From: an uncultured Gemmatimonadaceae bacterium
GTDB lineage: Bacteria > Gemmatimonadota > Gemmatimonadetes > Gemmatimonadales > Gemmatimonadaceae
Direction of reading: 5' to 3'
Assembly (NCBI GenBank): GCA_963781585.1
Contig: CAWAGQ010000007.1
Coordinates: forward strand, 386,253-450,252
Length of the DNA stretch: 64,000 nt
This document shows, in pieces, positions 1-64,000 of this stretch. How positions within the stretch are numbered: the stretch's first letter is position 1; each line of letters opens with the position of its first letter. A program made the position numbers and the translations under genes. The notes under the pieces are model-generated. The model searched no databases. It saw only the letters and a program-made list of their open reading frames with translations, and was not told where the DNA came from.

Positions 1-1
1 C

Positions 2-253
2 CCGTGGGATCTTGCCGTGGAGGGTTACCGCGAGCGCGTGGTGCAGGAGAGAATCGTGCAGGCGGCGCCCGAAGCGGGCGCCGAGCCCGAGCGATTCCGG
101 CGGCTCGCGATCAAGGCGTATCGATCGGAGCGGATCTCTCGCGCGCGGCTGGCCGAGCTCCTGGGCATCGCCGCAACGGAGGTGGATGAGACGCTCAGCC
201 GTCATGGCGCTGGAGGAACGGATCGTGGCTTCAGGGTCACACTGCCTCGTTGA
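2..253 (+). CDS. UPF0175-like antitoxin, 5' end probably outside the window
   Basis: The frame is open from base 2. The C-terminal stretch RRLAIKAYRSERISRARLAELLGIAATEVDETLSRHG resembles the UPF0175 (COG2886) helix-turn-helix-like tail, recalled from memory. It overlaps the next ORF as in toxin-antitoxin pairs. Confidence 0.4.
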   Translation, partial: PWDLAVEGYRERVVQERIVQAAPEAGAEPERFRRLAIKAYRSERISRARLAELLGIAATEVDETLSRHGAGGTDRGFRVTLPR

Positions 254-629
254 CGCATTGGTGCTGGCGGCGGGTGTGCGGAACGGTTTCCTCGAACGCT
301 GGTGCGGGGAACGCCGGATTGCGGTGGGGGAGCTTACGTGCAAGGCGATGCGGGAGTGGTACGCTGCGCACGGATCGCCGACAGCGATCGACGTGGGCGC
401 GCTGGTGGCGGACGGACGAATCGCGGTGATAGGGGCGACGGCGCGAGAGCTGGCGGACGTGGTGCGGTGGGTGGGCGATCGCAGGTTGTCGCGCGCGGAG
501 TTGGAGATGGTGGCGATCGTGCTGGCGGGGCGGGCGCGGATATGTACTATGGATGGCATGGTACGGCGGGTGATGAGGGAGTTGGGGATCGATGATCGGT
601 GTGTGGGGGTGGAGGAGCTGGTGTCGTGA
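204..629 (+). CDS. Putative PIN-like (DUF3368-type) toxin partner; weak assignment
   Basis: ATG at 204 lies in the long frame of track ORF 12..629. The assignment rests on position immediately after and overlapping a UPF0175-like ORF. No catalytic motif was recognised with certainty. Confidence 0.3.
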   Translation: MALEERIVASGSHCLVDALVLAAGVRNGFLERWCGERRIAVGELTCKAMREWYAAHGSPTAIDVGALVADGRIAVIGATARELADVVRWVGDRRLSRAELEMVAIVLAGRARICTMDGMVRRVMRELGIDDRCVGVEELVS

Positions 630-632
630 ACG

Positions 633-809
633 CGATTGGCCAACGGGCAGGGAAAACCACGGGGTGACGCATGGCTGCCGGGCGATCTGGCCGTGAGCTA
701 AGACATCGTCGTGGTCACGGCGGACGAGATCGCGCAGCGCGCGTATCCGGGTGGCAGCGTGCTGCCGCCGACGCTGCGTGAGGGCACCGTCCTCTATGAA
801 CAAGGCTGA
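633..809 (+). pseudogene. Remnant of a minimal nucleotidyltransferase-type gene (C-terminal about 55 codons, in-frame stop)
   Basis: The frame reads ..GDAWLPGDLAVS*DIVVVTADEIAQRAYPGGSVLPPTLREGTVLYEQG*. The D-hydrophobic-VV..(T)..E...REG.VLYE tail is typical of MNT-type nucleotidyltransferase C-termini. It is interrupted by TAA at 699-701 and has no N-terminal part. Confidence 0.25.
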
Positions 810-984
810 TCTGTTCGACGCGCTACCCTGGGGACTGACGGGAGGCAGATCCGAGCGATGCACCGGGCGCCTGCGCGCAAGTCCAAGGCGTGTATGAGGG
901 CGCGGTGGCCGACCGGCCACGCACGATGTTCAGGTGAACGAATCATAGGCACCTCATGCCACTCGCAATGACGGTTCACTCAAG

Positions 985-1620
985 ATGACGGCTATTGACC
1001 TGGTGTTTCCGGTATTCGGAATCACGATCGGGCGCGATCACGGCTACGATCTGTACGGCGCGCTCTCGCGACATCTTCCAGGGCTGCACAGGGCGAAAGA
1101 CGTCGGCATTTTCGCGATTAGAGGAACGCCAACTGGTGACGGAGCCCTCAACGTCGGCAGCCGATCCGGGCTTCGCATCCGCCTCCCGGCCGAGCGACTT
1201 CCGATGCTGCTGCCCATCGCCGGGAGGGTAATCGATGTGGGAGGGCATCCCCTTCGTGTTGGGGTGCCACGAGTGCAAGCGCTGGTTCCGGCACCGACGT
1301 TGGCGTCGCCACTCGTGTTGATCAAGCTGGCGCATCCGAGCGATCGAGGCGTGACACCCGATCTCTTCCTCGCCGCGGCGCGGAGACAGCTCGATGCGCT
1401 TGGTGTTGCGGGCGAACCTGTCATCCCGCTCTTGAGAAGTGGCGCTCACGCTGGTCAGCCGCGGCGACGCGTGATCCGCGTGAAGGATCAGACGCACGCT
1501 GGCTATGCCATGATCGTGGAAGGTCTGAGCGCCGATGACTCAATTCGACTTCAAGAAGCGGGGCTGGGAGGGCGCCGGTTGATGGGCTGTGGTTTGTTCG
1601 GACCTGAGCGCGAAGCTTAA
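985..1620 (+). CDS. cas6: CRISPR-associated endoribonuclease Cas6 (Cmx6-like, I-MYXAN-type)
   Basis: 211-aa ORF overlapping cas3 by 1 nt (TAATG). The N-terminus DLVFPV..G..DHGYDLYGALS and the C-terminus LQEAGLGGRRLMGCGLF match my recollection of the Cas6/Cmx6 family. It is the first gene of the cas operon. Confidence 0.8.
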   Translation: MTAIDLVFPVFGITIGRDHGYDLYGALSRHLPGLHRAKDVGIFAIRGTPTGDGALNVGSRSGLRIRLPAERLPMLLPIAGRVIDVGGHPLRVGVPRVQALVPAPTLASPLVLIKLAHPSDRGVTPDLFLAAARRQLDALGVAGEPVIPLLRSGAHAGQPRRRVIRVKDQTHAGYAMIVEGLSADDSIRLQEAGLGGRRLMGCGLFGPEREA

Positions 1621-3998
1621 TGACGCCGAACCTGATGGCGAAGTCGTCGCACAAGGGCCGCCCCGGCCGCACGCTCGTGGAGCACACGTGCGATGTGGTT
1701 GCCTCATTCATCGCGCTATTTGGAACGGCGGAAAGACCGACGCGGCTGGCGTGCCGCTGGGCTGCCTTCTTTCGGCTCGACGGTCCGAATGCCTTCCTGC
1801 GAAATGGACTGGCGGCCGCATGCGCTCACGATTTGGGCAAGGCGAACGACGGCTTTCAGAGAGCCCTTGAAGGCAGCGGCAAGCAGCTTCTCCGTCATGA
1901 GCACCTCAGCGCGATGCTCCTGCACCTGCCGGCTGTGCATGATTGGTTGCGTGCGCGCGCCGATCTCGACCACGACGTAATTCTGTCGGCTGTCGTGACG
2001 CACCATCTCAAGGCTTCACTCGACAGCGTTGGACAAGTCCAAGGAGAATTCGACTCGATTATTGATGTTAGCTGCGGGCATGAGGACTTCCGCCAGTTGC
2101 TCGAGCAGACTGCAAACGATCTTCGAATCGGCCTGCCCGTCCCGAGCGGGCTTCCCGTGCTCTGGTGCTTCGAGCCACAACCGGGAGACTTCGATGCCGG
2201 CGCCCATTTGCGGAGTTTGAAAAGGCGGCTCGGCGACTTTGATGACGATTTGGTAGGCGACGAGCCACGTCGGCGACTGCTCTGGGCTGTTAGAGCGGCC
2301 CTAATCGCCGCCGACTCGGCGGGATCGGGTTTGGTGCGCGAGAACATTCCCATTGCCACATGGATCTCGGATGCATTCGACCCACAGCAACTCCTCGACG
2401 GTGATTCGATCCGCGAGAAAGTGATTTGCCCACGCGTTGAGGACCTGAAGGCAAAGCGTCGCTGGAAGGACTGGCAGGACTTCCAGCTGGCCTGCGACCA
2501 CTTGGGCGACCGCGCCCTCATCCTGGCGCCCTGCGGGAGCGGCAAGACGCTGGCTGCATGGCGGTGGATTGCCGGCCGCCTGGATGCGAATCCCGCCGCC
2601 AGAGTCATCTTCCTGTACCCAACGCGCGGCACAGCGACCGAAGGCTTTAGAGATTACGTATCATGGGCTCCGGAGGCGGACGCTGCTCTTGTTCACGGCA
2701 CATCGACGTACGACCTGGACGGCCTGTTCGCGGATGCAGACGACGATGACCCGAGAAGCGAAAAGTCTTTCGAATCGCGCGCCCGACTTTTCGCGCTCAA
2801 GCAGTGGCCGAAGCGCATCTTCTCCGCTACGGTCGACCAGTTCCTCGCTTTCCTCCAATATGGGTACGGCCCGATTTGCCACCTGCCGCTACTTGCGGAC
2901 GCCGTGGTGGTGGTCGACGAGGTCCATAGCTTCGACCGCGGCATGTTCTCGTCCCTTCTGGATTTCCTCAAGACCTTCGACGTGCCCGTCTTATGCATGA
3001 CGGCCACATTGCCAATCGATCGGCGCGCGAAATTGGAGGCATGCGGGCTGGAGGTCTACCCGCGCGAAATACCACCCGCGCTCCTGCGAAGCGCCAGCTA
3101 TCCACGGTACGCTGTGCGACTTGGCGAGTCGGTTGCAGTGGCCAAGGAGTTTGTGCGCGCTGCTGTGCGCGACAGGCAGCGCGTACTCTGGGTTGTTAAC
3201 ACCGTCGCACGCGCTCAAGCCCTGGCGCGCGAGTTCGCCGTGGACGCGTCTTCGACCGTCCTTGAGGTGGAGCCCGGGATGCCGCTGTTCTGTTATCACA
3301 GCCGATTCAGGCTGGAGGATCGCAAGCGACAGCACCAATCGGTTATCGATGCGTTCAAGCTCACTCGTGCTGTTGGCGCGACCCATGGAGCTCTCGCTAT
3401 CGCCACACAGGTGTGCGAGATGAGCCTTGACCTCGACGCGGACGTGGTGGTCACCGAGGAAGCACCGGTCACGTCGCTCATTCAGAGGATGGGACGCGGT
3501 TGTCGTGAGTCTCTTCCCAGTAATGACCGATTCGCGAAGGTGTTGATCTATCCCGCGGAAGATGAGAAGCCGTACAGGCCCGAGCAGCTTCACGGTGTAT
3601 CAGCCTTTAGCGAGCGTGTCTCGACGCCTGAACGCGTGTCGCAGATGGACCTGGAAGCAGCGCTGGGCGAAGCACCGCAGCCGGCCGAGTTGCCGAAGGC
3701 TTGTCGATTCCTCGACAGCGGCCCATGGGCGGCTACAGGAGAGGACAGCTTCCGCGAGACGGACGGGTTCACCCGTCAGGCGCTGCTGCCGGAGGATGTT
3801 GAGGAGTTCGCGCGTCTCCGTCGCCGGCGTGACGAGGCCTGGAGGGCAGACGGGCTCGTTCTGCCGGTGCCTGTCTATCTGGCCAAAGGAAGGGACGATC
3901 GCCTGCCGACATATTTGCGCGTCGCAGAGGGAGGATTCTACCGATGCGCACTGGGCTATCTCGACGAACGCCCACCTGTTGCGGCGAGGATCGTCTGA
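1620..3998 (+). CDS. cas3: Cas3 HD nuclease/helicase fusion
   Basis: N-terminal HD motifs (CAHDLGKANDGFQ, LRHEHLS). SF2 helicase motifs are present: Walker A LAPCGSGKT, DExH-like VVVDEVHSFD and MTATLP. Length is 792 aa. Confidence 0.95.
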   Translation: MTPNLMAKSSHKGRPGRTLVEHTCDVVASFIALFGTAERPTRLACRWAAFFRLDGPNAFLRNGLAAACAHDLGKANDGFQRALEGSGKQLLRHEHLSAMLLHLPAVHDWLRARADLDHDVILSAVVTHHLKASLDSVGQVQGEFDSIIDVSCGHEDFRQLLEQTANDLRIGLPVPSGLPVLWCFEPQPGDFDAGAHLRSLKRRLGDFDDDLVGDEPRRRLLWAVRAALIAADSAGSGLVRENIPIATWISDAFDPQQLLDGDSIREKVICPRVEDLKAKRRWKDWQDFQLACDHLGDRALILAPCGSGKTLAAWRWIAGRLDANPAARVIFLYPTRGTATEGFRDYVSWAPEADAALVHGTSTYDLDGLFADADDDDPRSEKSFESRARLFALKQWPKRIFSATVDQFLAFLQYGYGPICHLPLLADAVVVVDEVHSFDRGMFSSLLDFLKTFDVPVLCMTATLPIDRRAKLEACGLEVYPREIPPALLRSASYPRYAVRLGESVAVAKEFVRAAVRDRQRVLWVVNTVARAQALAREFAVDASSTVLEVEPGMPLFCYHSRFRLEDRKRQHQSVIDAFKLTRAVGATHGALAIATQVCEMSLDLDADVVVTEEAPVTSLIQRMGRGCRESLPSNDRFAKVLIYPAEDEKPYRPEQLHGVSAFSERVSTPERVSQMDLEAALGEAPQPAELPKACRFLDSGPWAATGEDSFRETDGFTRQALLPEDVEEFARLRRRRDEAWRADGLVLPVPVYLAKGRDDRLPTYLRVAEGGFYRCALGYLDERPPVAARIV

Positions 3999-3999
3999 T

Positions 4000-5778
4000 A
4001 TGGCCAAGACCAAGAGGGCGGCGGACAAACCGACGTTCGTGAAGGTTCGTTACGATCTGCTCGATCTGCCGACCGCGCAGCACAGGGCGGGGCTGGCCGG
4101 ACTCGTGTTGCAAGTCGAGTCAATGAAGGAACGTGGGCTCGCTTCTGAATCGGTTCCACACCTCGAAATGATTGGAGCGAGCGCGGTCGCAGCAACGTTT
4201 ACTAAAGCATCTCTATGCGGACTGTTTGACGATCTGTACGACGCCAAGCCGGCGTTGGTGGAATCAGCGTCAAAGTGGTCCGGTGCCACGATTGTCGACG
4301 AGCGAGTACGGCCGGACCCGAAGACGGGCAAGACAAAGAAGGTTTTCGTATACAAGGTTGTTCAACCGCAGGGTCACTTTTTTCGGCGATACACCGACGA
4401 TGGAAAGGAGATCTGGCGCAAGCTCTGGCGGGACATGCTCTGGGCTATTCCACGCGGCAAGCCCACCACGCGTGGCCCATTCAACAACCGTGCGGCGGGG
4501 AAGTCATCCGGTGAAGGAGAATCCTTCTGGGTTAAGCTGCTGGCAATGGACAAGGCGCAAGGCAAAGGCCAGATCCCCACATGCGAGCTCGCCGGGGCGC
4601 TCCTTCTTGGTGCGCAAGCGGTCAACGCCGAAACCGTTCCGTTTCGCGACCGGGTAGACCATGCCCTGCTGTTGCACTTTTGGCAGCTCACGGCACGTAC
4701 CTTCGTGCCCGAGCAGGTTGACTCAGACGGCAAGCGTGAGTTTGCCGGGTACGTGCTCGCTATCCCGGACGTGACGGATCTTTCGCAATTCTGCCGCCGC
4801 TACAAGCGCGCCCTAGGCGCGCTGACCGATCGCGCAAGTGGCTACCGTCCGGCCGACGCAGTGATCTCACTACCGGCCGAAGGCGCTCTCGAGTTCATGG
4901 ACGGGTTGGCGCGCCTCGCTGGAGAGGCCACATCCGTCGAGCGCAGTGACGTGGCCCGCGCCCTCACGGGCGTTGAGTTCTTCCACATGATTAAGACCGG
5001 CAACAACGTCAAGACAATGACGCACGGCCGTATCTCACCTACGCCTGCCTTGCTGACGGAGTACGAGGCTATAACGCGCACGTCCCGAAATCCGATGTTC
5101 CGCACTGCTCGCCTGCTGGCGATGCTACATGGCCAACCTTGGTATTCAGAATGTGGCACACTTATGGCTGAGCGGCCGTGGCCCTTGTTTGTGCGGTCGG
5201 AAGATACGCCGCGCACTCTCCCTTCATTCGCCTGGGATGCCACGCGAAAGTTTCAAGCATCCCTTCAGAATGAGCAAACACGAAAGGTACACGCTATGAA
5301 GACCGGATCACCCGCTCCACTCACCCGTCTCGAGACGCTGGTCTACCGTCTCGTCCGCACCTACGTTCGAGCCAAGACCGAGCAGAGGAGCGGCATCAGC
5401 TACACGGACTTCAAAGACAAGAAGGTGACAGATGACAAGGGCCGGGTGCGCACCGACTACCCTCGGCCCTACACGGAAGCTCAGGAGAAAATCTGTTCGG
5501 ACCTCTTCCTCGGCCTGCGCTCGCGGCGTGACGATGACTTCGTGAGCTACTTCACCGGCACCATCGGCTCCGTCGCCCAGGGGCCGAACCTCTCGGACGA
5601 AGCGGGTTTCCGAGTCATCGCCGAAGCGCTCTTAAATGATGATGACGAGAGTCCCGAGAAGAGCACGTGGCGCGACGTACAGACGTTGGCAATGCTCGCG
5701 GTGTCCGCCGCGTCGTACGCCTCGACGCGCGCGGAAGACGATGAGGACACCACTACTACGGAAGAGGTCACTCGATGA
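4000..5778 (+). CDS. Cas8-type large subunit (Cmx8/DevT-like)
   Basis: ATG at 4000 lies 2 nt after the cas3 stop; the upstream part of track ORF 3562..5778 overlaps cas3 and was discarded. Length is 592 aa. The assignment rests on position between cas3 and cas7 and on size, with no motif-level proof. Confidence 0.7.
   Translation: MAKTKRAADKPTFVKVRYDLLDLPTAQHRAGLAGLVLQVESMKERGLASESVPHLEMIGASAVAATFTKASLCGLFDDLYDAKPALVESASKWSGATIVDERVRPDPKTGKTKKVFVYKVVQPQGHFFRRYTDDGKEIWRKLWRDMLWAIPRGKPTTRGPFNNRAAGKSSGEGESFWVKLLAMDKAQGKGQIPTCELAGALLLGAQAVNAETVPFRDRVDHALLLHFWQLTARTFVPEQVDSDGKREFAGYVLAIPDVTDLSQFCRRYKRALGALTDRASGYRPADAVISLPAEGALEFMDGLARLAGEATSVERSDVARALTGVEFFHMIKTGNNVKTMTHGRISPTPALLTEYEAITRTSRNPMFRTARLLAMLHGQPWYSECGTLMAERPWPLFVRSEDTPRTLPSFAWDATRKFQASLQNEQTRKVHAMKTGSPAPLTRLETLVYRLVRTYVRAKTEQRSGISYTDFKDKKVTDDKGRVRTDYPRPYTEAQEKICSDLFLGLRSRRDDDFVSYFTGTIGSVAQGPNLSDEAGFRVIAEALLNDDDESPEKSTWRDVQTLAMLAVSAASYASTRAEDDEDTTTTEEVTR
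5296..5778 (+). CDS. Candidate internally translated small subunit (Cas11-like) nested in the 3' end of cas8
   Basis: An in-frame ATG at 5296 is preceded by GAAAGG (5282-5287), an 8-nt spacing. It would give a 160-aa product (MKTGSPAPLTRLETLVYRLVRTYVRAK...). No separate cas11 gene exists in the locus. Confidence 0.35.
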   Translation: MKTGSPAPLTRLETLVYRLVRTYVRAKTEQRSGISYTDFKDKKVTDDKGRVRTDYPRPYTEAQEKICSDLFLGLRSRRDDDFVSYFTGTIGSVAQGPNLSDEAGFRVIAEALLNDDDESPEKSTWRDVQTLAMLAVSAASYASTRAEDDEDTTTTEEVTR

Positions 5779-6719
5779 ATCTGTTCGCGACAGTTCTCAC
5801 CTATCCCGCACCCTCCGCCAACTATCGTGGCGAAAGTGAACTGAACAGGACGGTCATCCAAAAGGTGACCGACGGCCGTTTCGACTATCCGATCATCTCA
5901 CCAGAAGCGATGCGCAACGCGCTCCGGGAGATTCTCAGCGGCTATGGGCTGAAGATGAATCGCACACGTCTACACGACGAGGAGCAACTGGCCGTGCGGT
6001 TCGAAGCCTACCCAGATCCGGCCACGTACGCCGACGATTTCCTCTTCGGCTATCTCGTTGCCGCCACCGGTGCTCAACGAAAGCAAATCCTCGAGGAGAT
6101 GAAGAAGACGAACCGGAACGGATTCACTTTCAAGCGCGACAGTATTCTCCGGATGAACCTGGCCAAGGGCTTGGAACCTTATCGCCACAACGCCGTGTTC
6201 ACGCAGTCGCCGCTCAGCGTCGAGAGCAGCGCGTACCAAAACGCGACGACGTCCGCGCTTCTACACCGAGAGACGGCAGTTACCGCTTTTCAGTATCCCT
6301 TCGCGCTCAACATCAACGACTGCAAGACCAAGTCCGACTGGGCAAAGAAGCTGTTGAAGGCCATCGGGGAGCTGAACGGCGTCGCGGGCAACCACGCCCG
6401 CAGCTACTTCGAGATGGCGCCCGCGAGCATCATCGTTCGGTTCACCGATCAACTTGTGGCCGGATACAACACCTATGGATTTCAGGTCGAGCGCAAAAGC
6501 GGCGTGCCGGAGGATACACACCGCTTGCCGGAAATCGTCGACGAGCTGCTCCGAGATGACTCGATCTTCCCCGGCGATGAGTTCTACATCGGCGGAATGA
6601 TTGTTCGACAAATGCGCAACGATGATCAGGAAAGACTCAAATCGAAGGGTGTGACACTCGATCGCGATCCGCGCCGACTGCTCGCGACCGTAGCCGAAGC
6701 GGCCCTCGGCGGCTCATAA
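5775..6719 (+). CDS. cas7: Cas7 backbone subunit (DevR/Csh2-like)
   Basis: ATGA overlap with cas8. The N-terminus is LTYPAPSANYRGESELNRTVIQK..ISPEAMRNALRE, and size (314 aa) and position are typical of type I-B/MYXAN Cas7. Confidence 0.88.
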   Translation: MNLFATVLTYPAPSANYRGESELNRTVIQKVTDGRFDYPIISPEAMRNALREILSGYGLKMNRTRLHDEEQLAVRFEAYPDPATYADDFLFGYLVAATGAQRKQILEEMKKTNRNGFTFKRDSILRMNLAKGLEPYRHNAVFTQSPLSVESSAYQNATTSALLHRETAVTAFQYPFALNINDCKTKSDWAKKLLKAIGELNGVAGNHARSYFEMAPASIIVRFTDQLVAGYNTYGFQVERKSGVPEDTHRLPEIVDELLRDDSIFPGDEFYIGGMIVRQMRNDDQERLKSKGVTLDRDPRRLLATVAEAALGGS

Positions 6720-7444
6720 TGCTTCAGCTCTGCGTGGAGGCTCCGTTCGCCGCCTTTCGGACGTTCACCGCCGGCTGGTACCGGCCGACGGCCTCGTTCA
6801 TCACGCCGTCGGCTGCGTACGGCTTGCTTCTCAATATCGCTGGTATCGAGTCGCGCCTTTGCGAGCACGATCCTGGCCACGGTGGACGCATGCCGGCCAG
6901 CCTCACTAGGCCTGGCCTTCCCTCATGTCGGATTGCCGTCGGTCTACCGGAGGGCGCGGAGCCACCTCGCACTCAATCGCTCTTCCAGCAGCTGCACAAT
7001 TATCCCGTTGGAACCCAAGCCGGGATGCCCTGGGAGATCTCCAAGGGGTCCAAGAACAACGTCACCCCGGTCCGCCGAGAGGTGCTCGTGAACCTGCGCG
7101 CAGTTCTCGCCGTCGATGCACCCCCCGACGGAGACCTCGAGAGCCGGATCATTCGCGGCCTACGGGGCGAGCTCAATGACGACCGATATGGACTGCCATT
7201 CGTCGGCGACAACAACTTTCTCATTGACCAGCTACGAGTCATCGGCGTAGCGCGCCCGGTCAGATGGTACGCGCGAATCGAGTCTACTGACCGACAGGGC
7301 CCGCGACCCGGGGTCACGCGACTCACAACGCATGTCGACCGGGCCGATATGTCTGGTACTCGCTCCGCATTGTACGCGCCCGTCGAGCAGGTCACCATCG
7401 AACCGCCTGACGCCGCATGGACGCAAGTCGGACCCGCGGCATGA
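6719..7444 (+). CDS. cas5: Cas5 (DevS-like)
   Basis: TAATG overlap with cas7. The N-terminal motif LCVEAPFAAFRTFTAGWYRPT..ITPSAAYGLLLNIAG is the classic Cas5 N-terminal signature. Confidence 0.85.
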   Translation: MLQLCVEAPFAAFRTFTAGWYRPTASFITPSAAYGLLLNIAGIESRLCEHDPGHGGRMPASLTRPGLPSCRIAVGLPEGAEPPRTQSLFQQLHNYPVGTQAGMPWEISKGSKNNVTPVRREVLVNLRAVLAVDAPPDGDLESRIIRGLRGELNDDRYGLPFVGDNNFLIDQLRVIGVARPVRWYARIESTDRQGPRPGVTRLTTHVDRADMSGTRSALYAPVEQVTIEPPDAAWTQVGPAA

Positions 7445-7497
7445 TCCCGAGATGAGGGCCGCCGAGCTCCGGGTGCTGATCACATCTGAGTTCTCAC

Positions 7498-9153
7498 ATG
7501 CCTGAACGGCTGCCGACGATGGAGGAGCCCATCCGGGTGATGGCGCTCCACGCACTCCTCTACTGTGAGCGTCTGTTCTATCTCGAGGAGGTCGAAGAGA
7601 TTCGCGTGGCCGACGCTGCCGTATACGCAGGCCGCGAGTTGCATGAGGCACTCGAGGCGGCGGAGGGAGAGAGCGTCGAATCGCTCGAGCTCCAGCACCC
7701 AACGCTCGGCCTCTTCGGCAAGATCGACGCGCTCAAACGGCGCGACGGCAGTTATGTGCCGTACGAGCACAAGCGCGGGCGCTGTCGTCGTGACGATGAC
7801 AACGTACCCTCGGCATGGCCATCCGATCTGGTTCAGGCGGCCGCGTACGGGATGATGCTGGAAGAAACGCTTGGCCGACCCGTGCCGGAAGCGCGAGTCC
7901 GGTATCATGCTGACAACGTCACCGTGCGTATCCCGCTCAACGAATATGCCCGCATGGAAGTCCGGACAGCCGTCGAGCGCGCGCGACTACTGCGGCGAAC
8001 TGTCGAACGCCCGCCGATCGCCGAGAACGAGAAGCTCTGTCGACGATGCTCGCTGGCGCCGGTGTGCTTGCCTGAAGAGGTTCGGCAGGATGCAGATCCG
8101 TCTCACCTGCCGGCGCGCCTCTTCCCGCCGGATGATCAGCGAGGAACGCTGCACGTTGTTTCCGAGGGAGCGAGCGTGGGCCGCTCGGGCGATCGCCTCG
8201 TCGTGCGGCCGCGCGATGGATCGGCGTCATCCCATCCCAGCCGAGAGCTGGCCGCCGTGGTGCTGCACAGCTTCGCGCAGATCAGCACGCAGGCCATCCG
8301 CCTGTGCTGCGACAACGACATCGCGGTACACTGGCTAACGGCGAGCGGCGGACACATCGCATCGCTCACCTCATCCGTTGGCCAGGTCCAGCGTCGTATT
8401 CGGCAGTACAAGGCCCTGGCCGACCCCGCCACTTGCCTGCGACTGGCGAGAACGCTCGCCCATGCGAGGATCGAGGGTCAGCACCGCTACTTGCTGCGCG
8501 CCACGCGCGGCAGCGCGGAGGCACGCGCGACTGTCGATCCGCAGCTCGTCGCGATCGCCGCTCGTCTCGGATCGCTCAATGCTGCATCCGACATCGACTC
8601 CGTACGCGGCCACGAAGGAGAGGCCGCGGTTCACTACTTCGCCTCGCTCAACACACTCCTGTCACCCACCGTGCCCGAGGCACTTCGGTACGCCGGCCGC
8701 ACGCGTCGACCGCCGCTGGATCGGTTCAGCGCCATCCTGAACTTCGGCTACGGACTGCTGCAGACAGCAGTTATGCGGGCTATCCTTGCCGTGGGGCTGG
8801 AGCCGGCGCTGGGATTCTATCACACACCTCGCTCTGCGGCGCACCCGCTGGTGCTGGACCTGATGGAGCTGTTCCGTGTCCCCCTCTGGGATTTGGTGAC
8901 GATCGGATCGCTAAATCGAGGGCAATGGGATCCTGATGAAGATTTCGCTGTTACGAAGACCAAGGTCTGGCTGTCGAACGAAGGCCGAAGGAAGGCGATC
9001 GAGCTCTTCGAGCTCCGTCTTCAGGAGACTTGGAAGCACCCGGTGGTCAATTACTCACTATCCTATCTGCGGACTATCGAGCTGGAGGCGCGGCTTCTGG
9101 AAAAGGAGTGGTCCGGCGAGCCGGGACTGTTCGCCAGGCTGCGTTTACGGTAG
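7498..9153 (+). CDS. cas4/cas1: Cas4-Cas1 fusion protein
   Basis: The N-terminal Cas4 part has LLYCERLFYLEE (first Cys), a D..YEHKRGR RecB-type motif and the CRRCSLAPVC cysteine cluster. The C-terminal Cas1 part has GHEGEAAVHYF, NFGYGLL and LGFYHTPRSAAHPLVLDLMELFR. Length is 551 aa. Confidence 0.95.
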   Translation: MPERLPTMEEPIRVMALHALLYCERLFYLEEVEEIRVADAAVYAGRELHEALEAAEGESVESLELQHPTLGLFGKIDALKRRDGSYVPYEHKRGRCRRDDDNVPSAWPSDLVQAAAYGMMLEETLGRPVPEARVRYHADNVTVRIPLNEYARMEVRTAVERARLLRRTVERPPIAENEKLCRRCSLAPVCLPEEVRQDADPSHLPARLFPPDDQRGTLHVVSEGASVGRSGDRLVVRPRDGSASSHPSRELAAVVLHSFAQISTQAIRLCCDNDIAVHWLTASGGHIASLTSSVGQVQRRIRQYKALADPATCLRLARTLAHARIEGQHRYLLRATRGSAEARATVDPQLVAIAARLGSLNAASDIDSVRGHEGEAAVHYFASLNTLLSPTVPEALRYAGRTRRPPLDRFSAILNFGYGLLQTAVMRAILAVGLEPALGFYHTPRSAAHPLVLDLMELFRVPLWDLVTIGSLNRGQWDPDEDFAVTKTKVWLSNEGRRKAIELFELRLQETWKHPVVNYSLSYLRTIELEARLLEKEWSGEPGLFARLRLR

Positions 9154-9247
9154 CGGCCGAGTGCGGGGCAGGGTTTTCGGCTGCCAGCGAGCCCCGTTCC
9201 CGAGTTTCTCGGCACTGACCAGCGGTGACCGCGAATAGGAGAACGCA

Positions 9248-9550
9248 ATGTCCGCTGACGCAAAATGGTATCTGGTGTGCTATGACGTCCGGAATCCGCG
9301 ACGCTTGCGTAAGGCGGCCAAGCATCTCGAGGGCTATGGTGAGCGGATGCAATATTCGGTGTTCAGGTGCTGGCTCGGTCGCGCACAGCTGGAGCGGCTT
9401 CGATGGGAGCTGACGCAGCTCCTGGCGTCAGAGGACGACGTCTTGTTCATCCCGCTTTGCTCCCGCTGTGTGGCCGGGCTCGCGGTCACGCACACGGCGA
9501 GCAAGCGCCCGCACTGGCCGACGGCGCCGGCGTCGCACAAGCTCGTTTGA
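9248..9550 (+). CDS. cas2: Cas2
   Basis: 100 aa with WYLVCYDV..NPRRLRKAAKHLEGYGERMQYSVFRC, a typical Cas2 beta1-alpha1-beta2 pattern. AGGAG lies upstream of the ATG. Confidence 0.9.
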   Translation: MSADAKWYLVCYDVRNPRRLRKAAKHLEGYGERMQYSVFRCWLGRAQLERLRWELTQLLASEDDVLFIPLCSRCVAGLAVTHTASKRPHWPTAPASHKLV

Positions 9551-9833
9551 GGAATGGGACTGAGCCGCTGCCGTTCGCGACGCGATCAAGCTTCTTTGGC
9601 TGTACGCACCCCATGGGGGATACATCTGCCGCTAAACTTCGAGGAGAGTGCACCTTCCGACCGTCGGGCGCTTCCGCTGGTACGTGACTGCTGTAACTCC
9701 TCCAGTGGTCTCGTCTTCCGATGCCGAGTGGTGCGCCTTGCCACCAATTCGGGGCAGGGCCAAGGCGTGGGCGCGGGGAGCGTGACTCTGTGCGTCGCAA
9801 ACGATGCTCTGGCAATGGTTTCGTCCTCGGGCA
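9551..9833 (+). promoter_or_regulatory. Putative CRISPR leader
   Basis: 283-bp non-coding stretch between cas2 and the first repeat. The degenerate repeat is at the opposite end of the array. The last 8 nt of the repeat (TTGAGCAC) loosely resemble type I 5'-handle ends in this orientation. Confidence 0.55.
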
Positions 9834-12800
9834 GTGATTCCTTCTTCGATGCCGTCAGGCGTTGAGCACACGTGCTCGCAGACACGGCGACTGGCACCCG
9901 CGGTCGCGGCGAGTGATTCCTTCTTCGATGCCGTCAGGCGTTGAGCACTGCCGATCGGACGCTGCTGATCATCGCGTGACACGATCCGGCCGTGTGATTC
10001 CTTCTTCGATGCCGTCAGGCGTTGAGCACATGAACGACGACCTGATTCCGCGCACGAAGCACGAAGTGATTCCTTCTTCGATGCCGTCAGGCGTTGAGCA
10101 CCCGCAACTGATGCGACACGACGAGCTTCTCCAGCTCCTGTGATTCCTTCTTCGATGCCGTCAGGCGTTGAGCACGCTTCTCGTGCGCGGGCTCTATCCG
10201 CTGGTTCAGTGTGATTCCTTCTTCGATGCCGTCAGGCGTTGAGCACTCCGAGCGCAGGAACCACCCATCCGCCTGGAGCGCGAAGTGATTCCTTCTTCGA
10301 TGCCGTCAGGCGTTGAGCACCAGCCACAAACGGCTCTGCTCTTGCCGGACACGAGGGCGTGATTCCTTCTTCGATGCCGTCAGGCGTTGAGCACTGAGGA
10401 GCGAATCGGGGGACGCCCGAGCGACAAGGAGTGATTCCTTCTTCGATGCCGTCAGGCGTTGAGCACATTCGGGCGGGGGCGCAGTTGCAGAGCGGGAAGA
10501 GTGATTCCTTCTTCGATGCCGTCAGGCGTTGAGCACCCGTGCGAGGCCGCGATGAACTCCTTCCCGACTTTCGTGATTCCTTCTTCGATGCCGTCAGGCG
10601 TTGAGCACGTCCAGGCGCTTACGGATCGCGGCATCGCCTGCGAGTGATTCCTTCTTCGATGCCGTCAGGCGTTGAGCACATTTCGCCGGAGCCGTCCAGC
10701 GTGAAGAAGCAGGGTGATTCCTTCTTCGATGCCGTCAGGCGTTGAGCACAGTATCCTCGCGACCGCCTCCGGCGCGTATGCCCGGTGATTCCTTCTTCGA
10801 TGCCGTCAGGCGTTGAGCACTGAGCACGCCCCAGCCGCTGATCCACGAGGAGCACGGTGATTCCTTCTTCGATGCCGTCAGGCGTTGAGCACTGGCTGGC
10901 GCGTGATGGGCATTGCCGTCACCGCGGCCCGTGATTCCTTCTTCGATGCCGTCAGGCGTTGAGCACAGATTCGACGGGATCAGGGAATCGACATGCTGCG
11001 CCGGGGAGTGATTCCTTCTTCGATGCCGTCAGGCGTTGAGCACAGCACCGTGCAGTTGTCGTGATCGCCGCCAACGCGTGATTCCTTCTTCGATGCCGTC
11101 AGGCGTTGAGCACCCCGTGGATGCTGACCAGCGACTCTGGCGGGCGCGGTGATTCCTTCTTCGATGCCGTCAGGCGTTGAGCACTTGCGGCCTTGATCGC
11201 GGTGAGCGTCAGGCTGCCGTGATTCCTTCTTCGATGCCGTCAGGCGTTGAGCACATCTTCGCCTGGTCCTCTTTCGTCGCGGTCGCATATAGTGATTCCT
11301 TCTTCGATGCCGTCAGGCGTTGAGCACCGCCGCTGGAATCGGGGACCGACGTGATCTGCTGGTAGGAGTGATTCCTTCTTCGATGCCGTCAGGCGTTGAG
11401 CACGCGACGTGGAACTGGATGCTTGGAAGTGCACCTACGCGAGTGATTCCTTCTTCGATGCCGTCAGGCGTTGAGCACTCCTCGAAGGGTTGCGGATCGC
11501 GCAACCCGCCCGTGTGATTCCTTCTTCGATGCCGTCAGGCGTTGAGCACCCGCGTGCGTCATGATTGCCCCACACCGCATACTGAGTGATTCCTTCTTCG
11601 ATGCCGTCAGGCGTTGAGCACTGCGCGCGGATCTCGGGGCTGCGTCGTCCCGGCTGTGATTCCTTCTTCGATGCCGTCAGGCGTTGAGCACAAAACGACT
11701 CCGAAAGACCGCCTCGCCCAGCTGTGCGTGATTCCTTCTTCGATGCCGTCAGGCGTTGAGCACTCACTAATCACACGCGCGCACACCATGACTCTCATCG
11801 TGATTCCTTCTTCGATGCCGTCAGGCGTTGAGCACTTAAAGTTCGCCAGCGATTGCAGTGTGACGCGATGAGTGTGATTCCTTCTTCGATGCCGTCAGGC
11901 GTTGAGCACTGCACTACGGCCTCACGCCGGGCATCCCGGGCGGCTAGTGATTCCTTCTTCGATGCCGTCAGGCGTTGAGCACTGCATCGTGAGCGGCACT
12001 TCGGCGGTCACGAGCGTGTGATTCCTTCTTCGATGCCGTCAGGCGTTGAGCACAGCACGATGTTGCTCGCGACCCACGCCCACGCCGCCGTGATTCCTTC
12101 TTCGATGCCGTCAGGCGTTGAGCACTACAGACCGCCCAGCTCATCCGTGGACCACTTGATGTGATTCCTTCTTCGATGCCGTCAGGCGTTGAGCACTCGG
12201 CTGTCGAGCACATGAGGCGCTCGGCCTAGCGTGATTCCTTCTTCGATGCCGTCAGGCGTTGAGCACTGTAACGGAGGGTGATCCTGTATTGCGGGGATGG
12301 GGGTGATTCCTTCTTCGATGCCGTCAGGCGTTGAGCACCGGTCGTATGGCGCCGAGTGGGATGCGGCGTTGGGGAGTGATTCCTTCTTCGATGCCGTCAG
12401 GCGTTGAGCACACGATTTGACGGTCAATATAACGCTTACGATCGTTGTGATTCCTTCTTCGATGCCGTCAGGCGTTGAGCACTGTGGGACGGCAGTAATC
12501 GCGTCGGACAGCTGGACGTGATTCCTTCTTCGATGCCGTCAGGCGTTGAGCACACGGCTCTCAAGGAGACGTGCTTGAATCATGCCCGTGATTCCTTCTT
12601 CGATGCCGTCAGGCGTTGAGCACTCCTTGCCGCGACGTTGGCCACGGCCGGGGTGCAGGTGATTCCTTCTTCGATGCCGTCAGGCGTTGAGCACACCGGT
12701 ACGACCACCGCGGCATCGCGGGGTCCGCCAGGTGATTCCTTCTTCGATGCCGTCAGGCGTTGAGCACCAGACCGCGGCGGGGACGGAGACCGCGGGCGCG

Positions 12801-15414
12801 GGTGATTCCTTCTTCGATGCCGTCAGGCGTTGAGCACGAGGATACGGGACCAATCCCGGCGCGAGCGGTACGTGATTCCTTCTTCGATGCCGTCAGGCGT
12901 TGAGCACTCATCATTGCGGTGGCGTCCGGTCATCCTCTCCGGTGATTCCTTCTTCGATGCCGTCAGGCGTTGAGCACTCCTCGCTTACTACCACCGCGCT
13001 CGCCGCCGGCGGGTGATTCCTTCTTCGATGCCGTCAGGCGTTGAGCACGGAAGCGTTCTGTGGCTTTCATAAGCCCATCAAGTGATTCCTTCTTCGATGC
13101 CGTCAGGCGTTGAGCACACTCGGTAGGCTCATCTGGCGTTCCTCGTCTCGATGTGATTCCTTCTTCGATGCCGTCAGGCGTTGAGCACCCGAAGTGCCCT
13201 TCTTCTACGACGGGCGCTACAAGTGATTCCTTCTTCGATGCCGTCAGGCGTTGAGCACTTCATGGACGCCGACCACCCGCGATGGGGCGCGCAGTGTGAT
13301 TCCTTCTTCGATGCCGTCAGGCGTTGAGCACATCCCGCCGGCCTCCGCAACCGTCACGGTCGCCGCGGCTGTCAGGTGATTCCTTCTTCGATGCCGTCAG
13401 GCGTTGAGCACTGGTTCCCGCAGATTTCCCTGAACAGGAACGACAGGTGATTCCTTCTTCGATGCCGTCAGGCGTTGAGCACTCAGCGGCGACATCATCC
13501 TCAACCTCGGGGGCCTGGTGATTCCTTCTTCGATGCCGTCAGGCGTTGAGCACGTTGACTGCCACACACTCGGCACCGTCGTACACGGTGGTGATTCCTT
13601 CTTCGATGCCGTCAGGCGTTGAGCACGTACAGACTACTGCAAAGGCTGGTAGGGGAAAGGGTGATTCCTTCTTCGATGCCGTCAGGCGTTGAGCACTTCT
13701 GCGGCAGAGAGCATCGTCAGGGACGATGCGGCGTGATTCCTTCTTCGATGCCGTCAGGCGTTGAGCACATCGTTTCCCCGTCCGTGGCGGCAGCGTAGCC
13801 GAAGAACGTGATTCCTTCTTCGATGCCGTCAGGCGTTGAGCACTTCAAGAGCCCGGAAGAATTTCGGCTGTCGGTCTGTGATTCCTTCTTCGATGCCGTC
13901 AGGCGTTGAGCACCGGTCGAACCGGAAGGACGGTTCGTCAGGGCGCCGAGTGATTCCTTCTTCGATGCCGTCAGGCGTTGAGCACCGGCGGTGAAGGCCA
14001 TGGCACCGAGCGCGGCCAGGATGTGATTCCTTCTTCGATGCCGTCAGGCGTTGAGCACGTGACTGGATTGGAGCATCGGCTGGCGAGGATAGCGTGATTC
14101 CTTCTTCGATGCCGTCAGGCGTTGAGCACAAGTTCGGGAGGGGGGTTCCGCTGTCAACCTTCGGGTGATTCCTTCTTCGATGCCGTCAGGCGTTGAGCAC
14201 AGGGCGGCACGCTTCACACGGACCTCCGACTCTGTGATTCCTTCTTCGATGCCGTCAGGCGTTGAGCACGAGACATCGCGCCGTTGGCCACGATTGAGCG
14301 GCTGTATGTGATTCCTTCTTCGATGCCGTCAGGCGTTGAGCACCCGTCAATGGCCGCGCAGAGCGCCTCGTCCAGCACGTGATTCCTTCTTCGATGCCGT
14401 CAGGCGTTGAGCACGTACTCGAAGTCGAGAATGAGCCCGCCCGACTTCGTGATTCCTTCTTCGATGCCGTCAGGCGTTGAGCACCCGGGGAGTATCGCCG
14501 CCACTTCCGCAATCGGCGGACGTGATTCCTTCTTCGATGCCGTCAGGCGTTGAGCACTTGGTCAGCACCGCGGTCGCGGTGGGGAGTACGCGCGTGATTC
14601 CTTCTTCGATGCCGTCAGGCGTTGAGCACTGGAGTCGGGACAAGAATCTGGTGACGGTGAAGCGTGATTCCTTCTTCGATGCCGTCAGGCGTTGAGCACT
14701 CCTCGCCGTCGATCCCCTTGTCGCTAATCCACGCGTGATTCCTTCTTCGATGCCGTCAGGCGTTGAGCACATGCCGTGGGCGCGGCGTTGGGAGCAACGG
14801 ATCAAGTGATTCCTTCTTCGATGCCGTCAGGCGTTGAGCACTATCCCGACATTTTCGTCGCACCGAAGGTGGCAAGGTGATTCCTTCTTCGATGCCGTCA
14901 GGCGTTGAGCACATACTCGAGGCTGAGGGGCGCGGTAAACCGATCCAGCAGTGATTCCTTCTTCGATGCCGTCAGGCGTTGAGCACATTCGGTACGCGGT
15001 GAAGGCGGAGCAAGTCGCGCGGTGATTCCTTCTTCGATGCCGTCAGGCGTTGAGCACTCGTCCGACGTGACCTGGCCGTCAAAGGACGGATACAGTGATT
15101 CCTTCTTCGATGCCGTCAGGCGTTGAGCACACCACGGTGCTGGTTGCCGGAAGGAACTTCCGAAGTGATTCCTTCTTCGATGCCGTCAGGCGTTGAGCAC
15201 TCCTCGTAGCCGAGTCAGTCATCGCTTCGGCTCCTGTGATTCCTTCTTCGATGCCGTCAGGCGTTGAGCACACGGTCTTTCTGATGGATTTCTTGCAGCG
15301 CTCGCGTGATTCCTTCTTCGATGCCGTCAGGCGTTGAGCACGACATGAAGTTCGGCGGTGTCCCCGAGAGCTCCGTGCGTGATTCCTTCTTCGATGCCTT
15401 AAGACGTTGAGCAC
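9834..15414 (+). CRISPR. CRISPR array, 78 repeats of 36 bp, 77 spacers
   Basis: I located every copy of GTGATTCCTTCTTCGATGCCGTCAGGCGTTGAGCAC by hand, from 9834-9869 to 15379-15414. Repeat-to-repeat period is 69-81 bp, so spacers are 33-45 nt with a mode of 34-36. The last repeat has 3 substitutions (..GATGCCTTAAGACGTT..). Confidence 0.99.
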
Positions 15415-15470
15415 TTGGCGCGGCCGTCGCCGCTGGTCGCGGCGCCTCGTGCGCGTCGCGTAGGGGTTCC

Positions 15471-16916
15471 GTGTCGCTGGAACATGTCGTAGCGTTGTGG
15501 TCCGTGAACGCTCCCCCGTCGCGCCTCGCCGAAGCCCTCGCCGACCGGTACACCATCGAACGGGAGGTGGGGGCCGGCGGCATGGCCACCGTGTTCCTTG
15601 CCGAGGACCGGAAGCACGGGCGCAAAGTCGCGCTCAAGGTGCTGCGCCCCGAGCTCGCCGCGGCCATGGGTTCCGAGCGCTTCCCGCGCGAGATCAAGAT
15701 GGTGGCGCAGTTCAATCACCCGCACATCCTGTCGCTCTACGACTCGGGCGAGGTGCAGGGGTTCCTCTACTACGTGATGCCGTACGTGGAGGGCGAGTCC
15801 CTCCGCGACCGGTTGGCGCGCGAGGGGCAGCTTCCAGTCGGCGACGCCACCCGGATCCTGCGCGAGGTCGCCGACGCGCTCGCGTACTCGCACGCCCGCG
15901 GGGTGGTGCACCGGGACATCAAACCCGGCAACGTCCTCCTCTCGGGGCGCCACGCGGTGGTCACCGACTTCGGTGTCGCCAAGGCGCTCACCGCGTCAGG
16001 CGGCGACAAGGCCACCACGGTCGGGCTCGCGGTGGGGACCCCGCAATACATGTCGCCGGAGCAGGCGATGGGCGACACCAACATCGACCACCGCGCGGAC
16101 ATCTATGCGCTGGGACTGCTCGGGTATGAGATGCTCGCGGGGCGGCCGCCGTTCGATGCCACCACGCCGCAGGGCATTCTCGCGGCGCAGGTCATGGAGC
16201 AGCCGGCGGACATCCAGCAGGTGCGGCCGGGCACGCCTCCCATCCTCGGCGACGCCATCATGCGTTGCCTGGCAAAGAATCCCGCCGATCGCTGGCAGAG
16301 CGCCGACGAACTCATCGCCCGCCTCGAGACTATCGGCGCCACGCCGCCAAGCGGCGGCCTCACGCCGACCGATACGCGCCCGTTGAAGGCTCTGGCGCTG
16401 CGGCCGACGAGGCGACGGGGGTTGCTGATTGGCGTGGTGGCGGGCCTGGTCGCAATCGGTGGCGCCATTGCTGCGTACGAGCTCGGGAGAGGCGGAAATA
16501 CCGGGAAGATCGACCGCATCGGGGTGATGCCGATCGAGGACATTTCCGGCAAGGACTCCGTGTTCGTGGCGGCCATGCACGACGCGCTCACCAGTGCGCT
16601 CACGCGCGCGAACCTCACCGGCGTCGAAGCGCATTCGACGATGATGCGCTACAAGGGGAGCGCCAAGACCATTCGCGAGATCGCGAAGGAACTCGGTCTC
16701 GGCGCGGTGGTGGAGGCGACGGTGTTCCGCGCCGGAGACGTGATGCGGATCAACGTGCAGTTCACGGACCCGGTGACCAGCCGGTCGCTCTGGTCGAACA
16801 CGTTCGAGAAGAACGTGAGCGACGTGCTGGCGGCACAGAGCGACGTCGTGGTGCAGGTGGCCAGCGGAATCGACAGCGTACTTGCCGGATCCCCGAAGAA
16901 CGGAGGAGGCAAATGA
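15471..16916 (+). CDS. Ser/Thr protein kinase with C-terminal membrane-anchored extracytoplasmic domain
   Basis: Hanks kinase motifs are present: GAGGMATVF..KVALKV, HRDIKPGNVLL, DFGVAKAL and GTPQYMSPEQ. A TM segment (LLIGVVAGLVAIGGAIAAY) is followed by a TolB-N-like tail. GTG start. Confidence 0.9.
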   Translation: MSLEHVVALWSVNAPPSRLAEALADRYTIEREVGAGGMATVFLAEDRKHGRKVALKVLRPELAAAMGSERFPREIKMVAQFNHPHILSLYDSGEVQGFLYYVMPYVEGESLRDRLAREGQLPVGDATRILREVADALAYSHARGVVHRDIKPGNVLLSGRHAVVTDFGVAKALTASGGDKATTVGLAVGTPQYMSPEQAMGDTNIDHRADIYALGLLGYEMLAGRPPFDATTPQGILAAQVMEQPADIQQVRPGTPPILGDAIMRCLAKNPADRWQSADELIARLETIGATPPSGGLTPTDTRPLKALALRPTRRRGLLIGVVAGLVAIGGAIAAYELGRGGNTGKIDRIGVMPIEDISGKDSVFVAAMHDALTSALTRANLTGVEAHSTMMRYKGSAKTIREIAKELGLGAVVEATVFRAGDVMRINVQFTDPVTSRSLWSNTFEKNVSDVLAAQSDVVVQVASGIDSVLAGSPKNGGGK

Positions 16917-18868
16917 GATTCTCTCCCTGCGTCGGCATGGTGCTCCTGCTGGGCGCGTGCGCCCGCGGTGAGAGCGGTGGTCCACAGGTAACCGCGCTCT
17001 CCCCGGACGGCCAACGCCTGAATGCAATCAGCTATTCGCCTGATGGAACCCGGATTGCGTACTGGAGTCCGGGCGATTCGGCGGCCTGGCAGCTGTGGGT
17101 GGCCAACGCGGACCTGAGCGCGCCGATGAAGATGCCAGCGATTTCGCTGTTCTCCGGAGTCCCGCCGGTATGGTCGCCCGATGGTACCAGGATTGCCTCG
17201 TGGTCGAGCCAGTTCGGGACGGCGGATGTCGTCGTCATGCCGGCTGCGGGCGGTGCACCGCAACGTGTGACGCAGGGTCCTGGCTTTGAAATCCCGGTCG
17301 CCTGGTATCCGGACGGAGATCGCCTGACCTACCTCGCATCGGCTGAGGGAGGTACCATCAGCAGCTTCGAAGTGTCCGTCAGCGCGGGGACGAGCAAGCC
17401 TCTTGTCCCGAACGAAAGGCACCCGACATTCGGGATGCCCTCACCCGATGGTTCACACCTCGGGTACGGGGTCGTCGACGGCCAACGGAGCAGCCTGTGG
17501 GTAGCGGACAGCGACGGCAGCAATCCGCGCCAGCTGACAAGCGAGGGCTTCGAGAGCGCTAGCGGCAATACCATCCCGTGGTCGCCGGACGGGAAGGAGA
17601 TCGCGTACGAATCGCGCCGCACAGGAACGTCGGACATCTGGGTCGTCCCGATCGACGGCGGCAAGCCACAGCAGCTCACGCACGACGTGCGGAACGACTA
17701 CCTCCCGACGTGGTCGCCCGATGGCAAGTGGATCGCGTTTCTCTCGGACCGGGGCCGGCAGACTGATGTCTGGGTGGTTCCCGCAGCTGGTGGCGAGGAG
17801 CGCCGGGTGAGCGATACTTCGGATGACGAATTGGCGCTGACCTGGAGGCCCGGGACCACGACGTTGGCGTTCACTGCGATCACCCGGGCGGGCGGCGCTT
17901 GGGTCATGGACCTTACCGGCGGGACGGAGCGGCGCATCACGCCCGATTCCGTTCGCATCAGCTGGTTCAACGTTTCGCCTGACGGCGAGCAGATCGACTA
18001 CGTGGTCGACCGCGGCGGTGGGATCGCGGACCTGGCCGTGATGGCCATCGCCGGCGGCCCGTCGCGCACGCTGGTGGCGGGTGGCGGGATCGTCAACTCG
18101 CCTTACTGGTCGCCGGATGGATCGAAGATCGTGTTCACGTCGGACCGCGGCGGGTCGATGGACGTGTGGGTGGTGGACGCGTCCGGCGGAGCGCCGCGTC
18201 AGATCACGAACTGGCCGAGTAATGAGAGCGCGGCGGTGTGGAGCGGGGACGGCAAGGTGGTGTTCTTCCGGTCTGATCGCGACAGCAAGCTGGGTGATCT
18301 CTGGAAAGTGCCTGCGTCGGGCGGAGAGCCGACACGAGTGACGAACAATGGTACCATCGGTGGTGGGTTGGTCAGCCGTGCCGGCGTCTCCGATATCTTC
18401 GCCGGCACGCTCAATCCGAGCGGAGGTCAGCTGGCATTTGCGCGAGTGCGCCCGGACGGCAGCCTGCATGCGGTGTGGGATCTGACCAATGCGTTTCCGG
18501 CCTCGATTTCTCCGTCCGGCGATTCGGTTGCGGCGCTGGTGGAGCAGCCGGACGGGAAGATGGCCAGCATGATCCTCCCAGCGGCCGGTGGTGCGGGCCG
18601 GGTCATTCTTGGAGCGAGCGATCAGGTCGGGAACTGGTCGAAGGACGGCAGGACGCTGCTCTATGAGACCGGCCCCAGCGCGTCTCGCGATCTCGGCGTC
18701 CTGAATGTCGCCGACGGCACCACGCGACGCCTGACGACGACGCCCGAGGAGGAGGGAGGCGCGGAGTTCACGCCCGACGGGAACAGCGTGGTGTTCGTGC
18801 GGAACAGAGTCGTGGAGCGGATCTACTCGGTGGACCTGTCGAAGATGCTCGGCGGCGCGAAGCCGTAG
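16913..18868 (+). CDS. PD40/TolB-like beta-propeller repeat lipoprotein
   Basis: ATG at 16913 overlaps the kinase stop (ATGA). The lipobox is MVLLLGAC. Repeated SPDG motifs occur (YSPDGTRIAYWS, WSPDGKEIAYES, WSPDGKWIAFLSDR, WSPDGSKIVFTSDRGG). The upstream part of track ORF 16265 was discarded. Confidence 0.85.
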   Translation: MRFSPCVGMVLLLGACARGESGGPQVTALSPDGQRLNAISYSPDGTRIAYWSPGDSAAWQLWVANADLSAPMKMPAISLFSGVPPVWSPDGTRIASWSSQFGTADVVVMPAAGGAPQRVTQGPGFEIPVAWYPDGDRLTYLASAEGGTISSFEVSVSAGTSKPLVPNERHPTFGMPSPDGSHLGYGVVDGQRSSLWVADSDGSNPRQLTSEGFESASGNTIPWSPDGKEIAYESRRTGTSDIWVVPIDGGKPQQLTHDVRNDYLPTWSPDGKWIAFLSDRGRQTDVWVVPAAGGEERRVSDTSDDELALTWRPGTTTLAFTAITRAGGAWVMDLTGGTERRITPDSVRISWFNVSPDGEQIDYVVDRGGGIADLAVMAIAGGPSRTLVAGGGIVNSPYWSPDGSKIVFTSDRGGSMDVWVVDASGGAPRQITNWPSNESAAVWSGDGKVVFFRSDRDSKLGDLWKVPASGGEPTRVTNNGTIGGGLVSRAGVSDIFAGTLNPSGGQLAFARVRPDGSLHAVWDLTNAFPASISPSGDSVAALVEQPDGKMASMILPAAGGAGRVILGASDQVGNWSKDGRTLLYETGPSASRDLGVLNVADGTTRRLTTTPEEEGGAEFTPDGNSVVFVRNRVVERIYSVDLSKMLGGAKP

Positions 18869-19291
18869 GGCGGTTGGCTGCCGCGCTGCCTGTCCCCAGC
18901 GCGCGTTAGGCGGACTCGGCGGCGATGGGTCCGACACGCGCCGGACTGCGCAGGATGAGCCATTCCGCGACCACGAGATTCGGCACTCAGCACAGCCAGG
19001 CTACGACCTGGTGCGCCTCCGCGGAGGTATCGCCAGGCAGGATGCATCCGATTCTGAGCCCTGATTCTGTTCCAGGCCGCGTATCATCGCGTTCATACCA
19101 CTGAACACGGCGTTACGTATTCCGGCAGACGTCCCGAAACCCGGAGACGTGCGGTAAGCGACTGGGGCATCGGGTCATGCGACTCGCGCTTGCCCCCGTG
19201 CCAGGCGTCGGCACGTCGCGTGAAGCAGGAGAGGACGAATCGAAGCGCCGCACCGGCGCCCCGTTCTCGCCCTATCTTCGAGGTTCTCCTC

Positions 19292-21223
19292 ATGCAACGT
19301 CTCACGTGGTACCGGGTCCTGGCCGTCGGCGCATTGGTAGCGCCGATGACCGGGCGTGCGCAGGGTCCCAGGTCGCCCGTTCCGCCGGCGAAGGTTCGCG
19401 AGCTCGCGACCATTGAAGGGGATGTTAGCGGATTTGTCCGGCTGCCGAGCGGACGCGCTCTCATCTACAGCGTCGGCGACAGCACCTTCGCGTACGACGT
19501 GGCCACGAAACACCGCACGCTGCTCGGGACCGACATGTCCCCTAATTCGGTGTCGCCACAAGGCGATCGATTTGCCTTCAGCCGATCCGCCGAGGATCAC
19601 ACGGGTGCATTCCTGTGGACGATGCCGATCGATCCCGGAACCGGTATCGCGACCGGTCCGGCGCACCGGGTGAGCCTCCGGCCCACCGATCGCGAGCGCG
19701 CGAGGTTCTCGCCGGACGGCACCTTGCTCGCCTTCAATGCCGGGCCTCGACCGGATGGCACGTGGGATGTCAGTCTTGTTCCCGCGACGGGTGGGGCTGA
19801 GCGCATTGTCGCGAATTGCCCCGGACCGATGAACGTCGGCTGGAGCGCCGATGGACAATCGCTGTTCATGGAAGGAGGCTCACCCCACGTCCCGATCGAC
19901 CGGGTCCCGATAGCTGGCGGGGCGCGCGAATCCCTCTTCCCCTATACGCCGGTCACGGTCCGATGGGTCGTGGGCCTCTCGCCCGACGCCCGGATCGCCC
20001 TGTTCCAGCACAATCCAGACGGCTTCTATTACCGGACCGCCTCCGGCACGGAAGGAGAGATCCCCGTCGCCCTGCCACCGCTCGACGATGGATGGGGACT
20101 CGACTTCAGTCTCCAGTCGATGCGATACGCCACGATGACCGTGGATCATCACTCGGCGGTACGCATCGTGGACCTGGCCACCGGCCAGGCGCACGACCTG
20201 GTGCCGGGGAATGTGCCCACCAGCGCCCCTGCCTGGTCGCCGGACGGGCGTCGGATTGCGGCGCTGATCGGCAACCTGTCGCACTACGAGATCGCGATCA
20301 TGAACGCGGACGGCTCGGGGCTGCGTCGCTATCCGCTGCCGAAGCAACTGGACGGTTGGGGAGACCCGTGGAAACAGCCGTGGTCACCCGATGGACGCTT
20401 TCTGGCATTTCGGGCCCGCGACCGTCGCAAAGTCGGGTGGCAGGACCTCGAGAGCCAGCTGGTGGTCCTCGATGTCAACACGGGTACGATTCGCGTGCTC
20501 GCGAGCGTATCCCCGGGTAGGATCGGGGGTTTCGTGTGGCGATCGGACGGAAAAGCCATCAGGGCGATCGAGTACGTGAGCGACGCACGGACGCGGCAGA
20601 ATCGTCCGAGCATCGTCGAGATTGGTGTCGACGGCGCCACGCGGCGGCTGCGCGATATCGCTGCCGAATTCCCTGAGCTGCGAGGGGTGGAATTCACCTC
20701 CGATCGCGAGGTAGTTGTCGGCGTGGCGGCTGACCAGAAGATTCAGCGGTTCCTCGTGTCCGTCGACGGCGGCACGGCGCGGCCCCTGCCGGATGTCGCT
20801 ACCGAGCCCGGCCTGAACAGTGGTGAGGGCGTCGGGCAGGTAATCGGAGGGCCCTGGGTCGTTCTCCCGAGACGAGATGCTCGGGGCGATTGGCCGGCCC
20901 TGACATTTCTGTCCACCAGGGGCGACTCTACCGTGACCATGCGGCTGCCGTTCGGGAGCCTCGGCGGCGCTGCGCTCCCGAATGGCACGTACCTCATCGT
21001 CGGCCATACAACGAAGGGGGACAGGCAGTGGAGGCTCTACGTCGTAGGACTCGATGGTAGCACGCCGCGTCTGATCGGAGACGCTCCCGCGGAGTGGGAT
21101 ACCAAGTCATTGGCTCCGTCGCCCGATGGCAAGCTGCTCGCTTACACGTCGGAGGGTCGCTACACGTCCAAGATCTTCGAGATCGACTTCGCCCCGTCGC
21201 TTCAGGCACTCATGAAGCCCTGA
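19292..21223 (+). CDS. PD40-like beta-propeller repeat protein, secreted
   Basis: An internal ATG at 19292 gives the signal peptide MQRLTWYRVLAVGALVAPMTGRAQG. SPDG repeats are present (FSPDGTLLAF, WSPDGRRIAAL, WSPDGRFLAF, PSPDGKLLAY). Confidence 0.8.
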   Translation: MQRLTWYRVLAVGALVAPMTGRAQGPRSPVPPAKVRELATIEGDVSGFVRLPSGRALIYSVGDSTFAYDVATKHRTLLGTDMSPNSVSPQGDRFAFSRSAEDHTGAFLWTMPIDPGTGIATGPAHRVSLRPTDRERARFSPDGTLLAFNAGPRPDGTWDVSLVPATGGAERIVANCPGPMNVGWSADGQSLFMEGGSPHVPIDRVPIAGGARESLFPYTPVTVRWVVGLSPDARIALFQHNPDGFYYRTASGTEGEIPVALPPLDDGWGLDFSLQSMRYATMTVDHHSAVRIVDLATGQAHDLVPGNVPTSAPAWSPDGRRIAALIGNLSHYEIAIMNADGSGLRRYPLPKQLDGWGDPWKQPWSPDGRFLAFRARDRRKVGWQDLESQLVVLDVNTGTIRVLASVSPGRIGGFVWRSDGKAIRAIEYVSDARTRQNRPSIVEIGVDGATRRLRDIAAEFPELRGVEFTSDREVVVGVAADQKIQRFLVSVDGGTARPLPDVATEPGLNSGEGVGQVIGGPWVVLPRRDARGDWPALTFLSTRGDSTVTMRLPFGSLGGAALPNGTYLIVGHTTKGDRQWRLYVVGLDGSTPRLIGDAPAEWDTKSLAPSPDGKLLAYTSEGRYTSKIFEIDFAPSLQALMKP

Positions 21224-22548
21224 TGACACGACGCGTCCTGATCGTCGACGACGATCCGGCCATTCGTACCTCGCTCGCAGAGGCGCTCTCGGACGACGGC
21301 ATCACGGTTACCGTCGCCGAGAGCGGCGAGCGGGCGCTCGCGGTGTTCGAGCAGGCGGCACCAGACGTTGTGCTGTCCGACGTCCGCATGCCGGACCTCG
21401 ACGGCTTGGCACTTCTCCACACGCTATGTGAACGCGCGCCTTCGGTCGACATCATCCTCATGACCGCGTTCGACGACATGCCCACGGTTGTCGCCGCGAT
21501 GCGTGGCGGCGCCGTGGAATTCCTGGTCAAGCCGCTTAACCTCCGCCAGCTGCGCCGTGTCGTCGATCGCGCGTTCGACGACCGGCGTTCCCGGCGGACT
21601 GCCGAGCCGGCCGAAGCGATCACCGATGACCACCTCGGCGAGTTGGTCGGACGCGACCCACAGATGATCGCGGTTTACAAACTCGTCGGACAGGCAGCAG
21701 CCACCAGGGCGACGGTGCTGGTACGGGGAGAGAGCGGTACCGGCAAGGAGCTGGTCGCACGCGCCATCCACGCGAACTCGAGGGCGGCAGCAGAGCCGTT
21801 CGTGCCGGTGAACTGCGCTGCGTTGCCGAACACACTGCTCGAGTCGGAGCTGTTCGGCCACGTGCGCGGTGCGTTCACCGGCGCCCACGAAACACGTCGT
21901 GGCCGATTCGCGCTGGCCGGCAAGGGCACCATCTTCCTCGACGAGATCGGCGATACCACGATCGACTTCCAGAGTAAGCTGCTGCGGGTTATTCAGGATC
22001 GCGAGTTCCAGCCGGTCGGCGCCGAGCGGCCCGAGCGCACCGAAGCGCGCGTGATCGCAGCCACCCACCAGGATCTCGAGCAGATGCTGGCGGACCACCG
22101 CTTCCGCGAGGACCTCTACTACCGGATGCGGGTGGTGGAGATCGTCATCCCACCGCTGCGCGAGCGCCCGGACGACATTCCGCTCCTGGCACATCGCATG
22201 GTGCAGCGCGCCAGCCGCTCGCTGGAGACCGCTGACGCGATTCTCTCCGAAGAGGCACTCGACCGGTTGGTCCGGCACTCGTGGCCCGGCAACGTGCGGG
22301 AACTGGAGAACTGCGTCATGCGCTCGGTGGTGATTGCCTCGGGAAGCGTAATCCGACCCGAACACCTGTCCATCGCCAGTCCGCGCCAGGCACAGCAAGC
22401 TCCCCTTTCCTCGCTTGAGAATGTGGAGCGTGAGCACGTAGTCCGCATTCTCGAGGCAACCGATGGTCAGAAAGGCCGCGCCGCGGAGATTCTCGGCGTA
22501 TCACGACCGCGGCTCAACCGCCTCCTCGAGAAGTACGGAATCGAATAG
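21223..22548 (+). CDS. Sigma-54-dependent response regulator (NtrC family)
   Basis: Start MTRRVLIVDDD overlaps the previous stop (TGATG). It has a receiver domain, an AAA+ domain with GESGTGKE and GAFTGA, and a C-terminal Fis-type HTH (AAEILGVSRPRLNRLL). Confidence 0.92.
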   Translation: MTRRVLIVDDDPAIRTSLAEALSDDGITVTVAESGERALAVFEQAAPDVVLSDVRMPDLDGLALLHTLCERAPSVDIILMTAFDDMPTVVAAMRGGAVEFLVKPLNLRQLRRVVDRAFDDRRSRRTAEPAEAITDDHLGELVGRDPQMIAVYKLVGQAAATRATVLVRGESGTGKELVARAIHANSRAAAEPFVPVNCAALPNTLLESELFGHVRGAFTGAHETRRGRFALAGKGTIFLDEIGDTTIDFQSKLLRVIQDREFQPVGAERPERTEARVIAATHQDLEQMLADHRFREDLYYRMRVVEIVIPPLRERPDDIPLLAHRMVQRASRSLETADAILSEEALDRLVRHSWPGNVRELENCVMRSVVIASGSVIRPEHLSIASPRQAQQAPLSSLENVEREHVVRILEATDGQKGRAAEILGVSRPRLNRLLEKYGIE

Positions 22549-24225
22549 GTGGCCTCATCACCTGGGCACCCGGCGTCCATTCGAGCACACCTCCTCGGCA
22601 TCATCCTGATCGGGGCGATCCTTCCGCTCGCACTGACCGGCTTCTGGTTGACGCGGAGCGGGGTTCGGTCGGGGGAGACGCTGCTCGACGATCAACTCGC
22701 CACCTCGCTGGTGAACGTCAAGCACGCGATCACCGCCCGCTGGGAGTATCGCCGCAGCGACCTGCTGCTCCTGGCCGACAACGAAGACGCCCGTCGGGCG
22801 CTTTCTTCCGGTCTTGTCACGTCCAGTGAAGCGGAATACTTCGCGCGACTCCAATCGTCCATCGCGCACGGCATCGCGCGGTTCATCTATCGCGATCGTG
22901 CCGGACGGGACCTCTACACTTCGGTGCGGCCCGCGTCGACGCGCGGTGTGACGAGTGACAGCTCCGGCGCGCGTGCCGCGCGTGACACTTCCACGGGCAT
23001 GCCTCGCCAGACAGTGCACATGAATCTCCCGGTTCGGGACGGGGAGACTCTCGTCGGTACCGTGGAGGCCGAGGTGTACCTGGATACCGTCGTCCCGTCT
23101 GACTCCGCCCGGCTACTCCTGCCTGGTTCGGCGCTGGCGGTCCGTGATCATGCGACCGGAGCCGTCCTGCTTCCCCTGGTTGGAGAGGTGGGGTTTCCGG
23201 GAGCGCATCGAGTTGCCGTCAACGGCGCGTCATGGATGATGCGGGTCGACAGTCTGGCAGATCCTGCGTTCGACCTGGCGGTCGGGGCGCCGCTGGCGCC
23301 GTACGTAACCCCGTTCGAGAAGGCCGGGCGAATCGGGCTGGCCGTACTGTTCGCGGTAGCGTTCCTTGCGTTGCTGTTGAGCAGCGCTCTCACGGATCGC
23401 CTGGCCCGCTCGTCCGGTGCGCTCGTGGACGCCGCCAACGCGGTTGCCGGCGGAGATCTTACGCGCCAGGCAGAGCTGACGGGCCCCAGAGAGTTTCATC
23501 GACTGGCGGGATCGTTCAACACGATGACCGAAAGTCTTCGCCGCCTGGTGGCGGAGCTGTCGCAGCGCCGGGCCCTCGCGGCGGTGGGCGAGTTCGCTGC
23601 CTCGCTTTCGCACGAGGTCCGCAACGCGCTGACGTCGGTCCAGATCGATCTGGAGCGGGTCGATGAGCGAACCGAAGACGCGAAGAATCGCGACCTGGTC
23701 GCGAGGGCGCTCGTGCACGTGCGACGACTCGACGCGGCCGTGACCGGCTCGCTGCGCATCGCGCGGAGCGGCAACCTCACGGCGCAGAAAGTGAACCTGC
23801 GCGACGTGCTGCGTGAGGCGATCCGGATCGCGGAGCCGAGCTTCACGAGCAGCTCCACGCGCCTGACGACGAACGGGTGCGATCCGGATTTCACCGTCCG
23901 CGGGGATCCAGATGCCCTGCATCAGTTGTTCCTGAATCTGCTGCTCAACGCCCAACAGGCGCTGTCCCCCGGTGGCGAGACAACCGTATCGGCTCGGACG
24001 GCCGGCGACCGGGTCGTGGTGTCGATAGCCGACTCCGGGTCCGGCATGAACAGCGAGCAGGTCGCCCGGGCCTTTGATCCCTACTACAGCACGCGCCCCA
24101 AGGGCACAGGACTGGGCTTACCGATCGCGCTTCGGATTGCGGCCGCTCATGGTGGAGAATTGACCCTCCACAGCGCGCCGGGAATTGGAACCACGGTCGA
24201 GGTGTCCCTTCCGGCCACCTCGTAG
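22549..24225 (+). CDS. Sensor histidine kinase with HAMP domain
   Basis: GTG start 1 nt after the regulator stop. It has two TM segments, a HAMP-like linker, an H-box FAASLSHEVRNAL and a HATPase region (DSGSGM..GTGLGLPIA). Confidence 0.9.
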   Translation: MASSPGHPASIRAHLLGIILIGAILPLALTGFWLTRSGVRSGETLLDDQLATSLVNVKHAITARWEYRRSDLLLLADNEDARRALSSGLVTSSEAEYFARLQSSIAHGIARFIYRDRAGRDLYTSVRPASTRGVTSDSSGARAARDTSTGMPRQTVHMNLPVRDGETLVGTVEAEVYLDTVVPSDSARLLLPGSALAVRDHATGAVLLPLVGEVGFPGAHRVAVNGASWMMRVDSLADPAFDLAVGAPLAPYVTPFEKAGRIGLAVLFAVAFLALLLSSALTDRLARSSGALVDAANAVAGGDLTRQAELTGPREFHRLAGSFNTMTESLRRLVAELSQRRALAAVGEFAASLSHEVRNALTSVQIDLERVDERTEDAKNRDLVARALVHVRRLDAAVTGSLRIARSGNLTAQKVNLRDVLREAIRIAEPSFTSSSTRLTTNGCDPDFTVRGDPDALHQLFLNLLLNAQQALSPGGETTVSARTAGDRVVVSIADSGSGMNSEQVARAFDPYYSTRPKGTGLGLPIALRIAAAHGGELTLHSAPGIGTTVEVSLPATS

Positions 24226-24277
24226 CGCCTTATGCAGGAGGCCGAACGCGAGGAGACGCAGGCGGTGTTGCTCGAGA

Positions 24278-24410
24278 TTAGATGCTCCGCGCCTTGGCCA
24301 GTTGCGTGATGCGGTCGGCGGCGCGGACGGCCAGCGCCTGAATGGTCATCGTTGACGCAGTGCCAGACGTAACGCGGCGGCCGCCGTCGTTACACCTCAG
24401 CTCGGGGGGT
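24278..24410 (-). pseudogene. C-terminal remnant of a GMC-type oxidoreductase
   Basis: The tail of antisense track ORF 24278..25324 reads ..LRCNDGGRRVTSGTASTMTIQALAVRAADRITQLAKARSI*. This resembles the conserved GMC C-terminus (D.S..P.....N...TI.ALA.R.AD.I). No upstream body exists. Confidence 0.35.
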
Positions 24411-24523
24411 TCCTGATTCGGCTGGCGAGCTGCCGAAATTCCTCCCGGCACCTCGATGCGCGCACTGTCACAGATTGGAATCCTTGAGCGTTCCTTGGCT
24501 ACCCGTCCGCCGAGGCATCCCCG

Positions 24524-26256
24524 ATGGCAGCACCCCGACAGGTGGTCGCGACCCTCACGGGGCTGATCGTCTGTGTCACGGCCACGGCGGCTGCTGCGCA
24601 GCAGATCGGGCGCACATCTGCCGACACCGCGGGTACTGCGCGCATCGCGGGGGAGGTCGTCGACGCCACGTCTGGCGGCCCGGTATCCCAGGTGCAGGTG
24701 ATTCTCCGGGGAACTCCGCTCCGGACCTACACGGATCTCAAGGGGGCCTTCCTGTTTCGGCCTGTGGCGCCTGGGCGCTACGCCGTCGAAGCACGACGTA
24801 TCGGCGATGAGCCCGCAATTCGCGAAGACATTCTGGTCGCTGCGGGAGAGAGCACGACGGTCGCCCTCACCATGCGGCCGTCCGCCTTCCGGCTCGACGC
24901 GCTCACGGTCGTTCCAGGTGCGTTCTCCTTTTTCGATGCCGGACCCACGCGCAGCCAGACGATGTCGCGGGCCGACATCGAAATGGCGCCATTCGGCGAG
25001 GATCTCTTTCGCGCGCTCGATCGATTGCCCGGACTTGCCTCCGGCGACTATGGGGCGCAGTTCTCCATTCGGGGCGGCCGGCGCGACGAGACCCTCATTC
25101 TCCTCGATGGTCTCGAAATCTACGAACCCTTTCACCTGAAAGACTTTGACGAAGGCGCCCTGAGTATCATCGACGTCGAAGCGATTGACGTGGTGGAATT
25201 GCTCACAGGCGGCTTCCCCGCACGCTACGGAGACAAACGTAGCGGCGTGATGAACATCTCGTCGAGAGCGCCACGCGAAGACGGTACCCACCTCACGTTC
25301 GGGGCGAGCTTCAGCAATGCGCACGCCCTGGGGGAGGGCACCTTCGCCAACCGCAAGGGGTCCTGGCTTCTCTCAGGCCGCCGCGGCTTCGTCGACCTGC
25401 TCCTCCGCCTCATCAACAAGAAGGAAACGCAGGCGCCCTCGTAGGGGGACGTCTTCGGCACGGTGCGCTACCGGATTCATCCGAAACACGCCCTGGCGTT
25501 GAACGTGCTCCACGCCAGCGACCGGTACCGTTTCAGCGTCAACAGTACCACCGGGTTCAACGACACCATTCCTACCGCAAGGCCGGCTCGCGATTGCGGC
25601 CCATTCTCCGGAACTGGAAGGGCGGACTGAACGTCTTCCCCGAATCGGCAGAGGATCGCATTCTCGTGTATCCTGACTCGTCGACGTCGAAGGGTGTGGA
25701 GCTCTACTACGAGGGCCGCATCGGCGACAGGGTCAAGCTGCGAGCTGGATACGCGCTGTCGTTCGTGGAAGAGCACGTGACTGGTGTGGTCGCGGTGAAC
25801 GACCCGCTGAAGCCACTCGTGGACTCGACACATCCAGCGCCGGAAGATCAGCGGCACGCCCTCAATCTGGACGTGATCTACCGCGCCTCAGCGAACTGGA
25901 CGATCACCGGGGCCTTCACCTTTCACAGCGGCCGGCCGTTCACGGATGAATACGGGGTGCCCGTCCGGAAGCGAAATGGCATGATGGACCTCTCGGTGAG
26001 GCCTGACACGCTCTACGGAGGTCGCCTTCCGTCGTATCAACGAGTCGACCTTCGTGTGACGCGGCGCAGGCAGTCCCAGAACGGGGATTTTCGCTTCTTC
26101 TTCGAGGTGATCAACGTGGCGAATCATGCAAACGTGCTGGGCTACGATGTGTTCACAGTTCGCGACGCAAGCGGGACGATTCGCCTGCAACGAGACACCG
26201 AAACCTGGTTCTCGATTCTGCCGTCACTCGGAGTGAGCTGGAGCAGGCGATTCTAG
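24524..26256 (+). pseudogene. Disrupted TonB-dependent receptor (in-frame TAG, frameshift, probable large internal deletion)
   Basis: ORF 24524..25444 has a signal peptide, a CarboxypepD_reg-like domain and a plug (DLFRALDRLPGL..FSIRGG). After the TAG at 25442-25444 the same frame continues with receptor-like GDVFGTVRYRIHPKHALALNVLHASDRYRF. ORF 25594..26256, in another frame, carries the C-terminal strands ending in ..GVSWSRRF. The total span of about 577 codons is far shorter than such receptors. Confidence 0.6.
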
Positions 26257-26292
26257 ATTCCGCCAATGCAACCCGTGGCCGAGACCCCCCGG

Positions 26293-27075
26293 TCAGCGGA
26301 TCCAGATGGTCACGCCGGGACGGATCTGCAGCGCTGCATTGTTGTCGTAGCTGACACCGAACGAAATCCGCGCTGTGCGGCCGAAGTACCGCGCCAGCCC
26401 GAGCGATCCGACGCTCTCCGCTCCCGCTGCTTCCGGCACTGGCGCCCCGCTTCCAATCACATCACCATTCTCCCCCTCCGGTGCTGCTGCGGTGGTGGCC
26501 AGCACCTCGCCGTACAATGACACGTTTGGCGTCGCATGGAACTCCGTGGCGAGGGCGAAGCCGGTGACGTTGCGGAGGTGTACGCCGGGCGGCGATCCCA
26601 GGAGCGAGTAGCTCAGGTTTGCGTGCACGTCGAATGCACCCGCGCGTTTGCTGGCGATGAAGTACCCTGTGTAGTCGGCTCGCCCCGTGCCAATGAGGGC
26701 ATCGTGAGCTGTGGGAACCTTCACTTCGGCCGCGAAGCCGAAGGCCGGAATGCCGTGGGACTCGGCACGCAGGAGCGCGGTGAGAGTGACCTCGATATCG
26801 CCGGCCCCGCGCGCTCGCCGTCCCGACTTCGGCAGGATGGCCGTGTACGGGACCGGCTCCACCAGCGCCTCTAGCCAATCGGTCAGGCCGTATTCGATGG
26901 CGAATGGCATCGCGACCTCCCGGCCCTCGCTCGACGTCTGCAGCTCGTATCCGATGTCAACCTGGTAGTGGCGGGCGCCCAACGAAGGTGCCGTTTCCGT
27001 CTCCAGCATCTGGGCTCCAGTGCCGACCGGACAGAATGCAAGCGGCAACGCAAGCAGAAGACGGTAACCTCGCAT
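26293..27075 (-). CDS. Outer-membrane beta-barrel protein (MetA-pathway/transporter-like family)
   Basis: An internal ATG at 27075 gives the signal peptide MRGYRLLLALPLAFCPVGTGAQ. The alternating beta-strand pattern ends in ..RPGVTIWIR. The family call is from overall resemblance only. Confidence 0.6.
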   Translation of the reverse strand: MRGYRLLLALPLAFCPVGTGAQMLETETAPSLGARHYQVDIGYELQTSSEGREVAMPFAIEYGLTDWLEALVEPVPYTAILPKSGRRARGAGDIEVTLTALLRAESHGIPAFGFAAEVKVPTAHDALIGTGRADYTGYFIASKRAGAFDVHANLSYSLLGSPPGVHLRNVTGFALATEFHATPNVSLYGEVLATTAAAPEGENGDVIGSGAPVPEAAGAESVGSLGLARYFGRTARISFGVSYDNNAALQIRPGVTIWIR

Positions 27076-27188
27076 GGCGCACAACCGGTGACTGCTCGCC
27101 GAGTGCCACATGTTGTCTCCTGAGAATAGTGTCGAAGTCCGTGATGTCGCCGCGCTGTATCTCGCCGGTCCCGACGGCTGCCCGGCGC

Positions 27189-27311
27189 TCATTCGGGCTC
27201 GACGATGAGGCTACTCATGGCGAAGCGCCTCGATCGGATCCTGAGGAGTGATCGCATCTTGTTCGCGTGAAGCTCACGCAGTGCGACGCGCACGGTTTCA
27301 CCGATCAGCAT
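27189..27311 (-). pseudogene. N-terminal remnant of a MacB/FtsX-type ABC permease
   Basis: The minus-strand frame reads MLIGETVRVALRELHANKMRSLLRIRSRRFAMSSLIVEPE*. The segment ..AL..L.ANK.RS.L is the signature N-terminus of FtsX-family permeases. The expected TM helix after it is absent. Confidence 0.3.
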
Positions 27312-27401
27312 CGGGAAGTTGGCCACCGTGAGGCGACCTTCGTGGCTGCAAGGCGCGAGTCGGCGGTGTCTCGCTCGTCGGGCGCCGGATCGACGTTCGT
27401 C

Positions 27402-27791
27402 CTAGCGCGGTGGCTTCTTGGCCTTCGGCTTGGTGCCCTTTTCCTCGGCCGCTTTCTCCTTCGCTTCGGCCGCGGGCGACTCGTGCTCGACCTTGCCGAC
27501 CGGCTTGCCCGTGATCGCATCGATGTTCACCTCGTCGATGCCGGTTCGGCCCGGCGTCTTGAAGTCGAACGAGTAAATCAACTTGCCGCCTTCCTCCTCG
27601 ATTTCGGCGCTGTCCAGCTTGCCCTTCGGTACCCGGGCCTGCGCCGTGGCGATCGCGGCGTCGGAGGTCACTTTCGCCTTGGCCAGCAGCCCGGGTTTGG
27701 TCTCTTTGACCGTTACCTGCGGGGCCTGGGCCGTCAGGGGAGCAGTGAGGGTGAAGGCGAGTGAAATGAGAGTCAAGTGGAAGCGATGCAT
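27402..27791 (-). CDS. PepSY domain protein, secreted
   Basis: Signal peptide MHRFHLTLISLAFTLTAPLTAQA. PepSY-like core: AIATAQARVPKGKLDSAEIEEEGGKLIYSFDF..IDAITGKPV. The tail is lysine-rich. Confidence 0.7.
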   Translation of the reverse strand: MHRFHLTLISLAFTLTAPLTAQAPQVTVKETKPGLLAKAKVTSDAAIATAQARVPKGKLDSAEIEEEGGKLIYSFDFKTPGRTGIDEVNIDAITGKPVGKVEHESPAAEAKEKAAEEKGTKPKAKKPPR

Positions 27792-27899
27792 GTTTCTCCT
27801 TGCTGATGTCGTCGTGGTTGCGGAAATCTCGCGCGACGTTGCTGTCGCGACGATGACAGGTCCGCGTCGGCGGGCAACACGGCGCTTGACGGGGTGCCG

Positions 27900-28442
27900 T
27901 CACGATCGGGGTGTCTCGTGATCCGTGAGCACGGGCAGATACGTCACCCACGGGCCAACCGCATCCCGGTACTGCTTCGCCATCACCCGCGCCACCTGGG
28001 CGATGTGCCCCAGGTCGTGAACGACCCACGCGGCCACGAGCTGGCGGAGCGTGACCGGACCCAGTCCCGGATGCTGCCCGGGCAGGTCGAGGGTCGCGGC
28101 GGTCAGATCCCAGGACCGGAGCAGCACGAGGTTGCGCTCGCGCAGATCGGCGAACTCCGCGAGCAGCGCTTCCAGCGTGCGTCCCATGTTACGCGTCCGA
28201 TGTCGGAAGCGGTCGTAGGGCTCGAATCGCGGATCGGGCCCCTTTGCCAGGATGATCCGCGCTCGCGGAATCCAGTCGGTCTCTTCACCATCGATCAGGT
28301 GACCGACCACATCGAACGCGCTGAAGGTGTCGGGTCCCTCGGTACCCCGAGCCCACGCCGCGTCGACGCCGTCGAGAAGCGCCCGCAGAGTGGCCGGCGT
28401 CCGTGCGAGGATGTCGAGGGAGAGATCGACGCTGAATTCCAT
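27900..28442 (-). CDS. DinB family protein
   Basis: Start at MEFSVDLSLDIL (ATG 28442). It has a DinB-like His triad context (VVGHLIDGEE.., VVHDLGHIAQV). Confidence 0.8.
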   Translation of the reverse strand: MEFSVDLSLDILARTPATLRALLDGVDAAWARGTEGPDTFSAFDVVGHLIDGEETDWIPRARIILAKGPDPRFEPYDRFRHRTRNMGRTLEALLAEFADLRERNLVLLRSWDLTAATLDLPGQHPGLGPVTLRQLVAAWVVHDLGHIAQVARVMAKQYRDAVGPWVTYLPVLTDHETPRS

Positions 28443-28769
28443 GATCCTCTCGCGCTGGCCTAACGGTGAAATGCTCCGACGCCACAATCTCACCGCGGCC
28501 CCGGGCACTGATCAAGGAGCGGCAAGGTCGCGACTCGTGACGGCCGTATCCATATCAGGAATGCGATGCCGGGGTGGGATTGCCTGCTCGTGACCAACAC
28601 CACCGGCGACCCCAATTACGCCAACTGGGCACCTACAACCACCGGCGACGCGCAATGGTGGCGCCGAGGCGCTTGCGCAACCGCGGCCACGGAAACACTA
28701 CAGTGGTAGCGCCGTCGCCCGGCGGGGGGACGGGTCGGCCGGGGATCGACGTATCAGGAGGATCGACGC

Positions 28770-29408
28770 ATGTCTGACGAATTCATCTGTGACACCCGCG
28801 AAGTACGCCGCTTCATCGGCACCGTGCAGGAGATCATCGCTACTATCACCTCCTATCGCGATCGCCTGTCCGCGATTCGTCCGCACTTCAGCGCGATGCT
28901 GGCGGATTCGCGGTGGCTGCCTGAAGAATTCCGCCGCACCGTGGGGGAGGGCGGCATGGGGAAAGGCATCGCCAACTGGCTTCTTTATCGCGATACCGAA
29001 GGCACCCTCTCGCTGTCGGCCCTGGTGCTGTCGCCCGGCGTCGTCACACCGGTGCACGATCATCTGGCCTGGGGACTGGTGGGGCTCTATGCCGGCACGC
29101 AGAACGAGGAGGTCTATGAACCGGCGGCCCCGATCCGCGGGGAGGTCACGCATGCCGACCTGAGACTGGCCGCTACGAATCACCTCGAGGTCGGCTCGTT
29201 CTACGAACTGGTCCCGCCGGCGGGGGACATTCACCGCGTAGTCACCACCAGCGCCGAACCGTCCATCTCGCTACACCTGCTCGGTAACGATGTGGGATGC
29301 GTGCTGCGGCACCGGTTCGAACCCGAGACCGGCGATGTAGCGCCATTCCGCTCAGGTTATTCGAACAAGGACTGCGAGGAGGAGGGGGCGGGCGCGGCCG
29401 CGCCGTGA
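28770..29408 (+). CDS. Cysteine dioxygenase type I-like cupin
   Basis: AGGAGG lies 9 nt upstream of the ATG. The cupin motif ..SALVLSPGVVTPVHDHLAWGLVGLYAGTQNEEVY.. and later GDIHRV resemble the CDO/3-mercaptopropionate dioxygenase family. Confidence 0.7.
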   Translation: MSDEFICDTREVRRFIGTVQEIIATITSYRDRLSAIRPHFSAMLADSRWLPEEFRRTVGEGGMGKGIANWLLYRDTEGTLSLSALVLSPGVVTPVHDHLAWGLVGLYAGTQNEEVYEPAAPIRGEVTHADLRLAATNHLEVGSFYELVPPAGDIHRVVTTSAEPSISLHLLGNDVGCVLRHRFEPETGDVAPFRSGYSNKDCEEEGAGAAAP

Positions 29409-29441
29409 TCTCGCCGCCACGGTGTTCAGGGGCCCGCCGGA

Positions 29442-30626
29442 TCAGAAGATCGCGATCGGCACCGAAACGCCGCTCGCGAACTTGTTGCTCTTCAGTCCCG
29501 AGAGCTTGCCGGCGTTGAAGGTGACGATGCCGTAATGCTCGTCGCTGATCCGGTTGGCGGTGATCACCGTGTGGGGGATCGGAATCACCGCGCTGAACAC
29601 GCTGATGGCCGTGGGCGCGTCGTCGACCGGATTGTCGTCGTCGATTCCGTTGCCGGACAGCGTGTTGTTGGTGAGGACGTTCTGATCCACGTACTGCGCC
29701 GGCGTGTGGCTGTGGATCATCAGGCCGGCGAAGCCGTTGTTCATCGCGGTGTTGCCGGAGACCGTGTTCCCCCACGCTGCCGCGCCCGGCGGCCCGGCGA
29801 AGACGCCGATCCCGGCGGCGCCGTTGCCGTTCGAGGTATTGTGCAGAATGGTGTTGCGATACACACCCGCCACGTCGGGTGACGCGGCTGCCACCGGGTC
29901 GAACCAGTGGGACGCGAGCGTGATGCCGCAATCCAGCGTGTTGTCGAGCACCGTGTTGTCGCTGATCATGTTCCCGAAGGTCGGACCATCCTCGTCCGTC
30001 AGCAGGATGCCGCCGATGTTGTTCTGGACCAGATTGCCGCGAACGGTCGAGTGGGTGACACTCTGCAGGTGGATCGCCTCGCCGCAGTCGTCCGGCTGCG
30101 CCGCGCACAGCGGATTGAACGGACCATAGGTGTCATTGGCGACCACCGAGTTGTCCTCGATCGTGATGCGCGTCGTCTGCACGACGAAGATGCCTTCGAG
30201 CCCAGCGTTGGTGACGGTGAATCCCGTGACGATCGTGCCCGCGGCGTCGGGTCCCGAAATCACTATCCCGTTCGGAGGCGACGACTGACCGGACGCATCG
30301 ATCGTCGCGTCATGACCCACGAGCCTCAGCCGTTTGCTGATGCTGACGGACTCCAGGTACGTCCCTGACGCGACCGAGACCACATCGCCCGCGCCCGCCT
30401 GACTGACGGCGTAATTGATCGTCTGGCATGGCGTCGCACTGCAGTCGCCGGCATCCGTTCCCGTGGGGGACACGGTCCGGTCGGGCGTCCCCAGCCGTTG
30501 GAGCGCTGCCACATCGGGCGCGAGTGGGGATGGCACCGAATCGGTGCATGCGGCCGCAAAGGCCACCAGAACAAGTAGAGTGGGGAAAACTGATGAGGAC
30601 GGCGCACTTCGCCGTGGACCGGACAT
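29442..30626 (-). CDS. Right-handed parallel beta-helix repeat lipoprotein
   Basis: ATG at 30626 with GGAGGA upstream. The lipobox is LVLVAFAAAC. It has repeated ..N.I.GN.. beta-helix turns (VTNAGLEGIFV, VRGNLVQNNIGGILL, ISDNTVLDNT, VSGNTAMNNGFAGLMI). Confidence 0.75.
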   Translation of the reverse strand: MSGPRRSAPSSSVFPTLLVLVAFAAACTDSVPSPLAPDVAALQRLGTPDRTVSPTGTDAGDCSATPCQTINYAVSQAGAGDVVSVASGTYLESVSISKRLRLVGHDATIDASGQSSPPNGIVISGPDAAGTIVTGFTVTNAGLEGIFVVQTTRITIEDNSVVANDTYGPFNPLCAAQPDDCGEAIHLQSVTHSTVRGNLVQNNIGGILLTDEDGPTFGNMISDNTVLDNTLDCGITLASHWFDPVAAASPDVAGVYRNTILHNTSNGNGAAGIGVFAGPPGAAAWGNTVSGNTAMNNGFAGLMIHSHTPAQYVDQNVLTNNTLSGNGIDDDNPVDDAPTAISVFSAVIPIPHTVITANRISDEHYGIVTFNAGKLSGLKSNKFASGVSVPIAIF

Positions 30627-30720
30627 GACTTCCTCCTTGTGGGAGACTGAAAGGTCCCGGGGGAACAGCACATGTAGCGTGTGTTGATGTCCACCACAAG
30701 AGCGGTACAGCGCGGAGTGA

Positions 30721-30860
30721 GTGAAGGAGGCCGTGTTGCGCACGGGAATCGTCAAGCGCGTAAGCTGTCACACCGTTCGGCACGCTTTCGCGACGCAGCT
30801 TCTGGAGAACGGGCACGACATCCGGACCGTGCAGAGGAGCTGTTGGGGCACGCGGACCTG
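30721..30860 (+). pseudogene. C-terminal remnant of a tyrosine recombinase, IntI-like box II region, frameshifted
   Basis: The frame reads [37 protein letters not shown]. After 2 extra nt (AG, 30835-30836) it continues as ELLGHADL in another frame. The H-x-x-R-H..F.A....G.DIRTVQELLGH pattern is the conserved box II. The first 250 or so codons and the catalytic Tyr region are missing. Confidence 0.7.
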
Positions 30861-31309
30861 GCGCCCGCGGTCGCCGCGGCGCCGCGCGGTGCCGCGCGGT
30901 GCCGCAGGACGAGGGAGTGGCACGCCGATCGAGGCGACTGGTCGGGCGGCCTCGCCGGGGACGTGTCGCTCGTCCGGAGTACTGGTGACGGGGCCCGGAC
31001 GGGAGTAACGTCTGGTGTCGGTACGCGCGCGCCGGAGGGGTTGCCGATTGGCCTTGGGCATTCGCGTTGTGTCTTCGCAGCGACTGATCGCCGAGGGCAT
31101 TGCCAGTCGCGAGCTGGTTGAGGCGACGGACGCGACTTCCGCTGGGTAGTGTGGGATTGGCTCGAACGCCACTATGGGTTTGGACCGTTCCCGTCCAGCG
31201 CAATCCTGGTGGTTGTTCCCAAATTGCCAGCTCGGCCGCTCCGACTCATTCCGGTGGCGGTCGAGTGTGCGTTAGCGAGACTGGCAGGTATTGCTTTCAG
31301 GGCGGCTGC

Positions 31310-31326
31310 GTCATACGTTGTCATAC
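31310..31326 (+). promoter_or_regulatory. Direct repeat GTCATAC-N3-GTCATAC abutting the vapB start codon (candidate RHH operator)
   Basis: GTCATAC occurs at 31310-31316 and at 31320-31326, with the ATG at 31327. The 10-bp phasing is typical of ribbon-helix-helix operators. Confidence 0.3.
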
Positions 31327-31545
31327 ATGAAAGATGCCGTCACGATTCGCTTGGATCGAGATCTCGCCCGCCGACTGGCCCGCGTCAGTAAACGCCTCGG
31401 CCGCACGCAAAGTGACGTGGTGCGCGACGCCCTCCGCCGGCAGCTCGCGCTCCTGCAGTTCGAGGACCTGCGTCGCCGCGTCGCGCCCTTTGCGGAAGCG
31501 GCGGGATACCTTACCGACGAGGACGTATTCCGCGACGTGTCGTGA
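31327..31545 (+). CDS. vapB: Ribbon-helix-helix (CopG/VapB-type) antitoxin
   Basis: MKDAVTIRLDRDLARRLARVSKRLGRTQSDVVRDALRRQL is a classic RHH N-terminus. A 4-nt overlap (GTGA) joins it to the PIN gene. Confidence 0.75.
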   Translation: MKDAVTIRLDRDLARRLARVSKRLGRTQSDVVRDALRRQLALLQFEDLRRRVAPFAEAAGYLTDEDVFRDVS

Positions 31546-31949
31546 GGGTGCTCCTCGATACCAACGTCCTTGCCAGTGCGATTGCGACCCGAGGCCTCTG
31601 CGCGGACCTCTTTCGGCTGGTTGTCGCCGAGCACGAGTTCGTTGTTGGCGAGGTGGTGCTCGATGAGCTGGGTCGCGTGTTGCGAAGGAAGTTTCGCCTG
31701 CCCACGGAGCGCATCGCGGAAGTTGAAGACTTTCTTCGGCAACATGAGGTCGCCGCGCGCCCCGACGCGCCCGATCCGGTCTCCGTGCGCGATGCAGACG
31801 ACCAATGGATCCTGGCCACTGCCCGCGCCGCGCACGTGAATGCACTAATCACGGGCGATGACGATCTCCTCGCCGTTGCTGGGCCATTGCCCTTTCGGAT
31901 TCTGTCGCCGCGGGCGTTTTGGGATGAGCTTCGAAGCGACGCTCGCTAA
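31542..31949 (+). CDS. vapC: PIN-domain toxin
   Basis: The N-terminus is VLLDTNVLASAI (first acidic residue), followed by ..DELGRVL.., DADDQWILATA and LITGDDDLL. The four acidic positions of a PIN fold are present. Confidence 0.85.
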   Translation: MRVLLDTNVLASAIATRGLCADLFRLVVAEHEFVVGEVVLDELGRVLRRKFRLPTERIAEVEDFLRQHEVAARPDAPDPVSVRDADDQWILATARAAHVNALITGDDDLLAVAGPLPFRILSPRAFWDELRSDAR

Positions 31950-32051
31950 CGGAGCAATGAACCTGTCAGCCGACGCTGCGGACGGCGCCGGCGCGCTGCG
32001 CGCGCTGGCGCTTTGTTGTGATTCGGCTGCAGGTTATTGCTGGCGTTGGAC
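31944..32051 (+). other. attC-like recombination site (108 bp imperfect palindrome)
   Basis: The 5' box CGCTAAC (31944-31950) overlaps the vapC stop codon. The stem pairs AGCAAT[G]AACCTG[T]CAGCCG (31953-31972) with CGGCTGCAGGTTATTGCT (32024-32041), 18 bp with two single-base bulges on the 5' arm. An internal loop is followed by an apical 12-bp GC stem (about 31985-32011). The 3' box GTTGGAC (32045-32051) fits GTTRRRY. Confidence 0.45.
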
Positions 32052-32086
32052 GCAGATTCAACCTTCCTTCGCCAATCGGACTTGGA

Positions 32087-32656
32087 ATGACGCAAGGTGA
32101 AGCCAAGTGGGCAGACCAGTTCCATCACATCGCAGCCGCGACAGACCAAGGTATGCATGCGCTGCAGGACGTCACCAGCTGGATCTCGCGCTACGTCGTG
32201 GCAGACGATGTCCTACCGCGCGTGGATCCACCGCGGCAGATCGCACCGGCGATTGAGGCGGTCCGCACGGCCTTCGAGGAGATTCGGCGCGCCCGCTCTG
32301 ATGCCTTCGAGCGATTTGTTGCAGCACCCCTTGACAGGCTCGTTCGCGGCTTCGAGCTAACAGCGGAGCAGTATTATTTGCTCAGTGCCATGGGCGCCAT
32401 TCGCGGCACTGCGAAGGACCTCGGCCTTTCACCCGTTGACGATTTCGAGGCTTTCGCTCTCCTTCATTACGACGACGATGAGTGGGAAGGCTACATCAAT
32501 CCTTCGCTGGAACCGCGTGATCTAGGTAGCGGCAAGGCAGGCTTTCGGTTTGGCCGATCGCCCGAAGAGGTGCCACGCGCACGACTCCGCCCGGAGCAAT
32601 CGGAGTTCTTCAGGCAATACCTTCCCGAAGTCTTCAGCAGATTTCGTGAAGATTGA
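32087..32656 (+). CDS. Hypothetical protein (acidic, no recognisable domain)
   Basis: Start chosen at MTQGEAKW, 36 nt after the GTTGGAC box. GC content looks locally lower than the flanks. No motif was recognised. Confidence 0.5.
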   Translation: MTQGEAKWADQFHHIAAATDQGMHALQDVTSWISRYVVADDVLPRVDPPRQIAPAIEAVRTAFEEIRRARSDAFERFVAAPLDRLVRGFELTAEQYYLLSAMGAIRGTAKDLGLSPVDDFEAFALLHYDDDEWEGYINPSLEPRDLGSGKAGFRFGRSPEEVPRARLRPEQSEFFRQYLPEVFSRFRED

Positions 32657-32899
32657 CTCCGGGGCACTGGCGTCTAAGGATGGTTTGCAGCAGACAGCGG
32701 GACCTGCGGAGCGCGCGGCGGGGGCTGCGCTCCCGCCGCACGACTGCTATGAGATCTCCGCTGCAGCTGAAACCAGTAGCCGTACACCTTTGTCCTTTCA
32801 CGAGCCCCCATAGCAAACCAGCCAACGAAATGCTTGGGGCCTCAGGGATGCAGGCGGTCATCGCTTGCTCGAAGCTGATCTCCGGGCCAGATTCCCATC

Positions 32900-33163
32900 A
32901 TGGTCCGTCCTGCGGTCAACATCGACCAACTTACCGCCGAAGAGCGCTTCGAACTCATCGAGCGCCTCTGGGACTCGCTTCGCGTGCGGCCCGGCGGCTT
33001 TCCCCTGGCGCCCGCCGAGCGAGAGATCATCGAGGCCCGTCGAGCGGCGCACCGCCATGACCCGTCGACTGCCGTCGACTGGGAGAGCGTCCAGTCAGAG
33101 CTCGCGGTGGATCAGGACGCGGACGATCAGGCCGACCCGGGCCACGCGCGCCGACGGAGCTGA
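32900..33163 (+). CDS. Putative addiction-module antitoxin (TIGR02574-like)
   Basis: LTAEERFELIERLWDSL....PL..AEREIIEARRAAHRHDP is the typical motif of the small addiction-module component paired with ParE/RelE toxins. Confidence 0.75.
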   Translation: MVRPAVNIDQLTAEERFELIERLWDSLRVRPGGFPLAPAEREIIEARRAAHRHDPSTAVDWESVQSELAVDQDADDQADPGHARRRS

Positions 33164-33169
33164 CCCGCC

Positions 33170-33475
33170 GTGCGCGTTCGGTTTCGGCCGGAGGCGCGCA
33201 CGGAGATCCGAGAGGCACGCCGGTGGTATGAGAGTCAGGTCCAGGGCCTCGGCCGCGCGTTCCTCGGGGAACTTGAGGCGACGATCACGGTGATGCGCAT
33301 CTTTCCGCAGATGCACCGCGCGCTGACCGACGAGGGGAAAGTCCGGCGCGCACTTCTTCGCCGGTTTCCTTACAGCCTTGTTTACGAGATTTTCGACAAC
33401 GAGATCATAGTTCTCGCGTGTCGGCACATGCACCAGGAGGATGTCGACTGGAGCATCGAGCGCCGTGACGGCTAG
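33170..33475 (+). CDS. ParE/RelE-family toxin
   Basis: GTG start 6 nt after the antitoxin stop. The sequence is RFRPEARTEIREARRWYESQ..GLGRAFLGELEATI..I..FP.....RRALLRRFPYSLVYEI.DNEIIVLAC.H, the plasmid-stabilisation toxin pattern. Confidence 0.8.
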   Translation: MRVRFRPEARTEIREARRWYESQVQGLGRAFLGELEATITVMRIFPQMHRALTDEGKVRRALLRRFPYSLVYEIFDNEIIVLACRHMHQEDVDWSIERRDG

Positions 33476-33482
33476 CGACGGA

Positions 33483-34208
33483 ATGGAGCTGGCAGCGCTT
33501 GGTGGCGGAAGCGGCGTGCTCGCGGTGCTCGCCCGCCGCCATTATGATGACGCGCTGCAGATCATGACAACTGCTGATGATCCGTTGGCCGGTCGGTCCC
33601 GAACCAGTCACGAGCGACTGGCAGGTCGGCCCTGGGACGCATCGTACCAGGACGGGCCCCCGCCTTGGGACATCGGCGAGCCGCAGCCAGCAGTAGTGCG
33701 GTTGGCATCCAAAGGCCGATTTGCCGGGGCAGTACTCGATGCGGGCTGCGGAACTGGCGAGAACGCTCTTTACCTCGCTTCCCTGGGAGTGAATGTCCTT
33801 GGTGTTGACGTGGCTGAAACGGCCCTGGCCATCGCCCGACAGAAAGCCAGCGACCGAGGAGTCGAGATGGAGTTTCTGCCGGCTGACGCGCTACACCTGG
33901 CAGACTTGGGGCGCATGTTTGAGACGGTACTGGACTGCGGACTATTCCACACCTTCGACGCCGACGAGCGGACGCACTACGTGGCGAGCCTGGCTTCTGT
34001 GACCAAGCACGGTGGATCTCTATATCTGTTGTGCTTCAGGGACGAGGGTCCGGATGCCGGCCCGCACCCGATCAGTCGGCAGGAGTTGAGAGCTGCGTTC
34101 AACCCCAGCCATGAATGGGAGATAGCTGCCGTCGAATCGGATCGGCTTCGGACGCGCATTCACGCCGACGGGGCACCGGCTTGGCTCACCACCATCAAGC
34201 GAACGTAG
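33483..34208 (+). CDS. Class I SAM-dependent methyltransferase
   Basis: Motif I is VLDAGCGTGENALYLASLG, with post-I VLGVDVAE and later ..FETVLDCGLFH. The start is uncertain: ATG 33483, ATG 33564 or TTG 33585 are all in frame. Confidence 0.8.
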   Translation: MELAALGGGSGVLAVLARRHYDDALQIMTTADDPLAGRSRTSHERLAGRPWDASYQDGPPPWDIGEPQPAVVRLASKGRFAGAVLDAGCGTGENALYLASLGVNVLGVDVAETALAIARQKASDRGVEMEFLPADALHLADLGRMFETVLDCGLFHTFDADERTHYVASLASVTKHGGSLYLLCFRDEGPDAGPHPISRQELRAAFNPSHEWEIAAVESDRLRTRIHADGAPAWLTTIKRT

Positions 34209-34297
34209 ACTCCGAAACGGGCAAGTTCACAGAGTGCCCCGTGCGGTCAGTGTGTGGTGCATCGGTGGCAACGGCGGCCTCGGCCGCCTAACGTTGT

Positions 34298-34993
34298 ATG
34301 CACCAGACGGTCGGGGCTTCGGATTGGCTGCGGCTGCGCCGCCGACTTTCATTTGATCCGCCGCAGGTGATGCTTGGCGATGGGTCCGCCATAGTGGCAC
34401 AAATGTATTGGCGCCGCCAGGAGCTGCCCGCGGCGGAAGTGGGGGAGATCGACGAGACGCAGCTCCCGCCGGGCGCCTACGCTGTCGCGGCGGAGCTGCG
34501 CGATGCCGACTTCGCCGCAATTGAACAAGACGGCTATGCTACCCGACTTCATCCGTCTGTGGGTACCACACCAGAGTACGGCGGACTTTACTTCTACTGG
34601 AGCTATCCGCCGCTCCATCGCGATTTGAGCGAGCATTTCCTGCAAACCAGTTTTGCCAACAAGCACACCTTCGGATTGTCTCGCCAGCCCGATGGCTCTT
34701 TTGCTCTGTCCTTCTGTGGTCGAAACCACGCGCGCCCGTACCTTGAAGGAACACTCTCGATAGCAGTCGATACGTCACTGGTGAGCGCTCAGTGGACATT
34801 CATCACTCCGCGGCCTGCTGAGAGTGCGGGGGGAGAAGTGACCTTCCTCGCTCCTGGCCAAACGCTTCTGCCGTGGTCTCTTGTGCCGCTTCGCAGCGCG
34901 TTCTGGCGCCGGATTGGAGGCTCGCGCACCTTGTACTTCCAGGAATCGTCAGTGTATCGCGAATGGCGAGTCGGCCCAGGCATTTGGCCATAG
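34298..34993 (+). CDS. Hypothetical protein
   Basis: 231-aa ORF with no recognisable domain. The annotated ATG sits inside an 82-nt palindrome (34236-34317), so the true start may be downstream (for example the Met at 34370). Confidence 0.45.
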   Translation: MHQTVGASDWLRLRRRLSFDPPQVMLGDGSAIVAQMYWRRQELPAAEVGEIDETQLPPGAYAVAAELRDADFAAIEQDGYATRLHPSVGTTPEYGGLYFYWSYPPLHRDLSEHFLQTSFANKHTFGLSRQPDGSFALSFCGRNHARPYLEGTLSIAVDTSLVSAQWTFITPRPAESAGGEVTFLAPGQTLLPWSLVPLRSAFWRRIGGSRTLYFQESSVYREWRVGPGIWP

Positions 34994-35109
34994 GGGATCT
35001 CCGAGCTGAACGGCCGGAGAAATCGCTGACGAAAATAGTCCAGGCACATCGCTAACACTGCCACACTAGGGCACCGAGGAGGTGCCCGATGCCAAGATGC
35101 GCGGGTGTG

Positions 35110-36330
35110 CTACGGTCGCGCGCGCCGGAAGAGCGCGAGGTCGACAGCCTCCGCCATCGCCCGGTATCCAGCGTCGCTCGGGTGAAGGTGGTCCCCCGAA
35201 TCGAATGCAGCGAGGAAGCGGTCCGGCTGCGCGGGATCGCGAGTCGCGGCATCGAAGTCGATCACGCCGTCGAACATCCCGCTGGTGCGAATCCACTCGT
35301 TCACCGCGCGCCGCTTCAGGTCCACGGCCGCGACCGTGGGACGGTTCATGCCTCCGATGGGCGTGAGCGTCGCGCCATAGATACGGAGTCCCCGCTCGTG
35401 CGCCCTGGCGATGAGCTGCTCGTAACCGAACACAATGTCGTCGGCACTCACCGAGTCGCGGGGATCGGGGGTTCCCGTTCCGCGAAAGAGATCGTTGATG
35501 CCCTCGAGCACCACGACGTGGGTCACGCCCGGTTGCATGAGTACGTCGCGATCGAATCGGGCCAGCGCGCTGGGCCCGGTCCCGGGCGCGAGCACGCGAT
35601 TGCCGCCGATGCCGGCGTTGACCACCGCCTTGGGTGGTTCGGTCGACGCCAGAAGACGACGCGCCAGCGCGTTGGGCCAGCGGCTGTTGGCATCCACGGT
35701 TGAGCCGGTCCCGTCGGTGATCGAGTTGCCGAAGGCGACGACGACTCCGGTTGCGGCGGGGTTAGTGACGTCGACACCCGCCAGCCAGAGCCACTGCCGG
35801 ATGGTGGTGTCAGGCGTGAGGCTGGCCGCGGAAGTGAAATCCCCGTGTGCGGAGAGATAGTTCGTCTGGTAGGCGCCCGCATGGCGTGTGGTCGCACGGA
35901 TCGTGTCCTTCAACCAGAGGCTCACCGCCAGATCGCTCACCGGGGACACGGTCAGGCGCACCGGATCGCTTGTCACGACGGCGCCCGGACCCAGCGTCAC
36001 GGTAGCGCGTCCACCGAAGGTGATCGCTCTATCGGTGGCTGCGCGGATCGCTGGCCCGGAGTCGCGCACCGCGATGTGCGCCGCGCCGATGACGAGCGCA
36101 CGCTCGCCGTTCTCATTGGTAAGCCGAATGCGCACGCTGTCGCCGCCGAGTGATGTGCGCACGATCTGGCGAATGGTGCGGTCGGCGTACGTCGGCACGC
36201 GATCGAGCGAGTCGCGCGGCGGTGCGGGCGGAGCGGCGAAGTACGACGGGGACCACGTTGCCAGCCAGTGCGCGGGCGGTTGCGCATGGAGCGGCGCAAC
36301 GGCGAAGGCGACGAGCAGGAGTTGGCGCAT
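35110..36330 (-). CDS. SGNH/GDSL-type hydrolase, secreted
   Basis: Signal peptide MRQLLLVAFAVAPLHAQ. SGNH blocks are present: VVAFGNSITDG, GIGGNRV, VVVLEGINDL and DHLHPSDAGY. Confidence 0.85.
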   Translation of the reverse strand: MRQLLLVAFAVAPLHAQPPAHWLATWSPSYFAAPPAPPRDSLDRVPTYADRTIRQIVRTSLGGDSVRIRLTNENGERALVIGAAHIAVRDSGPAIRAATDRAITFGGRATVTLGPGAVVTSDPVRLTVSPVSDLAVSLWLKDTIRATTRHAGAYQTNYLSAHGDFTSAASLTPDTTIRQWLWLAGVDVTNPAATGVVVAFGNSITDGTGSTVDANSRWPNALARRLLASTEPPKAVVNAGIGGNRVLAPGTGPSALARFDRDVLMQPGVTHVVVLEGINDLFRGTGTPDPRDSVSADDIVFGYEQLIARAHERGLRIYGATLTPIGGMNRPTVAAVDLKRRAVNEWIRTSGMFDGVIDFDAATRDPAQPDRFLAAFDSGDHLHPSDAGYRAMAEAVDLALFRRARP

Positions 36331-36615
36331 GCCAAACGAGGGTGAGAGCGGTCAAGCTTGGTGTGGCCTCAGCGCGGCGTCAACCGCCTGCGCGCATCGT
36401 GGCGGCTTGACCTGCCTGCTACGTCGGCACGGCGGAGCAGGAGGTGACTACCGGAAACATCGTCCCGTGAACCGGGTGCACAAGCACGCGGACCTGGACT
36501 TTCGGCGTTGACGAGCAGCCGAACTCCGGCGAATCTTGCTGGCGACATCCACAGAAATCGGCGGTCGATAGGGATCGGCGGCCGACGGAGCCGAGCCCAC
36601 AGCCAGGAGCCCGCC

Positions 36616-37044
36616 ATGCCAAGCCGCCGCGCTCGCGCGTTCGTCACGCATTCCAGTGCCCTTCTGTTATTGAGTCTGGCCGCCGCCTGCTCGTCGAAGG
36701 ATTCGTCGTCGCCGGGTGCGGATCCCTGGGTGGGAACGTGGCACGTCACCAGCTTCGTGATCACAGGCTTGGGCGATGTGATTGCCGGCGGGATGACCCT
36801 GACGGGCACCCTCAACAGCAATGGCACGTACTCGTTTGCCTACACGAATGACGTCATCGGCGCCTGCAGCAGCGGGACCAGCTGCACGCGCACCGGGAAC
36901 TACAGCCATTCTGGTAACACGCTCACCATCGACTCCGGTACGGCGGATGCCGTCACGTTCAACTACGCGATCTCGGGCTCGACGATGACGTGGACGGGAA
37001 CCATCGATGGGACCCCGGTGACGATCACGCTGGCCAAGGCCTGA
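36616..37044 (+). CDS. Small lipoprotein, function unknown
   Basis: An internal ATG at 36616 gives MPSRRARAFVTHSSALLLLSLAAAC (lipobox). The mature part is about 120 aa and Thr/Gly-rich. Confidence 0.6.
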   Translation: MPSRRARAFVTHSSALLLLSLAAACSSKDSSSPGADPWVGTWHVTSFVITGLGDVIAGGMTLTGTLNSNGTYSFAYTNDVIGACSSGTSCTRTGNYSHSGNTLTIDSGTADAVTFNYAISGSTMTWTGTIDGTPVTITLAKA

Positions 37045-37420
37045 CGCGCGTTCGGCGTCAAGTCGCCGAAGTTATCGAGCATCGGCAGGCGTTTGATCCG
37101 GGACGTCAGGTGGACTCGGAAGGCACGCCGCGTCGGGGTCCTCGGTGAAGACGTCGATGGCGGGTCGCAAGCTGCCCTTTCGGAACCGGATAAACCATCC
37201 CAGGTCCTCCCAGATACTGGGATGGGTCGACCACGTCTATCCGCATAACCTGAACCCGGGAACCCACGAGCCTTCGTCAGGATTCACCAGCATTCGCACG
37301 GCTACCCGCGCCTGACGGGTCGACGAGCTGGTAGCGTCGGCGCTACGCCATTGGCGGGATGACGCCCGTGCGGCTCGCGCGCCAGGAGGGCGCGCGCCGA
37401 ACCATTGACGGAGGCACGGT

Positions 37421-37975
37421 ATGTCAGCCAGCAGCACTGCAGGTATCGACGTGACCACCCGCGGAGGGGCCCCCTCGTGGTCCGAAGGCAGAGAGAAGCA
37501 GCGTGCCGAAGCCCTAGCGGTTCGCCTCGAACAGGGGGCCCGCGCACTGGCCGCGTTCGCGAGCGGGCTCAACGACGCGGACTGGCAGACTCGCGTTCCC
37601 AAGGACGGTCGCAAGATCGGGGTTCTGGTCCACCATGTGGCCACCATGTACCCCTTGGAGATCACCCTCGCGCAGACGCTCGCCGACGGCAAGCCGATAA
37701 CGGGCGTGACCTGGGACGACGTCCACGCGTTGAACGCGCAGCACGCGAAGGACTTCGACGCGGTCACGAAGGAGGTGGCCCTCGACCTGCTCGAGCGCAA
37801 CAGCGCGGCCGCGGCCGCGGCGGTGAGGGCGCTGAGCGACGAGCAGCTCGATCTTGCCGCGCCGGTGTCGCTCAACTCCGGCGCACCGCTCACTTGTCAG
37901 TTCTTCGTCGAAGATCACGCACTGCGGCACAGCTATCACCACTTCGCGAGCATCCGGAGGGTGTTGAATCGGTAG
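37421..37975 (+). CDS. DinB-family protein
   Basis: GGAGG lies upstream of the ATG. It has helical-bundle His positions (VLVHHVATMY, HALRHSYHHFASI). Confidence 0.7.
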   Translation: MSASSTAGIDVTTRGGAPSWSEGREKQRAEALAVRLEQGARALAAFASGLNDADWQTRVPKDGRKIGVLVHHVATMYPLEITLAQTLADGKPITGVTWDDVHALNAQHAKDFDAVTKEVALDLLERNSAAAAAAVRALSDEQLDLAAPVSLNSGAPLTCQFFVEDHALRHSYHHFASIRRVLNR

Positions 37976-38051
37976 GGCCGGGTGCCTGACGACAGCATGA
38001 GGCCGCGGCGCGCGCGGGCAGCGCAGCTCGGCCCATGCAGCGCTGGGACGT

Positions 38052-38444
38052 CTATTTCGCCGGCTGCGCGAAAACGACCAGGTGCCCACCCGCTTCGGTG
38101 ACACCGACTTCCTCCATACCATAGAACGTGCGACGCCGCGGCAACGCGAGCGGGAGGCCGGCGATGCGGCGTTCGATGTCGGTGATGTCGGGCACCTCGA
38201 TGAACAGGGCTGCGGACGCATCCTTCGAGCGAGCCCGCGGACCCAGGTCTTTCTCGACACTGGCCCACGTCTGGTACATCAACTCGGCGCCGTCCTTGGC
38301 GAGAATGACGAAGCCGAGCTGGTCTCCATCCGGCACTTCCACCGTCTTCGCCCAGCCCAGCCGATCGGTCCAGAGCGGCAGGCATGGCTCGATGGCCTCG
38401 ACCATCAGGACCGGGGTGAGCTTCTGGCGGGGGGCTTCAGGCAT
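38052..38444 (-). CDS. VOC/glyoxalase-bleomycin resistance family protein
   Basis: The start at MPEAPRQKLTPVLMVEAIEPCL (ATG 38444) gives about 130 aa with a pattern typical of single-domain VOC proteins. It is divergent from an AraC regulator. Confidence 0.75.
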   Translation of the reverse strand: MPEAPRQKLTPVLMVEAIEPCLPLWTDRLGWAKTVEVPDGDQLGFVILAKDGAELMYQTWASVEKDLGPRARSKDASAALFIEVPDITDIERRIAGLPLALPRRRTFYGMEEVGVTEAGGHLVVFAQPAK

Positions 38445-38535
38445 TATCGTCTCCTGCTGAGGTCGTGGCATGCGGGGCTTCGCGCCGCGAGGCTGACCGA
38501 GATGTAGCACCTGCGACACCGGGAGTCTTGGAAAA

Positions 38536-39396
38536 ATGGAACAGGCACGGGCCCGGCGCAGCGCGACGGCGATCCCATCCGGGTACGCTGAGCACGCGCC
38601 TCCGGTGGACCTTCGGCACTGCGTCGAGTGCTTCTGGACCCGGCTGAGCGACCCGGCCCGGGGGCCGGCGGCGCAGGAGCACCGGGTGCTCCCCGACGGT
38701 GCGACCGACATCCTGTTCGTGTTCGACGGCGGCGGGAGCGCCGCCACGCGCGCTACCGCCTCGGCGGTTGGCACGATGACCCGTCCCCTGGTGGTGGCCG
38801 ACGCCGGTGAGTCGCTGTACGTCGGGGCACGCTTCCGTCAGGGGTATGCGCGGATGGCGTTAGGCGTGCCGGCGATCGAAGTGACCGACGACAGCGTACC
38901 GCTGGACGACCTCGCTCCCGTTGGCGCCGAGGAGATAGAGCGGGTGGCGCGCGAGCCCACGCCGGCCCGCAAGCTCGATGCGCTGGTCGCATTCGTCAGG
39001 CGCCGTATCTTGCGAGCCGAGCCTCCGCCCAGCTGCGTGCGGGCGGCGCTGCACCGCATCGCGCTGGCGAACGGCAACCTGCGGGTTGACGCGCTGACGC
39101 ATGAGATCGGGGTGAGCCGGCAGCATCTGGCGCGGCAGTTCGCCGATCATGCCGGCGTGTCACCCAAGGTGATGGCGCGGGTGTCGCGGGTCCGCGCGGC
39201 GATCGCGCGCGCGACAGCGACGCCGGGCCGTGTGGATTGGGGCCGGATCTGCCACGGTCTCGGCTACTACGACCAGTCGCACTTTATCGGCGAGTTCAGG
39301 TCGATCGTGGGCATGACACCGGGGCAGTGGCTGGGCGGGGCTGAGGCAAGGAACGCATGGCCCGCGGCCTGTACAACAGCGCCAGCGTCATCCTGA
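38536..39396 (+). CDS. AraC-family transcriptional regulator
   Basis: The C-terminal double HTH is ..LTHEIGVSRQHLARQFADHAGVSPKVMARV.. and GYYDQSHFIGEFRSIVGMTPGQW. Confidence 0.85.
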   Translation: MEQARARRSATAIPSGYAEHAPPVDLRHCVECFWTRLSDPARGPAAQEHRVLPDGATDILFVFDGGGSAATRATASAVGTMTRPLVVADAGESLYVGARFRQGYARMALGVPAIEVTDDSVPLDDLAPVGAEEIERVAREPTPARKLDALVAFVRRRILRAEPPPSCVRAALHRIALANGNLRVDALTHEIGVSRQHLARQFADHAGVSPKVMARVSRVRAAIARATATPGRVDWGRICHGLGYYDQSHFIGEFRSIVGMTPGQWLGGAEARNAWPAACTTAPASS

Positions 39397-39429
39397 ATAT
39401 CCCTGCTGCCTTCCCCCGGATTTCCCTGA

Positions 39430-40959
<1,530 letters not shown>

Positions 40960-40963
40960 CGCG

Positions 40964-41021
40964 CGCGACCCCTGCGGTCGCGAGCAATGGGCGCGGGGTG
41001 GGTCGGATCCACTCCGCGCCC
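40964..41021 (+). terminator. Two GC-rich hairpins downstream of gdhA (candidate terminator)
   Basis: CGCGACC-cctgc-GGTCGCG lies at 40964-40982. GGGCGCGG-17 nt-CCGCGCCC lies at 40989-41021 and is followed by ATATCTTC. No strong T-tract is present. Confidence 0.3.
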
Positions 41022-41065
41022 ATATCTTCAGGAGACAGCAGAGGAGTCGGCCGAACGTGATCGAG

Positions 41066-44018
41066 ATGCCCGGCATGGCCCATCAGGACGAGTCCGGCCC
41101 GTTCCGCGGATTCGAGGACCTGATGCCCTATCGTGTGCAGGACATCCTGCTTGTCTCGAGCCTGTACGATGCCTTCACGCTGCAGGAGGACGGCCGGCTC
41201 AACGAGCTGGTGATGACGGAGTTCATCGATCTCGACACGCACCACACGCCACGCCTCACGCACGTGTCGAGCGGTGCCGAGGCGGTGACGATGGCGCGCG
41301 AACAGCGGCGCTTCAACCTCATCATCACCGCCATCAATCCGGGCGACATGGACGCGACGCGGCTGGCGCGCGAGCTGCACGAGGCCGGGCTCGACGTACC
41401 GGTCGTGGTCCTGGCCTACGACCACCGCGAGCTGAGCGACTTCCTTGCGCGTGCCGACACCTCACGGATCGAGCGCTGTTTCCTCTGGCAGGGCGACGCG
41501 CGAATCCTGCTGGCGATCGTCAGCTACGTGGAGGACCAGCGCAACGTCGCCCACGACACGGCGAGCACCGGAGTGCGCGTGATCCTTCTGGTGGAGGACA
41601 GCATCCGCTCCTACTCCTCGCTCCTCCCCACGCTGTACACGGAAATCATCCGCCAGTCGGCCAACGCGTCTGGGCGAGGAGAGCAACCTCTCGCACAAGC
41701 TCGTGCGCCTCCGCGCACGGCCAAAGATCCTGCTCTGCACGACGTTCGAGGAGGCGTGGCTGCGATTCACGGCGTACCGCGAGTACGCGTTGGGGATCAT
41801 CTCCGACGTCGAGTTCCCGCGCGGCGGTGAAGTGGCGCGCGACGCAGGCTTCGCGCTGGCGCGCGCGGTGCGCGAGCGTTCACCCGACGTGCCGATCCTC
41901 CTCCAGTCCGGCCGCGCCGAGCATGCGGCTCGCGCGATGGCGGAGGGACTTCCGTTCGTGCTCAAGCGCTCGCCGACGATGCTGCACGAGCTCCACGGGT
42001 TCGTGGTCGAGCACTTCGCCTTCGGCGATTTCGTGTTCCGTCTCCCCGACGGCCGTGAAGTGGGACGTGCGAGCGACCTGCGGAGCCTCGAGGCGAAGCT
42101 CGCGACGGTGCCGGCGGAGAGCATCGGCCACCACGGCGAGCGCAACCACTTCTCCACCTGGCTCGCGGCACGGGCGGAGTTCGCGCTCGCCCATCGGTTA
42201 CGCCCCCGCCGCGTCTCCGACTTCCGGTCGCTCGAGGAGCTGCGCGCGCAGCTCATCGACTCGATCGCCGAGTACCGACGCGAGCAGTCGCAGGCGCTGG
42301 TGGGCGACTTCGACCGCGCCGCATTCGACGCGGCGGCGCCCTTCTTCGCGCGCATCGGCGGCGGGTCGATCGGCGGCAAGGCGAGAGGGCTGGCGTTCGT
42401 GCGGCGCCTGCTCGGCCTGCACCGCGTGAGCCGCCGCTTCCCCGGCGTCCGGGTAAGCGTGCCCCCAGCCGTGGTGCTCGGCACCGACGTGTTCGACCGA
42501 TTCCTGGCCGACAACGAACTGCTCGACTTCGCCATTCGCGCGACCGATGACAAGGCAATCGTGCACCGGTTCCTCGACGCGCAGTTACCCGACGACGTCC
42601 TCGCTGACCTTGCGGTGTTCCTCCACCACGTGCACTGGCCGCTCGCCGTGCGTTCGTCGAGCCTGCTGGAGGACTCGCAGTACCAGCCGTTCACCGGCGT
42701 CTACGACACCTTCATGCTGCCCAACCGGCACCCCGACCCGGGAGTGCGGCTCGAACGACTCGTCGCGGCGGTGAAGCGAGTGTACGCCTCGACCTTCACA
42801 CGACACGCCAAGGACTTCCTCCGCGCAACGCCGTACCGGCTCGAGGAGGAGAAGATGGCAGTCATCCTCCAGAAGGTGGTCGGGACCGAGCACGGATCGC
42901 GCTTCTATCCGGACTTCGCCGGAGTCGCCCGCTCCCACAACTTCTATCCTCCGGCGCCGCTCAAGTCCGAGGACGGGGTCGCCGCCGTCGCACTGGGGCT
43001 GGGACGGTCGGTAGTCGAGGGCGAACGGGTGCTCACCTTCTGCCCGCGAGCACCGCGCCACCCGATGCAGTTCTCGTCGGTCCCGGACATCCTCGCCAAT
43101 TCGCAGCGCCGTTTCTGGGCGCTTGCCTTCGACGGCGACGGTGACGCCGGGTACGGCCTGCGTGAGACGTCCTATCAGCTCGATGCCGCCGAGGCCGACG
43201 GCACGCTGTACGCTCTGGGATCGACCTATTCGGCCGAGAACGACGCGGTGTACGACGGACTGTCGCGGCCCGGTGTGCGGCTCGTGAGCTTCGCGCCGAT
43301 CCTCAAGCACAACCTCTTCCCCCTCGCGGAGGTCCTCTCGCTGCTCCTCGACATCGGCAAGGGCGGGATGAACCGGTCCACCGAGATCGAGTTCGCGGTG
43401 CGCCTCCGCACGCGCGACGAGGAACAGCACGAATTCGGCCTCCTGCAGCTCCGCCCGCTGGTGCTGTCGCGCGAGACCGAGGAGATGGAGATCGGCGACG
43501 TGGAGCCGGCGGGGCTGGTGTGCAGGAGTCCGCGGGTGCTCGGCAACGGCGTCGTGAGCAACCTGCGACACGTCGTGGTCGTCGACTTCCATCGCTTCGA
43601 CCGGGCCCAGAGCCGCGACGCAGCGCGTGCCATCGCGCGCTTCAACGCCCGACTCGTCGCCCGGGGCGTGCCGTACCTGCTGATCGGAGTGGGACGGTGG
43701 GGCTCGGCCGACCCGTGGCTCGGAATTCCGGTGACCTGGGTTGAGATTTCGGGCGCGCGGGTGATCGTCGAGGCCGGCTTCCACGATTACAGCGTGGCGC
43801 CGTCACAGGGAAGCCATTTCTTCCAGAACCTCGTCTCGTTCCAGGTCGGCTACTTCACCACCAACCCGCAGCTCGGCGATGGATTCGTGGACTGGGACTG
43901 GCTCGCGGCGCAACCTGCCGTCGCCGAGGAGAGCCACGTCAGGCTTCTGGAATTCGACCGGCCGCTGGTGGTCCGGATGAACGGGCGCCGGAACGAGGGA
44001 GTGATCCACAAGCCGTGA
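41066..44018 (+). pseudogene. Receiver-like domains fused to a PEP/pyruvate-binding (PEP-utilising, PPDK N-terminal-like) domain; split by a +1 frameshift near 41668-41670
   Basis: The upstream frame (track ORF 40907..41830) reads ..LPTLYTEIIRQSANA and then nonsense. The third frame reads LGEESNLSHKLVRLRARPKILLCTTFEEAW.. and continues as ORF 41703..44018 (..GGGSIGGKARGLAF..). The join is restored by removing one base between GCG and CTG. Confidence 0.65.
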
Positions 44019-44027
44019 TGCGGGCCC

Positions 44028-45443
44028 TCACGCGAGTTGGCCTCCGGTGACTCGCTTCGTGCCGGCTATCGGCAGCCGCACGCGAAAGACCGTCCGTCCC
44101 GGCTGAGTGACGAAGTCGACGTCTCCGTTGTGGAGGTGGACGAGCCGGCGGGCCATGTCGAGGCCGAGTCCCGACCCCTTGCCAATGGGCTTGGTGGTGA
44201 AGAACGGGTCAAAGACCCGTGCCTGAATCTCTTCGGGAATCCCCGGACCATCGTCCGATACCCTGACGACCACTGCGTCGCCGCGGGACGAGGCGGTAAT
44301 GGTCACGGTTCCCTCGCTGCTCGCCGCGTCGATGGCGTTGTCGATCAGCTTCTCCCATATCTGATTGAGCTCGCTGCCGAGGCCGTGGACGCGCGGCAGG
44401 TCAGCCGCGGTCTCGAGTCGGACCGCAACCGCCTTCGCGCTCGACTTGCTCTCCAGCATCGCAATCGTGTCGGCGAGGCCCTTCGCCACGTTGACCTCCT
44501 CCGGGATCCCCTCACGGTCCATGAACGTGAATCCCTTGACGGCACCAACCAGGTCGTGGATTCGTCCGGTAGCCGACTCGATCTGCCGTGCTACCGCGCG
44601 CGCGGCCGCGCCGCTCACGATCCAGCGTATCGCGGCGCCCAGCGACTCGTTTGGGAGTGCCTCGGCCAGCCGGTCCAGCGCCGCGAGGCTCACATCGGAT
44701 GTCGCGAGCGCTTGCGCCGCGACCGGATCGATGGCGTGACGACCCAGCCAGTCCGCGACATCGTCCTCTCGATCGGCTGCTTCGAGCGCGCTTCGTGTCG
44801 GCGCACCTTCCGCGCATTGCGCCCGGATCGCGTCCACCGCCTCGAGCTGCGCGTCGCTCAGGCGGGCCGCTGCCAAGGCGCGCGACGACACCTCGGCGTC
44901 GTCCAGCAGGGCCGCCAGCGTCTGCGCGCCGCGTGTCGCCGCCGAGGCCGGGTTGTTCAGTTCGTGCGCCAGCCCGGACGCCAGGCGGCCGAGTGACTGC
45001 ATCCGCTCGTCCTGCAGCTGGGCGGTGCGGTAGTCGCGTGCGCGGTCGAGCATCTGGTGCACGAGTGCCGTAGTGAGCTCCGGGCACTCGCGAATCAGGT
45101 CGGGGAGGTGACTGCGATGCAGGGCAAGCGCGGGCACGTCCTCCTCCACGACCAACCTCCCGGGCGCGCCCTGGTAGCGCGAGTAGGGGACGATGCCCGC
45201 CACGAACCCGGTGCCACCTTCGAAGATCTTGCGCCACCCACCTTCCTTCGGCATGTACACCGCCATGCGGCCGGCGAGCAGAACGAGCATCTCATCGACG
45301 GGATCTCCCGGCTCGCGGACGGTCGTTCCGGCGCGGTAGTCCCGCACCTCACTGCGCGCGGCCAACCACTCGAGCTCCGCGCGTGGAACCGTCGCGAAGA
45401 GCGGCAGCGCGGCGAGACGATCGACGACCTCGTCAGGATGCAT
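44028..45443 (-). CDS. Histidine kinase with N-terminal cyclic-nucleotide-binding domain
   Basis: Start at MHPDEVVDRLAALPLF. It has a cNMP-binding-like fold (..RDYRAGTTVREPGDPVDEMLVLLAGRM..), an H-box LASGLAHELNNP and a HATPase region (DDGPGIP..GSGLGLDMA). Confidence 0.85.
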   Translation of the reverse strand: MHPDEVVDRLAALPLFATVPRAELEWLAARSEVRDYRAGTTVREPGDPVDEMLVLLAGRMAVYMPKEGGWRKIFEGGTGFVAGIVPYSRYQGAPGRLVVEEDVPALALHRSHLPDLIRECPELTTALVHQMLDRARDYRTAQLQDERMQSLGRLASGLAHELNNPASAATRGAQTLAALLDDAEVSSRALAAARLSDAQLEAVDAIRAQCAEGAPTRSALEAADREDDVADWLGRHAIDPVAAQALATSDVSLAALDRLAEALPNESLGAAIRWIVSGAAARAVARQIESATGRIHDLVGAVKGFTFMDREGIPEEVNVAKGLADTIAMLESKSSAKAVAVRLETAADLPRVHGLGSELNQIWEKLIDNAIDAASSEGTVTITASSRGDAVVVRVSDDGPGIPEEIQARVFDPFFTTKPIGKGSGLGLDMARRLVHLHNGDVDFVTQPGRTVFRVRLPIAGTKRVTGGQLA

Positions 45444-45509
45444 GCGCGCACGGTAGCATCGGGAAGGGACCAGGCACCAGTGCCCGCCTTCGCCTGCCAC
45501 GGGGGAGAC

Positions 45510-47945
45510 CTACTCCACGCGCAACGCCCCGGCCGGCTCCGCCCCGGCCGCACGGCGCCCCGGGAGCAGGCACGCGGCCAATGCCACGGCGCACACCACG
45601 CCCACCACCGCCAGCACCGTGAGCGGGTCCCATGGCGCCACGCCGTACAGAAATCCGCGGAGCGCGCCCGACGCGAAGAACGCCGCCACCGCACCGACCG
45701 CGCAGCCGGCGACGGCCAGCAGCAGCCCTTCGCGCATCACCATGGCGAGGAGTGCTCCGGGCGCGGCGCCCAGGGCCAGGCGGATCCCCATCTCCCGCCG
45801 CCGCTGGTTCACCGTGTAGGTCAGGATGCCGTAGATGCCGACGGCTGCCAGCACGAGGGCGAGCAGCGCGAACATCCCGAGCACCAGCATGATGAAGCGC
45901 GGCGGATCCGCTTCGGTCGCGAGCACGCGGTCCATGGTCCGCACGTCGGTAACCGGAAGACCCGGGTCGAGCCGATGCACGTCGTCGCGCAACAGCCCTA
46001 CGAGCTGCGCGCTCGCGCCTGGCCCGCGCAGCACGATGTGCATCTCCCGGAACGGGAACTGGTGCGCCGAGAAGTAGGCCGCGGGCTCAGCGGCGTTCCG
46101 GATGGAGTTGTTCTTCACGTCGTGCACCACGCCCACCACCTCGTGGGCGTTGCCGATGGCCATGCGATAGCCGAGCGGGCCGATGTACCGCACGTCGGTG
46201 AGGAGCCGCCGGCCGATCGCGCCGCCGTCGGGAAAGAGCTGGCGGGCGAGCGCTTCGTTCACGATGACCACCGCCATGCCTGACGAGTCGTCGTGGGCAT
46301 CGAAGTCCCGCCCGCGCAGCATCGGGACGTGGAGCGTGCGGAAGTACCCTTCGTCCACCATGTGGAACTGCACCGTCGGCTCGTCGCCCGCTGGCACGGA
46401 CGCTGCCCCCTCCACAACCAGCGGCAGCCGCCACGACGGCACCAGCGGCAGGAAATGCGTCGCCCCCGCCGACTGGACCTCGGCGTGCGAACGTAGCGAC
46501 GAAAGGAGGGTGGCGTAGAATCGGTCCACGCGTCCCCAGTCGGCATACGCCACGTCAGGCAGCTGGATGTCGGCGCTCACGACCGATGACGGGTCCACGC
46601 CGGCGGGCGCGCGCAGCAGCCGGTCCACGCTCCGCACCAGCAGCCCCGCACCGACCAGAAGCACGACCGCGAGCGCGACCTCGCTCACCACGAGCAGACC
46701 GCGAGCTCCGCGCTCACGCGCACTCGCACCGCGGGCGCCATCGCGCAGCGCGTCGCTCAGCCGCGTCCGTGACATCATCAGCGCGGGCACCAGGCCGAAG
46801 ACGACCGCCGTGATGGCGGTGAGCAGTGTGGTGAAGACCAGCACCAGTGCGTTCACGTGCACGTCGCTGGCGCGCGGAATGGCGATCGGCGACCATGCGA
46901 GGAGTCCCTTCACGCCGGCAACCGCCACGACCAGTCCGAGTAGCGAGCCGAGGAGGGCGAGGACGAGGCTCTCGGTGAGGAACTGGCGAACCAGCCGGCC
47001 ACGGCTCGCGCCGATCGCGGCGCGGACCGCGACTTCGCGCCGGCGCGCGGTGGCGCGGGCCAGCAGCAGATTCGCGACGTTGAGGCAGGCGATGAACAGC
47101 AGGAAGCCCGACGCGCCGATCAGGGCCAACAGGGCAGGGCGGAACACGCCCGCGATCTCGCGGTCGAGGGCGATGGCGCGCATGCCCCAGCCGATGTTGG
47201 TGGCGCGGAACTCGCTGGCCAGCCGGCCGCCTAACGCGGCGAGCTCGCGATTGGCGCCGTCGAGCGCCACCCCCGGCCGGAGTCGCGCCACACCTTCCAT
47301 GAAGTGGGCGCCGCGACTGTGCTGGGTGAGGTCCCACTGCAGGCGCTGCCAGACGTCGGTCCCGGCGGGGAAGTCGAAGTCGGGCGGCATGATGCCGGTA
47401 ACGGTGTAGAGGTAGCCGTTGAGCCGGACGGCTCGGCCCACCAGGGCGGTGTCGCCGCGGAATCGCGATTCCCAGAGGCGGTGGCTGATCACGACCTCGT
47501 GCTCGTGACCGAACAGGCCCGTGTCGACCGCGAAGCCGTGGCCAATGAGCGGCCGCGTGCCGAGGAGGGAGAAGAGGTTCTGGCTCGTCTCGACAGCCGC
47601 CACGCGGATCGGATCGGCGTTGGCGTCGTCGGTGAGGTTGAGCTCGGGGCGCCACCAGGCGGCGGCGTCGGTGAAGACGCCATGCAGCGACCGGTAGTCG
47701 ACGAAATTGACGGGCGAGAGGGGCTCGTGGTCGAGCGACTTGTCGCGGTTGGTCGCCCAGAGCATCACGAGCTGCTGCGGACGTGCGAACGGCAGCGGTC
47801 GCAGGACGACGCCGTCCAGCAGGCTGAAGACCGCGGCGGCCGCGCCGGTCCCCAGGCCGAGGGCGAGGATCGCGGTGACGGCGAAGCTGCGCGAGCGGAA
47901 GAGGCTGCGGAAGGCGAAGCGGATGTCGCGGGCGAGGCCATCCAT
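45510..47945 (-). CDS. ADOP-family duplicated FtsX/MacB-like ABC permease
   Basis: 811 aa. The N-terminus DIRFAFRSLFRSRSFAVTAILALGLGTGAAAAVF is followed by two FtsX-type 4-TM modules, and the C-terminus ends ..GALRVE. Confidence 0.9.
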   Translation of the reverse strand: MDGLARDIRFAFRSLFRSRSFAVTAILALGLGTGAAAAVFSLLDGVVLRPLPFARPQQLVMLWATNRDKSLDHEPLSPVNFVDYRSLHGVFTDAAAWWRPELNLTDDANADPIRVAAVETSQNLFSLLGTRPLIGHGFAVDTGLFGHEHEVVISHRLWESRFRGDTALVGRAVRLNGYLYTVTGIMPPDFDFPAGTDVWQRLQWDLTQHSRGAHFMEGVARLRPGVALDGANRELAALGGRLASEFRATNIGWGMRAIALDREIAGVFRPALLALIGASGFLLFIACLNVANLLLARATARRREVAVRAAIGASRGRLVRQFLTESLVLALLGSLLGLVVAVAGVKGLLAWSPIAIPRASDVHVNALVLVFTTLLTAITAVVFGLVPALMMSRTRLSDALRDGARGASARERGARGLLVVSEVALAVVLLVGAGLLVRSVDRLLRAPAGVDPSSVVSADIQLPDVAYADWGRVDRFYATLLSSLRSHAEVQSAGATHFLPLVPSWRLPLVVEGAASVPAGDEPTVQFHMVDEGYFRTLHVPMLRGRDFDAHDDSSGMAVVIVNEALARQLFPDGGAIGRRLLTDVRYIGPLGYRMAIGNAHEVVGVVHDVKNNSIRNAAEPAAYFSAHQFPFREMHIVLRGPGASAQLVGLLRDDVHRLDPGLPVTDVRTMDRVLATEADPPRFIMLVLGMFALLALVLAAVGIYGILTYTVNQRRREMGIRLALGAAPGALLAMVMREGLLLAVAGCAVGAVAAFFASGALRGFLYGVAPWDPLTVLAVVGVVCAVALAACLLPGRRAAGAEPAGALRVE

Positions 47946-48138
47946 CAGGCGAGTCCTCGGCTGGGCGTTGTGCGGGTCAATTTGGAGGACGTTGGTTGGA
48001 CATGGGGAGCGGAAGAAGGGTTGAGGGATGGGGCGGATCGCGGTGGGGGTGGATGGTTCAAGGGCGAGTCATGCCCCGACGGTCGAGGCGTGCGGGGAAT
48101 CGGCGTGAATTTCTCTCCCACCACGCTGATTCCTGGTT

Positions 48139-48795
48139 TCAGACCGGGCCCCGCGTCTTCGCTTTCCACGTCTCGCGGTACCCCGTCCACAGGTGCCAGA
48201 CCGTGATGCCCAGCACCCCTCCGGCGAAGATGCCCATGAGCGCCGTGCCCCAGTTGGGCCACGAGTGGGTCGTGAAGTTGGCGACCTGCTTGGTGCCGAC
48301 GATGCCCGGCATGAATGGGACAATTGTTACGGGCGCATGAGGGTCGAGATCGTGGCCGAAAACATACAGCTTGTACACGAAGCGCACGAAAGCAAAGAGC
48401 GTGATGTATCCGGTGATCACCGAAAGATCGATCAGCGTGCGCACGTTGCCGATCGCGGCGGCGCGCAGCGTCAGGATCACCAGCAGCCCGAACGCAAACG
48501 GGATCCAGTCCAGGTCCGCGAACTGACTGCGCTCGATGCGTCGCATGCCGATGTAGTGGTTCAGCTCGTTGATCTCCTCGATGTCGTGGCCGGCGTGGCC
48601 GGCACCGAGCTTGTACGCATAGACATCCATGTAGAGGCCTTGCGGGTACTGGGGCGCTTCCATGCTGATGCGCCAGAGGGGGCGCGTGAAGCTCAGCGCC
48701 AACGGGATCACCAGCAATGCCAGCGCGATCCGACTTCCGAACCGGATCGGCTGATTCAGGAACTCCTCAAACCGGTCCACCAGCGGGTGTGTCAT
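48139..48795 (-). CDS. Four-TM membrane protein ending the nos operon, function unassigned
   Basis: 218 aa, lying 67 nt downstream of nosY on the same strand. Four hydrophobic segments are predicted. His/Met-containing putative periplasmic loops include GAGHAGHDIEEINELNHYIGM and FGHDLDPHAPVTIVPFMPG..THSWPNW. Confidence 0.7.
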   Translation of the reverse strand: MTHPLVDRFEEFLNQPIRFGSRIALALLVIPLALSFTRPLWRISMEAPQYPQGLYMDVYAYKLGAGHAGHDIEEINELNHYIGMRRIERSQFADLDWIPFAFGLLVILTLRAAAIGNVRTLIDLSVITGYITLFAFVRFVYKLYVFGHDLDPHAPVTIVPFMPGIVGTKQVANFTTHSWPNWGTALMGIFAGGVLGITVWHLWTGYRETWKAKTRGPV

Positions 48796-48862
48796 CCTCG
48801 CAACCTCTCGCGGTTTGCGTGTTCGCGCCGGTCGGCAGCTCGTAACAGCCCACGCACCGCCG

Positions 48863-49696
48863 TCATACCAGGTCTCCGCCGCGCAAGGCGCGGCGGCCGG
48901 TCAGCCAGCCAAGCGTGCCCACGACCGCCGGCCACAGCACGCCGGCGGCGAACAGCCAGCCGCCGCCGAGCCGTGTGGCCAGGAAGAAGCCCACAGGGCC
49001 CAGCGTGCCCAGCGACGGGTCGGTGCCCGACAGCAGCGCCAGTCGGGCCATCTCCACCGGGTTCAAAGCGGCCAGCGCGAAGACCGCCACGTCGGGCAAC
49101 CGCCACTCCAACATGAGGCCCACCAGACCGAAGTCCAGCAGCGCCACGCCCAGAACCCAAACCAGCAGCAGGTACATCATGGCGCGCGGTGGCTCCCGCA
49201 CCAGAGTGGAGATTGCGAGGCCGAGACCGACGAAGCTCCAGAGCAGGGCCGCGCTCACAGCCAGCATCTGACCCAGAAACACCCACGGAACCGGCTGGCC
49301 GAAGACAATCCATCCGCCTAACGCCAATGCCGGCAGGAGCACCAGGAGCGGCAGGAGGAGCGCGCCGTAGCGGACTGCGGTGACGGCGGTGTAGTAGTCC
49401 GCACGCGTCACCGGGAGGCTGAACACCAGCTCGAGCGTGCCATCCTCCCGCGCCCGGTTCACCACCGTCGCCGTCCCCGTCAGTGCCAGCAGCGGAAGCA
49501 GCAGCACCAGCGCGTGCGACAGCGAAAGCAGCACACGACTCATGCCCGTGAAGCCGAGCACTGCGGACTCCCGCATTCCCACTACCAGAAACAGCCCGGC
49601 CAGCGCGGCGTACAGCCCGACGCAGAGTGCCAGCCAGCGCGACCTCCGCACGTCGCCCAGATCGAGCCGCGCCATCGCTGCGACCGTCACACGCAC
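48863..49696 (-). CDS. nosY: NosY-like ABC-2 permease
   Basis: Multi-TM protein immediately after the NosF-like ATPase, with overlapping stop and start. An alternative start is the Met at 49675. Confidence 0.8.
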   Translation of the reverse strand: MRVTVAAMARLDLGDVRRSRWLALCVGLYAALAGLFLVVGMRESAVLGFTGMSRVLLSLSHALVLLLPLLALTGTATVVNRAREDGTLELVFSLPVTRADYYTAVTAVRYGALLLPLLVLLPALALGGWIVFGQPVPWVFLGQMLAVSAALLWSFVGLGLAISTLVREPPRAMMYLLLVWVLGVALLDFGLVGLMLEWRLPDVAVFALAALNPVEMARLALLSGTDPSLGTLGPVGFFLATRLGGGWLFAAGVLWPAVVGTLGWLTGRRALRGGDLV

Positions 49697-50469
49697 TCCT
49701 CCTCCCGTGTCGCGTTCCAGGGCTCCTCCGTCCCTGCGAGCGCCCCGCCGTTCAGCCGGGCTGCCACCTCCGGCGAATCCACGGCCGCGTCAAGCGCGAC
49801 GCGACCGTCCTCCAGCACCACCACCCGGTTCACCAGCCGCCGAACTTCCTCCAGCCGGTGTGAGCTGAGCAGCAGCGTCGCCCCGACGGAGCGCTCACGG
49901 AACTGACGGAAGAAGGCCTGCCGCGTACGCGCGTCGAGGCTCGCGGTGGGCTCGTCCATGATCAGCAACGCGGCCGGCGCGGCCAGCGCCAGTGTGATGA
50001 GCAGCTTCTGTTTCGTGCCGCCGGACAGCGCCCGCACCGGACGTCGCGCGATCTCGTCGAGCTCCAGCGCCATCCCGCTGGCGACGCGGCGGATCTCCGC
50101 CGGCTCCAGTCCGCGAATCTCGGCGACCGCCCGCACCACCTCGCCAACGCTCGCGCCGAGTTGTGGCGCCGCCTGCGGCACATAGGCCATGCCTGACGCC
50201 AACCGCGCCCGATGCGCAAACGCGTCCTCGCCGTCCAGCAGCACCAGGCCGTCGCAGCGCAGCATGCCCATCACCGCCCGCACAAGAGTGGACTTGCCCG
50301 ATCCGTTCGGCCCGACCAGCGCGACCTTTGCGCCGGATGGCACCTCCAGTGTCAGGTGATCCAACGCGGTCACGCTGCCGAAACGCTTGCTCACGTCTCT
50401 CAGTTCGATCTTCACGGCGATGCCGCCACTCGGCTCGGTTCGTAACCCAGGTGCCCGGTCATCCCGCAC
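49687..50469 (-). CDS. nosF: NosF-like ABC ATPase
   Basis: Walker A GPNGSGKST, signature LSGGTKQK and Walker B LLIMDEPT. It overlaps the nosD end by 11 nt. Confidence 0.85.
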   Translation of the reverse strand: MRDDRAPGLRTEPSGGIAVKIELRDVSKRFGSVTALDHLTLEVPSGAKVALVGPNGSGKSTLVRAVMGMLRCDGLVLLDGEDAFAHRARLASGMAYVPQAAPQLGASVGEVVRAVAEIRGLEPAEIRRVASGMALELDEIARRPVRALSGGTKQKLLITLALAAPAALLIMDEPTASLDARTRQAFFRQFRERSVGATLLLSSHRLEEVRRLVNRVVVLEDGRVALDAAVDSPEVAARLNGGALAGTEEPWNATREEECV

Positions 50470-51823
50470 CGGCCGGCCGCGTCATGCGCGGGTGCGGATC
50501 CGCCATGAGGGTCTCTGGCTGCAGAACCGGCAGCACTTGAGCGGCGACGTCCACCAGCGCCAGCGCCATGGTGCCACGGAAGAACGCCAGGGCCGGATGT
50601 TCCGATACCAGCCGCTCCGACAGGCTTCGCAGCTCGTAGGCGACATCCCCGAAGCCGTCGCCGTCGAGGTCGTAACCTCGGTAGTCGTCGAAGTAGTTTC
50701 CCGCCCACGAGACCCCTCGCGCGTTGCCACGTCCCTCTACCACCACCTGACTCTGATTTCCCTGGAATGCATTGGCGGCGAATGTGTTGTGCGTCTCACT
50801 GCTGTGGAACGTCACCGCCGCGTTGCAGAGCGCGAAGGTGTTCAACCGCACCAGCATGGAGTCGCCCTCCCGAAATGGCGACGTGTCCAGATAGACGCAC
50901 TGGTTGTCGCGCACGAAGCGGTTCCGCTCCACGGTGATGTTGCCCGACTCCTTCACGCCCAGCCCCATGCCATCGGCCACGGTATTGTCGGTAATCACGT
51001 TGCCCCGCAGCACGATGTCGCGGGAATACATGATGAATACTCCCACGATATTGCCGCTGTAGTGGTTGTCTTCCACCACGCAGTCGCTCGAATACATGAA
51101 GTGCGTGGCATATCGGCTGCGCACCACCGTATTCCCCGCGATGCGATTGCCCGGCGAATACCAGATGACGATGTCGCGGGAGTCCTCGAGCCGGTTGCCC
51201 AGTACGGCGGAACCGCGTACTTCCCAGAACCGGATGCCGTCGCCCCGAATGCCGACCGCCAGGTCCGGGTCGCCCACCACGTGGTTCTCCGCGAACGTAA
51301 CGCCTCGCGACTGCTCGGCCACCAGGCCGAAGAGCGCGTGCTGGATCGTCAGGCCGCGAACCTCGACGCTGTCGCCCCTCACGTACACGGCCGCGTCCAT
51401 CTTGTCGTAGCGCTTCCCGCTGCCATCAACGGTAAAGCCGCGGAGCACGGCGTGGCTGGCCAGCACGCGCACCGTCGTGCCCTGTCCATCGGAGCGGATC
51501 ACCGCCGACCCCGGCCCCAGCAGGGTCAGCGGCGAGTGGATCACCAGAGGCCCGTCGTGATCCCCCGGCAAGAGGCACAGCACCGCGCCCGCTGGGAGCG
51601 CGTCGAGCAGTGGCTGCAGCGCAACGCCCGCCGGCGCCGTGCGCGCCGTTGCAGGACATGCCGGCACGCTGTCCGTGGATGCACCGCGTGCCGCGGGCGC
51701 CGCCGCGGGTAGTGCAGGTTGGCGCAACACCGAAGCCGTCGCGGCCCCGACGATCAGCGTCAGGCCCGCACTCAGCCCCAGCGGTCTCGGGCCGATCCGG
51801 CGCCTGGCCGCCCATCGAGCCAT
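50459..51823 (-). CDS. nosD: NosD-like periplasmic beta-helix copper-assembly protein
   Basis: ATG at 51823 (MARWAARRRIG.., signal-like). The upstream part of track ORF 50459..52462 overlaps nosZ and was discarded. Repeated beta-helix turns (..GNRLEDSRDIVIWYS.GN.I.GN.V..) are present, and the gene sits just after nosZ. Confidence 0.85.
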   Translation of the reverse strand: MARWAARRRIGPRPLGLSAGLTLIVGAATASVLRQPALPAAAPAARGASTDSVPACPATARTAPAGVALQPLLDALPAGAVLCLLPGDHDGPLVIHSPLTLLGPGSAVIRSDGQGTTVRVLASHAVLRGFTVDGSGKRYDKMDAAVYVRGDSVEVRGLTIQHALFGLVAEQSRGVTFAENHVVGDPDLAVGIRGDGIRFWEVRGSAVLGNRLEDSRDIVIWYSPGNRIAGNTVVRSRYATHFMYSSDCVVEDNHYSGNIVGVFIMYSRDIVLRGNVITDNTVADGMGLGVKESGNITVERNRFVRDNQCVYLDTSPFREGDSMLVRLNTFALCNAAVTFHSSETHNTFAANAFQGNQSQVVVEGRGNARGVSWAGNYFDDYRGYDLDGDGFGDVAYELRSLSERLVSEHPALAFFRGTMALALVDVAAQVLPVLQPETLMADPHPRMTRPAGAG

Positions 51824-51906
51824 GTCTCGACCTCGCGTCGCGTTGGGAGCGCCTTGGGCCCGGGGCGACGTATCGACGACGCCCCGGGCTCCACGGCTAC
51901 CGGCCG

Positions 51907-53874
51907 TCACCGCGCCGGCTTCACCAGCATGTAGCCCATCATCTCCAGATGCAACGCCGAGCAGAACTCCGTGCAGTAGTACGGGAACACGCCACTCCGG
52001 TCCACCACGATGGTGAAGTTCGCCGTCTTGCCCGGCTCGACGCTCAGATTCACGTCGTACTCTCCCAGGCCGAAACCGTGGGTCGCGTCCGGCGTCTGCT
52101 CCAGGTTCGTAATGTGGAAGTGCACGGTATCCCCTTGCTCGACTTCCACCAGGTCCGGCTTCATGTGGCTGCGCACCTCGGTCATGAAGACGCTCACGAC
52201 CTTGCCATGCCGCTCGATGCGCGCGTTCGCTTCTGATGTGACGGCGTTGGGATCGGCCTGGTGCGACACGGCGTTCTCGCCCACCGGCGTGTACATCTGC
52301 ACCGGCTGCAGCTTGTCCGCGCTGATGATCTGTGCATAGTGCGGCTCGCCGAGTCCAATAGGCATGTCGTACAGGAGCTGCATCTCGGGAGTAGACGTGT
52401 CGATGAGCTGCAGGTTCTGTGGCAGCAACGGGCCGACGTTGTTGAACCGGTCGATGGACCACTTGTCCAGCGCCAGCACGTAGTGCCCCTTCGGATGCTC
52501 CGTGTCACCCTCGGGGGTGGCCAGGTGACCGATGTTATAGTGCACGGAGATCTTCCCGAGCAGCTTCATGTCCTTCAGCGACCACTTGGCGATCTTCGAC
52601 TCGATGAACAACGACGTGTAGCCGTTGCCCTGGTCGTCCCACTGTGTGTGCAGCGGGCCCAGGCCCACTTCGACCTGCCCGTGGAGCGCTGTCCGGAACC
52701 CGATGATCGGCACGCCGTACGGATCGTTGCCCTCAAAATTCCTGGCGTCGATGGCCTGCTTGATCTGTTCGAAGTCGTAGACGGTCTCGTGGGTGTCGAG
52801 CTTGCCCGACACCGCCAGGTACCTGCCGTCGGGGGTGACGTCCACACCATGCGGGCTTTTGGGCTCAGGAACGAAGAACAGCAGTCCCTCGGATATGGAT
52901 GTGCTGAGCGGGATGACTCGCACGCCCTGGATCGTGCGTGTTCCGCCGGCCTGCTGCGCCACCTCCGCCGCACGGCGCCAGTTGATGACGTGCAGGTAGT
53001 CCATGTCGTTCTGCGACGCACCGGACTCCAGTGGCGGCCGTCCCTCCATGGTCCCACCGTGCGCCCGCTCCGTGTCGAACGAGTTGATGAAGGCCCAACC
53101 GTCGCTCACCAGCTTGCCCGCGTCCGACAGGTCCTGCATGTATGGTGGCAGCTCCATGGCGAAGGACTGCGACGGGTCGATCCTGCCCCGCGCCCGGTCG
53201 AACTTCCAGAACATGACCGCGCCCCGATAAGCGTCATTGTAGTCGGAGATCGACGCATAGCTGCCGTTCAGCGGGATGGGGTACTGGCCCCCCTCGATGA
53301 TGTAGTCCGTGTTGGGGGTGACGAACGTGCCACCGTGATCCGTGCCCAGGAGAGGTGAGTGAACGATCTGCGTGGTCACGAAGTCCTTCAGGCTGATCAC
53401 GGCCACGCGGGCGTTCGCCTTGTCGTTGATGAACAGGAACTGGCCGTCGTAGTCGCCGTTGGTCTCGCTCAGCGCCGGGTGGTGACTGTCGCCCCACGTC
53501 AGGGTCCTCCCCTTCGGGGAACTCGACACCATCAGCTCCTGGCTCTGCTCGTCGAATCCGTACCCCTGCCAGGGCTCCGGTGTGAAGACGCCGATGTACT
53601 TCAGGATTCGCATGGACGGCACACCGACCACCACCACCTGACCGCTGTGCCCGCCTGACGCGAACATGATGAACGGGTCCGTCCGACCCGTGGGCGTGTA
53701 CGTCTTCAACGCCGCCACCACATCCGCCTCGGTCAGGTTGCGCGCTCTCATCAGCGTTTGCACCGATTCGGCGCCCGGAGCGCGTGGTCCACCACACGCC
53801 CACAGAGCCGCCACCGTTGCCAGGACCGCCGTGCGCGCCAGCCCCGGCCTCTTCGCTGATCTCGTCCTATCCAT
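51907..53874 (-). CDS. nosZ: Nitrous oxide reductase NosZ, Sec/lipoprotein-type signal (clade II-like)
   Basis: 655 aa. The C-terminal CuA motif is YCTEFCSALHLEMMGYMLV. It has a beta-propeller body with conserved His residues. The N-terminus MDRTRSAKRPGLARTAVLATVAALWACGG lacks a twin-arginine motif. Confidence 0.95.
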   Translation of the reverse strand: MDRTRSAKRPGLARTAVLATVAALWACGGPRAPGAESVQTLMRARNLTEADVVAALKTYTPTGRTDPFIMFASGGHSGQVVVVGVPSMRILKYIGVFTPEPWQGYGFDEQSQELMVSSSPKGRTLTWGDSHHPALSETNGDYDGQFLFINDKANARVAVISLKDFVTTQIVHSPLLGTDHGGTFVTPNTDYIIEGGQYPIPLNGSYASISDYNDAYRGAVMFWKFDRARGRIDPSQSFAMELPPYMQDLSDAGKLVSDGWAFINSFDTERAHGGTMEGRPPLESGASQNDMDYLHVINWRRAAEVAQQAGGTRTIQGVRVIPLSTSISEGLLFFVPEPKSPHGVDVTPDGRYLAVSGKLDTHETVYDFEQIKQAIDARNFEGNDPYGVPIIGFRTALHGQVEVGLGPLHTQWDDQGNGYTSLFIESKIAKWSLKDMKLLGKISVHYNIGHLATPEGDTEHPKGHYVLALDKWSIDRFNNVGPLLPQNLQLIDTSTPEMQLLYDMPIGLGEPHYAQIISADKLQPVQMYTPVGENAVSHQADPNAVTSEANARIERHGKVVSVFMTEVRSHMKPDLVEVEQGDTVHFHITNLEQTPDATHGFGLGEYDVNLSVEPGKTANFTIVVDRSGVFPYYCTEFCSALHLEMMGYMLVKPAR

Positions 53875-53994
53875 TCCTGCCTCCCGCTCTCGCCCTGGTC
53901 TATGTGGACGCCGCGCCGGGGCAATCGCCTGGTCCCCGGGCCTCCTGCGCGCTCTCCGCGGCCGCGGGCCATACCGCCGCGGCGTGCGACGGCG

Positions 53995-54447
53995 CTATTT
54001 CTCTTTCCCGAAATTCCGCACGATTTCTCTGAGTGCACCGATTACGGCCGGCTTGCTGCCCAGGTCCGGATTTGCCACCATGGCCGGGCTTCGACCCACG
54101 GCCGCACCCCCATACAGGATTGCCGTCTCGATCTCCTTGTCCGTCACGCTGTCCTGCCACGCGGGGTTGTGGTAGTTGCGCGGCTTCGGATCCAGCGCCA
54201 CCCCGCCGGGTCCATCGCCGCGGCCCTCGGGACCATGACAGACGCTGCAGCGGGTGGCGAAGATCTGTTTGGCTTCCTGACGCGCCGCATCCGTGATCTG
54301 GACGTCACCACTTCCTGTCGATTCCGCGCCCGCCGTTGTGGCCGCGCTGTCGCCGCTCGCCGCTTCCTTCGAGCCGCCGCAGGCCGCCAGCACACCTGCC
54401 ACGAACAACAGGGTGACCATCGTCAGCACCCGATCCGCTGCAGTCAT
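53995..54447 (-). CDS. Monoheme c-type cytochrome lipoprotein (likely NosZ electron donor)
   Basis: Lipobox VLAAC. It has a single CSVCH heme motif with downstream Met (SPAMV). It is the first gene of the nos operon. Confidence 0.85.
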   Translation of the reverse strand: MTAADRVLTMVTLLFVAGVLAACGGSKEAASGDSAATTAGAESTGSGDVQITDAARQEAKQIFATRCSVCHGPEGRGDGPGGVALDPKPRNYHNPAWQDSVTDKEIETAILYGGAAVGRSPAMVANPDLGSKPAVIGALREIVRNFGKEK

Positions 54448-54603
54448 CTCCGTTCCCTCCGGTCTGGGTCACTCGGCCATCAACTGCGGCGGCAGGGGCA
54501 ACGTGCCTCTCGCCGGAACCATCGGCTGCAGGATTCTCCTTGAATTCAGCGAAGTATTTCATCCGGCTCTCCCTACCGGTTCATAGGGATTCTCCTGACA
54601 GCG

Positions 54604-54840
54604 GTGAAAACGCGTGCAGCCGCCGCGGCCTTCCCCGACGCGGCGGTGTTTCGCATCGAGGCGATGACGGATGGCGTGGCGCAGTCTGCCGCCGAACGCC
54701 GCTTTCAGTTGCTCGTGCCGGGAGCGTTCGGCGTCATCGCGCTCGTGCTCACGAGCGCCGCCACCACGGTGGCCGCGACCCGAGCGATGCGGATCAATCC
54801 GGTGGATGCGATGCGGGTGCAGGGGGCGGAGCCGGCGGGG
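54604..54840 (+). pseudogene. Remnant of the 3' end of an ADOP/FtsX permease gene with internal deletion
   Basis: ..VFRIEAMTDGVAQSAAERRFQLLVPGAFGVIALVLTSA.. aligns with ..VTDVRTMDRVLATEADPPRFIMLVLGMFALLALVLAAVG of the intact permease at 45510-47945. The sequence then jumps to a terminal ..ATRAMRINPVDAMRVQ (compare ..GRRAAGAEPAGALRVE). About 95 codons are missing. Confidence 0.45.
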
Positions 54841-54920
54841 TCAGGTTGGCGGGTCCTGGCCCGAAACTGCGTTCAATGGCGGAGAATCGACCGAGCCCGA
54901 GCCAACACAGGAGGTCCTCC

Positions 54921-55439
54921 ATGAATCGGAAATTCTCCTCCCTGCTGGGTAGTGCGCTGATCCCCGGCTTTCTTATCAGCGTCCCGCCTGGCGCTCCGCA
55001 TCGTGCCACGCCCGATATGCAGACAAGGGCTGCTGTGGATCGACCTTCGCCTGCCGCCGCGGAGGCGGTTCGGGTCACCATGACCGGCGAGGACTCGAAC
55101 TTCGGCTGCAAGATCAGCGTGTCGGCCACCAACAAGGGCAGCCTGAGGGCCGCGATATCGCGCGACAGCCAGGTCAGGTCGTATGCGGGCTCGCTCGCCG
55201 GACCCTGGAAGAAGCTGGATCAATCGGTGTGGATCAATCCGGGTCAGACGGCGCATTGGGTCTATGATCTGACCTTCGGATGCAATGCTCACCGACAGTA
55301 CCGGTTCGTTGTCAAGCAATTCGACGCGAACACCAACCTGACCGGTACGGTCACGTTCTACTATCCAGACAAAGATCAAGGCGGCATCGCGACGCTCGCG
55401 GAGTCCTTCAGTCTCGGTGATCTGAACCGCTTCTTCTGA
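54921..55439 (+). CDS. Secreted protein of unknown function, paralog A
   Basis: AGGAGG lies upstream of the ATG. It has a signal-like N-terminus and 172 aa, with the conserved block AISRDSQVRSYAGSLAGPWKKLDQSVWINPGQTAHWVYDLTFGCN..YRFVVKQFD and the C-terminus SFSLGDLNRFF. Confidence 0.7.
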   Translation: MNRKFSSLLGSALIPGFLISVPPGAPHRATPDMQTRAAVDRPSPAAAEAVRVTMTGEDSNFGCKISVSATNKGSLRAAISRDSQVRSYAGSLAGPWKKLDQSVWINPGQTAHWVYDLTFGCNAHRQYRFVVKQFDANTNLTGTVTFYYPDKDQGGIATLAESFSLGDLNRFF

Positions 55440-55602
55440 TCCGGAATCCACGGCGGCCGCGACTCCAGCGATGCGTCAATCCGCTCCATGCGGAGTGGAG
55501 GTGTGGAGCGGACACGCTGAGCGCCACGCTGGCGGCTCTCGCCGCGCAGCTGCGCTGTAGTGCGAGAACCGACCAAACCCGTCCCAACCGAAGAGGTCCA
55601 TC

Positions 55603-56115
55603 ATGCACCGGGCAATCCTCTTGCTGTTAGGCAGCGCGTTCATCCCGGGCGTTCTCATCAGCGCCCCGCTTGGCGCGCCGCATCCCGTGAATGCCGGCTC
55701 GCGGTCCACCGCGGGCGTGGATCGGCTTGCGCTCCCCACGGCGGAGGGGCTTCGGGTTACCATGACCACCGAGGATGCGAACCCGGGTTGCACGGTCAAC
55801 GTCTCGGCCGTCAACCACGGCGACCAGCGGACCGCGATATCACGCGACAGCGAGGTCAGGTCGTATGTGGGCGTTTTCGCAGGTCCCTGGAAGAAGCTGG
55901 GTCAATCGGTGTGGATCAATCCCGGTCAGACGGCCCGCTGGCACTACGATCTGACCTTCGGATGCAATGACCCGCGAGAGTACCGTTTTGTTGTCAAGAA
56001 GTTCGACTCGAAGGATACGGTACTCGGTGAGCACACCTATCGTTACCCCGCCAATCCGCAACAGGCGACCGTGAGCGTTTCGTTCAGCCTCGGTGATCTG
56101 AACCGTTTCTTCTGA
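55603..56115 (+). CDS. Secreted protein of unknown function, paralog B
   Basis: 170 aa. It shares the same conserved block and an identical C-terminal SFSLGDLNRFF, with two conserved Cys residues. Confidence 0.7.
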   Translation: MHRAILLLLGSAFIPGVLISAPLGAPHPVNAGSRSTAGVDRLALPTAEGLRVTMTTEDANPGCTVNVSAVNHGDQRTAISRDSEVRSYVGVFAGPWKKLGQSVWINPGQTARWHYDLTFGCNDPREYRFVVKKFDSKDTVLGEHTYRYPANPQQATVSVSFSLGDLNRFF

Positions 56116-56211
56116 TCTGGCATGCGATGGGGCCGGAATGGGGTTGTGGTACGCCCCGCCGATGAGCAACGCCGCGGGGAGATACGCCACGAGTTGGCCT
56201 CGGCGTTCGGG

Positions 56212-56733
56212 TCATTCACGCACTCCCGAATTGCCGGTGGGTGCCCCGGGCGGTGGCCCGATCATCTCGTACCCATACTCGGCGCCGAGGGCCCGGATTT
56301 GCTGCGGATCCGGGGGACCGAGGGCAAAGAGCGCCGATGCCCGCGCATAGAACTCCTCGAAGCCGCTCGGTGTGTTCAGAACGATGTGGCGACTTGGACC
56401 GGCACCTGTATTCCGGAAAGTGTGGGCGACTCCGCGGGGCAGGTACACCACGGTGCCGGGTGTCGTCGCGACCCAGCGCCCCTCGAGCAGAAAACTGATC
56501 TCCCCTTCGAGCACCACGAATAGTTCGTCGTCCCGCCGGTGGACGTGTGGCGGGGGACCCGCACCGGGAGGCGTCTTGGCGACGGCGAGACAGAGGCGTC
56601 CCCCAGTCTCTGCGCCTCCCAACTTGAACAGCCCCGCGCTTCCGAATGCCGCGACGGCGTGGCCACCATCGGGCGGGACGATCAGGGCGGCGGGTGCATC
56701 TGGCTCGGGTGTCATCGGCGGTACTCCGTTCAA
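56212..56733 (-). CDS. Cupin domain protein
   Basis: The cupin motifs are ..PPHVHRRDDELFVVLEGE.. and ..GTVVYLPRGVAHTFRN.. An alternative start is the Met at 56715. Confidence 0.8.
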   Translation of the reverse strand: MNGVPPMTPEPDAPAALIVPPDGGHAVAAFGSAGLFKLGGAETGGRLCLAVAKTPPGAGPPPHVHRRDDELFVVLEGEISFLLEGRWVATTPGTVVYLPRGVAHTFRNTGAGPSRHIVLNTPSGFEEFYARASALFALGPPDPQQIRALGAEYGYEMIGPPPGAPTGNSGVRE

Positions 56734-56828
56734 TGGGGAACGCGTACGTGGCCATCAGGACGGCCGCGGCCTAACAAGTCGTGGCCCTGAGCTGCGGGCC
56801 GAGGCAGGCGTGAGTTGGCACAGGCGGC

Positions 56829-57040
56829 TCACCGGCAGGCTGGCGCAACCCAGGTTCGGAACGCTCGCTCGAATGCCTCGAGTGATGCGCCGGTCAGCTC
56901 CTCGAAAGTCCGGCGGTTCTTCTCCACCGGCACCCCTTCGACGCCAGATTCCAGCCGGCGATAGACGTCTCGGCACCGAGCCGCTCGGAGACGTATGTCG
57001 CGAGGCCCTCGTCGAGCCAGGAAGGTGGACCGCTGAGGCG
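56829..57040 (-). pseudogene. C-terminal remnant of a gluzincin (M1/peptidase-MA-like) gene, frameshifted and missing the HExxH region
   Basis: Directly after the amidohydrolase stop, the same frame reads ..PPSWLDEGLATYVSERLGAETSIAGWNLAS.. (the W-L-x-E-G-x-A-x-Y third-ligand motif). A second frame then continues VPVEKNRRTFEELTGASLEAFERAFRTWVAPACR*. Confidence 0.4.
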
Positions 57041-57046
57041 CGCGCA

Positions 57047-58366
57047 TCATGATCGCGGCGTCCACCCGTACACCCGCAGCGCATTGCCGCGGAGCACCAT
57101 GCGCGCAATGGCCAGTGCCCGCGCCCGCGTGATCTCGCCGTCGTTCATCATCCCGGTGAGCGCGATCGCCAGGGCCTCGCGCGCCGACGTCGTCGTTTGC
57201 CAGCCGATTTCCTCCCACTCGATCGGCGGCGTCCCCGGCGAGAGATCCGTACCGAACAGCACCTTCTCGGGATACCACTCCAGCCAGTAGCGTATCACTT
57301 TCGCCAACTCCTGCGTCGGCAGGAGCCACGTCTGCTCGGAAAAATCCGTATAGACGTTCGGCTTCATGAGCAGCGGCGCGATCGACTGCGCGAACGGGCC
57401 GGCGCCACCGTGCAGCAGTACGAAGGTCGTGCCGCGCAGCGACGCGTCGTTCAGCACCTCCTCGAGCAGCAACGGATTCGCTCCCGAAAGCTCGAAGTAG
57501 CCGCCGCACCCGTAGCCGGTATGAATGTGCACGGGGAGGCCGAGCCGGCCCGCCTCGGCCGCTACGTAATGGAAGAGGAAGTCCTGCAGCGCAGTGTACT
57601 CCTCGTCGCCCGGTGCGCCGCCGTTGACGTAGCGCGAGTAGGCCCGCTCGGCTGCGGCGCGATCGCCCCGCGTGAAGTCGAGAGGCCGCAGGTACGCCGC
57701 CTCGAACTTCACGGCTACGGCGCCACTTTGCTTCTCGCGTTCCAGCAGGGCTGTCACGACCTGCGTGAGGTAGCCGTCGAGCGTCGCCGGAAGGCGACTC
57801 AGGCCGAGCTCCTTCAGGTAACGCTGCAACAGCGCGTCCTCGCGCGCGAAGAAAATCTTCCGGTCGGGTGTGCGCGCCGCGACGCGGCTGTTGTCCAGCG
57901 GAAAGAGCAACGCATCGTCGAACGGCACCCACCGAAACCGGGGAGCATCGAGGCCCCGTCCGATCGCCACGCGGTTGGCCAGTTCGGTCTCGATCCCCAG
58001 TCGATCGAGCACCCACGCCGGGTAGTTATCCCCCTGGGCGGCCTTCACACGCGCCTTGGCCGCGAGCAACTCACGCACGTGCGTCGAATCGGTGTCGTTG
58101 TACCGGTACCCGAACATCGCCTTCCACGCGGCGAGAAATTGCGGATTCTGCGGACGACTGGTGAGCGTGGGATCGGTGGGCTCCAGGGGATCGCAGGGCA
58201 GGGCGTCGAAGTCGTCGTCCTTCTCGCCTGGCGCCGTGAGCGCCGGGGGATGCGAGTGGTTGTCGATCGCTCTGATGCCGCGGATAGCGGCGAGCAGCGC
58301 CGAATCGGGGCGCTGCCCGAGCGCGACCTGCGACACGATGAGCAGAAGCGCGGCTGCGGTTTTCAT
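57047..58366 (-). CDS. Amidohydrolase-family protein, secreted
   Basis: ATG at 58366 with AAGGAG upstream. Signal peptide MKTAAALLLIVSQVALGQ. It has an early IDNHSHP metal-binding motif and later ..VHIHTGYG.. and ..FVLLHGG.. Confidence 0.8.
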   Translation of the reverse strand: MKTAAALLLIVSQVALGQRPDSALLAAIRGIRAIDNHSHPPALTAPGEKDDDFDALPCDPLEPTDPTLTSRPQNPQFLAAWKAMFGYRYNDTDSTHVRELLAAKARVKAAQGDNYPAWVLDRLGIETELANRVAIGRGLDAPRFRWVPFDDALLFPLDNSRVAARTPDRKIFFAREDALLQRYLKELGLSRLPATLDGYLTQVVTALLEREKQSGAVAVKFEAAYLRPLDFTRGDRAAAERAYSRYVNGGAPGDEEYTALQDFLFHYVAAEAGRLGLPVHIHTGYGCGGYFELSGANPLLLEEVLNDASLRGTTFVLLHGGAGPFAQSIAPLLMKPNVYTDFSEQTWLLPTQELAKVIRYWLEWYPEKVLFGTDLSPGTPPIEWEEIGWQTTTSAREALAIALTGMMNDGEITRARALAIARMVLRGNALRVYGWTPRS

Positions 58367-58563
58367 TCTCCTTGAATGCGGCGTGATGCCATCGATGTCA
58401 ATGAATCCGGGTCCTGGCGCGGGATCACCGGCAGGACCACGTGCGACGGATGCGCGGCGTCGTGCACCAGCCGCTGATGCGCCACCACGAACGTACGGTC
58501 GCGCTCGTCGTTCCCTCCGGTGTTCAGGTTGCGATCGTACTTGGGGAGGAACGCCGACGACAT
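58363..58563 (-). CDS. Small ORF translationally coupled (ATGA) to the amidohydrolase; possibly a remnant
   Basis: 66 aa. Third-codon positions are strongly G/C-biased over most of the ORF, which fits genuine coding in this genome. Its stop overlaps the amidohydrolase ATG. No family was recognised. Confidence 0.35.
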   Translation of the reverse strand: MSSAFLPKYDRNLNTGGNDERDRTFVVAHQRLVHDAAHPSHVVLPVIPRQDPDSLTSMASRRIQGE

Positions 58564-58798
58564 CGTGACCCGGATCCGATGCCCCTACCGGGACTGTGCC
58601 CGCTGGACTGCGCTCGGACCGATCTCCCGTTCCTCCAATCCCCGACAGCGGGTAAGGAATCCCTATGGACACGGAGACCAGCATCGGCGATTTTGCGGCT
58701 TTGGCCGGCTAAATTGCCGCCGACGCGACGTACCGGCCAACTCACTGGCGAGGTGATCAATCAACGTGATGCGCATCGGCGAGATCGGGGGCTGATCG

Positions 58799-59269
58799 GT
58801 GGCGATACGCGACACGACGGAGCCGATCAGCGGGCCTCGAGCCTGGGCCCCGAGCTTCGGTGAGTACCTGCTCGGCGGCCTGCTGGTCCTCATGGCGGCG
58901 ATCGCGCTGCTGGTGGTCTTTCTCTACTGGCTGCCACCGGAACAGCTCCAGCTCCCCGAGCTGCAACCGGCGTTGCGTGTCGGGTCCGTCGGCTCATTCC
59001 CGGTGGGCGCCGGACGCAGCGTGCGCTGGGGCGATCAGGTGATCCTCGTCGTGCGACCGGACACGGGCCGGTTTACCGCGCTCGAGGGCGTCGCCTCGAC
59101 CGATGGGTGCCTCCTCGAGTGGTCGCCGACGGCCCTCCGCATCGAATCGCCGTGCAGCTACATCGTCTACGACCTGCACGGCAACGTCGTGCGTGGGCTC
59201 ACCACCGTGCCGCTCAGACGCTACCCAACGTTCGTGCGTGACGACGTCCTCTACGTCGGGAGGCCATGA
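58799..59269 (+). CDS. Membrane-anchored Rieske-fold protein lacking the [2Fe-2S] ligands
   Basis: An N-terminal TM segment (YLLGGLLVLMAAIALLVVFLYWL) is present. The C-terminal segment RFTALEGVASTDGCLLEW....IESPCSYIVYDLHGNVVRG..TVPLRRYP..V..DVLYVG aligns by eye with Rieske box I (C-x-H-x-G-C) and box II (C-x-C-H-G-S-x-[YF]-D..G....GP). It lies immediately upstream of cytochrome b. Confidence 0.6.
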   Translation: MAIRDTTEPISGPRAWAPSFGEYLLGGLLVLMAAIALLVVFLYWLPPEQLQLPELQPALRVGSVGSFPVGAGRSVRWGDQVILVVRPDTGRFTALEGVASTDGCLLEWSPTALRIESPCSYIVYDLHGNVVRGLTTVPLRRYPTFVRDDVLYVGRP

Positions 59270-59270
59270 C

Positions 59271-60515
59271 ATGTCGACCTCCGCAGGTGGGCGTGGGCCT
59301 TCGTGGACGCAACGCCTGTGGGCCGACGTCGCCGCGAGCACCGATGCGAGCGTGCTCGCTGTTCTCCGCTTCCTCGGCCTCCTTTACGGCCCCATCGACA
59401 CCAGGCTTCCGATTGATCAGGCCTTCCGCAAGGCATTGCACAATCGTGTCCCACGTCACGTCAGCTGGCGCCACGCCTTCGGCGGCATCACCTATCTCCT
59501 CTTCGTAATCCTCGTTGGCACAGGGGTCCTGCTCTCGCTCTACTACCGCCCGTCGGCCCAGGAAGCGTACCAGAGCGTACAGCATATCGTCTCGGGGATC
59601 TCGTTCGGCTGGCTGATGCGCGATCTCCACAGCTGGAGCGCCAACCTCGTTGTTCTCGCGGCGCTCGTGCACATGGCGCGCGTGTTCTTCAGCGGCGCCT
59701 ACAAGCCGCCGCGCGAGACGAACTGGCTGGTCGGCCTGCTGCTGTTGTTCGTGATCTTCGCGTTCGGCGCCACCGGCTACCTGCTTCCCTGGGACCAGTG
59801 GGCCTACTGGACGACCACGCAGGGTCTCCTGGTCGTCGGCCATCTCCCGGTCATCGGCGGCTGGGCGACCAGCGTGCTGCGCGGCGATCCACTCGTTTCC
59901 GGAGCGACGCTGAGCCGCTTCTTCGCGCTGCACGTGATCGTGCTGCCGTGGATCGCACTCGGCCTGCTCGTGCTGCACTTCCAACTGCTTCGCAAGCACG
60001 GCGTCGCCGGGCCGCACGACGAGGACAGGCTCGTCGTGTCGCCGAGCGATTCCAGCACACGGGACGGTGTGCCGTTTTTCCCCGTCCATCTCCTCCGCTC
60101 AATCAGCGTCGCCGTGCTCGTCGTCGCGGTCGCGGTCACCGCCGCTGTACTGCATCCGCGCGATGTGGCGCCGCCGGCCGACGCGAGCCATCCGCCCGCT
60201 GAGCTGTACGCCACGTGGGTCGTCGCGGATGTCTCGCGCGCGCTCTTCTACTACCTCGGCCCGTGGGGCTTCGGCGCCTTCCTGCTCCTTGGCATCGTGC
60301 TGATGACGCTGCCGCTGTTCGATCGGGCCCCCGAACGGCGCTTGCGCCGCCGTCCGCTCGTCGCAGGACTCGGCATCGCATTCTTCCTCGGGTTCGCGGT
60401 GGCGTGGGGCGCAGGATGGCGTCTGCGGACGGCGCCGAGCTCCGGCGAGCTCGGGTCTCTGGTCCTTCCCGCGGGCCCCGTGGATTCGCTGCCCACCGCT
60501 CGCACACCGAAATGA
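59271..60515 (+). CDS. Cytochrome b (long, b6 plus subunit IV-like fusion)
   Basis: ATG at 59271 lies 2 nt after the previous stop. The helix B His pair is LHSWSANLVVLAALVHMARVF (13 residues between). It has GYLLPWDQ and a helix D His pair FFALHVIVLPWIALGLLVLHF (14 residues between). Length is 414 aa. Confidence 0.9.
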   Translation: MSTSAGGRGPSWTQRLWADVAASTDASVLAVLRFLGLLYGPIDTRLPIDQAFRKALHNRVPRHVSWRHAFGGITYLLFVILVGTGVLLSLYYRPSAQEAYQSVQHIVSGISFGWLMRDLHSWSANLVVLAALVHMARVFFSGAYKPPRETNWLVGLLLLFVIFAFGATGYLLPWDQWAYWTTTQGLLVVGHLPVIGGWATSVLRGDPLVSGATLSRFFALHVIVLPWIALGLLVLHFQLLRKHGVAGPHDEDRLVVSPSDSSTRDGVPFFPVHLLRSISVAVLVVAVAVTAAVLHPRDVAPPADASHPPAELYATWVVADVSRALFYYLGPWGFGAFLLLGIVLMTLPLFDRAPERRLRRRPLVAGLGIAFFLGFAVAWGAGWRLRTAPSSGELGSLVLPAGPVDSLPTARTPK

Positions 60516-61765
60516 GCCGCCCCACGACGCTCGGCCCCCTGCTGCTCGCGAGCGCCATCGCACTCGGCCTCGCGGTGCAATCGAGCGCGCTCACCGCGCA
60601 GCAGTCCCCCACGTCCGCGCCGAATCGCTGCCTCACCTGCCATGCCGCAGAGCGCGAGGCCGCGACGGTCGGCGTGCACTCCGACAACGGCGTGCAGTGC
60701 GTCGAATGCCACGGCGGCAACGCCGCGGCGTCCCAGCTTCCCGCGGCCCACGGCAACGGCTTTACGGGGCACCTCGACAAGATCGCGACGGCGCGGCTCT
60801 GCGGGTCGTGCCACTCCGATCCGAACAAGATGCGCGAGTACGGCCTGAACACCGCCGAACTCGCGGAGTATCGCACCAGCCGGCATGGGCAGCTCCTGTT
60901 CGACCGGCACGATGCGAACGCGCCGACGTGCACCGACTGCCATGGCACGCACGTCATCTATCCGCCCTACGATGCGCGCAGCAAGGTGTACCCGACGAAC
61001 ATCCCCGGCACTTGCGCGCACTGTCATGCCGACGCGAAGCTGATGGCGAAGTACCAGATCCGCACGGACCAGCTCGAGCAGTTCACCGCCAGCGCCCACG
61101 GCCTGGCGCTTTTCCAGAAGCGGGATTTCGCGGCGCCGACGTGCGTGTCCTGTCATGGCGCGCATTCCGCGCTCCCGCCTACGCATACCCAGGTGGCGAG
61201 CGTGTGTGGAAACTGTCATCAGCTCGTGGCGACCGCGTTCAATACGGGGCCGCATGGCGCCGCCACGCGGTCGGGACGGCTCAAGGGCTGCCTCGGCTGC
61301 CACACCAACCACGGTACGCAGCGCGTGGCCGACGACAGCATCGCGCGTACGTGCGATCGCTGCCACGCGGGCGACTCGCGACTGCACCAGACCGCGGTCG
61401 ATCTCCAGCACCGGATGACCCAGGCGACGCTCGACCTGCGGTCGGCGCGCCGTGCCGTCGACCGCCTGACGGTAACCGGCCACCCTGCGACCGACGCGCG
61501 GTTCCGGTATCAATCCACGCTGACCGACTACCTGCAGATTGCGCAGATACAGCACGGGCTCGACCTCGACGGAGTGGAGCGGCTCGAGGGGCGCGTGAGC
61601 GCCGGCTCGATCGAGCTCGATCGCATGGCGACGGCGAGTGAGGAATCGCGCTGGGAACACAAGCTTATCCTCCTGCCCGTCTGGTTCCTGTCGCTCTCCG
61701 CCGTCGCGCTCGCGTGGCTTGCGCTGCGGTCGCTGCGCAGCGACACGCGGGACGCAGAGTCGTAG
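60512..61765 (+). CDS. Nonaheme c-type cytochrome with C-terminal membrane anchor
   Basis: ATGA overlap with cytochrome b. It has a signal peptide and nine CxxCH motifs (CLTCH, CVECH, CGSCH, CTDCH, CAHCH, CVSCH, CGNCH, CLGCH, CDRCH). The C-terminal TM segment is LILLPVWFLSLSAVALAWLAL. Confidence 0.9.
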   Translation: MSRPTTLGPLLLASAIALGLAVQSSALTAQQSPTSAPNRCLTCHAAEREAATVGVHSDNGVQCVECHGGNAAASQLPAAHGNGFTGHLDKIATARLCGSCHSDPNKMREYGLNTAELAEYRTSRHGQLLFDRHDANAPTCTDCHGTHVIYPPYDARSKVYPTNIPGTCAHCHADAKLMAKYQIRTDQLEQFTASAHGLALFQKRDFAAPTCVSCHGAHSALPPTHTQVASVCGNCHQLVATAFNTGPHGAATRSGRLKGCLGCHTNHGTQRVADDSIARTCDRCHAGDSRLHQTAVDLQHRMTQATLDLRSARRAVDRLTVTGHPATDARFRYQSTLTDYLQIAQIQHGLDLDGVERLEGRVSAGSIELDRMATASEESRWEHKLILLPVWFLSLSAVALAWLALRSLRSDTRDAES

Positions 61766-61768
61766 GAC

Positions 61769-63823
61769 ATGTCACCGACGGCCCGCCGCCGGCTCTCGCG
61801 CACCGCGAAGGTCGCGGTGCCAATCGCCATCCTCGGCATCGTTCTGCTCGTTGTCGGGACGGCGGGCTTCGTAGAAGTCTCGAGCCAGCCGTGGTTCTGC
61901 GGCAGTTGCCACATCATGCAGCCGTACCACGCGTCCTGGGAGAAGTCGACGCACCGCGACGTGCCGTGCATCAAGTGCCACATCGCACCCGGCATCAAAG
62001 CCGAGGCGATGACCAAGATCCAGGCCGCCAACATGGTGGTGAAGGACCTCACCGGGGCGGTGAACGGGCGTCCGTGGGCCAAGATCGAGGACGCGTCGTG
62101 CCTGCGTTCGGGCTGCCACTCGACACGGCTCATCCAGGGAGAGGTCGAGTACAAGGGCGTACGCTTCGACCACGCGGCGCACCTCGGCCAGGTCCGCCGC
62201 GGCATCCAGCTTCATTGCACGAGTTGTCATTCGCAGATCGTGCAGGGCTCGCACATCGCGGTCACCGAGGGCACCTGCGTGCTCTGCCACTTCAAGGGAC
62301 GTCCGGTCGACAAGCCGGTGGCGACGTGCACTGGCTGTCACCCGTCGCCGCCGCGCGTGACGTCAAAAGAAGGGTTTGTCGTCGACCATCCGTCGTTCGT
62401 GAAGGACAGGATCGACTGTCTGTCGTGCCACAGCGAGGTGACGCAGGGCGCGGGCGAGGCCGACCCCGAGCGGTGCGTGAGCTGCCACAACGAGCCGCAG
62501 AAGCTGGCGCAGATGAACGATGCGTCGATGCTGCACCGCGTGCACGTGGGCCAGGAAACCATCGCGTGCGTGCAGTGCCACACCACGATGCAGCACCGCA
62601 TCGTGGCGCTCACCACCACGCCGCAGCTCGATTGCAAGGCGTGTCACAGCAACGTGCACCTCGCCCAGCAGAAGCTCTACGCCGGGGTGGGCGGGTATCT
62701 GTCGCGGCTGCAAGCCGGCACGTCCACCGAGCTGGAAGCGGCGCACGCGGCGACGATACCCAGCTCCATGTTCCAGGCACGCGTCTCGTGCGTTGGGTGT
62801 CACAACGACGCGTCACGCTTGCCCGGCCACGACACCGTGCAGGTCGCCAACGGCGCATCCTGCATGTCGTGCCACGGCGTGCGCTACGCGAACGTGCTCC
62901 CGAGCTGGCAGCGAGGCATGGAGCGCAAGGTGGCGCTCGTCGATCCGGTCGTGCAGGATGCGATGGCGGCTGCCAGGTCGCTGCCGGTGGGCCGACGGGC
63001 GCGCGCCGACAGCCTGCTGGGTCAGGCCGCCGACAATGTTGCGCTCGTGCGTGCCGGCAAGGGCGTGCACAACATCATCTACGCCGATCAGCTGCTCCGC
63101 AGTGCACTCGATCTCGTGCGGCAGGCGACGAGGGACGCGCAGGTCCCGTATCGCGCGCCAGGCGTGGATCTCGGACCGCCGGTGACCGAGAACCAGTGCC
63201 TCCAGTGCCACATGGGCGTCGAGGCGCAGCAGGCCCCGTTTGCCGACCGCACGTTCAGCCACGAGCCGCACGTGGTCCGGGCTGGACTCCAGTGCGGCAT
63301 GTGTCACACGTCATTCGCGAACCATGGCGGCACGCTGCTCACGTCCGCGGCGAGCTGCGACAACTGTCATCACAACCCGGTACCGTCGCCGACGCGCAAC
63401 TGCGCGCAGTGCCACCCGGGCCCGGGCGGGGCGCCGACCGACACGCTGCGTCGCTCGCAAGGCGATTTTACGCACGCGCGGCACGTCGCGGCGAATGTGC
63501 AGTGTGCCGCGTGCCACGAAGCGCCGACGATGACGGCCAAGGCGCTCAATTGCGATGGATGTCACGCGCAGCACCATCAAGTGCAGGACGCGTGTCTCTC
63601 CTGTCATCGCGGGGGCGCGCTCGCGAAGCACAGTCTCTCGACGGCGCACGCAGCCTGCTCCGGGTGCCACAAGACGGTGCCGGCGATCAACCAGTGGACG
63701 CGGCAGGTGTGCACAGCGTGCCACGCGGCACAGACCACGCACAAGCCCGGCGGCGCGTGCGAAACGTGCCACCGTGTGCCGCCCATGGCCGCGGCCGCCA
63801 GACGCCCGGGCAACCTGCATTAG
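61769..63823 (+). CDS. Large multiheme c-type cytochrome (21 CxxCH plus one CX4CH) with NapC/NrfH-like N-terminus
   Basis: An N-terminal TM anchor is followed by WFCGSCHIMQPYHASWEKSTHRDVPCIKCH, which is NapC/NirT/NrfH-like. I counted 21 CxxCH motifs and one CLRSGCH. Length is 684 aa. Confidence 0.9.
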   Translation: MSPTARRRLSRTAKVAVPIAILGIVLLVVGTAGFVEVSSQPWFCGSCHIMQPYHASWEKSTHRDVPCIKCHIAPGIKAEAMTKIQAANMVVKDLTGAVNGRPWAKIEDASCLRSGCHSTRLIQGEVEYKGVRFDHAAHLGQVRRGIQLHCTSCHSQIVQGSHIAVTEGTCVLCHFKGRPVDKPVATCTGCHPSPPRVTSKEGFVVDHPSFVKDRIDCLSCHSEVTQGAGEADPERCVSCHNEPQKLAQMNDASMLHRVHVGQETIACVQCHTTMQHRIVALTTTPQLDCKACHSNVHLAQQKLYAGVGGYLSRLQAGTSTELEAAHAATIPSSMFQARVSCVGCHNDASRLPGHDTVQVANGASCMSCHGVRYANVLPSWQRGMERKVALVDPVVQDAMAAARSLPVGRRARADSLLGQAADNVALVRAGKGVHNIIYADQLLRSALDLVRQATRDAQVPYRAPGVDLGPPVTENQCLQCHMGVEAQQAPFADRTFSHEPHVVRAGLQCGMCHTSFANHGGTLLTSAASCDNCHHNPVPSPTRNCAQCHPGPGGAPTDTLRRSQGDFTHARHVAANVQCAACHEAPTMTAKALNCDGCHAQHHQVQDACLSCHRGGALAKHSLSTAHAACSGCHKTVPAINQWTRQVCTACHAAQTTHKPGGACETCHRVPPMAAAARRPGNLH

Positions 63824-63915
63824 CGAACGCGCGAGCCGGGAGTGCAGGCGCCGGTCAGAGATCGCCGGCGGAGTTCGAGGACGAGATCCCCCGAAGAGGC
63901 CTGAACGGCCGACCC

Positions 63916-64000
63916 TCAGCGAATTCCGAGAATCTTCTTCTGCAGCTCGGCCGGGGTGCTCTGCATGTGGCAGGTGGAGCACTCGCGGCCGCGCATGTGA
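63916..64000 (-). CDS. 3' end of a c-type cytochrome gene (partial; continues beyond the window)
   Basis: The minus-strand frame reads ..HMRGRECSTCHMQSTPAELQKKILGIR*, containing a CSTCH heme motif. Only 28 codons are visible. Confidence 0.4.
   Translation of the reverse strand, partial: HMRGRECSTCHMQSTPAELQKKILGIR

Follow-up and report, generated by a model that had tools for sequence, protein, structure and literature searches.

The locus described here, from a Gemmatimonadaceae bacterium, is very probably a decaying sedentary chromosomal integron or, in the terms of IntegronFinder, a CALIN with an adjacent intI pseudogene, a CALIN being a cluster of attC sites lacking an integrase (PMC4889954). 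Within the window, i.e. the whole analysed stretch of 64 kb, the remnant comprises a 137-bp stump of intI and three, perhaps four, + strand cassettes, which carry vapBC, a hypothetical gene, a ParD/ParE-like pair and a methyltransferase (Table 1). The first-pass annotation, made from the sequence alone, had proposed an integron-like architecture of an IntI-like remnant and a vapBC cassette closed by one attC site. This architecture was confirmed, including the attC site, but the element is larger than described and holds three significant attC sites, not one.

Table 1. Features of the integron remnant and its surroundings, with positions in the 64-kb window.
Feature	Position	Strand	Remarks
Segment present here, absent from the closest relative genome	29440-35100		5.66 kb; contains stump, spacer, cassettes and beta-helix gene
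Right-handed beta-helix (NosD/DUF1565-like) secreted protein gene	29442-30626	-	Pfam Beta_helix 70 bits; inside indel
intI pseudogene stump (box II region)	30721-30857	+	137 bp, truncated at both ends; 1-nt insertion frameshift after ...DIRTVQ
Spacer between intI stump and first cassette	30858-31270		413 bp; contains the 12-bp inverted repeat of the first-pass annotation
GTTAGCG, core-site-like 5' boundary of cassette 1 (G/TTAGCG)	31271-31277	+	exact reverse complement of the cassette's own R'' box CGCTAAC
Cassette 1 (vapB, vapC, attC1)	31272-32045	+	RHH_1, PIN_3/TIGR00305
vapB (RHH antitoxin)	31327-31545, or TTG start at 31291	+	RHH_1 32 bits
vapC (PIN toxin)	31542-31949	+	PIN_3 51 bits; TIGR00305 46.9 bits, above cut-off
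attC1	31944-32051	+	108 nt; R'' CGCTAAC, R' GTTGGAC (32045-32051); bulged hairpin
Cassette 2 (hypothetical ORF 32087-32656 and attC2)	32046-32794	+	attC2 model matches
attC2	32672-32794	+	R1 27.7 bits, R2 24.2 bits; fold z = -3.9
ParD-like antitoxin (Unstab_antitox family)	32900-33163	+	PF09720/TIGR02574
ParE-family toxin	33170-33475	+	PF05016
Possible badly decayed attC3	33470-33590	+	GGCTAGC ... GTTGGCC; R1 11.9 bits, R2 12.3 bits; fold z = -0.6
SAM-dependent methyltransferase (TPMT/TehB-like)	33585-34208	+	Methyltransf_25 69 bits, TPMT 50 bits
attC4	34286-34385	+	R1 22 bits, R2 33.1 bits; fold z = +0.7
Hypothetical ORF	34403-34993	+	alternative starts at 34298 or 34370; inside indel; absent from the closest relative genome
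CGCTAAC, same as attC1 R'' box	35050-35056	+	about 45 nt short of the right end of the indel
GDSL/SGNH hydrolase gene	35110-36330		abuts array; no detectable attC

The 108-bp palindrome behind vapC had been read as having the layout of an attC site. This reading was borne out and, judging from sequence and predicted fold, we take attC1 to be a real attC site. Its R'' box includes the TAA stop codon of vapC, the apical stem is GC-rich, and the two extrahelical bases, G31959 and T31966, lie on the 5' arm at positions 16 and 23 counted from the start of CGCTAAC. Folded as single-stranded DNA, the site reaches -41.9 kcal/mol (z = -4.6) and none of 200 shuffled sequences folded as well. In a custom scan of the window for folds bounded by AAC...GTT, it was the only clean single hairpin; a gapless inverted-repeat search missed this bulged structure. 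The R' box fits GTTRRRY fully and the R'' box departs from RYYYAAC at positions 1 and 2. Among the sites of the array, attC1 alone has both the AAC and the GTT triplet.

Two covariance models were built without any window sequence: R1 only from metagenomic arrays unrelated to this one, with ten attC sites of locus L003 and one of locus L002, and the broader R2 from 22 attC sites outside the window. The noise level was up to 15 bits for R1 and up to 13.8 bits for R2; further R1 matches were obtained with the filters off. In the training family, 90.7% of the cells were paired and both sides had changed in 15 of the 23 pairs, which was matched by none of 500 shuffles; slid controls gave 23-41% paired cells. 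An attC site of L003 outside the training set scored 29.4 bits with R1 and, on the gene strand, R2 gave 47 bits for the 60-bp attC site of aadA2 and 45 bits for the attC site of a second class 1 cassette. Both models placed their best match in the window exactly at attC1 on the + strand (R1 29.8 bits, aligned over the full length of the model; R2 35.5 bits), compared to about 10 bits on the - strand (R1 10.3 bits). All 19 pairs of the inner stems 1-3 are paired, with four compensated double changes relative to homologous attC sites, and the bulges occupy the same model columns as those of the aadA2 attC and the L003 sites. Read on the bottom strand, these bulged bases would be C and A instead of G and T, as is usual for attC sites.

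A different explanation would be that the hairpin is a terminator or a generic palindromic repeat and the recombinase piece an unrelated Xer or phage remnant. The apical GC stem at 31984-32012, followed by TTTGTTGT, was indeed flagged as terminator-like, a search of the window at Rfam gathering thresholds gave no matching family (Rfam gave no attC), and the R'' box of attC1 fits the consensus only partly. However, a terminator accounts neither for the bulged outer stem of 18 bp, the boxes with AAC and GTT and the strand asymmetry of the scores, nor for the two other significant matches, which follow neighbouring genes on the + strand. Also left unexplained are the homologous attC sites that follow vapC in its relatives and the IntI-type best match of the stump, and the number of terminator-like sites in the window is below the shuffle expectation. 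By these sequence comparisons, coincidence with a terminator appears largely refuted, and we consider it extremely improbable.

A stretch of 2.4 kb holds the three significant attC sites, which are all on the + strand and each 0-80 nt past a + strand stop codon. Hence, as detected with the home-built models, at least two attC sites are found on one strand at most 4 kb apart with ORFs of the same strand between them, which is the definition of a CALIN. At attC2, the sequence still folds and the R boxes are spoiled (GTCTAAG ... CTTTGTC), such that neither the R'' nor the R' consensus is matched. The attC4 site has an intact R'' box (GCCTAAC), a spoiled R' box (GATGGGT) and decayed stems, and folding is lost. 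The segment 33470-33590 is a possible decayed attC3, which scores at noise level and has only position and strand in its favour; the TAG stop codon of parE lies inside its R''-like box. Thus, all attC sites and this candidate are situated at or just after stop codons.

For the recombinase fragment, the first-pass annotation had claimed an IntI-like, frameshifted piece without its first 250 or so codons, which proved correct. The segment is a pseudogene stump and not an integrase. DNA homology to the intI genes of other loci is confined to it; the frame runs up to ...DIRTVQ and continues after the 1-nt insertion with ELLGHADL, where homology stops ahead of the YTHV motif. About 250 N-terminal and about 35 C-terminal codons are missing, the catalytic tyrosine included, and no intact ORF containing this tyrosine is present. 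Over the same 49 residues, TIGR02249 scored best (73.7 bits; as a fragment, the stump falls far short of the cut-off of 265 set for the whole protein), followed by XerD (64.5 bits) and XerC (60.4 bits), which argues against a grouping with Xer or phage integrases. PF00589 matched with 53 bits, and the stump is 58% identical to residues 261-298 of IntI1. The C-terminal tail of its relatives is of the IntI type (YTHVLxxGxxGVxSPxD). One close relative (L004), reassembled from two ORF pieces (326 aa), scored 446 bits against TIGR02249 (cut-off 265) and carries the IntI-specific additional domain between patches II and III, a region that the gene in the window has lost. No further integrase pieces were found in the 64 kb. 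The stump points the same way as the cassettes, as had been stated before, and this layout is also seen in the related loci L002 and L003.

The stump is not contiguous with the array. The spacer between them shows no homology to what follows intI in L002-L007, and the locus has no recognisable attI. A 12-bp inverted repeat at 31161/31254 exists as annotated. Its proposed origin as a decayed attC or attI was rejected: the fold is insignificant (z = -1.3, 19 of 200 shuffles being as good), the + strand gave no match to the attC models, and similarity to post-intI sequence was absent. The unrelated 413 bp and the lack of a recognisable attI would fit cassettes inserted at a secondary, non-attI site by an integrase encoded elsewhere, the nearby stump having arrived separately; off-target insertion is one proposed route to CALINs (PMC4889954, PMC8618304). 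However, an IntI-type stump 413-414 bp upstream of the array that shares the array's strand and is oriented as in related intact loci is unlikely to be a coincidence, and stump and array share one indel block. We therefore regard a separate arrival as very unlikely.

The 5' boundary of cassette 1 was assigned as proposed before. The complementarity of CGCTAAC and GTTAGCG is exact, and the chance that this rare 7-mer would be found at most a few hundred bases ahead of vapB is about 1-2%. On the + strand of the 64 kb, CGCTAAC occurs only twice, both times inside the element, and its second copy may, by its sequence, be the stump of a terminal attC. The genes vapB and vapC overlap by 4 nt (31542-31545), as in type II VapBC pairs. 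An exact look-up of VapC found only a Logan contig (L001), which is identical to window 29993-33960 and is therefore uninformative on mobility. The relatives found by a metagenome search with VapC are at most 51% identical, hence, the comparison is at family level. Six vapC relatives likewise end in attC sites, and these vapBC relatives in metagenomes are attC-terminated cassettes whose attC sites are homologous to attC1 with compensated changes, which supports vapBC as a cassette. The ORF of cassette 2 has no Pfam or NCBIfam family. The start of the methyltransferase gene is uncertain, i.e. TTG at 33585 (the putative cassette boundary), ATG at 33564 or ATG at 33441.

The closest relative genome, the Gemmatimonadaceae MAG CAVUFA010000024.1 (L068), contains a homologue of window 35101-36071 (91% nucleotide identity) and, about 15 bp on, a homologue of window 29439-28258 (86%). 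The segment between is thus present here and absent there; this presence/absence polymorphism, like the sequence features and family assignments, was observed directly. No direct repeats were found at the 29440/35100 junctions. With one syntenic relative, an insertion here and a deletion there both fit the indel and cannot be told apart. The beta-helix gene is also absent from L068; the same gene call was made in the identical Logan contig. For the ORF 34403-34993, no Pfam or NCBIfam family and no recognisable downstream attC were found. Of the cargo listed in the first-pass annotation, vapBC, the ParD/ParE-like pair and the methyltransferase were retained. DinB and cupin were rejected as cargo: beside the GDSL gene of L068, which has no element, conservation extends to the cupin gene and the first 72 residues of DinB, and both are therefore flanking core genes.

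A model search for attC sites around homologues of the GDSL gene found none here and none in six other Gemmatimonadaceae/Gemmatimonadales loci. The exception is L072 (Gemmatimonadales UBA4720), in which a copy with 72% identity is a textbook cassette between two attC sites. That this locus and its relatives show the GDSL gene both before and after it became a cassette seems quite unlikely. If the cassette copy did arise from a Gemmatimonadales chromosomal gene, and not the other way round, it would be a natural example of the unsolved process of cassette creation.

Several known systems resemble the locus. Vibrio superintegrons contain type II toxin-antitoxin cassettes inside sedentary arrays, and in the degenerate integrons of Xanthomonas the integrases are inactivated and the arrays persist. 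Compared to both, the host here belongs to the Gemmatimonadaceae, the array is very small and the attC sequences are not uniform. With the 60-bp class 1 attC of aadA2, attC1 shares the R''-L''-loop-L'-R' layout, the AAC/GTT triplets and the extrahelical bases at positions 16 and 23, and one covariance model aligns both over their full length. In contrast to aadA2, attC1 measures 108 nt, its apical stem is long and GC-rich and its R-L spacer is largely paired. The top-strand bulges of attC1 are G and T (bottom C and A), whereas those of aadA2 are C and A (bottom G and T). The atypical same-direction integrase is shared with chromosomal integrons of Treponema denticola and its relatives (PMC3607928), as it is by L002 and L003. 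Unlike those, the present locus is in Gemmatimonadota, its integrase is destroyed and attI is not identifiable. CALINs neighbouring an intI pseudogene, as surveyed by Cury et al. in 2016 (15 of 279, about 5%; PMC4889954), share several features with the locus: two or more same-strand attC sites within 4 kb, no functional integrase, an intI remnant less than 10 kb away and cargo that is unknown or unrelated to resistance. In the present case, however, no more than 137 bp of intI is left, and decay affects most of the attC sites as well.

A working cassette reservoir is another reading, in which an intact integrase elsewhere in the genome excises and reshuffles at least vapBC in trans via attC1. 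As attC1 is complete, with a fully paired stem, two bulges at canonical positions and both AAC and GTT, it could still be cleaved if an integrase were supplied in trans. Close relatives differ in the presence of the segment, about half of all CALINs lie in genomes that have an IntI at another place, and their mobilisation in trans has been suggested (PMC4889954). However, there is no second integrase within the 64 kb and the partner sites that excision would require are damaged: upstream of 31271 there is no folded site, attC2 reads AAG/CTT and attC4 reads GAT. Thus, we think such a reservoir unlikely.

For a decaying integron, the favoured reading, past activity of an ancestral element with an active integrase would be assumed. 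With the integrase dead and conserved AAC or GTT triplets, the place of cleavage, lost from attC2 and attC4, the array would now be essentially frozen. In Vibrio arrays, toxin-antitoxin pairs have been shown to stabilise the array by penalising loss. The two pairs found here probably aid the persistence of the relic in the same manner.

Integrons in Gemmatimonadota have already been reported (PMC8618304). This type of relic is well known; the locus is real but ordinary and does not change existing knowledge of integrons. For the Gemmatimonadaceae, a soil lineage that has received little study, it provides a coordinate-precise record of a decaying chromosomal integron, which comprises an integrase stump, one attC site that is intact and two or three that are eroding, two toxin-antitoxin cassettes and, relative to a close relative, a clean presence/absence polymorphism. 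This record is of use for annotation and for studies of how the death of integrons leaves CALINs behind.

No match to the attC1 hairpin, the putative cassette-end site of the vapBC cassette, was found in an Rfam search, and covariance models were built from related loci. Most training sites came from L003, the contig of P0004 (fourth-ranked database relative of the integrase stump; 15 kb, the longest among the top matches). L003 is an obvious cassette array, in which small same-strand genes are separated by bulged hairpins of ~70-80 nt with the boxes GCCTAAC...GTTAGGC. For model R1, ten L003 sites and one site of metagenomic locus L002 were aligned, the structure comprised the R-box pairing plus three stems, and the window sequence was excluded; the broader model R2 was built from 22 non-window sites. 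In the training family, aligned by fitting to the model, 90.7% of cells were paired and 15 of 23 pairs had changed on both sides. Under the same fitted alignment 0 of 500 shuffles reached this value and slid controls were 23-41% paired.

The best R1 match in the window was exactly 31944-32051 on the + strand, at full model length (29.8 bits, E ~4e-5); on the - strand attC1 scored only 10.3 bits. As a control, an L003 site outside the training set scored 29.4 bits. With filters off, R1 gave two further + strand matches at 32672-32794 (27.7 bits) and 34286-34385 (22 bits), and nothing else in the entire 64 kb scored above 15 bits. R2 gave 35.5 bits for attC1, 24.2 for attC2 and 33.1 for attC4 at a noise level of ≤ 13.8 bits. 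The first-pass annotation, which had read 31944-32051 as an attC-like site, was thereby upheld with home-built models.

The 108-bp imperfect palindrome described at the vapC stop is likewise real: as single-stranded DNA the 108 nt fold at -41.9 kcal/mol (z = -4.6; 0 of 200 shuffles equal), and the opposite strand behaves similarly. When the AAC...GTT-bounded segments of the window were scanned (n = 1282), no clean single long hairpin other than attC1 was among the 40 folds of lowest energy listed. In two class 1 integrons R2 detected the classical 60-bp aadA2 attC (47 bits) and the attC of another cassette (45 bits), in each case on the gene strand. The geometry of attC1 is canonical, since the bulged bases of both class 1 sites fall in the same R2 columns as the two bulges of attC1. 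It differs from classical attC sites in length, in a largely paired R-L spacer and in the nucleotides at the bulges. The apical 13-bp GC stem followed by TTTGTTGT (31984-32021) was flagged as resembling an intrinsic terminator, and attC1 may also serve as the terminator of vapBC.

Features of the decaying array and its surroundings (window coordinates)
Feature	Position	Strand	Description
Beta-helix protein gene	29442-30626	-	divergent; start directly upstream of the intI stump
intI stump	30721-30857	+	1-nt insertion (frameshift), thereafter ELLGHADL
Cassette 1	31272-32045	+	vapB, vapC; attC1 intact
attC1, 5' end		+	CGCTAAC including the vapC TAA stop, 2 unpaired bases, 6-bp stem
attC1, bulges		+	G31959, intervening 6-bp stem, T31966, then 7-bp stem
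attC1, centre		+	internal loop, then GC-rich apical stem
attC1, 3' arm		+	complementary arm without bulges, 3 unpaired bases, GTTGGAC
Cassette 2 with attC2	32046-32794	+	hypothetical ORF 32087-32656
attC2, state		+	still folds (z = -3.9); AAG and CTT instead of AAC and GTT
Cassette 3	32900-33475	+	ParD-like antitoxin and ParE-family toxin genes (coordinates are those of the genes)
Possible attC3	33470-33590	+	noise level (~12 bits); parE TAG stop inside a GGCTAGC box
Cassette 4	to 34208	+	methyltransferase (34208 is the end of its gene); terminal site attC4
attC4, state		+	good sequence score, folding lost (z = +0.7); GAT instead of GTT

A metagenome scan with VapC returned relatives of ≤ 51% identity, and 18 of 19 R1 matches at these relatives lay on the gene strand. 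In six loci (L008, L009, L012, L015, L017 and L022) an attC match on that strand starts, like attC1 itself, within ~4 nt of where the VapC match ends, and five of these six sites (all but that of L017) are visibly homologous to attC1. In attC1 no pair of the three inner stems is broken (19 of 19); compared with the relatives' sites four pairs have changed on both sides (G-C to A-T twice, C-G to A-T twice), and where the relatives have a G-T wobble and a T-C mismatch, attC1 has standard pairs. From these alignments, the homology of the sites and the two-sided changes argue that vapC and its attC evolved jointly as a single cassette selected for pairing. GTTAGCG at 31271-31277, proposed as the 5' boundary of the cassette, is the exact complement of the inverse core box R'' (CGCTAAC). 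Because the + strand of the window has just two copies of this 7-mer, the chance of coincidence is ~1-2%, and the match is the expected outcome if the cassette circularised via its own attC. The 12-bp inverted repeat upstream of GTTAGCG, suggested to be a decayed attC or attI, was rejected: its fold is unremarkable (z = -1.3), it gave no + strand match to the attC model, and the region showed no similarity to the sequence following intI in other loci.

A complete attC is retained at attC1 only. The GTTGGCC box of the possible attC3 would provide an in-frame TTG start to the following gene. Since the integrase has been lost, frozen is the most fitting description of the array. At 35050-35056 (+), 57 nt past the stop codon of ORF 34403-34993, lies a CGCTAAC identical to R'' of attC1; with only a 7-bp hairpin after it, this box may be what is left of a terminal attC. 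A weak model match at noise level (~14 bits) at 37984-38049 starts 9 nt beyond the stop codon of another DinB-family gene (37421-37975) and could represent either a very ancient attC or the hairpin of a terminator.

At the DNA level, similarity to the integrase genes of other loci is confined to the stump; therefore, the integrase piece is truncated at both sides. It lacks ~250 N-terminal codons and the ~35 last codons including the catalytic tyrosine, and no second integrase-like segment was found in the 64-kb window. Over the same 49 residues the stump scored 73.7 bits with TIGR02249 (integron integrase), 64.5 with XerD and 60.4 with XerC (NCBIfam); Pfam PF00589 gave 53 bits. Its best 50 database relatives (P0001-P0050) are all 54-81 aa long, and those inspected end in YTHVLxxGxxGVxSPxDxL, the tail also present in IntI1. 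In the inspected loci (L002, L003, L004-L007) these short relatives represent the C-terminal ORFs of intI genes broken by a frameshift or an internal deletion. In L004 a 260-aa and a 66-aa ORF make up a 326-aa protein carrying the IntI-specific insert; reassembled, it scored 446 bits with TIGR02249 (cut-off 265), and the L002 integrase 386 bits. The stump's best score with TIGR02249, together with the tail, insert and scores of its relatives, places it by sequence in the integron-integrase lineage, as had been claimed for this fragment; the region that would encode the IntI-specific domain is deleted in the window. Integrase breakage seems to be common in this lineage, which may in part reflect how the search picked candidates. 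In L003 (8036-8844) an internal deletion fuses ~35 N-terminal codons to the final 77 codons, and this gene lies within the array with an attC on either side, one just 25 nt past its stop. In L006 (1290-3379) a broken intI directly adjoins a Y2 transposase of the IS91 family that has a tyrosine recombinase of its own, a possible route of integrase disruption in this lineage.

The host is a Gemmatimonadaceae bacterium, and its closest relative in the genome collection is L068, a MAG of the same family (GDSL hydrolase genes 91% identical at the nucleotide level). In L068 a cupin-gene homologue follows ~15 bp after the GDSL gene; therefore, 29440-35100 of the window is missing there, comprising the beta-helix gene, the intI stump, the cassettes and one further hypothetical ORF. 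The right end of this 5.66-kb indel is ~45 nt beyond the CGCTAAC at 35050-35056. No direct repeats were found at the junctions and no attC match in 12 kb of L068. Judged from one syntenic relative, the indel would be either an insertion in the window or a deletion in L068. Cupin and DinB, listed as typical cargo in the first-pass annotation, did not hold up as such: the cupin gene and the initial part of DinB both belong to the conserved flanks. Homology between 27900-28300 and L068 3273-3524 ends within the DinB gene, after residue 72, which therefore marks a second variable spot just 1.2 kb away from the indel that contains the integron.

L072 (Gemmatimonadales UBA4720, 3110-4579) carries a homologue of the window's GDSL/SGNH hydrolase (72% identity) in the form of a textbook integron cassette, the gene (3245-4483) being bracketed by attC matches at 3110-3207 and 4488-4579. 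No attC was found at this gene in the window (35110-36330), in L068 or in five other Gemmatimonadaceae/Gemmatimonadales loci. The cassette and chromosomal copies may represent cassette creation or cassette domestication.

The window (65% G+C) also holds a complete type I CRISPR-Cas locus at 1620-15345 (Cas3, Cas8b, Cas5, a Cas4-Cas1 fusion and likely Cas2), with an array of ~75 repeats after the cas genes (9833-15345; 36-nt repeat GTGATTCCTTCTTCGATGCCGTCAGGCGTTGAGCAC). This locus and its array account for the lower G+C and the AT skew seen over the first 15 kb.

Sedentary arrays of Vibrio are well known to carry toxin-antitoxin cassettes. Integrons have already been reported from Gemmatimonadota (PMC8618304), and CALINs, clusters of attC sites lacking an integrase, are common, with a nearby intI pseudogene in 15 of 279 (PMC4889954). 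The intI stump and the cassettes point the same way, as in the chromosomal integrons of Treponema denticola and relatives with their atypical integrase orientation (PMC3607928), and L002 and L003 share this layout. The element departs in nothing from this known kind of integron. The reading of the locus as a decaying integron is supported and extended, and its value is chiefly that of a well-resolved case of a decaying integron from a phylum that has received little study.

Follow-up and report, generated by a model that had tools for sequence, protein, structure and literature searches.

The four-gene set of soil Gemmatimonadota described here (g1–g4) is, judged from its sequence, conserved and related to the respiratory cytochrome bc complex, and it carries 31 c-type hemes. 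It lies on the plus strand of the 64,000-nucleotide stretch of DNA that we analyzed (the window), and we found no account of the operon in the published literature. The complex probably takes electrons from quinol in the membrane and delivers them to distant acceptors, and would do so in a manner that has not been described before. In our estimation, the chances are roughly balanced that g1–g4 represent a Gemmatimonadota-wide descendant of the Rieske/cytochrome b complexes that works without a bifurcating Q cycle, as one of several alternative quinol oxidases and not as a dedicated donor of NosZ.

The operon encodes a Rieske-fold subunit that is anchored in the membrane and has no [2Fe-2S] site (g1, 58799–59269, 156 aa, GTG start), a b6-like diheme cytochrome b with a fused subunit IV-like part (g2, 59271–60515, 414 aa, seven predicted TM helices), a nonaheme cytochrome c that has a Sec signal peptide, a heme-free helical stalk and, at its C-terminus, a TM anchor (g3, 60512–61765, 417 aa), and a 22-heme cytochrome c, anchored by an N-terminal TM helix and with a tetraheme head of the NrfH type (g4, 61769–63823, 684 aa). 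All four reading frames were recovered where a preliminary description had placed them, and they are as tightly coupled as it had reported: g1 and g2 are 1 nt apart (TGA-C-ATG), g2 and g3 overlap in ATGA, and g3 is separated from g4 by 3 nt. The heme-motif counts (9 in g3 and 22 in g4) and the predicted C-terminal anchor of g3 also agreed with its claims. Furthermore, a search of other genomes found the gene order conserved, with g1–g4 collinear in all 20 loci of a phylum sample and in all 67 complete loci of named Gemmatimonadota MAGs; the fourth gene is always the 22-heme NrfH-headed cytochrome, relatives of which occur in at least 573 species genomes. The heme counts of g3 and g4 are the same in 19 of 19 complete orthologues (the 20th locus ends at a contig end), so they are not a matter of chance.

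The first protein had been called Rieske-like, which holds for its fold, its anchor and its disulfide cysteines and fails for the cluster, as 0 of the 4 [2Fe-2S] ligands are present. CTHLGC has become ASTDGC and CPCH has become SPCS, so that all four ligands are gone and both disulfide cysteines are retained. The ligands (Cys-x-His … Cys-x-x-His) are missing in each of 120 g1 homologues, among which the disulfide cysteines C104 and C119 are invariant, and the g1 proteins of all 67 named loci are clusterless. By phmmer, g1 matches 8hn2_A, the Rieske protein of C. tepidum (E 5.5e-10). The same chain heads the PDB matches of its AF2 model (pLDDT 88.7) with a TM of 0.84, ahead of the Rieske proteins of Kuenenia and of b6f complexes, the full-length b6f Rieske included. 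A single TM helix is predicted at residues 24–42, and an N-terminally anchored Rieske fold whose gene lies 1 nt from that of cytochrome b is a trait of the bc1/b6f type. Alignments and model together demonstrate a cofactor-less subunit, predicted to be structural, that consists of a TM helix and a disulfide-stabilized fold.

The partner cytochrome b has kept its heme ligands and lost its Qo motif. All four histidine ligands of hemes bL and bH are present in 120/120 g2 homologues with the b6-type spacing noted previously, 13 residues in helix B (H-SWSANLVVLAALV-H) and 14 in helix D (H-VIVLPWIALGLLVL-H), and the b6-type Arg that follows the heme bH ligand is conserved in the family. The protein matches the profile PF00033 (E 5e-47) and gives a ~45% alignment to cyanobacterial b6, with NCBIfam scores of 223 bits for cytochrome b6 and 219 bits for ExtP, both under the family cut-offs. 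As had been proposed, the b6-like part is fused to a subunit IV part, since in alignments with long cytochromes b (8smr_I, 6kls_B) the C-terminal part corresponds to their C-terminal half; the subunit IV match itself is weak. The position of the cysteine that binds heme ci/cn (FYCLGG) is Ala in g2 (HAFGG) and Ala, Val or Met across the homologues, with no Cys in the listed variants, in which 110 of the 120 are represented. The Qo motif PEWY reads ATWV in g2, and every one of the 120 homologues has (S/A/T)(T/S/N)W(I/V/L) there, having lost Pro, acidic residue and Tyr alike. Variants of this motif, P(E/D/V/P)W(Y/F), have been catalogued, and in β- and γ-proteobacteria a non-acidic second residue alone leaves Qo activity (PMC4122944); the argument against a Qo site thus needs both losses, that of the motif and that of the cluster. 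With neither [2Fe-2S] ligands nor PEWY present, a classical bifurcating Q cycle is, as far as sequence can tell, excluded for g1/g2. The earlier idea that the operon holds two quinol-oxidizing modules survives for the NrfH-type head of g4 and falls for the Rieske/cytochrome b pair as a normal Qo module.

A deeper Gemmatimonadota lineage, represented by two genomes (L060 and L061), has the g1–g4 order with an intact Rieske protein, and PEWY is present in the long cytochrome b of L061. From this comparison, the loss of the [2Fe-2S] site and of PEWY is probably derived and joint. The genome under study also holds, separately from g1–g4, a canonical Rieske/cytochrome b cluster with 8-, 9-, 16- and 9-heme cytochromes, a barrel-like protein, a Rieske protein and a cytochrome b, which is its complex for ordinary duty. 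Could g1–g4 be a decaying duplicate of that cluster, without a function of its own? The loss of catalytic signatures beside an intact paralogous cluster in the same genome is what such a duplicate would look like. However, g1–g4 contain zero frameshifts or stop codons, and the 120 g1 homologues, which range in identity down to ~46%, share 16 invariant and 26 nearly invariant columns. The equal heme counts in all complete orthologues, the intact order in 67/67 loci and the wide distribution of g4 likewise contradict decay. As far as the sequence data reach, this pattern of conservation refutes the decay explanation, which we find scarcely credible.

The remaining two proteins carry the c-type hemes. 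The nonaheme protein is anchored at its C-terminus, as had been claimed: it has a signal peptide, nine CxxCH motifs (kept in 20/20 orthologues) and a C-terminal TM helix, with predicted helices at residues 4–22 and 385–403. It is 33% identical to a 9-heme cytochrome of the canonical cluster and fills the position of cytochrome c1/f. For g4, an N-terminal TM helix is predicted, the 21 CxxCH motifs and the one CLRSGCH listed previously recur in every complete orthologue, and its NrfH/NapC-type start is confirmed by a residue-for-residue alignment of residues 13–116 to D. vulgaris NrfH (2j7a_C, E 5e-7). The CxxCHxM residues C44, C47, H48 and M50, as well as K83, do not vary among 50 homologues. 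The protein matches the families TIGR03153 NrfH (E 1.8e-13; 50.7 bits, below the curated cut-off of 134.2) and PF03264 (E 9e-9). The distal Asp89 of NrfH is not conserved, a Met standing in its place next to an invariant Asn88, and the third heme site of the head is CX4CH. The alignments establish that g4 carries an intact predicted quinol-dehydrogenase head of the NrfH type. Behind the head follow 18 further heme sites, broken by a three-helix bundle (residues ~362–456) that AF2 models with a pLDDT >90; the model is poor overall (pLDDT 60), so the length and continuity of the heme chain are only putative.

The surroundings of the operon are also rich in cytochromes. A cytochrome gene had been seen to converge with g4 at the window end (63916–64000, minus strand), and this is the 3' end of a gene for a 477-aa, 12-heme protein (d1, L009 5917–7350) paralogous to the C-terminal half of g4 (34% identity to residues 314–668). 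Outside the window and on the same minus strand lie genes for an FdnI/HydC-like diheme cytochrome b (d2, L009 ~7275–8180; PF01292 and TIGR01583, E 4e-9) and an 11-heme cytochrome with a C-terminal anchor (d3, L009 8183–9640). Of 20 complete sampled loci, 18 have a d3–d2 pair adjoining the operon; the pair has the make-up of Geobacter CbcA/CbcB, a C-terminally anchored multiheme c with an FdnI/HydC-like diheme b. The gene immediately upstream of the operon encodes an 8–9-heme lipoprotein in 16/20 loci, and within 20 kb, 14/20 have a barrel-like protein accompanied by a 12- or 16-heme cytochrome; in this genome, no outer-membrane component is found beside the operon, both barrel-like genes sitting elsewhere. 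Furthermore, in 10 of the 19 genomes that have both, an uptake [NiFe] hydrogenase (quinone-reducing, with its own cytochrome b) lies on the same contig 2–32 kb from the operon, a position that fits a donor arm set next to an acceptor arm. The CbcBA-like module, the additional multiheme cytochromes and the barrel-like protein with its cytochrome suit the long-range electron conduit suggested in the preliminary description. Together with the frequent uptake hydrogenase and the consistent absence of nosZ from the neighborhood in the sampled loci, they point to a putative quinol-to-multiheme electron-export network.

In such a network, menaquinol would be oxidized on the periplasmic side at the NrfH-type head of g4, and the 31 low-potential c hemes of g3 and g4 would collect the electrons. 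The two b hemes of g2 would serve only as a non-bifurcating transmembrane wire that leads to an N-side quinone site. Onward carriers may be d1, the CbcBA-like d3–d2 pair, the 8–9-heme lipoprotein and the barrel-like protein with its 12-/16-heme cytochrome, and the final acceptors may be periplasmic or extracellular. Loss of the Rieske center (~+100 mV) would remove a thermodynamic trap where the acceptors are of low potential, and the operon complex would stand within a respiratory island comparable to Geobacter ImcH, CbcL and CbcBA. It is possible, though we are doubtful, that g1–g4 go further and constitute a new class of energy-converting quinol:multiheme-cytochrome oxidoreductase, in which heme-only acceptance on a bc scaffold replaces the Qo chemistry of the Rieske center and an NrfH-type quinol site is wired to bL/bH and to the 31-heme chain. 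Such an enzyme may still split electrons between the transmembrane b-heme path and the outward c-heme path, and in part of the phylum it would be functionally linked with one distinct subtype of clade II NosZ.

The same parts could also be read in the opposite direction, as a cytochrome c:menaquinone oxidoreductase in which electrons from donors in the periplasm or outside the cell, such as Fe(II), reduced humics or a partner cell, would pass through the c hemes and b hemes to the N-side quinone site, which would make the complex an electrogenic donor arm of the kind that FdnI and Qrc represent. Since the b hemes and the b6-type Arg are conserved and the P-side site is degenerate, the N-side site is likely the only quinone site left in the cytochrome b. 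The multiheme neighbors and the barrel-like protein suit uptake as well as export, and there is precedent in the CbcL/MtoC-type modules, which work both ways, in iron reducers and iron oxidizers (PMC6295460). However, the invariant CxxCHxM head of g4 is of a family whose known role is quinol dehydrogenation, and the nearby hydrogenases, having their own cytochrome b, already cover quinone reduction. An unsystematic look around the operon saw no Cyc2- or MtoA-type iron-oxidation markers. We consider inward flow unlikely.

Could the complex instead supply the nearby clade II NosZ, as had been tentatively suggested, replacing NosGH/NosR as a quinol-oxidizing donor whose multiheme chain would pass electrons to the nos-linked monoheme cytochrome c and on to NosZ? 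The operon lies 4351 nt from the start of the cytochrome c gene (54447) of a cytochrome c–nosZ–nosD–nosF–nosY–nosB-like cluster, in line with the ~4.3 kb given before. Clade II N2O respiration in Wolinella reportedly requires a Rieske/cytochrome bc complex, as Hein and colleagues are said to have found in 2017, and this would be a precedent. The related claim that the nos operon has no quinol-oxidizing module needs qualification, as a membrane protein in the NosB position and a cytochrome c are present and the canonical Rieske/cytochrome b complex could supply them. The proximity is peculiar to this genome: nosZ was found within 20 kb of the operon in 0/20 loci of the phylum sample and within 7 kb in 0/80, the 8 nos clusters examined contained no g1–g4 homologues, and in every co-occurring sampled genome the operon and nosZ are on different contigs.

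Co-occurrence was assessed in 301 Gemmatimonadota genomes, with the window nosZ subtype defined by ≥58% identity, a limit set after the scores had been seen. The operon occurred in 12 of 18 genomes with this post hoc subtype compared with 19 of 283 others, uncorrected for kinship; the odds ratio was 28 by genome and 17 by genus, related genomes not being independent. The association also appeared in two families taken separately, with an odds ratio of 11.8 in f2 (p 0.0008) and of 12 in f6 (p 0.048). On the other hand, for nosZ of any type the odds ratio was 1.9 (p 0.12), and the control trait, [NiFe] hydrogenase, was itself enriched (3.7), which indicates that part of the signal reflects a shared niche. 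No nosZ was seen in 15 of 31 operon-bearing genomes, among them close relatives of nosZ-positive ones (genera g44, g49 and g58), and 6 of the 18 subtype genomes lacked the operon, including G238, which has the closest nosZ (84–85%); the operon and this nosZ can each occur without the other. A chain of 31 low-potential hemes would also be an odd path to one high-potential enzyme with a canonical bc complex at hand. The suggested link to NosZ is not borne out by synteny; the co-occurrence of one subtype speaks for it, and we judge a donor role for NosZ improbable. Under the export reading, co-occurrence with one nosZ subtype is accounted for only through a shared niche.

Among known systems, the closest parallels are the multiheme Rieske/cytochrome b systems, namely Geobacter sulfurreducens extMNOPQS (GSU2935-2930; PMC5877670), those of anammox bacteria and the nap-linked pair of Caldithrix (PMC5317091). 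Like g1–g4, all have, beside a TM-anchored Rieske fold, a cytochrome b that is b6-like and includes a subunit IV part, and multiheme cytochromes that replace c1/f. They differ from g1–g4 in that no cluster loss has been reported for them, whereas g1–g4 have neither [2Fe-2S] ligands nor PEWY, and in the order Rieske, cytochrome b, 9-heme, 22-heme with its NrfH-headed last subunit. Identity with ExtMNOPQS, the operon for selenite/tellurite reduction, was rejected: among the NCBIfam matches of g2, ExtP ranks second, but its 219 bits fall short of the cut-off (290), ExtM and ExtS reach ~20 bits, and the gene order is unlike. All known-family scores of the operon proteins stay under the curated cut-offs. 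The genome's own canonical cluster resembles ext. With the NosGH, NosR and nos-linked Rieske/cytochrome b modules, which donate electrons to nos systems, g1–g4 do not share a conserved placement in or beside nos clusters.

With NrfH/NapC/NirT/CymA, as represented by D. vulgaris NrfH (2j7a chain C), g4 shares the N-terminal TM helix, the CxxCHxM first motif, the equivalent of Lys82 and four heme sites matching in position; it differs in its third site and at the Asp89 equivalent, and its head is fused to the 18 extra heme sites within a bc-type operon and not beside a reductase. Similarly, the Geobacter inner-membrane quinol oxidases ImcH, CbcL and CbcBA (bioRxiv 10.1101/2021.04.15.440034; PMC6295460) are several alternative quinone-linked cytochrome modules that feed periplasmic multiheme cytochromes, but sequence kinship is at the domain level only, and the origin of g1–g4 lies in a Rieske/cytochrome b complex rather than in an FdnI-type cytochrome b. 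Precedents for a fold that outlives its cofactor site are the Pyrobaculum cytochrome b without one heme bH ligand (PMC4122944) and the clusterless NirD-type Rieske fold (PDB 4aiv), which is among the structural matches of g1. NirD, however, is soluble and unrelated to cytochrome b, whereas g1 loses the cluster in the membrane-anchored bc-type subunit itself, along with the Qo motif of its partner.

Every cytochrome bc complex is considered to have the Rieske centre and the Qo motif (PEWY in classical cytochrome b) at its core. Could a complex of this architecture persist with neither? The operon at 58799–63823 of the window (G000:C7:386253-450252, in an assembly of 5.7 Mb and 17 contigs) encodes a Rieske-fold subunit (g1), a long b6-like cytochrome b (g2), a 9-haem cytochrome c (g3) and a 22-haem cytochrome c (g4). 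The four reading frames and their junctions (the first and third being gaps of 1 and 3 nt, the second an ATGA overlap) were confirmed as the preliminary description had them, and so were the b6-type spacing of g2 (13 and 14 residues between the haem histidines), the homology of its C-terminal part to the latter half of long cytochromes b, the 9 CxxCH motifs and C-terminal anchor of g3, and the 21 CxxCH motifs, single CX4CH and N-terminal anchor of g4. In addition, g3 has a signal peptide, and seven TM helices are predicted in g2. The gene converging at the window end does encode a cytochrome, d1, whose full protein has 477 aa and 12 haems; it is followed, outside the window, by d2, a FdnI/HydC-like dihaem cytochrome b, and then by d3, an 11-haem cytochrome with a C-terminal anchor. 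A promoter scan spanning the operon together with the genes that converge on it found no sigma-70-like site, and a terminator scan of the same stretch returned seven terminator-like sites, a number not clearly above shuffled expectation, with none at the g4/d1 junction.

By sequence and by model, g1 has a genuine Rieske fold. Its sequence matches that of the Chlorobaculum Rieske domain (E 5.5e-10), onto which a confident model of g1 (pLDDT 88.7) can be overlaid with a TM score of 0.84; next in the fold search came the Kuenenia Rieske protein and full-length b6f Rieske proteins. None of the four cluster ligands remains, with CTHLGC replaced by ASTDGC and CPCH by SPCS. This loss is shared by 120 of 120 database homologues, in which the two disulfide cysteines are invariant, and by 67 of 67 complete named loci. 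An alternative metal site was rejected, as no His, Cys or Met is conserved beyond the disulfide pair. A soluble NirD-like protein was likewise rejected, since g1 is TM-anchored and always lies 5′ of cytochrome b; the best structural matches, which are bc-type Rieske proteins, also oppose it. When 1.8 billion representative proteins were searched with a profile, the clusterless family was sharply separated (12 representatives at E up to 1e-30), and a few other Rieske-like proteins, partly degenerate, were found. Among Rieske-like proteins, P0379, P0454 and P0366/P0368/P0372 have partly or fully altered cluster boxes, for example CPRTGC with CPCD (both His gone) or CTYLDGC with CPCC (Tyr and Cys in place of His); a further subfamily, of 143 aa, is also fully clusterless.

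All four haem ligands of the cytochrome b, g2, are kept in 120 of 120 homologues, and the Qo position reads (S/A/T)(T/S/N)W(I/V/L), with PEWY in none of the 120. In the published natural variants of this motif (PEWY, PDWY, PVWY and PPWF), the Pro and an aromatic last residue are always retained (PMC4122944). Since the complex lacks both the first electron acceptor and the Qo motif, the classical bifurcating reaction is excluded, judging from the sequences. Haem ci was rejected as a compensating cofactor because its cysteine is absent from g2. Our literature search found no paper on this operon, nor on a bc-type complex without a Rieske cluster.

Is the operon, then, a pseudogene or a decaying duplicate? 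We rejected this reading because the operon is conserved. In a phylum sample of 301 evenly spread genomes, 31 carried a clusterless g1 orthologue (threshold E below 1e-35). The gene order g1-g2-g3-g4, which the preliminary description had proposed to seek in other genomes, is collinear in all 20 loci fetched from the sample, with 9 haem sites in every g3 and 21+1 in each of the 19 complete g4 genes. With each species represented by a single genome, a scan found g4 relatives in at least 573 genomes; the best 80 of these loci are all from Gemmatimonadota MAGs (soil, groundwater, sediment and sand filters), and in the 67 in which the four genes are complete, they are invariably collinear and clusterless.

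The deeper family f12 bears on the origin of this state. Two of its genomes (L060 and L061) carry the four genes in this order; the Rieske protein there is normal (CTHKGC or CPHKGC, then CPCH), and the g4 relative has 20 CxxCH motifs. The cytochrome b of L061 is long and carries PEWY; the corresponding ORF of L060 is short and stops before the PEWY region. Given these operons, the simplest reading is that cluster and motif were lost jointly, as a derived state of a pre-existing four-gene operon. In the cytochrome b tree, the g2 clade is separate from the canonical paralogues (support 100/99), and the branch that bears the f12 copies is very long; these copies are likely direct ancestors of the clusterless operon, which the tree does not prove. 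The window g2, from family f1, joins the copies of families f2 and f6 before other f1 copies, and the operon therefore seems to have moved between Gemmatimonadota families.

The head of g4 aligns position for position with Desulfovibrio vulgaris NrfH. CxxCHxM and the equivalent of Lys82 are invariant in 50 homologues. The third haem site of the head is the CX4CH, and Asp89 of NrfH is not kept. Unlike the Qo side formed by g1 and g2, this head looks catalytically intact. The AF2 model of g4, built on a 50-sequence alignment, has a mean pLDDT of 59.8 and is confident at residues 362–456 only; searched against PDB folds, it gave nothing below E 0.08, with weak matches to MccA and octahaem nitrite reductase. 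Residues ~362–456 (window 62852–63136) form a haem-free three-helix bundle with pLDDT above 90, which is common to g4 and the converging d1 and may serve in oligomerisation or docking.

What does such a complex work with? Its conserved neighbours are not nos genes. In 18 of 20 complete loci, the operon has the d3-d2 pair beside it, in many cases immediately downstream in the same orientation (same strand in 32 named loci, converging in 10). A gene for an 8–9-haem lipoprotein of ~540 aa lies immediately upstream of g1 in 16 of 20 loci (for example L044 4144–5844, plus strand), the window genome not being one of them; the lipoprotein hits the NCBIfam 'UshA-like (seleno)protein' model at E 8e-19, below the cut-off, its haem region aligning with the C-terminal part of the model. 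A barrel-like protein, paired with a 12- or 16-haem cytochrome, occurs within 20 kb in 14 of 20 loci. In 10 of the 19 sampled genomes that have both the operon and an uptake [NiFe] hydrogenase, the two are on one contig, 2–32 kb apart; this hydrogenase has a cytochrome b of its own. In two genomes, the hydrogenase operon directly adjoins g1 in divergent orientation (L050 1331–5570, minus strand, with small and large subunits and maturation protease; L043 14627–19070, plus strand, the same with a Ni_hydr_CYTB cytochrome b); in the window genome, the hydrogenase is on another contig (C13:518405-519955). From these neighbours, we conclude that the layout is that of a respiratory island, with a quinone-reducing donor arm and several quinol-oxidising acceptor arms feeding multihaem cytochromes.

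We infer that the complex exports electrons. The NrfH-type head of g4 would oxidise menaquinol, and the two b haems would connect, across the membrane and without bifurcation, to a quinone site on the N side, with the clusterless Rieske protein in a structural role. The 31 c haems would pass electrons to partner cytochromes and then to periplasmic or extracellular acceptors; with the high-potential Rieske centre dropped, there would be no trap where acceptors have low potential. The same chain running in reverse, as electron uptake into the quinone pool, we consider less likely.

The preliminary description had guessed that this conduit might feed the neighbouring NosZ. The window nosZ (51907–53874, minus strand) encodes a Sec-type clade II enzyme (TIGR04246, 842 bits) in a cluster ordered cytochrome c, nosZ, nosD, nosF, nosY and a four-TM protein (48139–48795, minus strand; no Pfam or NCBIfam match). 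Homologues of the four-TM protein directly follow nosZ, the NosB position, in the eight other Gemmatimonadota nos clusters examined; in the window genome and in G238, a genome of family f2, the gene is relocated behind nosY. Gene order gave the proposed link no support: nosZ is near the operon in 0 of 20 and 0 of 80 other loci, and g1-g4 homologues occur in none of the eight nos clusters. No nosZ was seen in 15 of the 31 operon genomes. Co-occurrence, another of the proposed checks, was divided: nosZ of any type is not significantly enriched with the operon (odds ratio 1.9, p 0.12, 301 genomes), and the subtype of the window does co-occur with it. NosZ identity to the window enzyme is bimodal in Gemmatimonadota (58–85%, or at most 48%); with a boundary set after seeing the data, the operon is present in 12 of 18 genomes with the high-identity subtype versus 19 of 283 others (odds ratio 28), and by genus in 10 of 16 versus 10 of 113, related genomes not being independent. 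The association also holds within f2 and f6 separately, yet neither trait requires the other, and a control trait, hydrogenase, is likewise enriched (odds ratio 3.7). We read the subtype co-occurrence as a shared anaerobic niche; a functional tie is possible but unproven. The nearest NosZ (84–85%) is that of G238, in another family, and most genomes of the window's own family have the other NosZ class, which suggests horizontal transfer of the nos cluster.

A widespread scaffold kept under purifying selection without Rieske centre and Qo motif implies that the architecture is reusable for different electron movement, and it offers a natural experiment on the structural versus catalytic contribution of the Rieske head. 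Gemmatimonadota are abundant in soil and are known N2O reducers; to our knowledge, extracellular electron transfer is not among their known traits. If the complex and its neighbours do export electrons, models of the anaerobic life of these bacteria would change, and their part in the turnover of iron, humics and N2O would have to be modelled differently.

Elsewhere on the contig, beyond the window (C7:40450-48961, minus strand), the genome carries a canonical paralogous cluster, in the order 8-haem, 9-haem, barrel-like (C7:44888-46492, minus strand; no Pfam match), 16-haem, 9-haem, Rieske and cytochrome b. Its Rieske protein has CTHLGC/CACH and its cytochrome b PEWY, and the 9-haem cytochrome just before the Rieske gene in this order is 33% identical to g3. 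Another barrel-like gene, accompanied by 8- and 16-haem cytochromes, is at C10:123288-128134. The d3-d2 pair next to the operon matches Geobacter CbcA/CbcB in make-up, and the canonical cluster resembles Geobacter extHIJKLMNOPQS (PMC5877670).
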